A stretch of DNA of 64,000 bases from Phoronis australis (Eukaryota > Animalia > Phoronida). The first letter of the stretch is position 1; each line of letters opens with the position of its first letter. Shown in pieces: positions 1 through 64,000 of this stretch. Where the stretch lies: assembly GCA_002633005.1 (NCBI GenBank), contig NMRA01000101.1, positions 945,151 to 1,009,150 on the forward strand, written 5' to 3'. The notes beneath the pieces were generated by a model that ran no database searches, was not told the DNA's origin, and was given only the letters and a program-made list of their open reading frames with translations. Both the position numbers and the translations under genes were made by a program.

Positions 1-2491
1 ATATTTTTAACTTAAGGCAATTGTTAACCATTTTTTTCATAGTCCATTAAATAACGTAAATACCCGATAGATATTTTTTACTGTCTGTTATAATCCATAA
101 AAGTAAATATTTTCAGTCATCACTTGTTGCTGGGCCTAGCTAGGTGACCACTATGTTCTCTCTTCTCCTGATGATGGAGTTTAAATAAACGACACTGAAA
201 CATGTCAAGCTGTTTTAAAACCGCCGTTGTTTTTATTAATATTTTTTGAATCCTTGATGACCAAAAATAAGTTGTGCCTTAAACCACAGCACAATTGTTG
301 ATGATGTGACTGACATTTTTTTGTGAAAAGTGTTACTTTTGCTGAACAACAACTTGTACAAAAAAAGGCAGCCATAGAAGATGAACCACGACTGCACTGC
401 GAATTGATTATATTTTGGGGGGAGGGGGCGTTTAATGATTTCATAAACTAACTTGACTTATTATGTCCACTATGATATCTATGTTGAAACCGATTAGTTA
501 TGGTGCATTGGTGCACCCCAGTTGTAATACCCTCTGTCAAGGTCCACCAGTCTACAGACCGAGTCATTTGACAATAATCAAAACAGAAAGCAATGTCTGG
601 TCAAACACTAGAATGACCGACAGGGGTGTGGTAGCAGTTGAAGTTGTCCAAAAACCATAACGTATCTCTCAGTAAAGTTGCAACAAAACCTGACAAGCTG
701 TTTTGTCAATACTTGAGAGAAAGGGAAAATCTAGCCAAAAACTAAATTTAAAAATGGCCAATAGAGACTGCTGCAGACTGTATCAAGTTTTATTAAAATA
801 TGCCGAGCTGTTGGTGGACAAGCTTGTTAAAAACTAAAATAGCCAACAGGTGTTGATATGGTAGCCAAATTTGTCCAAAAATCTAATGGTGCCACAGCAT
901 ACCAGCCATAAAAGGCGTTTAGCAAAAATGTGATGGACAACAGCCAACAGGGGTTGACATAGACACATAGTGAAAATGCAACAAATAGGCATTCAGACAG
1001 ACAATGTGATGATTCCTCGACTTCTCATTCAATTGGTTAGACATGTTTTACAATGCCCTTGCACTTGTTTGTGCTTGTGCCATACCTGGAAATTTTGCTA
1101 TTCCAAATAGTCACACTGGTTTTTATGAGATGTTTGCTACCTGATATCAATACTTTTCAAGAGATGCACCTCACAAGTCAAATAAAACATTTAGTACAGA
1201 TAAGCCATCTTATTGTATGAAGGGGTTGATGTACAACTCACACTTCTCTAAAATATACGACGACTTCTCAGAGTTGAAAACAAAAATGGCCAGGAGTTAT
1301 GAGATCTCCAATAATGATCTGTTGATGGCTTGAAAAGGTGTGGCTTGTGAGAAGAAATCAATAAGCCAAGTGTATTATGTATAAAGACTCACCCATGTAA
1401 AATCTCTAGTCAATTTCAGGAACCAGTGAGAACAGTGAACAACTAAAAATTTTTTGATAAAAAATCTGTAATTAGTGAAGTTACAAATTGTCCTGATAGA
1501 ATGAGTGTCTGACCCTGACCAAGCAATACCTGTGTGCCTGGGGTTGCAAAGCCCTTTTGAGAAAATCCAGGAGGGTCAACAATTACCTTGAAAAACCAGA
1601 TTACCTCCAAAAATGCATAATATTACTGTTTAGGAGTGCATTAAAAGTTTAGCTGACATTTTCTGCATAGCAAGAAAAAATTATAGGAGTACTCAAAAGA
1701 CTTTCTGTAGAATATTATAATGAAACAATTTTGACTTTTAACCAGTTAATCAAATAATCTGCATATGCAAATTATCTGCATTTTTTACACGTATGACAAA
1801 CACCTCATATTCACATTGCAGTTATTGAGCTATGGTTGCATATTTAAATAATCAATGAACTCCACAAGGTCCAAAGCGTTTTCAGCACAGTATGAGACAG
1901 TTATGATTAAATAACATGACAGAATCAAACCAAACCCGTACTCGCCTGGGATATTATCCATTTTCAGCACACCAAGATTTCATAATTTTCACTTCTAAAT
2001 GCCCATGTTTGGCTGTTCACCTCATTTCAAATGACTGAGACTTGTTCAATATAAAGTGTCTGTCAGTGAAATTGTGAACGCCCATCTCAGGAGCATTTTA
2101 GCTTTAAAAATGTAACTATGCAAGTCATTTATTTTTAGAAAACCATCCACTACACTTCCACCTAGTGCCATATTTGAGCAACAAAATCCTATCATGGCAA
2201 AATGGTTCCTTTGGCTCATGTACATTCTAATATTATTGTGTGTCTGCATGTGCGTGTGCGTGTGCGTGTGCAAGTTAAAAATGGTGAAGGCATCTATATA
2301 GATCAATCGGTCATTTGAGTAAATGTCCAAGCCAGATTTTTTTTAAACACGCTCTGTTCGTGCTCTTTTCCTGGATTAACCTTAGACGCCCAAGGTGAGT
2401 ATGACATGGTATAAAGCATATCATACAAAATATGTACTGGATAGACAATATTTGCATTAAGAAACACATGCTTGTCTCAAACTAAACCTAC

Positions 2492-2620
2492 CAGACTCAA
2501 CACTGCGTTGACCTCTGTATGTGTGACTTGTCATTCCATTTGACCTTCGCTTACTCATACTAAAGTCGTCATCTGAATCAGAGGCTGACTCTTCCTGCTC
2601 TGAGTCGTCTTCAAATGTTG
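2492..2620 (-). CDS. RPH3A: Rabphilin-family linker exon (ATFEDDSEQEESASDSDDDFSMSKRRSNG...); gene continues beyond window start
   Basis: Acceptor TTGTTTCAG| and donor G|GTAGG; 129 nt, open, phase 1 to 1, matching the previous exon. The acidic/Ser composition is typical of the linker. Confidence 0.78.
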
Positions 2621-3877
2621 CTGAAACAAAACAACCTGTTTCACATTCTACTCAGTTTACAAGGAAAACCAAAACCTGCATAGAACAGTAGCTAACATAA
2701 CATTAGAAACTGAACTATTCTGTATGATTAAATCCAGAAAAAAAATATTCTAACTATTTGTACACAAATAAATTGAAGTACCATTGTTCATAATTTGTCA
2801 ACTCATGCCTTGACAAAACTAATTTAAGCACCAAGTCATTATCTGTCAAATTCTTCATTAATCACATATTAATCTCATTCATTATGGGTACAAAAATAAT
2901 GCCCAAATTTAAAAATATGGCTTGGCTATTTTTTTGAAAATACTGGAGATTGTCATGATTCCCAAATATTATTTTTTTGTGCAAGAAACTAGCAAATTCT
3001 GGTTCTAAATTTGTTTGCTACAAAAGCATCTCTGAGATTTTCTTTTAGACTATGGTCTTTTAGCTCAACTGTGGAAAATCAAGACTTCCGTCTTGACTAC
3101 ACAGTTCTTTGCTGAAAAGGTTTTAAAATAAAATGGCAGATTACTTTGGCCAAAATGCAGCATACTTAGTCCTGGTCTGTGCCTGCATCATTTTTGAAGA
3201 CGCATAATCACCACTTAAAAACAGTTGAGAAAGTAAATCTTAGCATACATAATAGTGTTACTTTCATTAAAAATCATCACAGTTACAAACAAGAGAAAGT
3301 GAAAATTATATAACATAAAGCATATGCACGTGTTCTGTCTGTGACTTAAAGACCAGGATCTGGGCCTAATTCCGCTATCAAAACTAGTATGCCCGGCCTT
3401 GGCTAAAGCCAAATTGGCATATCCGGCGTTGATCTACCAATCATATTGGGTGATGATCTACCCATCATATCGAGTGATGATCTAAAAATCATATTGGGTA
3501 GTGATGATCTACCAATCACACCGAATTCTATCATGATTACCACCTTTTTTACCAGACCAAAACTTAATGATTTGAGCCTAGGACCTGGTTCTTAGTTTGA
3601 GCAGAATAAAAAAGCATTGCCACACAACATTACTAATCAGTTGAATTCTTGTTTTCAAAGCACCAATTTTCAAAACAACAACTAAACTACCAAATATGTT
3701 TTTCACCCATCCTAATGCGATAGTTAACATTTTTGTAGGGAAACAGACTATCAAGTTTGAAGGGTACATGGAACCCCAGCAATGGTGACATCCAGGGGTA
3801 AGGCATTTGAGAACCTGTCAGTTGTGTGCCCTACATTCAGTGAAGAAAGCATTGCTATGACATGTTAATAATATTAC

Positions 3878-4055
3878 CTCCACCATGCTGTTTATGTCTG
3901 CTCCATGTGTTGTATGCACGACTTGAACTTGATGAACCAGGTCGTGACCTGTTCAATGTCTGGTCGGAGCCATAGATCTGTGAATCCCAGGACTTTGTGG
4001 GTAATATGTACTTGGGGAGACCTCTGAAGAACCAGGCACCTGACCTCTTCCACAA
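3878..4055 (-). CDS. RPH3A: Rabphilin-family exon with the WKRSGAWFF Rab-binding motif (SHD2) and start of a Ser-rich linker
   Basis: Acceptor CTTAG|TTG TGG AAG and donor G|GTAAT. SGAWFF is the diagnostic Rab3/Rab27 contact motif. Confidence 0.95.
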
Positions 4056-4396
4056 CTAAGTACAATGGGAGACATGTGAGGGAAACAGTGCTGGACACAG
4101 ACATAACCTCTCAGCTCCATTCTCTTTTAAGCAGCCAATTAGCATCTGTACAATGTAACAAGGCAATGACAACTGTAACAAGACTACTGCTGTGAGCACA
4201 CCATGAACATACCGTCTCCACAATTCACTGCAACCCTATAAACTGTTAGTAAAAGAAGAGGCATTCTTTCAGGATAAAATTGAAGAGCAGCAACTCAGGC
4301 AAAAAGTAGGCTGCTTCCAATAGTAACTAGCTAACTGAGGGTGTTTACCGCTGCTTTCAACTGTAATTTGAATAAGTCAGCAAAAGCTGTACTCAC

Positions 4397-4483
4397 CTCT
4401 CGCTTCTCACTGCATAACTTACATAACCACAGTGGATGACGCTGACAGTTGAGTGTGTCCACACCACACTTACCACAGACTGC
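4397..4483 (-). CDS. RPH3A: Rabphilin-family exon: AVCGKCGVDTLNCQRHPLWLCKLCSEKRE (second half of the zinc finger)
   Basis: Acceptor TTGCAG| and donor GAG|GTGAG; 87 nt, phase 0 to 0. VCxKCGV and WLCKxCxExRE motifs complete the eight Cys ligands. Confidence 0.95.
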
Positions 4484-5833
4484 CTGCAACAGACAGAGAA
4501 ACGCAACATGAATCAAACGATGGAAAATTGCCGATGCTAGTAGACAAAGTTATCCTAAAACAGGTTGAACTTTTGAGCATGCCAACAAAAAATCACGTAT
4601 TTTGCATCAATTCAGCTCAACTAGTCCCATTTGATAACTGCATGTTGTTCAGTTCTTATACCTGACACTAGATGTCAGGCAAAGGCGCCGCCATTGCCAC
4701 AACTTTAGCTTTGATATCTTCACAGTTGGTCTAGCTTTGATATCTTCACAATTGGTCTACAACTCAAAGACTGCAAACCAATAGCTGATTTTCAAAATAT
4801 CAGCGACATATTGAAATTAATGACCCGCCAGATGGCGATCAGGTCTTTGGTGGAAAGGCGTTCGTTGCCACTTACACATGGTGATCCGCGGCTGACGGAA
4901 GGATTCAACCTGCTGGTATAAACAGTTTTTTACCTCCTTTTCTGCTATTATAATACAGGCAAATTTCCACTGCTGTGTAGTGGGATGTACCAATGCCTTA
5001 GGCAAACTTTTTAAAATATCAATGGATGAACAAGAGCATCATTACCATCAATCAGTTGGACACATCCCAATTTATATTAAAAAGTTATTAGTTGCTAAAA
5101 TTCTGTGTACAATTCTCATTTGAAACCATCTGAGTCTAACAGACTCGGGATTAATCAGAAGTCATTTTTGTGTTCTTATCATTCTAGAGATCGAGTGCCA
5201 ATATGAAAAGTTCAAATGTGGCATACTTGACTAAGGACTTCTGCTTCCTGTCTGTGGAAGAGCCTAATGACCACATATACACAGCAGAGTTCTCAAAAGT
5301 TTCAAATCAAGTGTTTTGTGCAATGGGCCAACCTGTGTGGCCTGCATACATACGATGCTATTGGTATGGGATCACCTGCACACATACGATGCTATTGGTA
5401 TGGGATCTCATGCATTTTTTTTTTGACTTCTAGCTGTTTCCACATGACGTATAGTTGCTTTGTAACAAGTCATTCCATGTCAAGACGTATAGTTGCTCTG
5501 TAACAACTCATTCCATGTCAAGTCTATTACTAAATTGCAGTCAAAGGGGGATATTTTTTTGAAGGCCTTGTGTCTTCAAATTTGAAGAATTAAGAATATC
5601 GTTTTTAAAAAAGTCTACTGAGTGCATCAAGTATGACAAATTAATGAGCCTGGCTTCAAAAAAGTAATAAACATTCCACTTTTATGTTATCTAGGAGCTA
5701 ATGAATTTAATTCCTTACAGCATTTTTAAGACATAACATAAAGTTTTCATTAAAGATTTTTAGTAAAATTGACTGGGGGTTATCTTGATACGAATATACC
5801 TTTCTTGCAAATGACTTAAAAAATGTGGTCATG

Positions 5834-6845
5834 CATAGGCGGATTTAGGGGGGGGGCCCAGGGGGCCCGGGACCCCCCCCTTGGCTGCCACAAAAAAAAT
5901 AAAACAGCAAGAGCGTAGGGAAATGTTGAGTTTATTAATTAACCCCGATAATTAAAATTATACGGATGAAACAAGATTTAAATGTGTGCAGTTTTAGGGT
6001 TGGGGTGGGGGGGCTCAGATCCAATTTCAGGTGTCAAATTCGGAACGCGGCTTATTCGTAACGGAAGTATAGCTAAGTATAGGCTCTCCCGCGATATCCC
6101 AGGCGACCGGCAGTGGCGCTGCGCACTACGACTCCAGTTCCGTCGTCTGCTTCACTGTGCAACAAAGAAAATTTACTTCATTTTTTAAAGAAAATGGAAC
6201 CTGAGCGACGATGAAAACAGAATCTGCTGGTAAGATGTGAATTTAAATCGAAGCCTTAGTGAATCACTCAGAAACTCATAATTCTCTCTTTGTCAAAATG
6301 ACTTTTAAGTCTTAAAAGACGATTTCCTAAGCAACCCGTCATTATTGCCAACACGAAAAACGGATTTGGTCTTTTGGGCATTTGAAGAGTATTTTAAATA
6401 CAACAAATTTGTTAAGAACCGATTGCACAAAATATAAAACATGTTATAAACATTACAAAAAGAAGTAAGTTTCGCGCGCAAACGCTATGAACCATAAACA
6501 AGTAGGTTTCTTAGTATAACTATAGCAGAGAAGTCGTGGTGGTGTAGTGGTAACGCACGTGCTCGCTAACTGCCAGGTCGCGAGTTCGAGTCTCTGGTAC
6601 GTGTAGTTTTCCTGATTTGATACGTTCTTCGTTTTTTTTTTCTTGGATAATTCTTCAGGAATCAAGGAAAATGCTTGATTTTTGGAGGAAAAAACAGAAA
6701 AATTTCCTTGGCGAGAGGGGGGCAAACCCCCCCTTCCGACCTGCCCCCTTCGGTGCTATGCGCGTCTACAATCGTGGTTTGCGCAAATGCTTACAGCCGG
6801 ACAAAATGTTGGCCCCCCCCTTGTGATATCCTAGATCTGCCACTG
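5834..6845 (+). mobile_element. Non-autonomous hAT-like (hAT5-type, 5-bp TSD) element, copy 1, with internal tRNA-like A/B boxes
   Basis: Imperfect TIRs CATAGGCGGATTTAGG / CCTAGATCTGCCACTG; TCATG duplicated on both sides; homologous to 9941-10880 and 29282-30220. Confidence 0.88.
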
Positions 6846-7061
6846 TCATGTGACAATAATAAAGACACAGTAGTAAGAAGCATATTTTTAGAATTATCAA
6901 TCTTTCTCATTTCAGATATTAATAATCAATACTGTGGTTGACAAAACATACTATCAGCTTTTTCGATATCTAACTTGAAGTTGAGGTCGTTTATTAAGGT
7001 CCTAGATAACTAAAAGCGATTCACAGCCATCAACCACTGAATTGATTATCCCTGTCATTAC

Positions 7062-7191
7062 CTTGCCACAGTCATCACAATAGGTAATGTTGGAGCTCAG
7101 CAGCCCAAACTCATCCCCACACAAGATGCACTGACTCTGACCATTACCCATGGCGTTCTTCTTCATGTTTTCCAAACGTTCCACCAGTCGA
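7062..7191 (-). CDS. RPH3A: Rabphilin-family exon: RLVERLENMKKNAMGNGQSQCILCGDEFGLLSSNITYCDDCGK (first half of the FYVE-type zinc finger)
   Basis: Acceptor TTTCAG| and donor AAG|GTAAT. Two CxxC pairs. Matches rabphilin RLVDRLENMRKN...CILCGE. Confidence 0.95.
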
Positions 7192-7350
7192 CTGAAACGA
7201 AAACATAATTGAACATGAGTAATGTGGCATCTTAATTAAGTATAATTAAGATGAATGACAAGGACACGTGATTCCTTTTAAAGTGAAAGTGCTCTGAGAA
7301 GCGACACATCAAACGTAAATTAGAAGCGAGGACGACAACCAAAGAAAGAA

Positions 7351-7533
7351 CACCCATGATCACAACCCTAACACCAACGATCACAACCCTAACACCAACG
7401 ATCACAACCACCAACGATCACAACCATAACACCAACGATCACAACCATAACACCAACGATCACAACCATAACACCAACAATCACAACCATAACACCAACG
7501 ATCACAACCATAACACCAACGATCACAACCACA
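7351..7533. repeat. 21-bp minisatellite (CACCAACGATCACAACCATAA), about 8.5 units
   Basis: Directly visible; accounts for the repetitive ORFs at 7232-7605. Confidence 0.95.
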
Positions 7534-9940
7534 AATGATGACCAAGACAACACTGATGATGGTAGCAAGAATAACACTGACAAAATTGAACAAACGATCA
7601 GTCATTCAACCACGAGACAATTCATACTTTATGTCCAACAACTCGTCACTGTCGGACCTTAGACATCAGAATTATGTATCATGCATACAGCTACAATGAG
7701 AATTGTGCATTATAGTATAGTTCATAATGCGAGCTGGAAGGAATTTATGTCATTTGTGTAGTTATGACGTATCTACAATCATCTTCAATTCAGCAAGATT
7801 TCGGCTGTCATAAACATAAGTTTTGATTTGCTAGTTAGGACACTGTTATGATGTTTTCAGTCAAGGTTTAAGTCCATGATTTTAACCTTTAAAAATTGAT
7901 CGTCGTTAGTTGGGATTTGAAATGCATACATTTGCTTTGAATAAACTGATTTTTGAGAGCAGAAATTCATTTGACTCAAACCCACCATGCAGCCACAAAA
8001 ATGTCATACCTAGCATTTAGAATGGCCAGATGTGCACCAGAGGATGCAATACATCAATTTTAATCGGCTTATCTCCCTGACTGTTAAAGGTTTATGAATT
8101 GATTTGAGGTCCTGGTGATTTTGTCTGTATTCATTGATAACCTGAATTTAATGCACATCTAAATGTTTAGTAGGAGCTTGAAGTTGTATTTTCTTTAACC
8201 TCCGTGCATGGTTATATTAAAACTATATAAGAAAGATGTATTTTAATCTGCTCCATTTGTAGATGTCCACACCTTGTCGATTTATAGCGGAGAATGATGT
8301 AGCCCCTTTAATTGACCACAAAAGTTTATACCTAGGCTAACAAGTTAAGGATGAAGCTGGTACTCAGCTGAAGTACAGTAACTTATCGTCGTCATTCTCC
8401 ATTGCCTGCGGAACTATCAGATTTCATGGAACTAGAGGCAGGTTGAGAATAGACCACTGATTCAAAGTTAGAAAGGTTAAAATAAGTATTCACATAAAAA
8501 ATAACGGGCGTAAAAAAGCGCACACGTTCATTTAGATACACACGTAAGGTCAGGCATGAGGTTGCGTTTCCTCTTCCCGCGCACAGGTACTAAACAAAAT
8601 ACACTATTTGGTTTCAATGTACACAGCTTGGTGATGGCAAATCATACTGGGACGCCTCAGCAGATTGACTATACATGAATGCAATTCTGTGTGATGTCGT
8701 TTAGCAATACTTTTTTCAGTATTTGATATCGTGTTACATACCCTCTGCGAAATCTCTCTATTGTTTAACACAACAGAGATACCGGTATAGCAAGAATTGT
8801 GTAAAATGTAAAATATATATACCGGTAGCAGAAATTGTGTATTTGAAACATAGATATAACAGGAATTGTGTTGTAACGTAAATATCGCAAGCATTGTGTA
8901 TAATAATTTAGAAATCGCAAGAATTGTGTATTATAATGGATATGAGGTAACCACAACTGGACGAGTCTGTGTCCCAAAGAGTTTTATTGGTGAATTTTTT
9001 TAACTTAATTAATGACTTGTCTTTTTTCAAAATAAGTTAATGCAAAAAATATAATATGCTTTAAGCCACAAAATATCTCATAGTGTTGCTTTTGACATGA
9101 AACGTTGTCCATATAAGCGACAGCTCTTGCTCCTGATCCCTTTAAAATACTGAATTATGAAATAACTTTTTCTTTCAAATTTCAAAAAAAAATATATAGT
9201 TTTGACAAATAGTAACAGTCATACTACAGGTGAAACTGGTGCACATTAAACAATAGTTCTCATTCTACCTAAATACAGTATTCAAATTAAACACACAAAG
9301 TGAGCTAACTACACAAGGGGTTGGCTGACTACTTAATGAGACTGAGCTCTTCGTGGCCAACTAATTCATCAAGCTCATAAGAGAACAATGAAAGTTATTA
9401 GCAACGATCTTACTGTAGCCCTAATTACTTACTCAAGGAGATGTGAGAATCGATTTTTTCACTCTCAGCAATACATAAATTTGATTTACTAAACAGTTAC
9501 TTCTTCTGAGATTGGCATTCATTACTTGAACACAACAGACGTGAAAGAAAAAAATGTTAAAATCAATACTGACAATATGTTGAGACAGGCAAAAGTTGAC
9601 AGATGAATTTCATATTGAAACATTCTCATGAGCTTCATCAGAATAGGCCTCGATTTTGTGACCTGCGGATTTTGTTTAATAGCCACCTGGTAAAAACAGT
9701 CGTCACGTCACACCTGAGCGTGTACTCAGAGAAATGGTCGATTTTGAAAGCCGTGGAAAATAAATGATCGAAACAGTTTTATCTGCAAAAACTGCGATAT
9801 ATTCTTTTACATGTAAACATGCAATCCTCAGTTACATTGATGGCATTGAGTAGGTCTGACGAAGTGCGCATCAGAATCAATTTCAACTATTGCATTAAAG
9901 TTTATTGTTTATCAGAATGAATAACTCATCCAAATCTATG

Positions 9941-10880
9941 CATAGGCGGATTTAGGGGGGGGGCCCAGGGGGCCCGGGCCCCCCCCCTTGGCTGCCGCAA
10001 AAAAATAAAACAGTAAGAGCGTAGGGAAATGTTGAGTTAATCAATTAACCCCGGTAATTAAAATTATACGGATGAAAAAAGATTTAAATGTGTGCAGTTT
10101 TAGTGTTGGGGGGGGGGCTCAAATCCAATTTCAAGTGTCAAATTCGGAACACGGCGCATTCGTAACGGAACTATGGCTAAGTATAGGCTCTCCCGCGATA
10201 TCCCAGGCGACCGGCAGTGGCGCTGCNGAAAATGGAACCTGAGTGACGATGAAAAAACAGAAGCTGCTGGTAAGATGGGAATTTTAATCGAAGCCTTAGT
10301 GAATCACTCAGAAACTCGCAATACTCTCTTTGTCAAACCTTATGTTAAGACGATTTCCAAAGCAATCCCGTCATTATTGCCAACACGAAAAACGGATTTG
10401 GTCTTTTGGGCATTTGAAGACTATTTTAAATACGACAAATTTGTTAAGAATCGATGGCAAAAACGTGTAATAAGCATTACAAAAAGTAGTAGTTTTCGCG
10501 CGCAAACGCTGTGGACCATAAACAAGTAGGTCTCTTAGTAAGGTATAAGTAGTTAAGTTGTGGTGGTGTAGTGGTAACGCACGCGCGCTCTATGCGCAAG
10601 GTCGTGAGTTCGAGTCTTTGGTACTTGCAGTTTTTCCTGTTTGACATGTTCTCCGTGATTTTGTTTGCCTTTTTTTCTTGGATAATACTTCAGGAATCAA
10701 GGGAAATACTTCATTTTTAGAGGTAAAAACAGAAAAATTTCCTGGGCGGGAGTGGGGCACTCCCGACCTCCCCCCATTCGGTGCTATGCGCATCTACAAT
10801 CGTGGTTCAGTTTGCGCAAATGTTTACAGCCGGACAAGATGTTGGGCCCCCCCCCTTGTGATATCCTAGATCCGCCACTG
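9941..10880 (+). mobile_element. Same hAT-like element, copy 2
   Basis: Same termini; TSD CTATG; an internal segment is missing at the single N at 10227. Confidence 0.88.
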
Positions 10881-11135
10881 CTATGTAATAACTTTTAAGA
10901 ACAATCATGTATTGTTTGAAATTCAACAGCGAAGGAAGACACATATTCATTTAGACAAGTACATGGTGATACACTTAATTAACGCTTCCACTGATCGATG
11001 ACATTAGAGCTGCTAGCTGATGAGAAAAATGACAGCTAATTGAAATCAATGATGTCACTTTTCCAAAGTGAGGCGAATGTTGCAACACAGAACAACAGCA
11101 TTGCCAGCAGATCCTCAACAACAACAACAGCCCTC

Positions 11136-11370
11136 GGTGATCAACAACCAATCTCACAATTGATCAAAAACCAACCGAACGATGCGATCAACAACCAATC
11201 CAACCTCGTGATCAACAACCAACCCAACTGGACCATCAACCACCAACCCAGCCACGTGATCAACAACGAAACTAACCATGCGATCAGCAACCAATCCCAA
11301 CAATGTGATCAACAACCAACCCAACCATGCGATCAACAATCAACCCAACCATGTGATCAACAACACATAA
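11136..11370. repeat. Degenerate 24-bp minisatellite (GTGATCAACAACCAACCCAACCAT)
   Basis: GATCAACAA recurs at about 23-24 bp; accounts for the N/Q-rich ORF 11040-11399. Confidence 0.85.
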
Positions 11371-11678
11371 TCGACTATATGACATATTGCAATCTTTGAA
11401 TTGTTTCACACTATTAAAAAGATTAGTGGTTCAGTGTAGCTACTAAAAATCAGACAATTAGGATGTTTTGTGGTTTAATTTGTCATTATATGAAACATAT
11501 ATATGAAGTTTGTGTAGACGATTTAAATGTCTTAGATGCATCTTGAGCTGTTAAGTCTTTGAGTAAATAATTTTGTCAGTTTTATCTTGATGAAGAAATA
11601 TGCAGTGTATAATGGCTGGCTTTAAACGTTTGTGCTGAGTGGTGTGAAACAAGAAATCAAAAATGAAAGCGCTCCGAG

Positions 11679-11970
11679 GAGCGACACTTGGCGAAATTAA
11701 CCAAAAAGATGACGATACAGATGATGACAAAGATGACGAATATGAAGACGATGGTGGAGAGGATGAACAACAGAAGTAATAATAACATACACATGACGAA
11801 CGTAGAAGTTCGAAATCAGTAAGAAACAGGCGACAGTCTTGAGCGACACTTGGCGAAATTAACTGAAAAGACAACGACGGAGATGATGAAGAAGATGGTG
11901 ACGAAGATGACGAATATGATGGAGGTGGCGATGATGAACAACATCACAACATTCATATGACGAACTTAGA
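11679..11970. repeat. Diverged two-copy ~162-bp tandem duplication rich in GAY triplets
   Basis: GAGCGACACTTGGCGAAATTAAC at 11679 and 11842, each followed by a GAT/GAC tract and ATGACGAAC. Confidence 0.8.
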
Positions 11971-12035
11971 TGTCATACATCAATAAGAAATAGGCTACAG
12001 TCTAGTTCAATAGAAGATAAACCAACATCAATGCA

Positions 12036-12766
12036 GCAAGAGCGCTCAACAAAGGAACAGCGTTATCAGAAAATCTCAAATAACTCGAAAAGTAGACGTC
12101 CTAGCGAAAAATGGAAAACATTCTGAAAGCTCGTTCAAAATTCTATCTAAACTGATGGTATCGCTTAATTTCGTAATTTTTTCGAAAAAAAATGAAATTT
12201 TCAAATAACTCGAAAACGGTAAGTCTGAGAAAAAAATTGTTAGAGGCCATTTGAAAGAATATACTTCAAAGAATCCACATGCAAAAAACCACGTCTTTTT
12301 CTCTTCCCTGTTTAAAATCGCACTCCAGCACGACTGAAAATGGGTCAACATGCGCCACATACGCCATCTTGAAAGTAACTTCCGTTTTTTTTGGCTTTGT
12401 ATAATAGCATGTCATAAGAAACTAATACCTGTAAAAATTCGAAGGAATTGGTCTTATAGTGCGTCCTCTACAGGAGAAAACGTTTTTAGGCCAAAATCGA
12501 GGTGTGCATGCGCGATCGCCGATATTTCTGCAAATGGCCGCCACAGCCGCCATCTTGGATACGATTTTGATGAAAAACAATAGGCTTCCAGTACTTCCGG
12601 AAGTATGTGTTACATGTAAATTTTGTGATGATCGGACGAAAGTTGCGACCTGTATCAAAACAAACGTAGTGGAAGAGCAACATACTTGGCGAAATTTATT
12701 TCGCCAAGTAATGACCATTTCCGGTTCACAGGAAATCTGCTTTTACGTTCCAGCAAGTGCGCCATA
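12036..12766 (+). mobile_element. DINE-1/Helentron-like interspersed repeat
   Basis: CAAGAG...CATAA ends in an A|A context; CpG-rich interior with repeated CGCCATCTTG motifs that contrasts with its flanks. Single copy in the window, boundaries inferred. Confidence 0.45.
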
Positions 12767-15160
12767 AAACAGCAGCAAAATAGTGCAATCATTTCTAAGA
12801 AGTTGAATGACTGGTTGGCCTTCCATTTCATTGGCATCACACTTTCAGTGATTTTTGTTCCTGTACGAGACAGTCTTGGTATAGGCTTCAGAAGCCAAGC
12901 AAACCTTTTACAGTTTGATGTGAATTCCATTGTTGCTGTTTCAAAAGTGGACAGGTTTTTCATCAAAAGAGCTTCACAAGTGTCTAACGTTCTTCTGTAC
13001 GCTGCATGTGTCGGAGTCGGAGGGGGGGAGAACTGGGGGGCCGTACCAACTGAATATCTCATATCCTTGCTGAAGTTGTAGTTCAAAGGCATGCATGACA
13101 GTGTCCAAACATTTCTGTTGATTAATTTATGATTGAACTGCTGCTGAAGTGCCTGGTAAGGTCTAGCAACCAATATAAGGTACACAATCATGTACTTGCT
13201 AGTACACAATTTATTGCCAAACAGTTGTCTTTGTAAGACTAGGGCTGACACTGCACTGTTGTGCTCGAGCTCCTACAATATTCTCAAGCCAGCATTGCCT
13301 GCAGCCTTTGCTAAGACCAAATATTGTTTTCTTTATTGACATATAAATGCACAACAATTACACTTTGGCATTTACACCCAGGTGTATATTTGTGTAAAGT
13401 CTATATTTACATGCAGGTGTAAATGTGACACAAATTTCCACCAATTTTTGTTGCCCACATTAGTTGAACAACAGTCAGAGAGACTAAGCCTATCATTTGA
13501 TGCTTGCTAGACAAGCATTTTTAATACATTATGGCAGCACATAAAGTGTGCGTACATTTCAAGGACTTTCTACAAAATTTTACTCTTACTTGAAAATTGC
13601 GTCACCACACATGCATTTTATCAGTCATAACTTGCTAGTTTTCACCCGAGGTCAATGAACCGGTTTTCGAGGAAGCTGCCAATTTCCCAGGGTTGTAGTA
13701 AAAATGGTTTATTAACAGCTTCATTAGACATGACTAATATCATAGCACATCATTTTACATGTTCACATCTTGTTATCACCACTAGCAAACACAGTCAATG
13801 TTAGGCTATTGGTTTACAGAGCTCAGTAACAATCATTAACCATCTTAATTCTCTAGTTTGAGAAAGTGAAAATAAATTATTTTGTTCAGAGTCAGAACTT
13901 GTACCAAATCATAGAAATAGGCAACATTGACTGTCTCAAATTCAAGGATTAATATCAATAAACAAACAATCATTCACCTGGATGTTACAAATGGGGAAAC
14001 AAAAACATTGCAGCTATTTTTGATGCTTTCGTGAACACATCATAGTCTATCTTTACTGATACAAAAGTAGTGACCAATAGTTGAGAAATACTATGAATCC
14101 AAAAATCACGAATTTCCCAATTTTCACTGAGAATCAAGAAAACTCAATTTAAGCTGGAATTTCGGAGTCCCAAGTTTTAGAGACTGTAGCAAACTGGAGT
14201 CACATAGTTCCTTCATATTTGAGTTTGAAAAATGTTTTGTCTTAGTTTTTTGGCAAGTTCTGCATCAGAGGAATAAAATTACAGCCAATTACTGTAATTG
14301 TTTTTTTTTTGTATAGAACTGCTTCCACTGCCACCCTGCAGATCTTGAAAGTCAGTTTTTTCGAGTTTGTCGTGACTGAGCAGGACTTTTATTTGGTAGC
14401 AAGTGGTTTCTGCACAGCAGAGGCAATATGAATATAGCTGGATGCATCACATAGTCATTTTCAATAAACCAGTAAACACAGAAACCTCGATTCTAAAAAT
14501 GAAAGAAAGTTTCCTAGGTAAAGGGAATAATTGGAAACTCCCACCTTCATTCAAAATCTAGCATTAGGTGTTGGAAGAGTTGTCAAACCAGTCAGAAGAC
14601 ACACAATCTAGGACTTACTACTGCAATACCACAAGTAGAAAATACTGTTTGCTACACTGTGCATGTGTTGTGTGTCCAGACGGGAGGGTTAGAGTCCCTG
14701 GATATGACGGAGAACAATAAATGGACCGCCTGGACCATACATCCAGGACTATTTATCCAGAGTGCAATGAGTTACCAGCTTGGAGCACTGGTTACCTGAC
14801 AATGATGAGCAGTCATTTTGCTTTTATCTGGTCATTTTAGACTCTAAATGGTGGCCCATGGATCAAGTAAGGCAAGGCTAGTACAAAGTCAGGTAGGTGC
14901 ATTTATCAACAGTTTAGGTTGGTTGCCGCTCATTAATCAACAGTTTAGGCTGGTTGCTACAGCCACAATCAGAGTAATGGTGAGTTTATAGAGATGGAGG
15001 AGGCAACAAGAATAGACCACTTGCCAAGAGTTATGCACAACTCGCACCACTGGTTCTTTTTCAATATACAAGCAAGCAAAGCAAAACTCCCCCCCCCCCT
15101 TCCCCCCTCCCTACGCTGGTTGTTTTTCAGTGTATAAAGAGGCAGTCAAGCATAACTCAC

Positions 15161-15301
15161 CCCACTCGTTGTTGCTCAATATGCTCCAACACCTCGGCAC
15201 GGCGGACAACAGACAGGATCTGCTCTTGTTCTTCAATACTAAGCTGATCCCCTTTACGTGAATTCTGGCAGTTAGAGTGCACTGACCAACCAGCACCAAG
15301 T
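15161..15301 (-). CDS. RPH3A: Rabphilin-family exon: LGAGWSVH...LSIEEQEQILSVVRRAEVLEHIEQQRVG (Rab-binding helix, SHD1)
   Basis: Acceptor TTGCAG| and donor GG|GTGAG; 141 nt, phase 2 to 2. The GWSVH and EQQRVG motifs match the family. This frame is absent from the ORF track. Confidence 0.93.
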
Positions 15302-15489
15302 CTGCAAGTACCACACACATTACAACATTGTGAGCATCAACAGTGGTTTTGAGAAAATATTGAAAAATAAAAGCAAATTTTTCACGACAGGATTAGGTAG
15401 TTTGCGCCACCAGAAAATTTTTGGAAAGAGAATTTCTTTCCTGAAGATTTTAGTATTTTTAGAGATCTGAAAAGATCTACCTTTACCTG

Positions 15490-15700
15490 TTGTAGAACAG
15501 TAGTAGAAAAAGATCTACCATTATTTGAGATGATGTAAAACAGTAGTACAAAAGTGTACACTTGTACCCAAGATCTACCTTTAATTGAGATGATGTAGAA
15601 CAGTAGTACAAAAGTGTACACTTGTACCCAAGATCTACCGTTATTTGAGATGATGTAGAACAGTAGTAGAAGAGTGGACACTTGTTCCCAAGAACTACCT
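15490..15700. repeat. 60-bp tandem repeat, about 3.5 units
   Basis: CAGTAGTA at 15541, 15601 and 15661. Confidence 0.9.
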
Positions 15701-16344
15701 TCTTTTATCTGTGATGATGGTCAAAACTTGACGTTTCACAGCCTAGTCATAGTTCCATTACATTTAGGCAATGGGATGTAGGCAACACATGATGACAAAA
15801 AACAGGAAAAGCATTTTGACTGTTCAGCTATCAGTTTTGCATACGTAACTGAAGCACAATTGCTCATGCGATTTTGAATGATGGCTGAATGTGCCAACAT
15901 TTTAAGTCACAGGCAAAGCATACATGCGCCATTTTTCAATCCCCAAATTTAGGGTTGGCAAACTTCAATAAACTTTGAAGCATTTTCTTGAGTTGCTGGC
16001 GGCTTCATTGTTCTAGCTATTAACGTGGATAGAATCCTATTAAGAGACTGCTTTTATGAGAGGAAGGCTTAATGCAATTTCCGTTCTTGGCTAGCTAATC
16101 AGGATGAAATGCAATGTTATCCTAATTAGCATGTATAATAAGATCGAAAAGTGGAATTTTGTTTATCAAAATTCTCAAAAAAGTGTTCAAAAATGGTAAT
16201 TCCTTAAAAACATCAGGACTGATAAAATTTGACATTGTTGCAACAAAGTATCTATATTAAGCTTTCAAAAATAGTCAATATTTTGCGCATTACTATCAGA
16301 ATTACTGTTGATAGTTGTAGCCCACTAGTGAAGTCTAGACTTAC

Positions 16345-16421
16345 CTTGCTCTGAGAGATAGCTGTCTGTCATTAGGTATAACCCAACGATCCATGTTGCC
16401 GGTTGCAACAAAGTCACCCAT
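16345..16421 (-). CDS. RPH3A: Rabphilin-3A/Noc2-family Rab effector, first coding exon (MGDFVATGNMDRWVIPNDRQLSLRAR)
   Basis: ATG at 16421. The peptide matches the DRWVCPNDRQLALRAKL N-terminus of Noc2/invertebrate rabphilin. Donor AG|GTAAG is phase 2. An upstream acceptor TTGCAG| at 16513 adds 5'UTR. RPH3A versus RPH3AL cannot be settled because any C2 exons would lie outside the window. Confidence 0.9.
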
Positions 16422-17624
16422 GACAACAAAACAGAGGCAGTGACGCGCCAGAGACGTGGCCAGTGATTCTGGCAGTGGTGAGATATGTTATGAATATGCG
16501 TCTTCCTCCACTCCTGCAAAGCAATTAGCACTAGTCATTAAATATCCCATATAAGGTAAAATCTACAGAGACAGGAAGTCAACTAATAGACACTTGTATG
16601 TATGTAACTTGGTGACTGACCAACACCAAACAGAAAGAACACAGTGGCTCACACACACTTTCCTATTCAACTGCTCAAAGACCAAAGAATATTTCCAGGT
16701 CCAGTTAATTTGTGCATAAATCTTTTGGTTTGCTTGAACCAAATAAAAAAGATTGTCAAATGTTGTCAAACAATGTTTTGTATGAAATAATCAAAAGATA
16801 ATAATGCATCGATGTTCATATTTTATCATTCCTCTTACAAACATATTCTGCCTATTTCGAACACCACAAAAAGAAGTGGTCACAGCAAGTTTAATGCCTG
16901 GCCAGTTAATTTAACAGAAATATGTCCTGTATTATTGAATTTAGACACAAAATCCATTAAAAAACATATACTTTTACTTGTTGACACAACTTAATTTTTT
17001 CTGGTAATCAACTTTGAATAAACATTCCTCTATTATATAAGGTCCAACGTGACCTTAAATAACTGTGAAATATGAACCAACAGGTGAATGAAAGCCTGTG
17101 TGGCACTTCCCATCATCACATTATTGTTCAAAAGGTTAAACTGTTCACTCACTTTCAACACACGACATTTGCTTGGACTTAAGAGTGTGCTGATACGGAG
17201 CTAAGCAATCGCATAGATATAACCAAAGGGCGTTTAAGTTTGCTGAATATTTTGCACTAAAACGACCGTATAACTATTTTTCCCATAACATAATCGATTG
17301 TTCCTATGACCATTCAGAGCAACCCCAGGATATTTTTTTTTCAAAATCTCTCCTGAGACATTTAGGGTAAAGAACTGAGTGAATGAATAATTGACATACA
17401 ATGGAGAGCCACGTGTAGCTTCCTTCTATGAATTACTAAATTATTAAAATAAAATAATTATTGACGTTCAGACTTGGCTCCACCTGGCTCATTATCACAT
17501 TTTTAACGCCTATACCCAGCAAACAAATGTACCATTTGAAGATTTTACTTTTTTCACTTTTTGTAAAAAATAAATATTTGCACTCAACTTGCAAATTGTT
17601 AGGTGCATGGCATGTCAACAACTG

Positions 17625-17971
17625 CACAGTGGCAAGCATAACACCTTCGCACAGAAACAGTTGCAACAACCATAACTTTTTTGAACAGCATGTCTATGTC
17701 TATAGAGCGAGCAAGCATAACACCTTCACACTGAAACAGTTGCAACAACCATAACTTTTTTGAACAGCATGTCTATGTCTATAGCTACATAGTGGCAAGC
17801 ATAACACCTTCGCACAGAAACAGTTGCAACAACCATAACTTTTTTGAACAGCATGTCTATGTCTATAGCTACATAGTGGCAAGCATAACACCTTCGCACA
17901 GAAACAGTTGCAACAACCATAACTTTTTTGAACAGCATGTCTATGTCTATAGCTACATAGTAGCAAGCATA
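17625..17971. repeat. 84-bp tandem repeat, about 4 units
   Basis: GCAAGCATAA at 17632, 17711, 17795, 17879 and 17963. Confidence 0.95.
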
Positions 17972-20319
17972 AAACACACTTTTGCACAAAGGATAATGTT
18001 CCAGGGTAGTAAAACAATTAGGTGATTGATGCAAATGACATGATTTGCTGAAGTCATTTGATGAATTACATAAAGTGCCTCTCAGGAGACTACTGTAAGT
18101 ACCTACACAAGCCAATCATTTAAGCTGCAGATCACCTCAGTTGCAGAAGGGCAGTAGGTTTATAAGACATCTAAACATGGGAAAAGCATTCCTTTTACAG
18201 CAATAAAATAGTCCCTTTTCGGTAATAAAATTTTCCATTACAACACAATTATGAACAGTACACTTTCCAAGAATTCTAATCACGAAATAAGTAAGAACCT
18301 CTGTCTGACCTTTGAATAGTGCCTAGTTCCAGACCAGCAGGAAATCAATTTCTATCACGATTTCTGCTCAATGGAAAACTTAATGACCGCGCGCGTTAAA
18401 GTGCAAGGATTAGTAGAACATTGACAAGAGGATAAGTTCACAAGAGACTGGCAGGAAAGAAGAACAGTTTTGTAACTAGGCCCAATGAAATTCACCAACT
18501 ATTTTGTTCTCTCTGTCATCAAGTTTTTGCTGTCTTTTACTTATAATTGTGCCAAGTCTGTTTCTCTGCTATAAACCTTACACTTTATTGTGTCTGCTGG
18601 TATGCACGCTGCAAGCTGCATTTTTTTATTTGATTGACGTGTATCTCGTGAATACGTCAAGGCATATTGTTTTGAAGCAAAATCAGATACAAACTGGTAG
18701 CCTGTTATCACGTTTTTTGCTTTGAGAACCAGCAGCTGTCTGTCTGTCCCCTACAGTCAACAACAATTACCCTTCCTTGACCACCCTTCATATGGAGTGT
18801 TCTCTTATGCAATACTCAGACCCCATAATTTGACTTGGACTAGTCTTAGTGGGGGTGTCAGGTAATGAACTAAGAATCCTAATGAATAACTTCCTATGCC
18901 AAATATCATTCTATCATCCCTACACCTACCAATAAACTCCCCTGATAGTTATCCTGTTCTGGACAATTGGAAGCCAAGGCTAACACTGTGATGGTGAACT
19001 GTTTAGCTGTCTCTGATGGCATACAGTGTCTGCATGAGTTGAAATATATATCATACCCCACCCTCTCCTTCCTCGAGGAATGTATAAGCATTCAAGGCAA
19101 ATTTTAGGGCTTGTTAAGTGGAATTTCATGATTTTTAATCATTTAACGGAGGAAAATCAGGCCGATTGATTCAACGTCACTCTCCACAAAAAATCAGCAT
19201 ATTCAGAGGAGAACTCAACCAAGAAGTTACTCATGACTAAAGTTAACTGAAACTGCCTAAACTGCACTGTCAACACTAACAGTATATCTGCTCTTCATTT
19301 ATTCTGAGTAGATCAATGACAAAGATTGCACCAGCCCTGGTCCTAAGGGGATGTCAGGCACATCTGTTGACTTCCCATGTTAACCAAGGAATTGTTCTGG
19401 ATAGACCCAGTATGTGGAATGTGAAGTTCAAAAATAATCACAGTAATCAACCAGCCACAACAGGCCTTTTCAACATTTCAAGGAAACACACAAACATTAT
19501 TGGTCATGCATTGATCTTTTAGTCTACAGATGTGCACTGGTACGGGCTCACAAAGTGGTTTAACATGGGCTATCTTTCTAGTAGATTTACAAGCCCAAAT
19601 CCGGAAATAAAAGTTCAAATTATGCGAAGCAGACATTTTTGTGTGTGTCGAGAATTGCAAAGTATACTAAAATGATTAAATTCCATTTAAAATCATGCAA
19701 AAGGACCTCATCTATATCTGGGAGTAAAGAGTGACTATGGTAAATTTTTCACAAGCAACTTTGTAATCTGGAGTTCCATAAAGTTCAGACGTGTCATGAT
19801 TCGGAGTTTCTTCAACATCAGACAAGTTTGGAAATGGAAAAAAACACTTTTTCACTGTATGCAATGAGTGAGATTTTATCACAGTTTTTATGTTATTGTC
19901 AAGATTTAGTTAATGTAGTTTTTAAAATAATTGTTCTATCTAGGTTAAACCAATGTTTGACATCCGATTTAATAAGGAAATCTTAATAAAATATCAACAT
20001 TTCCATGGAGAATACAGAATTGTAAGAGCAACTCAAATGAAAGCTGTTCATACTATTAACATACAATTAACAAGATAAACAGTAGAGAATCAATTATAAA
20101 CAAACCTATAAGACCCAGTTGGAAGGGTAACCTAGCACATTGGAAAGGCAGTGAAATGAAAGTGACATTAATTTGAAAATCAATAATATTGACTTTTGGG
20201 AATAACAACATTAAAACGATTCCAGACTCTGTAGACTGTAGACACTGCTTTTATGAATGCATGGCAGGACAAATATGAAAGGGAATAGCTGATAACTGCG
20301 CAATAATTAAATTCACTAA

Positions 20320-20570
20320 GCCGCCAGATGGCGATCAGGTCTCTGATGGGCAGGCATTCGGCACCACAGATCCCATGTAATGCGGTAGGGAGGTTCCAAC
20401 CTACTGGTAAAAGCGGCATATTAACAACTTTCCTGCAATTATAATGCCCACAAATTATGTTCGCTGTGTGGTGGGGTGTACTAATGGCTTAAGGAAAAAG
20501 ACGAATATCTTGAAATATCCATGGATGAAGAACACCATGTTCCATACATTTCTCAGTGTGAAGAAAACTC
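20320..20570 (+). mobile_element. DNA-transposon relic with a THAP-like N-terminus; second decayed copy at 4825-5035
   Basis: Both loci start CCGCCAGATGGCGATCAGGTCT and stay colinear. MPTNYVRCVVGCTN...FHTF resembles THAP MP..C.V.GC.N...FH.FP. Confidence 0.55.
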
Positions 20571-22300
20571 GGTGCCCTGTGAAGTTTGCAATTGCCATCT
20601 TGTCACTAAGTTACAATGGTCATTAACCTCTTGCTCAACCAACCAGATGGTTATAACCACACTTCACAACTTTTAAAACCAGTTTTAAAGTGTTCAGACT
20701 GAGAGTTATAACCTTTAAGGTGTTGTTTGAGCAATACTGCAAAGTGCGATAATATTGGAGGATTGACTTTCACTTCTAAAAACAATAATAATTAGCATAG
20801 GTGACAATATTGCTGTTAAGAACAGCTATATAATCATTTAACCACAAAACCGCTTCTTTCGCTAGGTGCCAGCCGATCTTGCACTGCTAGGTCCCATGTA
20901 AAGAAACAGTACCATTAATTTTACCTAGATACTGGGAATATCACCATTCTGTAGGATATCAAATGAATGACTTGAAAAAAATAGTAGTTGTCTCCTGGAT
21001 TTAAATTAGACTTTCTGAAATTGGCATTTACAATTTGAATTATGTTGCAGAAATGTCTCACTTTTTGCAGAATTTGCCTAATTATTGAGCAGTTATGATG
21101 TTTGCACATATACCAACGGTATATGTTTATGTGTGCGTGCGTGTGTGCGTGTGTATGCAAGCACCAGACAATTACAGTGGAAGATGTGAATTACTCCCAG
21201 TGAGGAAGGGTACCAGAATTACTTATTATCAAAGTCCACGCAAGGGGCAACTTTAGTTAGATAGTATGGAGCAACTCATTTCTGTAACATCTAACGGTAG
21301 GAACTGTATCATCTATTCAATTGGGGTACTTGGCCATATGTTTGGTAAAATAGTTTGCTATTTTATTGGAATAGTTTAAATTGAACCACTTTTCCAAAAC
21401 TTGGCTTCACTTCCCATCCAAATTCACACGGTTTTGGAGGTGGTCCAGGAATCCTGCAGATATTTTTTAATTTATTGAATCATTTTTCGCAATGAAGTGA
21501 TATTCACATCACGACTTTGTGGTCAAAACTTTGAAGATTACATCGACTATTGCAGGTTTTTTAATACACCCTTTTAAATTGTTTTCAAATGTTTTAACTG
21601 CTTTGGTGTGAAAAGGGTACTTTTATATGATGTCTATTTCACTCCAAATATTTTTCAAACAGGTTTAGTATAAATACTACCTGTGCACTAGGCAATGAGT
21701 TTTCTTTAAATCATGCTGTTTTTACACAATAACTCTTGATAAATAACAAGTTAATATTAGGCACACCTTGGCATGTGTCAGCTATGATGTGTCACCTTTC
21801 TGCATGGAAAATTTTATTTTTACGCGCAATAAAGGTTAATCTACACATGCAAATGGCCATTCAATGTTAGGATGAGAATGCAACACTAGGCAAACATAAT
21901 TTAGATTTTGGAATGACAAATTGAGGAAAAGAAGCAAACATAAATACAGTAGAGCCACCGTAATGACTATGAAATATAGTTTGAAACATAAATGAAAAAC
22001 ATAACTGAATGCTTGACTTATGACATAGAATTGCATTATTTAGTGTGTTAAAGCAAGATTCCCAATTTCAGAACAGGGAATTTCAAGGAAGAGTCCACAG
22101 CTTATAAGAGTGAATTTTCTGACAGCACAGATAGTGCTCAGTATTTTATCGTGACTTTCAATCATTTTTACATGTGATCAACATCAAGGGTCACATTACA
22201 TTTAAAAAAGTGCAAAACACTGAACATACTTTCAGATTAAAAATGTTGTGGAAACCCTAGACGTAGTTTTTTATCAAGTTTAACATGGCTTTCAATTATA

Positions 22301-23258
22301 AACAAGAGCAATGTTGGGGCGTTGACAGGCACCCATGGGTCACTAGGAAATGCTGCAGTACTCAAATCATCCCGAAAATTTAATGGGACTGACGCAGTGC
22401 CCTAACATATCTCTGCGTCAACTTTCATCGAAATCCCTAAACTGGTACTCTACATATCGTCAAGAAACGCCCTCGCACAAAATGGCCACTAGGAAGCACT
22501 ACAGTAGTCGATTCTGGCCGAAATCAAATGGTGTTGACACAATCTCATAATATACCTCAGTATCAAGTTTCAATGATAGTTTTTTTCAGATATCATCCGG
22601 AAATGCTCTTCCCCCAAACAACAATTGAAAAGCCCATGTCGAAAACAAAATGGCCACTAGGAGGTGCTACAGTGGACGAATCTGCAGAAAAATTTAATGA
22701 TGCCACTGCAATGTCATCACAAACCTCTGTGTCAACTTTCATTGAAAGCCTTCACTCGTTCTCTACATATTATATGGAAACGCTCTCAGACAAAGTGGCC
22801 ACTAGGAAGCACAGCAGTATTCGAATCTGGCCGAAAATCAAATGGTGACAGCACAGTCTCATCATATATCACTGTTTCAAGTTTCAACAAAATTTGCCCA
22901 TCGGTTCTCTCATCATCCAGAAACTATTCTAGTCCTCCCCCCAAAACAACAACTGAAAAAACCCCTTGTCGAGAACAAAATGGCCACTAGGAGGTGCTGC
23001 AGCAGTCGAATCCACCCCAAAATTTAATCGTGCCGGTGCAATGATATCACACACCTTTGTATCAAGTTTCATTGAAATCCAACATTCCGTTTTCTAGATA
23101 TCATCAGGAAACGCTCTTCCCCTAAAAATATGCAAAAAGCCACACACCGCTGACCCAGGGGGAGGGGCAGATTGAAAAGAGGCCATAACCGTTCTAGTGA
23201 TGCCTCACACCCTTGTGCAAAATTTTATCAACATCCAACATGTGTGCATGGGTGCAAA
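22301..23258 (+). mobile_element. DINE-1/Helentron-like non-autonomous element with internal tandem subrepeats
   Basis: Starts AACAAGAG; inverted GCACCCATG (22329) / CATGGGTGC (23247); four AAxTGGCCACTAGGA units about 150-180 bp apart. Degenerate relatives lie near 520-1020, 26540-27170, 33000-35020, 37470-38030 and 38760-39600. The classification is tentative. Confidence 0.55.
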
Positions 23259-23399
23259 AAAAATGATTACTGATGGTAAAAGAAAGCATGAAAATTTTGA
23301 GATATCCAGTTGAGAAACAGATCAAGTTTGAGTCTAATACTAGAATAAAACTTACAAAAATTAGTTATGTTGCATCCGCATCTCATGGACTTCAGCTTG

Positions 23400-23665
23400 G
23401 ATTGGGACATTATCATTATTCTGGCCAATTGGTGGCGTTTTGACCAGACAGAGCGGCATTGACGTCAGAACACCATCCCATACGTGTGACAAATCGAATC
23501 TTAAACTGCCTCTTTTATTTAAAGAGCCCGGACTCTCAATGCGCTCATGGAGAGCTTCCTTTACACCCCTTCTGAACCAGTGTTCCTCTAAGTCTAGGAT
23601 AATGACATCATCAGTATTGAAATCATGTCCAGTGGCGCACAGGTGGCTAAAAATAGCCAAATCAT
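23400..23665 (-). mobile_element. Penelope-like retroelement 3' fragment (GIY-YIG endonuclease C-terminus)
   Basis: AIFSHLCATGHDFNTDDVIILDLEEHWFRRGVKEALHERIESPGSLNKRGSLRFDLSHVWDGVL matches the PLE pattern SAxxxH...GH.F...ILD.E..WF.RGVKEA...LN..GG.R..L. Confidence 0.85.
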
Positions 23666-25087
23666 AAGTGTCCCCGTTACAAACGATAATATCACAAGCC
23701 AAGCTGAAGTCCGTGAGATACGGACGCAACGTCGCTAATTTTTGTAAGTTTTGTTCTAGTATTAGACTCAAACTTGATCTGATGGTCAAAGAATAACAAG
23801 ATTTATTTTTTCCAATGAATTTTAATCTAATCACCATCCTACTTGTCAGCCACTCATACCGAACTCAAATCATGAAAAATGGCTGATATGGCAGCAGGCA
23901 CAGTTTAAGTCTTGCTAAATCAACAGTTGGGTGCAGGTTTACTGACACTTAACACCTAGTGAGTAAATGGGTCATCAGATTTAAAATTTGGTTTTAATTC
24001 TTACTTAATCAAATTATCTAATTAACATAGGTATAACGTATCAACAGGCTAATGTTTTTGGGGTAAACTTTCAATTTTTATTTGACAAGTTAACGTGCAT
24101 AAAATGTGTTACTTGACTTTAAAAGATCAGGTGGACACCCAGCCCTGACATTGCTCAAAAGAATGACATCACGTAAATGGAATGAAAATGTAATGGGTTA
24201 AGTTGGACAATAAAAATGACAAATATTACATACTGTCCTGGTAGGCAACATATGGTGCATGGTATTATTGCATGACATACCATTTCCAAACCTCCCAACA
24301 GAAACAAAATATAAACACACTGATACAGATAAAGCCTACTTCACCATGGATACCAGCTGGCTGTATTTAAGTGCTGAACTCTTTCTAGCATTAAGCATAA
24401 AATACTTTCTACCTAGGCACATACTACTCCATGTGAACACCAACTTGGCAGTCAATTATTGTCACGCTATTTTCAATATTTTTGGATGAGTAAATGTATC
24501 CACTCTTACAAAACAATTGGCATCAATGAAGTATATCACAAAATAAAAATATTAGTCAAGATTTACAAACCAGAACAGACATCAGCTGAAGACAAGAGTG
24601 AGGGGACAAGGTGGTGAAGACATCAACACACAGCACCAGGGCTGAGGATAGGTCAGACTCCGTCTACTCTTGAACCAATCAATAACGAAACATCATTCAA
24701 CATACAGTATAAATTAGAAGCCTGCATTGGACATGATAAGACCATTACCCAGACAGGACAGGACATAAATCACCAAAACTAATGAAGACAAACGACTCCC
24801 ACTCCACAACAAGATTGTAAGGTGAAACATAAAAATTGAAAACTTGTTTCTAAATAAATAAGCATTTCCATTTTAAAGATGACCATAGGAAGTGAGTTTT
24901 CTACAAACAAGGTTGTGGTGGAGGGAGGGGGGGCTATTCAAATTTAGAAAATAGTATGTTTGGAAATGTCAACTGTGCACTATACTGGGTGTATTACATA
25001 ATACCTGTCTGGTGCCCTCTCAATACATGATCATCCCTCCAAGTGGAAGTTTATTGTTGAGAGGCACTTTAGGTATAGATTTCTATA

Positions 25088-25591
25088 GGGCCTTTCATAC
25101 TAACGTCGACGCTTCGATGGTTTGGGGAGTTGCGGTCAGTATGAACGCTTAACTCCGGTCCTGGATCGCAGTTAAGAGCTCCAGTTAACATCGCAGTTAA
25201 TAGGTGGATTTAAGACCGCAGCGTCGACGCTGCGGTGCAGTATGAATGCTAACTCCGGTTCAATCGAAGTTATCGCCAGGTGCCACTGTTATCATCAACA
25301 GTTACAGAGTAGTGCCGTCACTAATAACTACTTATTTTTGGGTTTAATGATAACCAATCGATTTAAAAATGAGTTTTATGTCATTTAGCAAATTTAAATG
25401 TTCCAAATTGTCACATTGAAAAAAATCTTAGCGTGCAGCGCTACCTTGCGATAACTTCGATGACGTCAGGGTCACCAACCCTTTACTTCGATGGTCATTA
25501 ACTACCGAAGCCAGTATGAACGGTCCAGTTAACTGCGCTGTTTACGTCGACGCTCCGCTCAGACCGGAGTTAAGTCAATATGAAAGGGCCT
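25088..25591. mobile_element. PIF/Harbinger-like MITE, copy 1
   Basis: TIRs GGGCCTTTCATA / TATGAAAGGGCC in a TA/TTA context; internal CAGTATGAAC...AACTCCGG subrepeats; homologous to 59290-59790. The superfamily is inferred from the termini. Confidence 0.7.
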
Positions 25592-28500
25592 TATGAATCC
25601 AGGGAAGGTTTTACAATGCAACCATTATTTTCTTCAAATATACACCCTTGGCCTATCTGAGAAAGATGTCCATTATATACACCCATTCAGGGCCTAACCA
25701 AAGATGGGCCTGTCTGCAGAAAACCCCATAGGGCAATATGTGTCAGTTTTGTTATAAGTGGTGGTATACACACCTTTCAGATCAGTAGTTGAACTGCAAC
25801 CAATGCCAGAGACAGTTAATTATGCTGGTAGATAAATGCCTATCAGTTGTTTAACTACCACATGAAATCAGAGCTAGAGGCACCTTAATTATGGCGGTAC
25901 ATAAAATTCTATCGGTTTTTGTGACTACCTTATGAAATCAGTGCCAGCATAACCAGAAAGGGTTAAGTAACAAATCGGCGATTTTTTGTTTGCCTACTTC
26001 CGAAAGCAATTACAAAATTGTTTAACTTAGAAGAAAATAATTTATTCCACTGGAAAGAGTTGTCCTTAGGCAACAGGACGTGATCATTTTTGTTCTATGA
26101 CAAAGGTTAATGACAAAATTGTGGTTTAAAAAAGTCGACTCCAACACACGCCATCAGAAATTCCCACACACACAACAGGTATACTGTTGATGTATAGATG
26201 GCGCTGAAGTCGACTATAGTCTCATGTAGGTCGCGTGCGCATCAGCAGCATGTGGTCCCCGGAGAGTCACTTAATGAAATAAATAGAAGCTGTTTCTGAT
26301 GCTCAATGTGGTTAACTCTCACTGGTACCTGCAGTAGCTTCTACGCCTGCTGAGGGTACCAGCACAATTGCAGCTTGTATTACATACGTTTTTACGTTTT
26401 CATGAAAATGTTATTATAAAACGGTATAATATACCAGCGTTTGAATTTAGGCTAGTTACTGTCACAACGAGAGAAATCAAGAGTTGAAATGGAACCATGA
26501 CAGCACCACTAACAGAATGCTTTTACGGGTTTTTAATAGTTTCATACAATGGCCACTAGATGGTGCACAGTACATCAAGCCTGTCCAAAAAATCACAAAG
26601 TGTTGTCGCCTCCCTAAAAGAAAACTAGAGACATATGTGAAAAAAGTAATTCGCCATTTGTTGTTAACGGGAATACTTTAATGCCAAATTTCCAAAATAT
26701 GTCGCTAACAGTTTAGGAGACTATACAGTCGCAGATGCAAAAAATGCCAATATGAGGTAACACAATCATTAGAACGCTCTGAAAATCCAGGTGCTTTTGT
26801 AAGAAGGAACATCCTTTGAGAGGTCAAGTAGCCACCTAAAACAATACAAATAGCCAAGAGGTGCCACAAAATACGTCGAATCTACTCGAAAATCAAAAGG
26901 ATCGTCATCTCTATAATAGAAACCTAATTGTCAAATTTCACGAAAAAAACATCACAGAACTGCAAAGATACATCAAGGTAAACATAAGGAATAAAAATGC
27001 CACTAGGGGAAACAGTGGTGAACTGATTGTTTAAGTTTAACTTGATGCCAACTATTGTCAGATCCATAGAAACACATCTACCTAATTTAACAAAGATCTT
27101 GCAAAGGGATAAGGAGATATAGCTGCAGACACAAGAAGAAAACAAAATAGGTGGCGCCAATGCATGCGAGACAAAATTAAATTACTGAAGGAAGAGTGCA
27201 GTTTTTAATGACACTAAAATTACAGATTGTAGTAAATTCTTTATTTAAATGAGGACTTACACTTTATGTTGCCACATACGGCACACAGCGAAACACTATG
27301 CCTCAAGCAAATTGGCAACAAATTACAACTCGTGCATTTTGAAATCCTTGCCACTAGAAAAAAGCTTTGTTGGCAAAAATTAGTGATAAAATAGTTATTT
27401 GATGAAAGTGTAATGACTGCATGAAGACGACCAAAGCATTTGAAATCTCACTAAAACTTTAAGTATTTCTTTTGACATCTTGACTTGACATGATACACAC
27501 ACCTAGTGTGCTGCTAGGATAACTTCAAAAATGAAAACATAATGAAACAGTAGAGGGTCAACCATTCTTTCGGATGTGTTATTGTGGAGAAAGATTTTAG
27601 GCTCAGCTTTTACGACTGGTTTCTGTGCGATCGTCGAATAGTACTTCGCGCCAACCTGGGGTCTAATTTGCACCCTCTGACCGAGAAATCAAAACTAGGC
27701 AATGCTATAAAAAGGAGATATTACCAGACATTGAAGGTAAATTGAAGTCATTCAATTCCCAGATTTTTTGCTTCAAGCACAGGCAGATGAATTGCCCATG
27801 ACCCATAACGAGCATATGCTCCCAACTTCAACTGTCCCAAATCCAAATAAAATCTGCGTGAACCTCCCTCATTGAAAGTGACACTAAACTATGAGAACAC
27901 ATATGGGCGTGCAAAACAGAGCTTCGACAATGCCAGGTTCGGGATCATCTGTGGAAAATCAGCGGATGTATAAACGAAAGCCGTGCCATCTGCCAAACGT
28001 CACAAAATAGCCTTCTTGAATTTGTGATTTAGGTGTTTTTTTTTTACATTTTTGTTGTCAAATCACCACTTGGAGGTAATTAAATGTGATCAAGTGAAGT
28101 GAAAGAAGGTAAATCGATTTGTTCGATGCTGATTTCGTGGAGTTACTGAGTAGAAAATTCTGAGCAAGCCGATTTTCAGTGTCCAATTTTTATATTTTAC
28201 TACACATGCAGTGAGTGATGTCAGTAGTGATCGCGAAACCGATAAACTCAAGTGGCTGCGGTTTCATCCTCAAGTAACATTTTAGAAAACATACAATTTT
28301 CAGGTCCCTGCGATTTTTAAGGCACTTTCTGCATACTCAGATCGTTCCAAACCCGTCTACGTACATCTTTGCATAAAGGCTATGGTGGTGCCAAACTTTT
28401 ACCCACACCGTTCACTGCTACATGTGTTTTGACGTTCCATACACAGGTGGCTAGCTGGCTAAAAACATGCCGAGATGGTGCGTGTCGTGAATCACATCAG

Positions 28501-28670
28501 GACGTCACTCATCAGGCATCATCGTAACTATCACTCAGAGACAATCACCATCAGACATCTCTAGTTAAATTAAATTGGGTAACCCCAACATCGAAAAGAA
28601 TCCTTTGTAAGCAATATTAAATTGTAACAATTGTACTCAACAAAATAATAATAACAAAACGTCAGCTTAC

Positions 28671-28723
28671 CTTTCCCCCTGCTGCTTGAACAGCTGAAGC
28701 GCAACAAAACAATCAATGTCGTT
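28671..28723 (-). other. Candidate non-coding first exon of the rabphilin-family gene
   Basis: Strong donor AAG|GTAAGC at 28671/28670, directly downstream of the mirrored element. The first coding exon has a UTR acceptor at 16513 that needs an upstream donor. The TSS position is not determinable. Confidence 0.45.
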
Positions 28724-28835
28724 GTTAAAGCCCAAGTATAGATGTGCACTCCGGTTAAACTGGGTAGCCTACACGGTTCGTCCGCGCAGGCCAAGTATAG
28801 CCAAGTCTAAGCAGTCTACCGTTGAAATTTAAATA
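28724..28835 (-). promoter_or_regulatory. Mirrored promoter-proximal element, rabphilin-facing copy
   Basis: Its reverse complement aligns with 30338-30451 (39/45 and 14/15 identical blocks). The regulatory role is inferred from position only. Confidence 0.5.
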
Positions 28836-29281
28836 ACTGACACAGTTATAAAATTACCAAAATCGGTTTCATTTATGAGCATATAATCATTACGGAACTG
28901 TCTGTTTGGTAGGTAGAATTACTTACCATGCTGTTTAGGAGTCAAATAAGTTGCAGTTAATTACATCGCCTCAGGCTGCTGATGTTATTGTTCTCTAGAT
29001 AATCAGACTGATCATAAACACATTGGGGCAACAATTTAATCAGTTTGAAAGTTTTTAAATAGCATATTTAAATAGTTTGTGACAAGTACATGTGATTTGA
29101 TTTTTGAATTTTGATAATCGGATAAGAAATGTGGCTTTTACAACCCCAAAGTTTGAATAATGTTATCATAATATGTTCTTCATTAATTCTGGTGATTGTG
29201 GAACATCCATGTATTTGGGCCACTTATTAAACCACCAGGCAGCAGTGGAATTTCAGGTTAATGCCAAATATTGTCCTCATA

Positions 29282-30220
29282 CATAGGCGGAAAAAAAATA
29301 AAACAGCAAGAGCGCAGGGAAATGTTGAGTTTATTAATTAACCCAGGTAATTAAAATTATACGGATGAAACAAGATTTGAATGTGTGCAGTTTTGGTGTT
29401 TAGGGGGGGCTCAGATCCAATTTCAAGTGTCAAATTCAGAACACAGCGCATTCGTAACGGAACTATGGCTAAGTATAGGCTCTCCCGCGATATCCCAGGT
29501 GACCGGCAGTGGCGCTGCGCACTACGACCCGTTTCCGTCGTCTGCTCCGCTGTGCTATGAAGAAAATTTACTTCATTTTTTAAAGAAAATGGAACCTGAG
29601 TGACGATGAAAAAACAGAGGCTGTTGGTAAGATGTGAATTATAATCGAAGCCTTAGTGAATCACACAGAAACTGGCATAATTCTCTCCTTGTCAAATCTT
29701 AACTTAAGACGATTTCCAAAGCAATCCCGTCATTATTGCCAACACAAAAAACAGATTTGGTCTTTTGGGCATTTGGAGACTATTTTAAATACAAAAAATT
29801 TGTTAAGAACCGATTGCACAAAATATAAAACATGTAATAAGGATTACAAAAAGAAGTAGGTTTCGTGCGCAAACGCTGTGGACCGTAAACAAGTAGGTCT
29901 CTTAGAAAGAGATTACTAGTTAAATCGTGGTGGTGTAGTGGTTAAGTATGCGCGATCTATTCGCCAGGTCGTGAGTTCGAGTCTGTAGAATGTGCATTTT
30001 TTCCTGTTTGACACGTTCCTGTTTTTTTGCTTTTTTTTCTTGGATAACACTTCAGGAATCAAGGAAAATGCTCGATTTTTAGAGGAAAAAACTGAAAAAT
30101 TTCCTGGGCGGGACCTCCCCCCATTCGGTGTTATACGCATCAACAATCGTGGTTGGCGCAAATGCTTACAGCCGGTCAAAATGTTGGGCCCCCCCTTGTG
30201 ATATCCTAGATCCGCCACTG
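29282..30220 (+). mobile_element. Same hAT-like element, copy 3, inserted between the divergent genes
   Basis: Same termini with the G/C hairpin after the left TIR deleted; TSD TCATA. Confidence 0.88.
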
Positions 30221-30337
30221 TCATACAATTCTTGACATGACAAGTGAAAAGGAATTAGAACGAGCCTCTGAAGTAACAACGAAAGAATGGCACATGACAA
30301 TTTTTTTTGCAGTCGGTTACTTTATAGCAATGGTAAA

Positions 30338-30451
30338 TATTTGGGTTTTAACGGTACACCATCCAAATGGTTCATTTCAACTTGGGCTGCGGGGTGGAAC
30401 CGTATAGGCTGCCCAGTTTAACCGTGGCTATAAACCTACTTGGGTTTTAAC
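30338..30451 (+). promoter_or_regulatory. Mirrored promoter-proximal element, PGAM5-facing copy
   Basis: Ends 141 bp before the PGAM5 ATG, contains TTGGGTTTTAACG twice, and is an inverted homolog of 28724-28835. Confidence 0.5.
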
Positions 30452-30591
30452 GTCGCCTTCAAACACAACCGCTAGATAGCGCGGCTGTTTCAATCTTCCA
30501 CTAGAGGTCCTCCTCAGCAGTATTTCCGGCTTTCAGCCAGTTCAGTTCAATTCAGGTGCTTACCGGTTTGTTTTCAACCTTCAAATCGACG

Positions 30592-30809
30592 ATGAGTAGC
30601 CTGAAGAACGTATTGCGTCTGGGGAAAATGCTGTGTGGTGTAGGAGTTGTTGGTGGATCTGTTTTGGTCGCAGCCACTGTGATCGATGAAGGAATGAGCC
30701 CGTCACTGTGGTCAAAAAATGTCTTTGCAGCTACTCCAGAAGTCCAGGCTCCATCCACTCATTTGCAAAAGTTTGGGCCAGGGTGTAAATGGGATTTCAA
30801 TTGGGACAG
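30592..30809 (+). CDS. PGAM5: PGAM5 mitochondrial Ser/Thr protein phosphatase, exon 1 (N-terminal hydrophobic anchor, WDFNWD motif)
   Basis: ATG at 30592. The WDxNWD allosteric motif is diagnostic for PGAM5. Donor AG|GTAGC is phase 2. Confidence 0.92.
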
Positions 30810-31854
30810 GTAGCTTGTTTACCGCAACTTTATTTCATGAATCATTTACAAATAAGAATGTTATTGACGTGCTTCTGGTGAATCACATGACCCTTGGCTT
30901 TGTTAGCCATTCTATTATTAGTATTATGGTGCCAGTTATCAGTAGATCAATCGAATCCGCCATGAATTTTACTCCGATAAGTCTTTGGCATACCTGCAGA
31001 CTGCCGTAGTTCCTACATTAGGCAATACATTGCCTGTGAATGCTGTAGTCATACTGTAGATACCTTATAAGGCCAGTTGCGAAATAACGATGTTTATCGT
31101 CTGGGGCATGCGAGGCATTTTTTAAATTCTTTTATTCTATGGTATCACCAGAAGTAGTGTCACAGACCCTTGTGACAGATGTCTGATGAATATACTTGGA
31201 GTTTAGTGTTGTTATGAGCAAGCACAATCCTCAAGCTTTAGTCTTATTACGAGGAGTTTCAGGGAAACGTGGCAGTGTTCTGCTTGATGTTTGCAGCGAC
31301 ACAGCTGATATGATTCGCAGCTCCCGTATATACCTAGAGGCCATACACTCTGCTGCAAATCCATTTGATGATTGATGAATTTCCGTTCTCTATGTGCTAA
31401 AGTTTTTACTGATGCTTACAAACAGATTTTTTAAATAAAAAATCAACGTGATTCATTATTTATTCATACAAGTGCAATAAACATGTTTATTTTTTACCTG
31501 GCCTACTAGTAATGGAACTCCTCAACCAATTGATGAACAAGTATATTACTAGTAAACAATGTGCATGAAAACAGTTACGTCATTGGTCTGTCTCTATTTA
31601 CTGTTAAAACATTTTTTTCTGTTTTATTTCTGACTTAGTAGATAATGGACCATATAGATTGTTGCATGATATGGGTGAAGGAAAGTCAACATTCATTTGA
31701 TAAAGGTGCTTCACTTCTGATGTTCTTCATGGAAATCTATTTGTTTTTATTTTTAAAGAGAGTAACACTGATTTCAAGAATTATTGTGATGCAATGTGCA
31801 CTAGTACATTGTGTATTTAATCTTAATCTTATCTTTGAATAATTTTGTTATCAG

Positions 31855-32033
31855 ACGAGAACCAAGCAGTTTATTAAAACCACCAAATAAAGAAGACGAA
31901 GTGGACAGTAATGAGTACCATGAGAAATTGAAAGGAATGAAGGCTACTGCTACCAGACATATATTGCTTGTACGCCACGGACAATATAACATTAACAATG
32001 ACAATGATGCCAAGAGAACTCTAACAAATTTAG
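31855..32033 (+). CDS. PGAM5: PGAM5 exon 2 (REPSSL...KATATRHILLVRHGQY, catalytic RHG)
   Basis: Acceptor TATCAG| and donor G|GTAAA. Contains the histidine-phosphatase RHG motif. Confidence 0.96.
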
Positions 32034-32375
32034 GTAAATTGACAAGGTGTTATTTGATTTACTCTTTTGCTTCTGATAATATTCTTCCTTTAGTTATTGT
32101 TTTCATTTAGGCATCCCTCAGACATTCGTGGACGTTTTGGGCATAATTAAAGTTTCTTACAATTCCAAAGTGAATTGTTGAATAGTAGTTGTACACAACT
32201 GTTGTGACAATTTTAGGCATGGACCCAATTTTTTCTGTTGTTTACTATAATTACAATAGTAATTTTCAAGAGTTTTTGCTTCAACATTTTGTTTCATCAA
32301 TATTGTTTCTAAAGTCTCTCATGTGTGCAGGTTTGTATAAAGTTTGTGACTCAATGTTGTTTTCTGTATGTGCAG

Positions 32376-32501
32376 GTATTTCTCAAGCTGTACAGACTGG
32401 AGAGCGGTTAGCTGAACTTGGTTTACCCTATAAGAGCATAGTTCATTCCACCATGACCAGAGCTACAGAAACAGCCAAAGTGATCAGTGAATCCCTGCCT
32501 G
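32376..32501 (+). CDS. PGAM5: PGAM5 exon 3 (QAVQTGERLAELGL...HSTMTRATETA)
   Basis: Acceptor TGCAG| and donor G|GTATG; 126 nt, phase 1 to 1. SxMTRAxET motif. Confidence 0.96.
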
Positions 32502-34180
32502 GTATGATTGAATGCTGTATCACCTGAGCTTGGACGCCAGAGGAACTCATTAGCATTTTGGTGACCTTGTTGAACCTCTATTCATCAATCACTTTAACAT
32601 CTTCTAGGCTCTCCATGTATATTTTGCTTAGTTCTCATTTTGTACCATTTCTGTTTTACTACCTATAAATTTCAGTGCTTACTTCCTCCCAGAACAAAAA
32701 TCTACTTAGTTCTTGTCTTTTACGTGAGTCAAACTAACAAACTGAGGTTCTACAAGGAGTGTCATGAGTCACTCAGTTAGCCGCCATGCTAATATGAAAG
32801 AGAAACTGGTGTCATATTAATATGCGCCACTTATATACACATGTGGGACTTATTTCCATCATCTGTGTCCATGCGTCAGGCGTACACTGCCGTACCTCCT
32901 TAACCCCTTGCACGATGCCAACAAGATTTGATAGATATCTTCCTATCGAGATGACAACTAGCTTTGGACCTATCTGAGTATTTTTAAATTTGTGTCCCCT
33001 ACTAGCAATTTTCTTTTCTCTCCGTTTACCTCAGTGTATTTAGAGTTCTGTGATTTTTTTCATGAAATACTGGGGTCCATTTCTGTACCTCCTAAACCCT
33101 TGCAGAATCTTAATTGAAATTTGGCAGATGCCTTTCTATGAAACTGACGACAGATGACGACGAAACTGACGACAGATGACGACAAGTCTTACATTGATCC
33201 AGCTACTGTTGAGCTCCTTAGTGGCAATTTTACATTTTATGTTTGTTTCTGTATCAGGGCTTGGAATTTTCCTCTTTTAAGAGGATTTCCTATTTTTTTG
33301 GTTTTTATTCCCTCTTATTTGATATCCAGTTTCGTCTTTTTTCCTAACTTTTTATCACTAATTTGACTTAATTCATGCAAAACCGTTTATTTTACTTAAT
33401 AGGTTTTACAACACAAAAATATTTCTATCAAACAAGTCAATTTATTTTTGGCCTGATACATCATCTGGAAAATTTTCCTCTTTTTCTCATTGGTCATTCC
33501 AAGCCCTGCTGTATATTTGGAGATCCTTGATGGACTTTCATGAAATTTGGCTATTAATGAGACAATGACACCACATTTTCACAATTGTTTGTTAGTGTTC
33601 CTATGAAGCTGACGACAGATGAGGAAAAGTTTTGAATTGATCCGACTGTCTCAAGTGGCTATTTTAGTTTTTTACATTGCTTCAGTATCTTCCTAGTGAA
33701 TTGGTAGGTTTTCATGAAATTTGACAAATAGGTTGCTATTAAGGAGGCGATCACGCCATTCCATTTTCCGAAATATTTTGCATCATCTGATGGCCATTTT
33801 TGTTCCTTTTAGTCTGTTTTTTGGCACCCACCTATCTGTTTGTCAAACTGCTTGAAGGATCATTGTCAAAATTGACATGTGTTTCTGCGGAGTAGACTAC
33901 AGCTGACATTGGTTTTCGGATGAGTCCAACTACTGTGGCACCTCCTAGTGGGAATTTTGTTTTTGTTACATCCACACCTGTATCTCTTTAACCCAGGATC
34001 TTTGGAAAGTGCTTTCCTTGATGGATCTTCATGATATTTAGATATGTTTTTATTGATAATAGTATCTGGTAAAACTGATGTGGATTTTAGTTCAATCCTC
34101 GCTAACGCGGACTGTGAAATATTGACCATTAACAATACTGCTGATGTATTTGACAGCTGTGCTTTCCCTTGTGCTTCCAG

Positions 34181-34269
34181 GCGTTCCAATGACCACTTGT
34201 GAGTTGATAAGAGAAGGCGCCCCATATCCTCCTGAACCACCTTCTGTTAACTGGAAACCAGAAGCTAAG
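34181..34269 (+). CDS. PGAM5: PGAM5 exon 4 (CELIREGAPYPPEPPSVNWKPE)
   Basis: Acceptor TTCCAG| and donor AAG|GTACT. REGAPxxPxPPxxxWKPE motif. Confidence 0.95.
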
Positions 34270-34584
34270 GTACTTCCAAGTGATGTTGATGATCGATTGG
34301 ACAAAACAATATTTTGCCATTTAAACTCTTCTAAAACGTTTTGTAAATTGATGCTTGGCAATCCATATTTTTGTTGCTTTTTAGGTTATTTGTATGTGCC
34401 CACATATATATATGGGCAACTAGTGGCAATTTTAGTTTTTATATTAGCCTCCATATCTGCCACATTTCTTAACAGATTTTCATGAAATTTGGTATGTAGG
34501 TTTCTGGTATGTAGACAACAACACCTTTCTATTTTCAATTGGAGTCTATGTAATCTGCCTCTCTTAGTTGCATTTTTGTAGAAG

Positions 34585-34810
34585 GAGATGGTGTGTCCTA
34601 GTGGGATAATTGTCCACATCTTTCACATAAGGTCATGGGTTCAAGTCCAACTCTAGTAATCTATTAGACATTCGAGTCAAGTCTCTTAAGCTCCTCAGCT
34701 TACTTTAAACTATGCATTAACATAGCATAAAAATGGTTCCAGGTGATCGGTGCAATGGGCCCACTTGAATAGTCCACGTATGCCTGGTACAATGTGTACC
34801 AGACCAATTA
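34585..34810 (+). mobile_element. tRNA-derived SINE (degenerate) in PGAM5 intron 4
   Basis: A-box-like TGTCCTAGTGG and B box GGTTCAAGTCC about 33 nt apart. Confidence 0.4.
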
Positions 34811-35023
34811 TTTTCCATTTTTGTTAATATTTTGAGCTTGCTTTTGGTGTCTGCATCCCTGTCTACCAAACCGCTGGAGGAATCATGAAATTTCACAGAT
34901 GTGTTCTTAATGAGATCAGCACGGCTGATGGGTCAAACTACTACGACACCCTCTAGTGGGAATTTACCTTTTTTGTATGCCTTCTTATCGACCGAATTTC
35001 TGAATAGATTTTCATGAAACTTT

Positions 35024-35393
35024 ACTGATAGGTGTCTATTGTGGTGATCCCAATGACTAGACTGATAGGTGTCTATTGTTGTGACTCCAATGACTAGACT
35101 GATAGGTGTCTATTGTGGTGACCCCAATGACTTGACTGATAGGTGTCTATTGTGGTGACTCCAATGACTAGACTGATAGGTGTCTATTGTGGTGACCCCA
35201 ATGACTAGACTGATATGTGTCTATTGTGGTGACCCCAATGACTAGACTGATATGTGTCTATTTTGGTGACCCCAATGACTAGACTGATATGTGTCTATTT
35301 TGGTGACCCCAATGACTGGACTGATAGGTGTCTATTGTGGTGACCCCAATGACTAGACTGATAGGTGTCTATTGTGGTGATTCCAATGACTAG
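35024..35393. repeat. 37-bp minisatellite x10 (ACTGATAGGTGTCTATTGTGGTGACCCCAATGACTAG)
   Basis: Ten near-identical head-to-tail units with no spacers. Confidence 0.96.
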
Positions 35394-36046
35394 ACCACAT
35401 CATTTCATTAAGACATCTGTCCTTCTTGAAGGAATACATAATAACAATGCGCATAATAACGATGCGACTGGAATTAATATGAGAGTAACTGTAGAAAGAC
35501 ACCATGAAGTTGGGTCAAACACATAGTGGGTGGTCCTACAAATGATGTATTTCAAAAGCTGGGCTCAGATTCAATAACACTAGTATTTCGCTAGAAAAGT
35601 AATGATAGCATGTGATTTTGGCAAGACTTTACTCACTGCAAGACAAGCATTGAACCTGATCTCTATTCCTGCTTTGGAAATGATGAGCTTTTGTCAATGG
35701 TTGTAATAAGTGACAGTATTAGACTGGTGTTAGTAAGACTTGTTAAACAAAGTTAGAGATGATTCTTCAAGAACAAATTAAGATATTATAGTGAATTATA
35801 TTCTACGTGGTTCAGAAGCTTTAAAATACAGGTAACATACTGAACACTTGATTCTCATAATAAGCATTAATACTTTTTCAAACTTGCTTCTCCATTATAC
35901 ATTTGAATAATAAAATGACCAACGTTTGCTACAGTGTTCTATTGGTGTCACAGACACAGGCAAACAAGTATTCACTTTAGAATATTCTTCGTATAGTTAG
36001 GATTCTGGCTGGAGGGTAATGTTTTTCCCTGATTTTCCAATTTCAG

Positions 36047-36180
36047 CAGTTTTTTGAAGATGGTGCTCGAATTGAAGCTGGTTTCAGAAAGCACATCCAC
36101 CGAGCACCTCCATCACAGAAGGAGGACAGTTATGAGGTGATTGTGTGCCATGCAAATGTCATCAGATATTATGTGTGTAG
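36047..36180 (+). CDS. PGAM5: PGAM5 exon 5 ([20 protein letters not shown]...[20 protein letters not shown])
   Basis: Acceptor TTTCAG| and donor AG|GTAAG. DGARIEA and CHANVIRY motifs. Absent from the ORF track. Confidence 0.96.
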
Positions 36181-37106
36181 GTAAGGAAGTAGTGTTGCTT
36201 GGCTTATATTTCTAAACATCATTTAGTTCGTCATTATCAAGTCGCAATCAACATTTGTTGTGTTTTGTGGGTTCCATGACTCTAAAACAATAACATTTGA
36301 CTTCAAAAATGCTTGTAAGTTTACCGTAATTCTTGACTAATACCTCTCGAATGCACTAGAATTCCGTTGCTCACACCTTGATTATGTAGTGCTCACCAGG
36401 TACTCCGTGAGTTCCTCACAAGAAAACACTGGCTTAAGTCCCGTGCCTGTCAGTTTGCTCAGTAAACTTCTTGCAAATTCAAACCTTGATGGAAATTTAG
36501 TCCCAACCCCAATTATATGCAAGTGAACATAGTGTTCTGACATCATCAATCCAAGTGGTACAATTTAAATAATGTCTATTCCATGTGAGGTCGCAACAAA
36601 GTATTTTGTGTTCGATACTCATAATTAATGACTCAAATTTGATTCGCAACATCTCACAAACTCCTCAGTAGGGCACATTTTCTTCTCATTGTGTCTCCCG
36701 TAGTAGATTTTTATTAAGGAAGACAAAAAGGTTCAAGTCTGTAAGATAACATTTAGCAATGTGTTAGAGGGAATACATTTTGTTGGTCCCGCTCTCCAGA
36801 TTGTCATAAGGTAAGGCATATTAAGCCTCTTGCATGTTTCCAAAGTTACAACAAAAGTGGCACAAATTCCCTGTCTGGTTGAATAACTTTGCTTAACATC
36901 TATTGTAGTGCACGTGGAAATTCAGCATGTGCTATTACAATCATCAGGTGAATTCCAGCATGCTGACGCCTTGGGAATAGGACAAAAATCCATCTTGGTT
37001 CTTATGTGGTGGGGGCCTTTATTAGTTGCTGTTAGATCACAACATTGCAAGCAAGGTGAATGAGACAAGTACGTCTATGTAACTATTCTCTTGTTGTGTG
37101 TTACAG

Positions 37107-37257
37107 AGCTCTTCAACTACCTCCAGAAGCCTGGCTAAGAATGAGTCTGCACAATGGTAGTATTACTTGGTTGGTTATTCGACCCAGTGGACGTGTGGCC
37201 CTCAGAATGCTTGGTGACGTGGGCTTCATGCCAAAACACCTAATGACAACCACATAA
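37107..37257 (+). CDS. PGAM5: PGAM5 exon 6 ([49 protein letters not shown])
   Basis: Acceptor TTACAG| and TAA stop at 37255-37257. The six exons sum to 897 nt, or 298 aa plus stop. Confidence 0.96.
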
Positions 37258-40200
37258 TGACACTTCATCATAGGTCACTGTCAGTAGCTGCACTCAGTGG
37301 AGTTAAATCTGCTGTTTTTTAGTTTTTTTATGTTGCACTTGATGTGACAACTCTCCTGTCTCTAGTAGTACACACTGTCTTTGTAACTTATGAGATTTGT
37401 TTTTATGTACCCTCATGTACACAAGTGGGTGTTAATTGCCATCTGGGCGTGCACTGTTGAATCTCTTAAAAACCCCTTGCAGGATTTTAATGAGGTCTGG
37501 CGGATGTGTTCCTGTGAGGCTGACAACAGACAACGATGACTTTGATACTGATCTGACAACCGCTGTGCTTCTAGTGGCAATATTAGTTTTTTATGCATGC
37601 CTCCGTTTCAGAGTTTCATGGTGGAATTTCAGGAAAATTGGCAATTATGTTTCTATTGAAGAGATGACAATAGCATTTTTGGACAGATTCAACTTATTCT
37701 GCACCACCTAGTGCCCATTTTTTGAATTTTTTTTGTTTCATTTTTTGCCGTATGACTCTCTATCCACCAAACCCTCGAAGGATCGTGATGGTTATATTTT
37801 ATGACAGGGTTCTGTTGACTAACGGGTAGCTTTAAATTTGAGATAACTACACGGTTCTTACTACTGCTGTGCCCCATAGTGATAGGTTTGGTTTTTGCAC
37901 GTCAGTGTCTTCAAAATTTAGTGACTTAAGATTTTATTAGGGAGACGACAATGCCATTTTCGGACAGGCTTGAGGTATTCGGTACCTTCTAACGCCTATT
38001 CTATTATACTACAAAAACGCCTCTAGAAGCATACCATTTGCACTGCTGTTGTAGGTGCATTCTAACACTCAGCGATGATCTTGTTACGGTGTTTGTTCAG
38101 TGCTCAATACTCAACTCATGTGTCAATGTCTCTCACTCTGTCTTGTAACTATATTTTATTGGGATGACCTGTCTTATTGGAAATGTCTCATCACATATCC
38201 TATGGTGTGTGTAGAGTGATTCTTGTTGCAACCTCAGCAGTGCACCATGCTGCACGATTGAGTGTCATTAAAATCGCATGCAGCACCATTTTTGAAAATC
38301 ATTGTCTTGGCTTTTTTTAGGGATGGAACCCTTGTTTTATTTTGTTTTTTTAATTCAGTGACTTATTGTTTTTAATTACACTTGATTAAACTATAGACTA
38401 ATTGTAGTTCATTGCTTGTTTCAATGGCAAGATTCACAGCTGCAAGAATAATTTTTTGGAGTTTGAAGATTGCGACTTCATATCGACTTATTACAATTTC
38501 ATGGGAGTTTAGAAGGGCTTGTAATGCTATGAGATATGCTAAAAATACATTACCATTGAATTGGGAGAACAGATCCAGAAATCTTCCATGTGCATACTGG
38601 TATTTAGAACACTCTTGTTGCTGAATTAGTTGTTGGAATTCATCTCACTCTCATGATTTGTTTTTAGTACTGGTTATTTAGTTATAATCTCGTCTGCTTC
38701 TTGATTTTAGAGTTGCATTTTGGCGTGTTTAGATGACTAAAAACGGAAATGGATTTGGGCCTTTTTATGCACCTATATGTTGTTATCCTATGCAAGTTTC
38801 CACTCAATATCTCAAAAAGCACATGGGTGGATCGTGGTGAAATTTGGCACTAATGTGTTGGTAGAGCATCTCTGCAGCGGTGCATGTCACCTCTCAATCT
38901 ACCCCACTCCTCAGTGATGGGGAAATTTCAGTGTTTTTAGGGGAGAGTGTTTCTGAATATCTAGAAAATCATTGGAATGGATTTACACTGCAGCACCGTT
39001 TTGTTCTGGACAAAAGGCTTTTTCAGTAGATTTGGGAGGAAAGCATTTCTGGAAGATATCTAGAGAAGCTAGCAACATATTATGAAACGTGACAGAATTG
39101 TGACTATTTTGTCATGTTTAGCAGTCTGCTGATATCTTATGAACCCTTGGTCACATGTTGATGCCGTGGAGCACAAAAGCGTAAGCTGTCTCTAGAGCTA
39201 CTTTTTCAATCTCCTCACCTTCGTGCGCTAGAGGGGCAGTGCTTTTCAGTGTTTTTGGAGACGAAAGGTAAGCGATATCTAGGTGGATTTCATTGAAACT
39301 CGACACTTAGGTATGTTAGAACAATGTCGATTTTCGGACTGATTCAAGCACTGTAGCTCCCACTAGTGGTTGCTCTGGTTTAGACATACTTTTGAGGGAA
39401 GAGCGTTTCTGGATGATATCTGAGAAACGCCATGGATTTCAATGAAGTGGCTCAGAATTATATAGCAACATTGCCTCAGCACCAGATTATTTCGGCAATT
39501 TCGGCTGCTGCAGCACACTTTAGTGATCATTTTGTTGGGCTTTACTGCTGTCTGGTCGTATCACATAAATTCTTGAAAATGACATATGAACGCATTTTCT
39601 ATAACTGTAGTTGATAACAGAAGGGAAATCTATTATTGTAAGGAATATTATGAGACCGGTTTTACTAGTGAAAACCGTAATCCCATTTTTCATTTTCAGC
39701 CAGCTTAACTGTATAAAGTACAACTTTAAGTAGCTACTTTGTTTATTAAGAAATTCCATAATGGTTTTGTGAATGGAATATGTTCATTTGATATTTTCCT
39801 TCTGATCAGGTGACTAGATTTGTTATTATGGTTAATGGAAGTGTGTATGTTTTTGAAGCAGTATATTGTCTGTTTGAATCATGACTGGGTTTGTATTTTT
39901 ACGGACTATAGTACTATGTCATGCTGGTAATAAATAGTTTTTACATATTTTTATATCAACTTCACAATGCCCTGTTTAAAGTGTCAGTAAACCCGACTTC
40001 CAGCACAAAACCCAACTTTTGATTGGTGCCTACGTTAATTCCCAAATTGTTCCTTAAACAAACTGGAGATGATTTCAGGGCCTCACCAGTGGTCTGTTTC
40101 ATTAAAAGCGACTTAAGACCGAAATTTTGTCTCACACTCCATACAACTATTTCTGAAAAGTAATTAAATCTAGTGAAGTCTGAGAATATGCGTATAACTG

Positions 40201-41499
40201 CTAGTTACCAAGAAAATTTCTATGAATTGTTTCTAGTCTGTGATGCGCCGGCAATTCCCGTGGTTGGCGAAACCCTTTTCAACAACGGGTACGTAAGGAG
40301 TCGAATTCCTCTCTAAGTGATGAGTCACCTTTCATGAAATCATAGATTATAGACAGATTAGCAACTCCGACATTTTCTTCCGTGCAAGCCATGAGGCGCC
40401 GCCACTCTCCTAAATTATCTGGTGCAGTTTCCGATTAGTGTATTTTTACGGGAAATTCTCGCATCTACTTTACTGTCCAGCACAAAGAAAAAAATATTAA
40501 TTTCGGCGTTGAAACACTGTTCAAAGTCTAGTCCTCTCTAAGTGATGAGTCACCTTTCATGAAACCATAGATTAATTACGCCCATCCTGATTTGGCCCAA
40601 CTTGAACTTATTGGGTTCTACTATATATTGGGTTGGCATAGGGTGACCCACATGGTGCTTACTCGAATGGGCTTCATTTTACCAACTATTTCAAATTGTG
40701 TAGGTGAAGTAAATAAACAAAGTGGGTGATTATCATCACCGGAATTTCATCATTATTATCTTTTGCCGGGTGCTCAAATTTCACGTTCTGAGATTAAGGA
40801 TTGCCACATTTGTAATGTAGAAATGTTTCGCTGGACTTCCAGGTCTGTGACGTTATTTATACCGGACCAAAATTTAAAAAACGAGGCCCTTGTTTAAATC
40901 AGGAGCTGCATGATCCACGTTTTACCAGACGTGCGCAGGCAGCGCTTGAGGGCCCATTGCACTTATCACTTGGAACCGTTTTAATGCTTTATTAATATAT
41001 AGTTAGACCGAGCTGAGGAGCTTGAAACCTGATTCACGGCAATTTTTGGCAGTGGGATTTTTTGAAAAATGCTTGTAAGTTAACAACAAAGTTTGATAGC
41101 AATGCACTGCAATTTTGTTGAAACACTGTCATAAGTCACAGATTCGTCACAGAGCTCCGGAGAGGGCGCTTGAGGTTTGATGTGTAAAGCTGTGACGAAC
41201 ATGTAGTGCAGGTCTGGGCGGCGGAATGATGCTGAGCTCCCACTCATGACGGAGAAGGCGCTTGAGGTTTTAACTTTGTTAAGCTGTCCGACGACACCGT
41301 GTGTTAAGTGCATCGCCGTTCAAGAGAACTGTGATGACGAATACATTCATCCGTATGACATATGCATTCTTAAATAACATTACATCTGGCCACTATTCGC
41401 AATCTTTCCCGATTGGGGTTGTTTTTTGTGGTACTGTAACTTTGTATTCTGATAATAAACAATTACATTCAACTGATCACCTGATTTGACGACGTTAAC

Positions 41500-42100
41500 A
41501 TTGTTTGTGACACTGACTGGAGACGCAGTATGCTCTCTCTCCCGACGGTTATCCTTGCGTTTGGGGGGGGGGTTCATTCAAGATCATTTTTACACCAACA
41601 CTGACCGTGAAATAACAAGGAAAGAAATAGTAGACTATACCGCTGTTCGCTATGTAGAAAATGGCTCATTTCGATTAAAGGTTTTGTTGTGTCTGATAAC
41701 CAGTCACGAAAAAACTGCCCGGTAAATGAACAGCTCAAATGTTAACTTCACGTTGAGAATGTTCCGTTAGGCTTGTGGGCTTCATACTGTGTGTTTCACA
41801 CTCTCTGCTTACAGGACCTTCTGCCTGTTGATACTGTTTATTTCACTGTTTACCTCAATTCCACCACGTTCATTTTACCTATTGCCTGAAGATGAGGCAT
41901 GTGGTCTTGAAATATAACCTGCTTGCCCGTTGTCTCTTGGCGTTTAGCTTCACATTCTCTTTGCACGCCGGAAGCTAGGAGAGTGTATAGAAAGTACCTC
42001 GGAACAACTATATGTCAAGCTGTCTTAAAAAAGTACAGTCGTACCTTCAACCAAGTTTGTGTCAATGAAGGGCTGCTACCGAAATATACTAATATGAAAA
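41500..42100 (+). mobile_element. Decayed Penelope-like element: GIY-YIG tail, hammerhead-like core, then ORF N-terminus
   Basis: Peptides SLSRRLSLRL..G.IQDHF...ITRKEIVDYT...RLKVL and FNQVCVNEGLLPKYTN resemble the C- and N-terminal PLE segments; CTGAAGA...GAAA lies between them. Confidence 0.65.
41884..41918 (+). ncRNA. Minimal hammerhead ribozyme candidate (PLE-associated)
   Basis: CTGAAGA-T-GAGGC(ATGTG)GTCTT-GAAA-TATA; stem II pairs with two G-U wobbles; located where a PLE pseudo-LTR is expected. Confidence 0.5.
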
Positions 42101-43589
42101 GCTATACCATTTACTGGAAATTGGAAAGGAGTGATAGATAGTCACCTGGTCATCCTCTCCTGACATCACCTTCCTTAATCTAAAAGGGTTCATGATTTCG
42201 CAAAAAGTGATGTAATTGATTCCATTGGGAGCCCTCAGTGAGACATGTCAGTGAAAAAGCAGGATAACGGTAGCCATGGGACACGCCATATTAGGGCATC
42301 TCCCAGAGCTGTGATTTGTATCAAATTATATTCGATTTCAACAACTATTCCATAACCACTTGATGAAAAGGGTGCTTGGACTGAGAAATACAGCTGTGCA
42401 TGCCTTAAAAATTGTCTTCCTAACGTCAATTGTATGAACACGAGCACGTATTCAAGGGAGCATAAACCATCAGTGCTACATTTTTAAAAACTTGTGACAC
42501 CTAACAAAAATGATCTGGCCATTGTCCCCAAATCCTAGTTTTGACGCTTCAACTGTCGCCGTTTTACGGGTCCAGGTGATGACCTCTGATATAAAAAACT
42601 AGATACGTATAATCATTTATTGAATAGTATTTAGAGTAACTATTTGATAATATAACACGGCAGGCCGACGTCTTTCTGCTGTCTTTAAACTTTTTCTTAT
42701 CTTGTTCGGGTTAATAAGGCTCAGAATACCTCAAAATACAACAGGATAACGTCGTGGAAAAAGTCCTCCAGGTACGCCAGCTAAGGGTGACGTTTTCCAG
42801 AAGCTCCCAACTATTGGGTCCCTTTTAATAAACGGTGGGTTTCTGTTTTACTGACACTCCAAAGGTCTGAGCTTCCCTGTTCCCCATGCTATTTTACTGA
42901 AATAATATTTCTCTCATCGGGAATTGCCGTTGTTGACACGAGTGGGTCCTTGTGCTCTATCGCTTTACTACGAGGAATCCCCGATCCTTCAAGGTGGCGT
43001 TGTGTCAGTGGGCATTGCTGTCATGAGCCTTGGTCGTTATCTTGTTGGTGGATTCATGAGAAATCCAGAAATTTAAAACTGAAAAAAAATCTTTTCTAAG
43101 CAACGTTGGTTCATGCGCACCCAGCCTTTAATATGAGGGACTCGAATTTTCCGACGATGTGGACCTCTCACTTACAAAAAGCGGAAGGACTAAAAAAACG
43201 TGGTACCACGTTCATAGTCTCGTTTTCCCAGACTTATTGCTTCTCTGAGGCGGACCTTTTTGCCCACTTCGCCAAATGGGTGGCTCGTTCGAGCCCCGCC
43301 CACGAGCTCTCCCTCCGGCCGGATGCGCGCATTAAATTTTAGGTATTGTGTAAAATGATGTCATCTTGATAAAGGATTATTTGTTAGTTTTGTCTAACGA
43401 GACTTGTTATAAAATTGCGTGACGAAGGTTAAACTAATTAAATCACTGCGAGGCAGCGCCCTCTGTGAAAAAACTGGACTCGGGCCACTTACCGTTATTA
43501 AATCGGTCGTCGTGTTCCTTACTCAGATTAGAAATAATTTCTTGGCTTCAAAATAACTGACACTTTACCGTTCAGATAATAGACTCACA

Positions 43590-43720
43590 ATGAGACAGTG
43601 TGGCTCAGTGGTTTGAGCCCCCGGACTCCCATTTGAGACACCCGTGTTCACATCGTGTCTTTACTGGCAGATAATCGAGCATTGCATAAAAGTGCCTCCT
43701 GCTCCTCTGAGCTCGGTCTT
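43590..43720 (+). mobile_element. tRNA-derived SINE head (degenerate)
   Basis: A box TGGCTCAGTGG and B-box-like GTTCACATC at tRNA spacing; no intact cloverleaf. Confidence 0.4.
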
Positions 43721-43770
43721 ACTTGTGAATGTCAGTGCAAAGGATAGAATGAAAACCTGGACATAATCCG

Positions 43771-43985
43771 AAAGCGATTTCTGGGGCTGTGCTCATGATA
43801 TTAAGTTGTCGCGAGCAGTTAGCTCCAGCCTTCAAAGCAGCAATTTCTGGGGCTGTAGGCCTACTCATTTTATTAGCTGTCGCAAGCGGTTAGCTTCAGC
43901 CTTCAAAGCAGCAATGTCTGGGGCTGTGCTCATGCTATTAAGTTGTCGCGAACGGTTAGCTCATTCCGCCGCCAAAGCAGCAATA
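43771..43985. repeat. ~65-70-bp tandem repeat, 3 units
   Basis: TCTGGGGCTGT...GTCGC...GTTAGCT occurs three times. Confidence 0.85.
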
Positions 43986-45186
43986 TTGCCTTTAAGTGAG
44001 ATCTAGGCGTTTTACTCCAACCAGTTTCAATTCTCACAAAGGACATGAGCGCTTTAAAAGGTCGAACACGCCTGTGAAGAAAAACGTCGGATTTGACTCC
44101 ATGCAGAGACGTGGTTTACATTGACTTTAACAAAAATGACAAGAAATGGTATTATTTAAAAGAAAATCTATAGTACCCAATAGTTATCTGGAGTCGAAAC
44201 ATCAAAACTTTACTTTATTTTTTCTATGAAACCATGACGAGAGACTATCAGTCTTAAATTTTAATTAGACATCTCAATAACTTATGTTGAGTCTAAAAAC
44301 CTATCCTATTTATCCAATTGATTTCAGGACAGCTGTTCAGGCTCAGTTATAAATCAATGCGCTCAACATGTTGCGCGTATGAAAGTATATCAATAAGTTG
44401 ATTTTAACCAAAGTTACCAACAATATAACGCCACGTGGATGATAAAGTCGAGGGTTCTCGGGGAAGACGCTTTTCTTCGCGAGGAGCTCCCAAGGGGGTG
44501 ACAAACCCCATGCTGTCGCGCCTTTGTTAGTGGAATTTCATAAAAGGTTTGAAATAGTGCGCTGCAATCAGACTGTNGCAATATTGCCTTTAAGTGAGAT
44601 CTAGGCGTTTTACTCCAACCAGTTTCAATTCTCACAAAGGACATGAGCGCAATACTGTTGCTTTAAAAGGTCGAACACGCCTGTGAAGAAAAACGTCGGA
44701 TTTGACTCCATGCAGAGACGTGGTTTACATTGACTTTAACAAAAATGACAAGAAATGGTATTATCTAAAAGAAAATCTATAGTACCCAATAGTTATCTGG
44801 AGTCGAAACATCAAAACTTTACTATATTTTTTCTATGAAACCATGACGAGAGACTATCAGTCTTAAATTTTAATTAGACATCTCAATAACTTATGTTGAG
44901 TCTAAAAACCTATCCTATTTATCCAATTGATTTCAGGACAGCTGTTCAGGCTCAGTTATAAATCAATGCGCTCAACATGTTGCGCGTATGAAAGTATATC
45001 AATAAGTTGATTTTAACCAAAGTTACCAACAATATAACGCCACGTGGATGATAAAGTCGAGGGTTCTCGGGGAAGACGCTTTTCTTCGCGAGGAGCTCCC
45101 AAGGGGGTGACAAACCCCATGCTGTCGCGCCTTTGTTAGTGGAATTTCATAAAAGGTTTGAAATAGTGCGCTGCAATCAGACTGTG
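43980..45186. repeat. ~600-bp near-identical tandem duplication joined by a single N (44577)
   Basis: The copies differ by a few SNPs and one small indel; probably an uncollapsed contig overlap. Confidence 0.9.
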
Positions 45187-45409
45187 ACTGTACCTGTTCG
45201 TGGCAAACAGCAGATCTACGTACAAAAAAGATACGACTAATACTTGGCGAAAAGCAGATGACTGTTTACGATAGAGCAAACGGAATCAACACGTGAAGAT
45301 CAATGCATGTGAACGGTAACTTGATGTAAATCACCAACTTTAAATAAATCTTTACAAGATTTGAATCCGGTATGTGTAATTGAGAATGTATACGTCAAAA
45401 CAATAGTCA

Positions 45410-46355
45410 ATTGGATCTTTTAATCATGCACTCGACCAGTTCAATGACCACAATTTCTATCTGGAAGCCTGCATCAGAATATTTGTTATCTTGTTTCCTC
45501 AACATGTCTACGTCTGAAACTCGCAGGCTTTTAATTCAAACTTTTCGACTTGGCGCTTTTCCCACAAGAATAGTTCGGTTAAAGCAACTGGAACTTTGAT
45601 GGAGTTTCGACTCCTCCATCAAAATCTATCTTTAAAGTTATTAACTGATAGACATTTGAAAATGAGAGTTGAGAAGAGATTCATGATCTAAATAGTCAAC
45701 GTTTCGGTTTATTGACATAAAACCATCAACAGGAACCAATTCCACTACGGTCCTGTAGAAGAAAAGGCATTTGTTGGTACTCTTGGGTTACTCTTGATCG
45801 TCTGTTGGGAACTGCGGCAGCATCTGCTAATATCCATGTTGTTTTCAAGCCGTGTAACAGACTCCTTCTTTTGTCTAGACTTAAATGTAAATTAGAAATC
45901 TACAAAACAGTGGTGTTTCATATTTACCAAATCTATTGTGATGACTTTTATATAGTCATTACAACTAGGTTCTTGCGAACTAGAGTCGATGAGCCCCGGG
46001 GCATGTTAAAAACCCCAACAGTTCTCTATTTCAGTGTTAACTGATCATGAGATTGGCTTTTCTGGAGTTAAGATACAAGACAAGTTCAAGCTGTGTATTT
46101 GGGAATCTATTCACATCGAACAAACTCATGCTGGTAGTTCACTCAACAGGAATGTTGTGTCATATGGTTCAAGAGTTATTCTGAACACTGTTTTGTCACT
46201 TACCAGTACTACTCATGCGTTGTGATGTTCATTTAGTGTTTTGGTTGTATTGCCGGTTAGTGACATTGCTTCTGAAGTCCTGATAATGGTTTATGTCAAT
46301 AAACCGAAACGTTGACCACTTGGATCATGAATCTTTTCTCAGTTTTCATTTTCAA
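45410..46355 (+). mobile_element. Decayed Penelope-like element with an inverted pseudo-LTR segment
   Basis: Relic peptides VVFKP...YQIYCDDFYI..TTR.LRTRVDE and KL.IWESIHI...SLNR (GIY-YIG). 45657-45734 is an inverted copy of 46277-46355. Confidence 0.7.
46275..46318 (+). ncRNA. Minimal type-I hammerhead ribozyme relic (PLE-associated)
   Basis: GTC-CTGATAA-T-GGTTTA(TGTCAA)TAAACC-GAAA-CGTT-GAC: perfect 6-bp stem II and palindromic stem III; one core substitution relative to CUGAUGA. Confidence 0.65.
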
Positions 46356-48789
46356 CTTTCTCCTGGTACTATAGCCCAAAACTAGTGATGTGGATATTTG
46401 TTAAGACTTACACTGACATACGATTACATGTCAAAAGGCATTATATGTATATATTTGACACCCACGCAGTCATTTTCTGTCATCTCAGATTCCTCGTCAC
46501 CATCCGTTGCATACATGAGTTTGTGTTGCTTCCCATTACGCTCGGATGAAAGCCTCAGCCAGGTCGTTCTGCCTGACTAGATCGGTGGGACTTTCGTTCG
46601 CTTGCAATGGGACAGCTGACAACACAATATTCTACCTCCGGCAAGCAGCGCGTGCCTGACCCACTGACGTACTGACGTGCTGTGCAAATAAATGCCTAGT
46701 TTGAATTAACTGGTGATGGAGGTCTTTATTGCATCTAGGAGTTATACAGAGCTATAAGTTTCTTCGGAGCCATTTCTTCATTCACTAAACTCAACCGCTC
46801 AGTGTCACAAAAGCTAAGTTCGGCTACTAACTCTTATCAAAATGTTCGCGTTGTTCGCTTCTCAGATTAACAAAGTATGGGAGTCTTTTCCTTGAAAGAT
46901 TAGGCGTATTTTAACATCTCTAGCAACCAATGTCTAATAGACATAGGCTTAGTGAGGTTAAACATTTATTTAAATTCTCATGCAAAATGTATTATATAAA
47001 GCAGACGACATCAATTAGCGTTATAAACCCGCCTTCAGTGAAGCTAACTTCTGACTTAGAAAAATTACTTTTGTCAAACTAGTCGAAACTAGTTGCTGAT
47101 TCAGATTTGAAGGGATTTCTGAGCTTAGCAAATTTTCACTGTTTATTCAATGATTGCTCTAGACCGTGCTCAACAGGTTGGTTTGGACGTCCTTCAGGTT
47201 TTATGCGTCGAGCCTCTGATCTCAAGCAAGCTCTTCAAGTATTTCTAACCTGTAATCTGGCTGAGGAGGCCAACGAAAGGACATGAGGTCAGCTTTGTAC
47301 CAACAATCTGTCAAGTGGCCTAAGTACAAAGTTACTTTTTGACAGAAGGTCGTTTATAGCACCTTATTTATAGCGTATTTTGTCTGCATAAGAATAATAT
47401 TAAAGTAATAGTATATGGGCGGACACTATCTTTGCCTCACCCACACACTCAAAGAACATCATACCACGAAACCTGAACTCAACTGCACTGACTCAATCCG
47501 GCTCTCTTGCACCTGACCGAAAAAATAACACCTAGAAACTGCACTGCCTGAATTTGGTTGGGTTTTAGATTTTCTCGGTAAGGATCTTCAGTGCGTGGCA
47601 AGGTCAGATCATAAGTTTCTGCGATGATATAATGTTTCAGAGGTAGTTGGTATCCTCCCCCAGTATGAGTAATAGATCGTGCGGAATGACAACTATACAA
47701 CTCTTCACGTGCTTGCGACGGCTTGCTCTCAGTCCCTTCACGTGTCCTAACTCAACTGTAGATGCTGCAGCGATGTTGTTTGATTCATTTTAACATTTTC
47801 ATTCCATTTGAACACGATTTAAGTGTAAGGTTATCGTAATTATAGTTTATCTCTTATTTCAATCCTTAGGAGACAACCCAGAGACTCGGTTAAGATTGTT
47901 CTTCGTTAAAAGAGACAGATATCGATTAATATGTAGAGTGACTATAGTCTTATTATTACAGCACGTGACCGCGTGTGATTTCTTTCTCACCTCTGTAGGA
48001 GGCTAAAACACACCTGTAATCACAGCCGACAGGTGATAAAATTTATATGAAGAAATATTCTCAGCATGTTGTATATACTGGCGTGCGTGCCTGTTTGTTC
48101 GTCAAATTTAAGAGGTATTGACATAGCATTAAAATACAGTGCTGTGATTTTTTAGCTATGCTGTTACGTTATCTTAGGATTGATTAACAGTTTTCGTAAT
48201 TTCAGCTCTTTACATGCGTCTTACTCTGCTCTCAGGGCACTTCTTTTATTGGTCTGGGCTCTGCAGCCGTTTCGCTTTCAAAGCATAATGTATATGAGAT
48301 CTCGTGATTGCCATTAATGCCATAATGCCCTGTTATCATGATTGTCCTCAATATCTGATTCAAAGTATTTCTGTACTAATTTGTTGGTTTGATATACCTA
48401 TAATAGAGAACAGCAGGTAACGACCTCCAGTGCAATAGTTGTCGGAGCCTCTTGTGTCATCATTACGCATCTGTACTCGTTGCCTATGACTTGGATGAGG
48501 AACAGCTGTGTGTCGCCTTTCAGTTATCCATACACTGTAATTGTCATTCACTCATACACACCTTTTGTCGACAACGCTGTTTAATTGTCAACGCAACATC
48601 TGTTGCACACAGGATAGCGGATACGATAATACGATAATGCATGTAACAGTGTAAATACATGTACGACCATGAACAACTAATGATATAGACAGTAAAAGCA
48701 AACCTAACTCAAGACATCAACTATGAACGGCAAGCTATTAATACATCATCTATGAACGGCAAGCTATTAATACATATAAAATATACAAA

Positions 48790-48897
48790 GACACGCACGC
48801 ACGCACGCACGCACACACACACTCACACACACAAACGCACACTCACCAACACAAACACACACACACACACACACCCATATACACACTCACACACACC
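48790..48897. repeat. (GCAC)n/(CA)n compound microsatellite
   Basis: Directly visible; shorter similar tracts near 2245, 21130 and 54755. Confidence 0.9.
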
Positions 48898-51512
48898 TGA
48901 CGTATGAATGGTAAAAAGTGTCTGTGAAGCATTAGTATTACTTGCAATAATCTGTCATTAAACGAATTCTGCAGATCGCCTGGGACGTTGTTATTAGAGG
49001 CTCAGTTTTGGAAAGGTTAGCCAATCGTTTCAAAATTGATGGTCTTCAATGATTTGCTTGCAGATAAAATTCGTTTCTATCATTCTATCGAAAGATTTGG
49101 GGCGTTTTGCGCTTGTGGGCAAAAGGGAGTATTGTTTAACATGTGATGTATGAATGCAGATACATGATATGACTAGAGGAGACAAGCTGACAGCTTCAAG
49201 ATAGTCAGTGCCGGCCTCCGACTTGTAGGAGAACATTTCGCCTGAGTACTTTCACCTGGCAATTTGCTTTCCTTTTGTATGGCTAAATAATTCTAATTAT
49301 TTAAACAGTTCAGACGTTTTAAGCGGCACATTTTTTGTATAAAAAGAAGTTTATATGGATTAAATTAACACTTATGTTGAGCTGTAGAGGGCGCGGTAAA
49401 CAATAGCATAAGTTCTGAACAGTTGACCTGCAGCTCAAAAAATAAATTCCAGGGGTAGGCCATGATTGGGGGCAGTTTTGAGGTAGGCGCTGCACGGGCT
49501 CTGTGATTATGGTTTGTTTGTCATTGTGAACATTCTGGGAATGAGAAATGACTGCTCGTTCGACAGTAGAAGCAGTCTTCTTCAAGATGACGGCCTCCTA
49601 GAGGTTGCATTAGTTAGAGCATTGTTGAGTGGCGACTGCGGAAATGGAATGCCCTCAAACAAACCAGAATTGGTAAAAAACTAGTTGGTTGACAGCTCAC
49701 ATTTTTGTAATCTGCAGAAAATTTGTTTTCAGAATCTAGTGTTGGCTTATGTGGCGCATTTTCAGGGCCAAGTGATGGTTTTGACGTTGACAGTGCTAAT
49801 TTTGTGTTTTGCTCCTCTTTCTTAGTCTACATTGCTTCTAAGTAGGAGTGCCGAAAGGGGCAAAAGTTCGAGACAAAATTGAGTTTCTGTGTTCATCTGT
49901 TCTAGGGCTTTTGAAGATGTGAAATGACTCAAAACTTTTCAATCAATGCATACGGTTTTCTACAGAGTGAAGAAAATGTGGCCAATCCATTGGTGTGTAT
50001 TCTGCTAGGCAACACCCAGTAAGAACTGTTCTGCGCCCCATTATCACAAACTGAGAAACCCATCTCTGGTTTCAGTGGTATTGGAAGATTATACAACTAC
50101 CCTGAGTACACCACATTAAGAAATCCTTGGCGGATCGATACAGAAAGTAGGTCCTAATAAAAGTAAAAGGGTTTAGTCTGGTCATGAAAAAGTAGACAAT
50201 AAAGAGTATTTAAAAGCAAAGCATGTGTTATACTTTCGCAGTGTTTCCATGGGTATGGAAATTAAACAACTTGCTGAGGATATTATAAATCAAGTGTAGC
50301 CTAGAATTACGAAAATTAATTAATAAGTCAAATTTTTATCAGAACTTGACTAGTGTGATTCATTTTGGTTGTTTGATGTAACTTCTATATGTACATCGGT
50401 TACAATAGGTCTTATCGCTGAATGAAACTGCATCAGCCTTCATCAAACTACAAACAGAATTCAGTTTGGTGTACGTTTTACAAAGACATTGTTTAAAAAC
50501 ACATTTCGGTATCCTGATTTTTTAATATCACTGGAAACACATTTTGCCATGTATAAGACCATGAATAAGTGAATGGTACCAATACTTCATTAAAAGTATC
50601 AATTTCAGATGCAATTTCTTGGCATTACATTTTAGTATACTACTGAAATATTGGAACGCTGGAATAGACCAAAATGGGAATTTAGGGGTACAAATTAAAC
50701 TCAAGAAATCTGGTATTAAATATTGATTAATAATCAACATTGGCCTCTTGTATGTTTCAATGAACGTGGAATAAGACGACTTTGTGCTCCATTAGTTATA
50801 TTCTTACGAGACTCACCCACATTGTCCTAATATTGTTACTGTTAATTGTGAAAGCCTTTTTACAGTACTTCAGAGAGGAGCCGTTGGAGGCCAAGGGAGG
50901 GTGTTTTTGGTGGACGAGGGGGCCTACCTTTCTTTGACCGTGATTGTGATGTGGGGTGATTATCACCAATTAAAAGTCGACGGAAACTGTTCCAAAATTG
51001 AGGCTCGCTTTTCCGCTACCTTTCGTAATATTTGCTTCACAGTAGTTCATCACACTTTTCTTCAATAAACTATCAACAACCTTCTCTTACTTGTTCAGTT
51101 GAATGAAACCTAAATTCAGTGCTTCTTTGGAAAAAACATCAACACGGTCCAAATGTTTGTTTTAAATGTAGTTTCTTATTCAGTGAAATAACATTTTATA
51201 CAAAATTGCCTTGAAGCTGAAGATAAGCAGTCTAAATTGACAATCACTCTAAAACAAGTTTTCTCATGAACACCGCGTTTCTGTATTGCTATGTCTTACC
51301 GAGTCAGTCACATAAATATTTCCGGACCTTACACTAAGCCTACATGCTAATGTTGGATTAAATATGCAGTAAGGTTGCAATTTGCAATAGTTGTCAAATT
51401 CTTATTCACTCAGAAAGGGTCACGGCATTTTCACTTTCCGGGATCATTGGGAGGTTTTCCCGAACTGGGTCGTAGCCCAGAAGAGGCTGTTTGGAGCGGT
51501 ACACGCAGTAAT

Positions 51513-51643
51513 TCAGAGTTGTGAAACAGTGCAACCGTTGTTTCTCTGCTCACACCCTGCAGTGTGCTTCATCATGTGTGGTCTGCTTGTTCCTGAGTCA
51601 ACAGATATTTCGTTATGATTACTGTCAACAGAGAAGTCTGAAT
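51513..51643 (-). CDS. Aquaporin probable terminal exon (DSDFSVDSNHNEISVDSG...CTVSQL*)
   Basis: Acceptor GTCTTTTCAG| in matching phase 1; open 43-codon hydrophilic tail to TGA. Confidence 0.68.
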
Positions 51644-51773
51644 CTGAAAAGACACAAGTAATGAGATTTTGAAATAAAAAATGCAACTGCAAATCGAATA
51701 AACAATGTCACCAAATTAAACATCAAACTAAGCCGGACTAACTACATTTACCAAATCGTCAAGTATACGTCAC

Positions 51774-51882
51774 CTTCGCCCTCTCTGATTGGTTCTTGCA
51801 CAGTTTTGAGTTTCCAGATAAACATGAACTCATAAAGCACAGATGCCACAACAGAGCCACCTAACGGACCAACCCAGTAGAC
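51774..51882 (-). CDS. Aquaporin exon 6 (VYWVGPLGGSVVASVLYEFMF, TM6)
   Basis: Acceptor TTTACAG| and donor G|GTGAC. VYWVGP motif. Confidence 0.94.
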
Positions 51883-52623
51883 CTGTAAAACATCAGGGTG
51901 TCACTGAGACTTACTTCTCAAGCCTACACCAGCGCATTAATTTACTTAGACCCGGTCAAGTTCTTTCCGCTTGTAACCATATCATGTCATTGTCTCATTA
52001 GGCAAAAAAGTATTGGTGGTTCTGGTTTCGGGATCTAATCTTTGTACTCGACATCGAACTCGAAATTATTTTTGGCATTTTTTATTTTGTGTTATTGCGA
52101 GCTCAAGATAAGTGTCTATTCTTCTGTGCTGGAATACACTGTGGTTTATCCATACTAGTTTCTAGTTCAAGTTTGTACTTGATGACCACTGGGGTCATCA
52201 AGTGCAAACTACGATTAGAAAATTCTTCAAGCTGGCCATGTTTATGCGTCTACTAAAAGACTAAAATTTCAATGCGTATTTTCGTAATTATAAGCCAGTT
52301 TTGTAACAATTACTTTGATGGCGTTTGAAATTATTGGAAATATGTATCATTTGGCTCACATACACGAATTTACACAGTTAATATGTTAATATGTCAGTCC
52401 AAAGTAACCGTTTGATCGAAATTTCGGTGTTTTGACACAGGTTGATGAAAATCGGGGAAACATAACGCCAAATAGCGAAGTCCAGATACCCCAGTGCTTT
52501 GCACGTTTGCGAATCAAAATGCAATGTAGGCTTATTGATACATAATATATTGATGATCATTCGTAGCCATAGAGCTTCTAACATTCGCCCTCACGTGCGC
52601 CACAACCACTGTAAACTACTTAC

Positions 52624-52704
52624 CCATTGTATGGACCAATTTCCAGTGTGCACAGCGGGTCCTAAAGCTATGACTGGATTCATGGTTGCGCCGGTGTATC
52701 TTCC
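52624..52704 (-). CDS. Second copy of aquaporin exon 5 (identical peptide; probably an assembly or haplotype duplication)
   Basis: Part of a ~360-bp tandem duplication whose copies are joined by a single N at 52796. One synonymous difference within the exon (GGC versus GGT). Confidence 0.5.
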
Positions 52705-52983
52705 CTAAAATCATGTTGAGAATAATTTTCACTAAAAATGGTCCATTATCGACAAGTGTGCAAAAGGCATCGTTTTAGGTGACATGAAGAGCAGGNCAGG
52801 TTGATGAAAATCGGGGAAACATAACGCCAAATAGCGAAGTCCAGATACCCCAGTGCTTTGCACGTTTGCGAATCAAAATGCAATGTAGGCTTATTGATAC
52901 ATTAATATATTGATGATCATTCGTAGCCATAGAGCTTCTAACATTCGCCCTCACGTGCGCCACAACCACTGTAAACTACTTAC

Positions 52984-53064
52984 CCATTGTATGGACCAAT
53001 TTCCAGTGTGCACAGCGGGTCCTAAAGCTATGACTGGATTCATGGTTGCACCGGTGTATCTTCC
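52984..53064 (-). CDS. Aquaporin exon 5 (GRYTGATMNPVIALGPAVHTGNWSIQW, second NPA box reads NPV)
   Basis: Acceptor TTTTAG| and donor TGG|GTAAGT; 81 nt, phase 0 to 0. Confidence 0.92.
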
Positions 53065-54481
53065 CTAAAATCATGTTGAGAATAATTTTCACTAAAAATG
53101 GTCCATTATCGACAAGTGTGCAAAAGGCATCCTTTCAGGTGACATGAAGAGCAGGATCCTCCCCCTCACCGGGACGACAAGACAGTCTCTCTTCATCACC
53201 CAGAAAAGACCCCCTCATCATTAAACCTAGACCCCTCCTCTCACTACAAGAAGACACTCTCCCCTCGTAATAAAAAGACCTGAACAGATGACTTACTCCC
53301 TCATTATGAAAAGAAGACTATCGCAAATCATCAAGAGACAAGACTCCCTGTCTCATATTGAAAAGACTCACTGCCTCGTCATAAAGAGATGAGGCCCTTC
53401 CTTCATAACGAAAAGAAAACCACATCATCATGAAAAAATCTCTCCCCTCGTCATGTAGAGAAGTCTGCCGCCTTAGCTCATCGTGAGAAGACTCCCTTCC
53501 GTATTTTGAAGAGAAGAGTCTCTCCTTTCGCGATGAGGCGAAGAATCCCTCACCTCATCGTTAAAAGACTTCTTCCCCTTCCTCACGCATGGGCGGCGCA
53601 GCAGTGAAATAAATGTGGGGCTATAGCCCCCCAGCCCCCTATGGTGCGGCGCCCAAGTCAAGAAGACAAGACTGCAAACGAAACAAAATTTTAATGTCGG
53701 TCTGAGGAGAAAATTAACAGCCTTACTTCTGTGCACAGATAGTGATTCTAAAATGTTTACGCAGATTCCGGAAAAAATGCAAAATGGACTCGCACGAACA
53801 GGTCAGCAGACACACTTCTTTTCACATGAGTTGCATTTCCTTTGTCACCCTCAGCAATGCTCTCCTCAGCCCGAAAGTAAAATTTTGTTTGAATTCCCTT
53901 CATACCTAAAGAATGAAAACTCTGTGCAACAGATGCGAGCGTGCTCGACCGTGAGAACTTGAAGTACTACAAGATTTCACTTACCTGCTGAACCCTTTCA
54001 GAGGCATGAGGGAAACAATAAAATAAGAGAACGTCCTTACAAACTCTCAAAAAATGGTGAGGTACATAATAATACACTTCTCCAATAGAGGTCGCAATGT
54101 ACATGGAGAATGTTCGTTAAGTGCTGCCGATTTAAAGTATTTTTATCAATGGAGTTTTCATTTTTAAATGCACAAGGGCATGAACATATGCCAACTTTTA
54201 AGGTATATATCCCTGCCCTTGTGCATTTTGTTTTACAAAATGGCACACATTACAAACAATATGAAGAATGCAGTAGTGACAGTAACACTCGCTCTGAGAT
54301 GTTTGGATTTTATGGTCGAAAACGCGTTAACAAAATGAAATTTGCAGTTTTCTGTCACTCAAGTGATAGCGTGATTGTTCTGGAGCTCGCGCGTCAGTGG
54401 GCCCTGACGTGTGAACAAAATTGTTTTCAAATCTCTATTTCACCTTTGTGAGAAAAGTTATTCTACTCAGAATTTACTTAC

Positions 54482-54686
54482 AAATGACAAAATGGCGACT
54501 GTGACTGTCAAGCCTATGTGGATGACAGGCATGTAGACGGATTTGAAACGTTCATCTATGGCTCCTAGTGTCACGAGGACCAGGGCGAAGGTAATATAAA
54601 GTTCAACAAAAACACCTTGAACCAAACTGATGGATGGATGCAGTGACGGCCCACCAATGGTGCTGGCAAACGGCTCGCCGAGCGAA
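54482..54686 (-). CDS. Aquaporin exon 4 (loop C, TM4 QGVFVELYITFALV, TM5 IGLTVTVAILSF)
   Basis: Acceptor TTTTCAG| and donor |GTAAGT. ExxxTFxLV and IGLxV motifs. Confidence 0.94.
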
Positions 54687-55900
54687 CTGAAAAATGCGAC
54701 AGAATATTTCATAATCAATTAATATGATACTATTTTTTCGGATTAATATCATATGCACACACACACGCATGCACGCACGCACGTACACAAATGACAGACA
54801 TCAACACAAGGTTAAACAACAACGTTATTTTATGTTTTTGTAAAGGTATACAACAATAACAAGAATTGCTATTATATGAGTTAGTGTACGCGAATCACAA
54901 ATAAAGAGCAAAAGGATGACACCCAAGGTCGAATTTGTACTCTTAGGCATGCTCAAATCAATGCCATGGCAACATTCAATTTTAATACGAAAACAAACAG
55001 CACGGTCTCTATATAATAAAATCTTGACATAAAGGCATACCTTCAAGGAGTAAAAATAGAAAGGCAAACCAATAAAGAGGTGTCTATTAGGTTTTTGGGT
55101 CAACCCATTAAGGGTTATTGTTTGTGAATAACATGAAACACCTGGAGAATGGGTAAGCAATAACTTTGAAAATATATTTGTACTACAGAATATTAGCTTT
55201 CGGAGTATCTTCTTTCTTGAAAAATTTATAATCCTTTATTTTCTGGTGAATTTTGCGTGGATTTGGCAGTTCATTTTTAACAAATTTTATCACTGAATCG
55301 TTACTCGCGTCAAGCACCATAAACTCACATTATTTTTCAAAATCGGGTTTTTTTTGAATAAGTAAACTTATGTTCAAGACAAATGATGCGTGTACCGCCA
55401 CTAATTCTAATTAAATGGTCAGTATGCTTAGGGGAGGGGAGGAGACACGTAAGTCCTAATACTACACGTACAAAATTCCTAAAGGGTCAGTTCAGTCGCA
55501 CCAAATTCATTATTTGAACGTCCGACACCGTGTTGCTCAAAACACCTGTAATATACTGTGACAACAATGAAATTGCACTGTGCCTGAGATGTTCTAACTT
55601 TGCCTTTAAGTTTGTATTTTTTCGCATTTTTAATGCCTTGTTTTTTCTCCCATTTCATGTATTAGTTAATTTACAACTTAAGTTTGAGCTTAATTAATTT
55701 GCTATTCCTTTCCTTCCTCCCTCCCTCTCACCATCCCTCCTTCTCACCCTCCACCCCGCCTCACTCCTCCCTCCTAAAACACTGTCTTACAAAGATTGTC
55801 AACAAGTTGTTTCAACGTTTGTTGTTTCAAATTTCTTGGGTACGTTGTGAGATCTACTTTGGGTGACAGAACCCTTAGTTAAAGAAAGTATTCGACTTAC

Positions 55901-55961
55901 TTTGACCAAGACAGGACAGCTGCAACAGAGCCCACACTTTGGGCTATTATGTACAGAAACG
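55901..55961 (-). CDS. Aquaporin exon 3 (AFLYIIAQSVGSVAAVLSWS, TM3)
   Basis: Acceptor TTTTCAG| and donor AA|GTAAGT. YxxAQxxG motif; phases 1 to 2 fit the neighbouring exons. Confidence 0.9.
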
Positions 55962-56288
55962 CTGAAAACATTAGATATTTCTGTTATTTCACACATTTAT
56001 CAAACAAACAAACATTTCAATACTAGGATGATTAGTCTATTGGCAACATATTAGAACCAATTACTTTAATTTAGCTTAAAATGGAATGGCCACTTTGTTT
56101 TTCTTAACTTTCCACAGAGTTATCATGGGCACTTTATTTAGGGTAAAATTTCTTGAACTTATGAATATCATTAGACTACAGTTGCTAAAAAGTAGCCTAC
56201 AACGGAAGCTCTTAATTGAGAAAGAAAATCACCTGTCCAGAATGGTGTTCAACGTTTGAAAAATAAGATTTCCAAACACAGGTATTAC

Positions 56289-56423
56289 CTCTCAACACTG
56301 AAATTCTGTGTGTTATGAGGAATGAGACACTAATGGCCGGGTTCATGTGACCTCCGCTGATATGAACGAAGCATTCGATCAGAACTAAGAGCGCCATCCC
56401 ACATCCCAACGCAAATCTCAAAT
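56289..56423 (-). CDS. Aquaporin exon 2 (TM2 and HISGGHMNPA, first NPA)
   Basis: Acceptor TTGCAG| and donor G|GTAAT; 135 nt. MIP signature SGxHxNPA. Confidence 0.95.
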
Positions 56424-57195
56424 CTGCAACAATTAAAATCCTAGAAGACAAGGGTTTTTCATTACAAATTTTTCAAATATTTATCATCAACTATACACGA
56501 CTTTCCATTACTTGACCTGAATAGCCCGGTAGGAGCCATTTCATGATCACGTGACTATCTCGCTATCGCCATACGGAGTGCGTGTGGATTTTACACTTGC
56601 TGAATGACAGCCTTACCACATATCTGGGTACTGAATGTTTGCAAATGTGTCAATGATCAAACTGCTTTCTAGATCAATGTCAGTTTTAGGTGTCTATGCA
56701 TTTCAGTACAGATGACGTGATAGCTGGTGTTAGTGTAACCATAAAGTCTAAGTATTCTCCATTCTCGGCAAGCTCGTATTGGGAATCTAGTGCGTCATAG
56801 CAGGACAGTCTTAAAGTGACATCCAAGCGAACGCTTTGATTTCACACACTTTCCGCAGCAAAATTGATTTCAACCTGTTCCTCACTCTGATGAGAAGTCA
56901 TTTCTGGATTTGCAAGGAACTGAAAGTTCGTTACTACTTTAAATCATACTTAGTCCATAAATTGGCACGCCATAGCAAGCCTACTTGCACAGCCTAGTCT
57001 CAAGCAGTAACGAAATGCCAGTTCTGCAGAAGCTCTTGAATCCATCTAAAAGTTGTTTGTGTGATGGAAAGCGGGTTTATCGCCTTTTTAACTGGTACAA
57101 CTGCAAGGCGTGTTCAGACATGGTACAGACCTAAGGCACTTTACTATCTTTGACAAACTAAATTTCTTCAATGTAAGTTGTGAAACGTTATTCAC

Positions 57196-57319
57196 CTGGT
57201 GATCCATCTGTGTTTTTGTTCATGCCGTTGTTCATGTTGAAGGATATCAGCATGAAAGTTCCCAGGAACTCTGCCAAAACGGCCTTCCATAGCTCAACAG
57301 ACGACACCTCGCGCCTCAT
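57196..57319 (-). CDS. Aquaporin (MIP family) coding exon 1 (MRREVSSVELWKAVLAEFLGTFML..., TM1)
   Basis: AEFLGT TM1 motif and donor G|GTGAA. An acceptor TTTCAG| lies at 57344 and the frame is open from it to this ATG, so a further upstream coding exon is possible. Confidence 0.88.
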
Positions 57320-57495
57320 GTAGCTACCCGTGAACTTGTAGACCCTGAAATTATTTATGTCTATACGAGAATACTTCGCTTGTGCAACTAATTATTTATG
57401 ATATTCAAAACAGAAGAATTGTTAACCATGAAGCATTTTTTCTGAAACCTGCTTGATCCTCAAAAATTATTTTATTGCATTCAGACCAACGTTTA

Positions 57496-58831
57496 AGGCG
57501 AAGGCAACCTTTTTTCATGTCATTTTGAGCTAAAATAAGGTTGGTTGGTTATCCTAGACATATTTTCCACTTAAGTACAGCTTTTCGTAATTTTATAAAT
57601 TACTCGTCCGCTACTCCGGAAGTGACGTTTTAGGAGGCACGCGTTTCCCGCCACTTGGTTTTGCGTTGACTTTACCGTGCGAATCTGTTCTATTCTACTT
57701 TTGTTTTGTGCTGTTTTTCAACAATTGTCGCCACCACTTTCCATCGGTGAGTATTCTGCGGCAAGATAAGTTAGTAGAGAACTCAACTACGTTGGATTTA
57801 GGGATTGTTTAGTGTGTTGTAAGCTGAAAATGGCTGGAGTCGGTGACCCGTATCACANNNNNNNNNNNNNNNNNNNNNNNNNNNNNNNNNNNNNNNNNNN
57901 NNNNNNNNNNNNNNNNNNNNNNNNNNNNNNNNNNNNNNNNNNNNNNNNNNNNNNNNNNNNNNNNNNNNNNNNNNNNNNNNNNNNNNNNNNNNNNNNNNNN
58001 NNNNNNNNNNNNNNNNNNNNNNNNNNNNNNNNNNNNNNNNNNNNNNNNNNNNNNNNNNNNNNNNNNNNNNNNNNNNNNNNNNNNNNNNNNNNNNNNNNNN
58101 NNNNNNNNNNNNNNNNNNNNNNNNNNNNNNNNNNNNNNNNNNNNNNNNNNNNNNNNNNNNNNNNNNNNNNNNNNNNNNNNNNNNNNNNNNNNNNNNNNNN
58201 NNNNNNNNNNNNNNNNNNNNNNNNNNNNNNNNNNNNNNNNNNNNNNNNNNNNNNNNNNNNNNNNNNNNNNNNNNNNNNNNNNNNNNNNNNNNNNNNNNNN
58301 NNNNNNNNNNNNNNNNNNNNNNNNNNNNNNNNNNNNNNNNNNNNNNNNNNNNNNNNNNNNNNNNNNNNNNNNNNNNNNNNNNNNNNNNNNNNNNNNNNNN
58401 NNNNNNNNNNNNNNNNNNNNNNNNNNNNNNNNNNNNNNNNNNNNNNNNNNNNNNNNNNNNNNNNNNNNNNNNNNNNNNNNNNNNNNNNNNNNNNNNNNNN
58501 NNNNNNNNNNNNNNNNNNNNNNNNNNNNNNNNNNNNNNNNNNNNNNNNNNNNNNNNNNNNNNNNNNNNNNNNNNNNNNNNNNNNNNNNNNNNNNNNNNNN
58601 NNNNNNNNNNNNNNNNNNNNNNNNNNNNNNNNNNNNNNNNNNNNNNNNNNNNNNNNNNNNNNNNNNNNNNNNNNNNNNNNNNATGCTTGCCTCCTAAAAC
58701 GTCACTTCCGGAGTAGCGGACGAGTAATTAATAAAATTACGAAAAGTTGTAATTAAGTGGAAAATATGTCTAGGATAACCAACCAACCTTATTTTAGCTC
58801 AAAATGACATGGAAAAAGGTTGCCTTCGCCT
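57496..58831. mobile_element. Young DNA transposon with ~145-bp near-perfect TIRs (Kolobok-like), interior largely in the gap
   Basis: 57496-57640 is the reverse complement of 58689-58831; termini AGG...CCT flanked by TTTA and TTAA. Confidence 0.75.
57858..58682. other. Assembly gap (825 N)
   Basis: Run of N. Confidence 1.
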
Positions 58832-59289
58832 TTAACGGAGAGGCTGGGGCTGGACCTTTTCCGCGGTGGGGTTCGCTCGAACCGTTTGAATCCCCTTGGC
58901 TACGGGCCTGCTTCGCATTGTACAAAAGAATGTTTTTGTTCACAACTACCCTGCATTGATTTCACGGCATAGTGTTTCACGTATTTGTTTTCATGGTGAT
59001 TTTTGGAAAGAATGCAAACTGAAACCCTTCGGCACTCAGTAACAGTAGCCTAGATTATGCATTTGAAAATCGGTCTCAGTCACAAATTATCTCTCAATAG
59101 GAGATGTTCGTATGTAATTACGGATAACATTTATTCGCCCTAAATGTGCACATCTATCAACATCAAATTTACAATACAAAGACACTTCACTGAATAACGG
59201 GCATAGGGCACAGGTTATGTCTGACTATTGAATTATTACGTGCATACATTTGAGAACGAAATTAATGCCCGTTATTCAATATTGAGTAA

Positions 59290-59790
59290 AAGGTCCTTTC
59301 AAACTAATGTCTGCGCGTCGATGCTTTGGGCAGTTGCTGTCATATGAATGGTCCTGGATGGAGCGGCAATTAACTTCGTAGTAAACTGGTGGTTGTAACA
59401 GCGAGCGTCGACACTGCGGTGCAGTACAATGAACGGTCAACTTCGATCCAATCGAAGTTATCACCAGGGGCCTCTGTTATCGTCAACTACTAAAGGGCTG
59501 TGTCATCGCTAATAGTTGCTTGTATTTTTCTCGAATAATCATTAATCGAATTAGAAATAAGTTTTATATCAATTAGCACATGTAAATGCTCCCAAATTGC
59601 CACATTAAAAAATCTTAGGGTGCACGCGATGCATCAGCGCTACCTTGCGATATTACTTCGATGACAAAAGCGTGACCTACTGTTTACTTCGATGTCCGTT
59701 AACCACCGAAGCCGGTATCTGGGTATTTGAACGGATAAGTTAACTTCGCAGTTTGCGTCGACGCTCCGCTCAGACCGGATGAAAGGCCTT
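59290..59790. mobile_element. PIF/Harbinger-like MITE, copy 2 (diverged)
   Basis: Colinear with copy 1: shares CGTCGAC-CTGCGGTGCAGTA, CAATCGAAGTTATC, CAGCGCTACCTTGCGATA and CGTCGACGCTCCGCTCAGACCGGA. Confidence 0.7.
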
Positions 59791-62700
59791 ATGAAAGGAA
59801 ACGAAATACCCAGGGTCGGGGTACTATATTGAAAACGTTTTCATAAATGTCCTATTCTTGAAATTATAAATATTGTATCAATGGGTTTGTTGGACTTATT
59901 TTATGCTAACATGAACATGTGGCTGTGTACCTCCGTCGTAACTAACCTGCGGGTAATGAGAAACCTACCTTTATTTGGAAGGTTATTGCATATTCAAAAT
60001 ATCCACAACTCATTTTTAATGACGTATTGCCTCCTGATTTAACCGGCAGTAGAAACAAAAAGGCAGCCGTTAGGTTTTTATAACAAAGAAAATGGAGGAA
60101 ACAGGTCCACTACTGGAGAGGATTAAACACAAGGAAAAGCAGAGCTAAAGCATGTAAAAATCAAGAAAAACCTGCGAATGCATGAACGATAGACACAAAA
60201 TGATGACATATAGGCCTTCAACATTGATCCATACACAGATACGTTTTCTAAAACAAACCCTGTTTCTCCAAAAGTAAAATCACGAGAAGAGCACACCAAC
60301 TAAGCCAAGCATAGAATCGAACACACCGCCAGTCCGAAACAGATCGGCAAATGTTAGTTGGCTGAATAGGAGTCTTTTGAATTCAGATATTGGTTGAATA
60401 CAATACTGCAGCTATATTTCTATTGAACTTCAGCATGTTTTTACACGTGGAAAAAAGAACTGTAGCGGTCAGTCACCTAAACCTTTAGTGTATTGGTTAT
60501 GGATCATTCTTATGCACACCAATATAACTCGCCAAGTTATAAGGCAAACGAATACAAAAACAACATATACTTTCTGTACTTGGCTGCATGTCGACATTAG
60601 TGAATACAACTGGTTTTGATTTTTAGAACAAGAGAAATGTGCATTTCATCGATTTTTCAGTTTCGAAAGAATTCAAACACTGCCTATGATGAGATAACAG
60701 TAGACATATATCCTTGTAAGTTTTCCATGGTTTCCTATACTACATTTTGCGCAAGTCACAAGTCATTTCAGTCTGGCACACAGTTGAGGAGAGGCACAAA
60801 AAAAACTGCTCTGCGATGGTGAAATTGTCATAAATGAAATGGAATTAAATAAAGAATAGCGAATTCTTCCCTAAATGCGATGACAGTGACAATCATGCGC
60901 TGCACACCAACATATTAGTATACAAGTAAATCGATGATATTCCAAACTTACATGGTGAGGTAATGGCAAGAAAATACCACCGAAGACGATTAGCACAGTC
61001 AACTTGTACGTTGCGGGACCATTAATTGGAGAGTAGTCCATCAACTAGTCACGTAAAAGGCTAACGGGGCGATAACGAAGTATATGTGACCCCACGACAA
61101 TGACAGCGAATGAGAATTGAGGTCATGGACACAACGCACTCTGGCACTTTCAATTGAATTTTGAAGGTTGATTAAAGTAACACAAAACCCAAGACTTGAA
61201 CTGCCCACACTATAGGGGTTGGCTCATTTCAGCTATACCCTAGCTCATTGCTCAGATTCAAGATCCAGAACAATGGAAAACACGAGGACCCTGAAGGACG
61301 CCAAACTCCTTCTCAGGAAGTCTTAACGTTAAGGACTGAGAATAGACAGCCACACAACACTTCGAGTACGATACCGTCCATATCTTTTTTCACGTCACTT
61401 TGTACAGGCAGCTCCCATTTTCGGTTTTCGTAGTTCTAACTTCGTTCAGATAGGTCCAAAAAATTGGTGATACGTTCAAGGAACGGGCGACAGCTGGAAA
61501 CATGAGCTAAAAATATGTCCCAGATTCACTTCCTATAGAAGGAAATTCACCACTGAGAAGTACTATGTGACTTGGCACATCGCTTTTTGAGTACAAATTC
61601 CTCCGACATATGTTATGAACAAAAATAATGTTTTGGACAGCTGTTAGTTCTTGCATAAGTGAAGATTTTAGTTTTCAGGTAATTATATTTGATCCTTTAG
61701 AGTAAAAAGAAAATTTTGGACTGTTTTGAAATTTTACTTTAAATGTGCCCTGGAATTTTTTCCACTTTGCTTTTCCGTACTGACGAGATGTATTTTGTTC
61801 TTGCATAGTGAAAATAATGTTTTGGTCTGTTTTTAATTCTTGCATAAATGAAAATTCTGGTTCTGGGGTATTTTGTCGTCCTGGAGAGTAAAAACAATTG
61901 TTTGGCCTGTTTTAAAATCCTTATGGAACATATCTGTCGCGTATTTTATGGCTTTCACAATGTATGTTAATGTTATTTCATTTACTACATGTGTCCCTAT
62001 ATATTTTTGTACTTATGTTTATGATTCAGCTCATTTCACACATAAGTTACATTTATATATTCCTCTTATTTTGTATTTGTTCTTCTCTTGCGCTTTCTCT
62101 GGTGGGTGGATAAAGATTCTACATGTGAGGCAGATTGCTATCCACCTTTACAGTTTCATATGCTTTATATTTGTTGTGCATATTTTCTATCTGCAGAATT
62201 TTCATTAGTCATAATATGTTACTTTGTATCTCTCCACCACTTTTGTCGTTTCACTGTAAAGCAGCGTCGAGAGCACTTCGCATTTAGACGCCTAAAAATA
62301 GAAAATGTGAGAGAGTTTGTGAGCTGCGTAGCAGGTGGAAATAGGCAGAAGGTTGATGCACTTACCAGAGCTGAAGAAATACTCACAGAGGCATTGCTCA
62401 ATTAGAGTCCTATCTCGACAACTGTTTGTGCAAAACCCGAGTTTCGAGAATAAAGTACGTATCAAAAAAAGCATCAGACAAGTATCCAAAACCAAGTTTT
62501 ATAGTCAGTTTATTTTACAAAATAGTGTCTTGTTGGAAGAGTAGATTTGGATGTAAATATTTCATCAAAAATTAAGGATGTATGAACACACTATTTTTTC
62601 AAAATCTGAGTCGGTGACCCTGCAGTCGATATTTTAGTGAGCGCTCTCGTGGAATGACTTAACTTCGAAGCACGGGTAGGAGCGAAGTTAACTATATGGG

Positions 62701-64000
62701 AAACGGCCTTTTGTGTTTTTATTACAAATCTCCAATTCTCGTTGTTGTCTGTCAGACACTTGTTAAAACCAAAGCCTGTGACTTGACCCTTACATGTGCT
62801 TAAAACTGTCATAACGAGTGGCAATTAGCGCAGCCAGCAAAGAAGTTGATTGCGGCGCTGAGTAAACTTTGTCAACATACGGGTATTCAAGTGTTTGGAA
62901 AGGCACTGTGCTCTGGTCTTCCTTTACTGACCAACAAAAGAAAATAGGAGAAAATTTCTGGGTATCTTCACGGCAATACATGAATGAAATGCCTTTAAAA
63001 TTGTTTCTGAATTTATCGCTGTCCAGGATCTGCCTAAGCTAATCTCATGATTTTTAGGTAGCTGAAGTAAAAGGGCAATGACACTACCTGGGGCGGTGTG
63101 TACACTGGTACCTGTTTATTGTTATGCTTGAGTGAGACGATTGATGTGCTTTTTTACTTTGCTCGGCAAAAATTCATGTTATCAATGCAAGTAAATACAG
63201 TGGATCCCCTAAAGGCCTGATTGAAGGAAGTTAATACTTTGTCGCAGTCCAGATCTGGTGTCTTGTCGTTTGTATGAGCACCTGTTCATGTTGTTTTTAA
63301 AAGTGTTAAAACACTATAAAAGCATTACCCATGGACATGCGAAGAATGTCTTACATAACTTAAAAAATATCTGTGGCTGTGTTGAATTTACGAAGGATGT
63401 CTAGATTGTTCCAACTGAGACAATTTAGAATCTTAATTGTGTTGGATCCATTGTATGTTCGGTTTGGTATAGTAATCTGGGTAATAGGAGAAGTACGTTT
63501 ACTACCTGCGTTCGCTGATTGGAATGTGATATGGCAGCCATCAGTGCCGGATTAAGGGTACGCAGGGGGCCCTAACTGTCAGAAGTTCGGAGGCCCATCG
63601 TCAAATCTGAGGTAACGTACGTAGACCTAAGTAGTTCAGTTCTTGTAACTTAAATGCTAAACGGAATAAACTAAACAAATTGAAAGTCTAAACAACCCGC
63701 AATGCATACCTACTGGAAATGAAGCTCTTACTTTAATCTGGTGACCATTTATCCAAATGCATACAATACCAGATTGTCAAAATAGTCGTGCCATATTGAA
63801 ATTCGCTACGTTTGTTTCATCGTATCCGATGAGATTGTCAAAACGAAATGGATTGTGGTGCTCAAGAATGGATGCTGTCAGTGTAGAACTATTGGTTTAT
63901 CTATATTAGAATTTAAGTAAAGATGGTTGGATTGTGGTGCTCAAGAATGGATGCTGTCAGTGCAGAACTCCAGAAAGTGCTCATTTTACTGCATCATTAT

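What the first reader, a model, noticed from the sequence alone, without database searches (positions are those of the whole stretch)
28724..30451. Mirror-image ~110-bp element in front of each of two head-to-head genes
Seen: the reverse complement of 28724-28796 (ACTTGGCCTGCGCGGACGAACCGTGTAGGCTACCCAGTTTAACCG-13nt-TACTTGGGCTTTAAC) aligns with 30380-30451 (ACTTGGGCTGCGGGGTGGAACCGTATAGGCTGCCCAGTTTAACCG-12nt-TACTTGGGTTTTAAC). The blocks are 39/45 and 14/15 identical, with an unrelated spacer of nearly equal length. A third block (TATTT-3nt-TTTYAACGGTASAC) lies 17-20 nt further upstream in both. Each copy points toward its own gene: 141 bp before the PGAM5 ATG, and about 50 bp before a strong minus-strand donor that could end rabphilin exon 1. 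No other copy was seen in the window. Inference: conserved blocks with scrambled, length-conserved spacers suggest a long composite protein-binding promoter element under selection, built from a repeated TTGGGYTTTAAC-like site, rather than a neutral duplication. I do not recognise it as a described core-promoter motif. The alternative is old transposon TIRs domesticated as outward-firing promoters.
Basis: partly seen in the sequence, partly recalled or inferred. Interest (0 to 1): 0.8.

Follow-up and report, generated by a model that had tools for sequence, protein, structure and literature searches.

The report
Mirrored twin promoters between divergent genes
Two back-to-back copies of a 135-base sequence face outward toward a rabphilin-like gene and PGAM5; RNA reads start right behind one copy, so the pair is likely one promoter duplicated locally rather than a genome-wide motif, and PGAM5 messages carry a short foreign front piece that could be a spliced leader.

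Summary
The inverted pair is real (E about 1e-10) and longer than reported: four blocks over about 135 bp, 70% identical across the last 112-114 bp, modestly clustered (p about 0.015; a runs test was not significant). Stranded RNA reads confirm the predicted rabphilin donor in 14 of 14 reads, and their 5' ends run up to the downstream edge of copy A, not into it, so copy A is that gene's proximal promoter region. Copy B is not shown to be PGAM5's promoter: about 21 of 30 PGAM5 reads stop at two AG acceptors 95-105 nt downstream and continue into sequences absent from the window. No third copy appeared in the window, two whole-genome contig sets, metagenomes or earlier scan notes, which argues against a widespread motif or a young MITE, though sensitivity was limited. 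Best reading: one local inverted promoter duplication, later pushed apart by two repeat insertions, with retained TTYAAC (Myb/Ovo-like) sites. Domesticated Kolobok-like ends remain possible. The most interesting lead is the roughly 50-nt foreign 5' piece on PGAM5 mRNA, a candidate spliced leader, untested on a second gene. The scan had not noted this element elsewhere.

The parts
28724..28858 (-). Copy A, about 135 bp; blocks 28858-28845, 28835-28814, 28796-28752, 28738-28724; lies directly upstream of the 5'-most rabphilin reads
   Evidence: RNA depth zero from 28733 to 28918
30315..30451 (+). Copy B, 137 bp; blocks 30315-30328, 30338-30359, 30380-30424, 30437-30451; block 1 is a 15/16 direct repeat of block 3
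   Evidence: (D6, I1, I11); RNA depth zero 30320-30539
28671..28723 (-). Non-coding exon 1 of the rabphilin-like gene; 5' ends of reads at 28699 (commonest) up to about 28718-28723 (longest, inferred from bin depth); donor 28671|28670 used
   Evidence: arithmetic
   Evidence: FYVE_2 PF02318 E 1.1e-6 on exon 7074-7199
30544..30555 (+). Two AG acceptors (30544-45 and 30554-55) in front of PGAM5 at which RNA reads leave the genomic sequence for foreign 5' pieces
   Evidence: table 7
30592..30810 (+). PGAM5 first coding exon; further exons near 31855-32033, 32377-32502, 34181-34270, 36047-36180, 37107-37257
29282..30224 (.). About 930-bp dispersed TIR-type repeat inserted between the copies (also at 5831-6849 and 9938-10886, about 85% identical)
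28950..29230 (.). Second high-copy repeat remnant between the copies (summed contig depth up to about 2,900 against 7.26 over copy A)

Best explanation
Two inverted copies of a 135-bp sequence point outward at a rabphilin-like gene and PGAM5, rabphilin transcripts begin at the downstream edge of one copy, and the pair likely arose by a single local inverted duplication of a promoter, each copy likely serving as the proximal promoter of its own gene. Shown: the pair, its block structure, the used rabphilin donor, read starts 1-25 nt after copy A, two repeat insertions (about 1.2 kb) in the middle. Inferred: the retained blocks bind sequence-specific factors; each copy carries three TTYAAC words in the same orientation and register (two read YAACSG, a Myb/Ovo-type site) plus a TACTTGGGY word, so a spaced array of such factors would open the chromatin and position polymerase II just past the last block. 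Because each gene has a complete directional copy, transposons could land between them without cutting a shared element. For PGAM5, initiation behind copy B is predicted by symmetry only; its first 95-105 nt would have to be removed by splicing to a foreign 5' piece or differ in the animals sequenced.
For: Pair E 1.4e-10, no third copy in the window. 14 of 14 exon-1 reads (9, 2, 3 in runs X5, X6, X7) are minus-strand RNA and leave at the predicted donor; none reaches 28733. Each copy lies inside one contig with a gene's first exon and no other contig was laid on it at 80% likeness (X1 flat depth 7.26; X2 1 record). Mismatches cluster in spacers of conserved length (p 0.014-0.017). TTYAAC 3 and 4 times on the sense strand and 0 antisense against 0.12 expected; YAACSG 2 and 2 against 0.06 (motif chosen after seeing the sequence). 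No RNA family, tRNA or shared fold.
Against: No read links copy B to PGAM5; about 21 of 30 reads stop at 30545 or 30563 and the 14 with printed loose ends continue into sequence absent from the window, so PGAM5 may start elsewhere. The runs test for clustering is not significant (p 0.085; 359/1961), and two sequences cannot show selection. Ordinary RNA-seq of 14 reads is a rough start-site map. The lay tool missed copy B when laid on copy A (longest exact run 13 nt), so diverged relatives can be missed. The outer ends fit a transposon rule. No orthologous locus could be read.
Confidence: 0.55

Rival explanations
1. The two copies are the left and right ends of one old TIR transposon (Kolobok/T2-MITE-like, about 0.5 kb before the nested insertions) that landed between the genes; conserved blocks with free spacers are transposase-binding sites, and at least the left end was co-opted as an outward promoter.
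For: Both outer ends read TTAA, then two purines, then a 9/10 inverted repeat, the Kolobok rule given in PMC9587614 and PMC6004289 (passages). Short terminal repeat plus spaced subterminal inverted blocks is usual for transposon ends (own knowledge). A Kolobok MITE in a promoter is reported in PMC8327909 (passages).
Against: No other copy in two whole-genome contig sets. The base outside TTAA is also mirrored (C on both) and TTYAAC recurs 2-3 more times inside each copy, including a 15/16 repeat of the terminal block in copy B, which suits a repeated motif better than a target-site duplication. No other duplication is clean (flanking hexamers 4/6). No transposase reading frame among ORFs of 70 aa or more in the interval was recognised (not searched against families).
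Confidence: 0.2
2. Only copy A is functional; copy B is a leftover of the duplication and PGAM5 is driven from another start (a distant exon, or sequence that this haplotype lacks).
For: Zero RNA depth 30320-30539 in 3 of 3 runs; two different foreign 5' pieces at two acceptors; one is 23/30 pyrimidine and looks like an intron end from a haplotype that differs from the assembly; the RNA animals also differ by a fixed substitution and a 4-nt deletion.
Against: Copy B keeps the blocks as well as copy A and has the better Ovo-type matches; it lies 141 nt from the ATG with normal CpG content; a cis exon would have to lie more than 30 kb away across the antisense rabphilin gene.
Confidence: 0.15
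3. The element is an undescribed composite core promoter used by many genes of this animal.
For: Fixed orientation to both genes and a start site at its edge in one; no paper among 21 listed describes the words as a promoter motif (listing only).
Against: A simulated third copy diverged like A and B shares an exact run of 18 nt with the laid copy in 14-46% of cases, 5-24% at 22 nt; none was laid in two runs, so fifty copies would all be missed with p below 0.01 even at the weakest setting, if the contig sets are complete. No look-alike in earlier scan notes or metagenomes. The aquaporin gene in the window has no copy.
Confidence: 0.1

Closest known systems
Head-to-head (bidirectional) promoter pairs of invertebrates, e.g. 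amphioxus, 25% of neighbouring genes (PMC6292497, passages read)
   Same: Divergent protein-coding genes with starts close together; one is a likely housekeeping gene.
   Different: Here the two sides are paralogous mirror copies of one 135-bp sequence, now 1.7-1.8 kb apart because of repeat insertions; the passages read do not mention inverted duplication (0 hits for 'inverted').
Kolobok / T2-MITE transposon ends (PMC9587614, PMC6004289, PMC8327909; passages read)
   Same: TTAA on both outer flanks, RR..YY termini, short imperfect inverted repeat.
   Different: Single copy in the contig sets; the TTAA-bearing word recurs inside; 135-bp block homology is far longer than the 12-16 bp repeats given in those papers.
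OVO sites clustered at Drosophila germline start sites, core TAACNGT (PMC11410370, passages read); Myb YAACNG sites (recalled)
   Same: Repeated TAACNGT/YAACSG words close to a start site.
   Different: OVO sites have no fixed spacing to the start; here spacing is kept between two paralogous copies, and no binding was tested.
Spliced-leader trans-splicing (SLIDR paper PMC7986045; chaetognath PMC12460157; copepod 46-nt leader PMC4664967; flatworm PMC12582326; passages read)
   Same: A short 5' piece from outside the locus, joined at an AG acceptor with no upstream donor seen nearby.
   Different: Seen on one gene only; no leader RNA gene found; sequence not found in the papers searched; a second, longer foreign piece at the neighbouring acceptor does not fit a single leader.

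Membership tests
Bidirectional promoter pair | Two divergently transcribed neighbouring genes | tested here: met
   Stranded reads on opposite strands; gene identities
Bidirectional promoter pair | Start sites within about 1 kb (usual definition, recalled) | tested here: not met
   Outer ends of the copies span 1728 bp; about 0.5 kb without the two repeats
Bidirectional promoter pair | Mapped capped start sites and shared open chromatin | not testable with these tools
   No CAGE or ATAC run was offered
Kolobok / T2-MITE | TTAA target-site duplication and RR..YY termini | tested here: inconclusive
   Pattern present at both ends, but the word recurs inside and the outer base is mirrored too
Kolobok / T2-MITE | Dispersed related copies in the genome | tested here: not met
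   No other contig laid at 80% likeness in X1 or X2; old diverged copies can be missed
Kolobok / T2-MITE | Link to a Kolobok transposase element with the same ends | not testable with these tools
   No genome held
Structured non-coding RNA | Rfam or tRNA match, shared fold with covariation, transcription | tested here: not met
   Rfam: 2 weak matches, neither on the element; 0 tRNA; fold z -2.8 for A, -1.4 for B with different structures; 0 of 11 pairs compensatory; zero read depth (small RNAs would be lost)
Ovo/Myb-type binding sites | Consensus TAACNGT or YAACNG | tested here: met
   YAACSG twice in each copy in register; TAACNGT twice in B, once in A at another place
Ovo/Myb-type binding sites | Binding by such a factor | not testable with these tools
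   Needs pull-down or ChIP
Known core-promoter motifs (TATA, Inr, DPE, Ohler set) | Match to catalogued matrices | not tested
   No matrix library on hand; only a string search of papers
Spliced-leader trans-splicing (PGAM5 5' piece) | Short 5' piece not encoded at the locus, joined at an AG acceptor | tested here: met
   11 reads in X7, median loose length 51 nt, all 75 nt or less; absent from 64 kb with up to 3 mismatches
Spliced-leader trans-splicing (PGAM5 5' piece) | Same piece on two or more unlinked genes | not testable with these tools
Spliced-leader trans-splicing (PGAM5 5' piece) | Leader RNA gene with GT donor and Sm site | not testable with these tools
   No genome held; no look-alike in scan notes

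The most novel reading that the evidence does not exclude
Copy B starts a PGAM5 pre-mRNA whose first 100 or so bases are an outron, replaced by a roughly 50-nt spliced leader of new sequence; this would reveal spliced-leader trans-splicing in an animal lineage with long introns and a minor spliceosome where it may not be on record, and the mirrored element would be a compact, testable composite promoter that fires in both directions from two paralogous copies.
Probability: 0.2. Interest if true: 0.75.

Novelty: new variant of a known kind. Interest (0 to 1): 0.4.

Why it matters
If both copies work, this is a natural footprinting experiment: two paralogous promoters that kept only the bases that matter, in a lineage with no promoter catalogue, and a concrete route by which a head-to-head pair gains two independent directional promoters that tolerate insertions between them. 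On present evidence that is a single-locus curiosity. The larger stake is the foreign 5' piece on PGAM5 mRNA: if it recurs on other genes it would add an animal lineage to the patchy map of spliced-leader trans-splicing, which can be decided in one pass over existing RNA reads.

Tried and rejected
No whole genome is held, so no genome-wide profile scan. No RNA holder was listed by word index; raw runs under the same species label were laid instead. Structured RNA reading rejected; one search used an off-register structure string and is void. Whole-element palindrome not significant (190/500 and 359/500 shuffles). Apparent likeness of the foreign 5' piece to the end of copy B rejected (p about 0.10). 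Second foreign piece as a diverged allele of 30510-30544 rejected (p 0.86). The words GGTTTTAAC and CCCAGTTTAACC also occur in C. elegans SL2 variants (bioRxiv 10.1101/134718, one passage); treated as coincidence: order and spacing differ and the element is not transcribed. Exact-pattern scans found nothing: element in metagenomes and viral contigs; foreign piece in metagenomes, viral contigs, prokaryote genomes; these collections hold little animal DNA, so they say little. Two single-exon protein searches found nothing. The phylum could not be placed: PGAM5 scores about equally against arthropods, echinoderms, molluscs and a brachiopod among 118 proteins compared. Similarity beyond the ends: downstream 60 nt none (112/300 shuffles), upstream 60 nt weak (13/300).

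Full report
Observation. The inverted pair is as described. Blocks of 39/45 and 14/15 and a third of 17/22 are separated by unrelated spacers of 13/12 and 17/20 nt. blastn against the window gives E 1.4e-10 for the partner and nothing else of note; a profile of the two copies finds no third. An ungapped fourth block (11/14) lies 23 nt further upstream, so each copy is about 135 bp: 28858-28724 on the minus strand and 30315-30451 on the plus strand. Similarity stops at the last block (downstream 60 nt: 112/300 shuffles score as well) and fades upstream (13/300). Mismatches cluster more than expected by a sliding-variance test (p 0.017 by permutation; 27 of 1961 matched simulations) but not by a runs test (p 0.085; 359 of 1961), so selection on blocks is suggested, not shown.

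Surroundings. The plus-strand gene is PGAM5 (ATG 30592; six exons match named PGAM5 proteins; His_Phos_1 hit). The 1728-bp span holds two insertions: a 930-bp repeat with two more copies in the window and a high-copy remnant at 28950-29230. Without them the span is about 0.5 kb. The phylum could not be placed.

RNA, rabphilin side. Three stranded raw-read runs (about 18-19% of each read) and one contig set were laid on 28330-29230. Most of the 507, 423 and 600 laid reads belong to the repeat. On exon 1, bin depths work out to 9, 2 and 3 reads, all from the minus strand, all leaving at the predicted donor 28671|28670 with a one-base overhang that fits the G opening predicted exon 2. Five molecules end at 28699; the longest reads reach about 28718-28723 on average (inferred from 66 base-units in the bin 28702-28732); depth is zero from 28733 to 28918. 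Transcription therefore starts at or just past the last block of copy A. Fourteen ordinary RNA-seq reads give only a rough start site.

RNA, PGAM5 side. On 30320-30649, 30 reads were laid (9, 3, 18). Depth is zero up to 30539 in all three runs. In X7, 11 reads carry a loose 5' piece (median 51 nt) that joins at the acceptor TTCAG|G at 30555/30556, and 3 reads carry a different piece (median 111 nt) at the AG at 30544-45; depth arithmetic puts about 5 and 2 more reads of X5 and X6 at the same two places, about 21 of 30 in all. Neither piece is in the window with up to 3 mismatches or by local alignment. All 11 clipped reads cover to 30638, so their loose parts are 75 nt or less; a long upstream exon would rarely give that (p about 0.001 if reads were independent, which mates are not). 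So the commonest PGAM5 5' end is a short piece from elsewhere. It could be a spliced leader, an exon more than 30 kb away, or an exon in sequence that the RNA animals have and the assembly lacks. The last is a serious rival: those animals differ from the assembly by a fixed substitution and a 4-nt deletion, and the longer piece is pyrimidine-rich like an intron end. In every case these reads cannot confirm copy B as the PGAM5 promoter.

Copy number. Over copy A, contig depth in X1 is flat at 7.26 from one contig, while the neighbouring repeat piles to about 2,900; over copy B, X2 laid exactly one contig. These runs may be the source of the assembly. The tool's seed is not stated: it missed copy B on copy A (longest exact run 13 nt), and reads with exact runs near 18 nt appear to have been laid on the repeat (my inference from table 3). 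Simulated third copies share an 18-nt run in 14-46% of cases and a 22-nt run in 5-24%. A handful of relatives could be missed; a young MITE family or a motif at dozens to hundreds of promoters is unlikely. Metagenome and viral scans and scan notes gave nothing, but hold little relevant DNA.

How it most likely works (confidence 0.55). One promoter was duplicated in inverted orientation so that each copy faces a gene (inferred). Each keeps three TTYAAC words in the same orientation and register, two of them YAACSG, resembling the OVO core TAACNGT (PMC11410370, passages) and Myb sites (recalled), plus a TACTTGGGY word. Factors bound to this spaced array would recruit polymerase II to start just beyond the last block (shown for copy A only as read position; binding untested). 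Two complete directional copies would explain why repeats could insert between them. The element is not a structured RNA on the evidence here.

Rivals. (1) Domesticated transposon ends, 0.2: both ends read TTAA, two purines and a 9/10 inverted repeat, the Kolobok rule (PMC9587614, PMC6004289, passages; promoter example PMC8327909), but there are no dispersed copies and the TTAA-bearing word with its outer C recurs inside. (2) Copy B is a leftover and PGAM5 starts elsewhere, 0.15. (3) A genome-wide composite core promoter, 0.1.

Comparison with what is known. It works like a head-to-head promoter pair, common in amphioxus (25% of neighbouring genes; PMC6292497, passages), but fails the usual 1-kb spacing (recalled) and is unusual in being two paralogous mirror copies. 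Ten paper searches were run: the element's 12-mers occur in 23 papers, of which 21 were listed and, by title and abstract start, none concerns this promoter; the foreign piece's 19-mer occurs in none. I read passages only, no supplements; leader sequences kept in supplements or in subscription papers could match unseen. Passages list spliced leaders in cnidarians, ctenophores, flatworms, tunicates, nematodes, rotifers, chaetognaths and copepods (PMC7986045, PMC12460157, PMC4664967; outron wording PMC12582326); whether this animal's lineage is among them I cannot say. An unreviewed scan note on this genome reports a cluster of Sm-type small RNA genes likened to leader RNAs (e1-10416470); a sequence look-up with the foreign piece found no look-alike, so the two are not linked.

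Verdict. Real feature, promoter role supported on one side, not a widespread motif: new variant of a known kind, interest 0.4. The upside is the candidate spliced leader (probability about 0.2 for the full novel case, interest 0.75 if true), decidable from existing reads.

Noticed in passing
window 30544-30563: PGAM5 reads join two different foreign 5' pieces at two AG acceptors 10 nt apart; the commoner is about 50 nt and a candidate spliced leader, the other is over 110 nt and pyrimidine-rich.
   Followed up: partly
window 30559-30562 and 30624: RNA animals differ from the assembly by a 4-nt deletion in the PGAM5 leader and a G>A change seen in 27 of 27 covering reads, suggesting a diverged population.
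   Followed up: no
window 29282-30224, 5831-6849, 9938-10886: Three copies of a roughly 0.95-kb TIR-type repeat, about 85% identical; the copy between the promoters lacks about 40 nt near its left end.
   Followed up: partly
window 28950-29230: High-copy repeat remnant not seen by window self-comparison; relatives are abundant in RNA on both strands.
   Followed up: no
window 28694-28695 (minus strand): An acceptor-like TTCAG lies inside rabphilin exon 1, 30 nt after copy A; a leader joined there would leave only 23 alignable bases and could have escaped the lay.
   Followed up: no
window 28765-28791 (minus strand): Copy A has a 10-bp dyad in block 2 (fold z -2.8); 3 of the 10 pairs are broken in copy B without compensation.
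   Followed up: yes
window 54467-56472 (minus strand): Exons of an aquaporin (MIP, E 1.2e-5); no copy of the element near it.
   Followed up: partly
window 23310-23417 and 23682-23789: 108-bp inverted repeat pair, 87% identical, around a short frame that looks like a retroelement remnant (by eye).
   Followed up: no
window 57490-57642 and 58685-58837: 153-bp inverted repeat pair, 96% identical, flanking the 828-base assembly gap; likely a TIR element.
   Followed up: no
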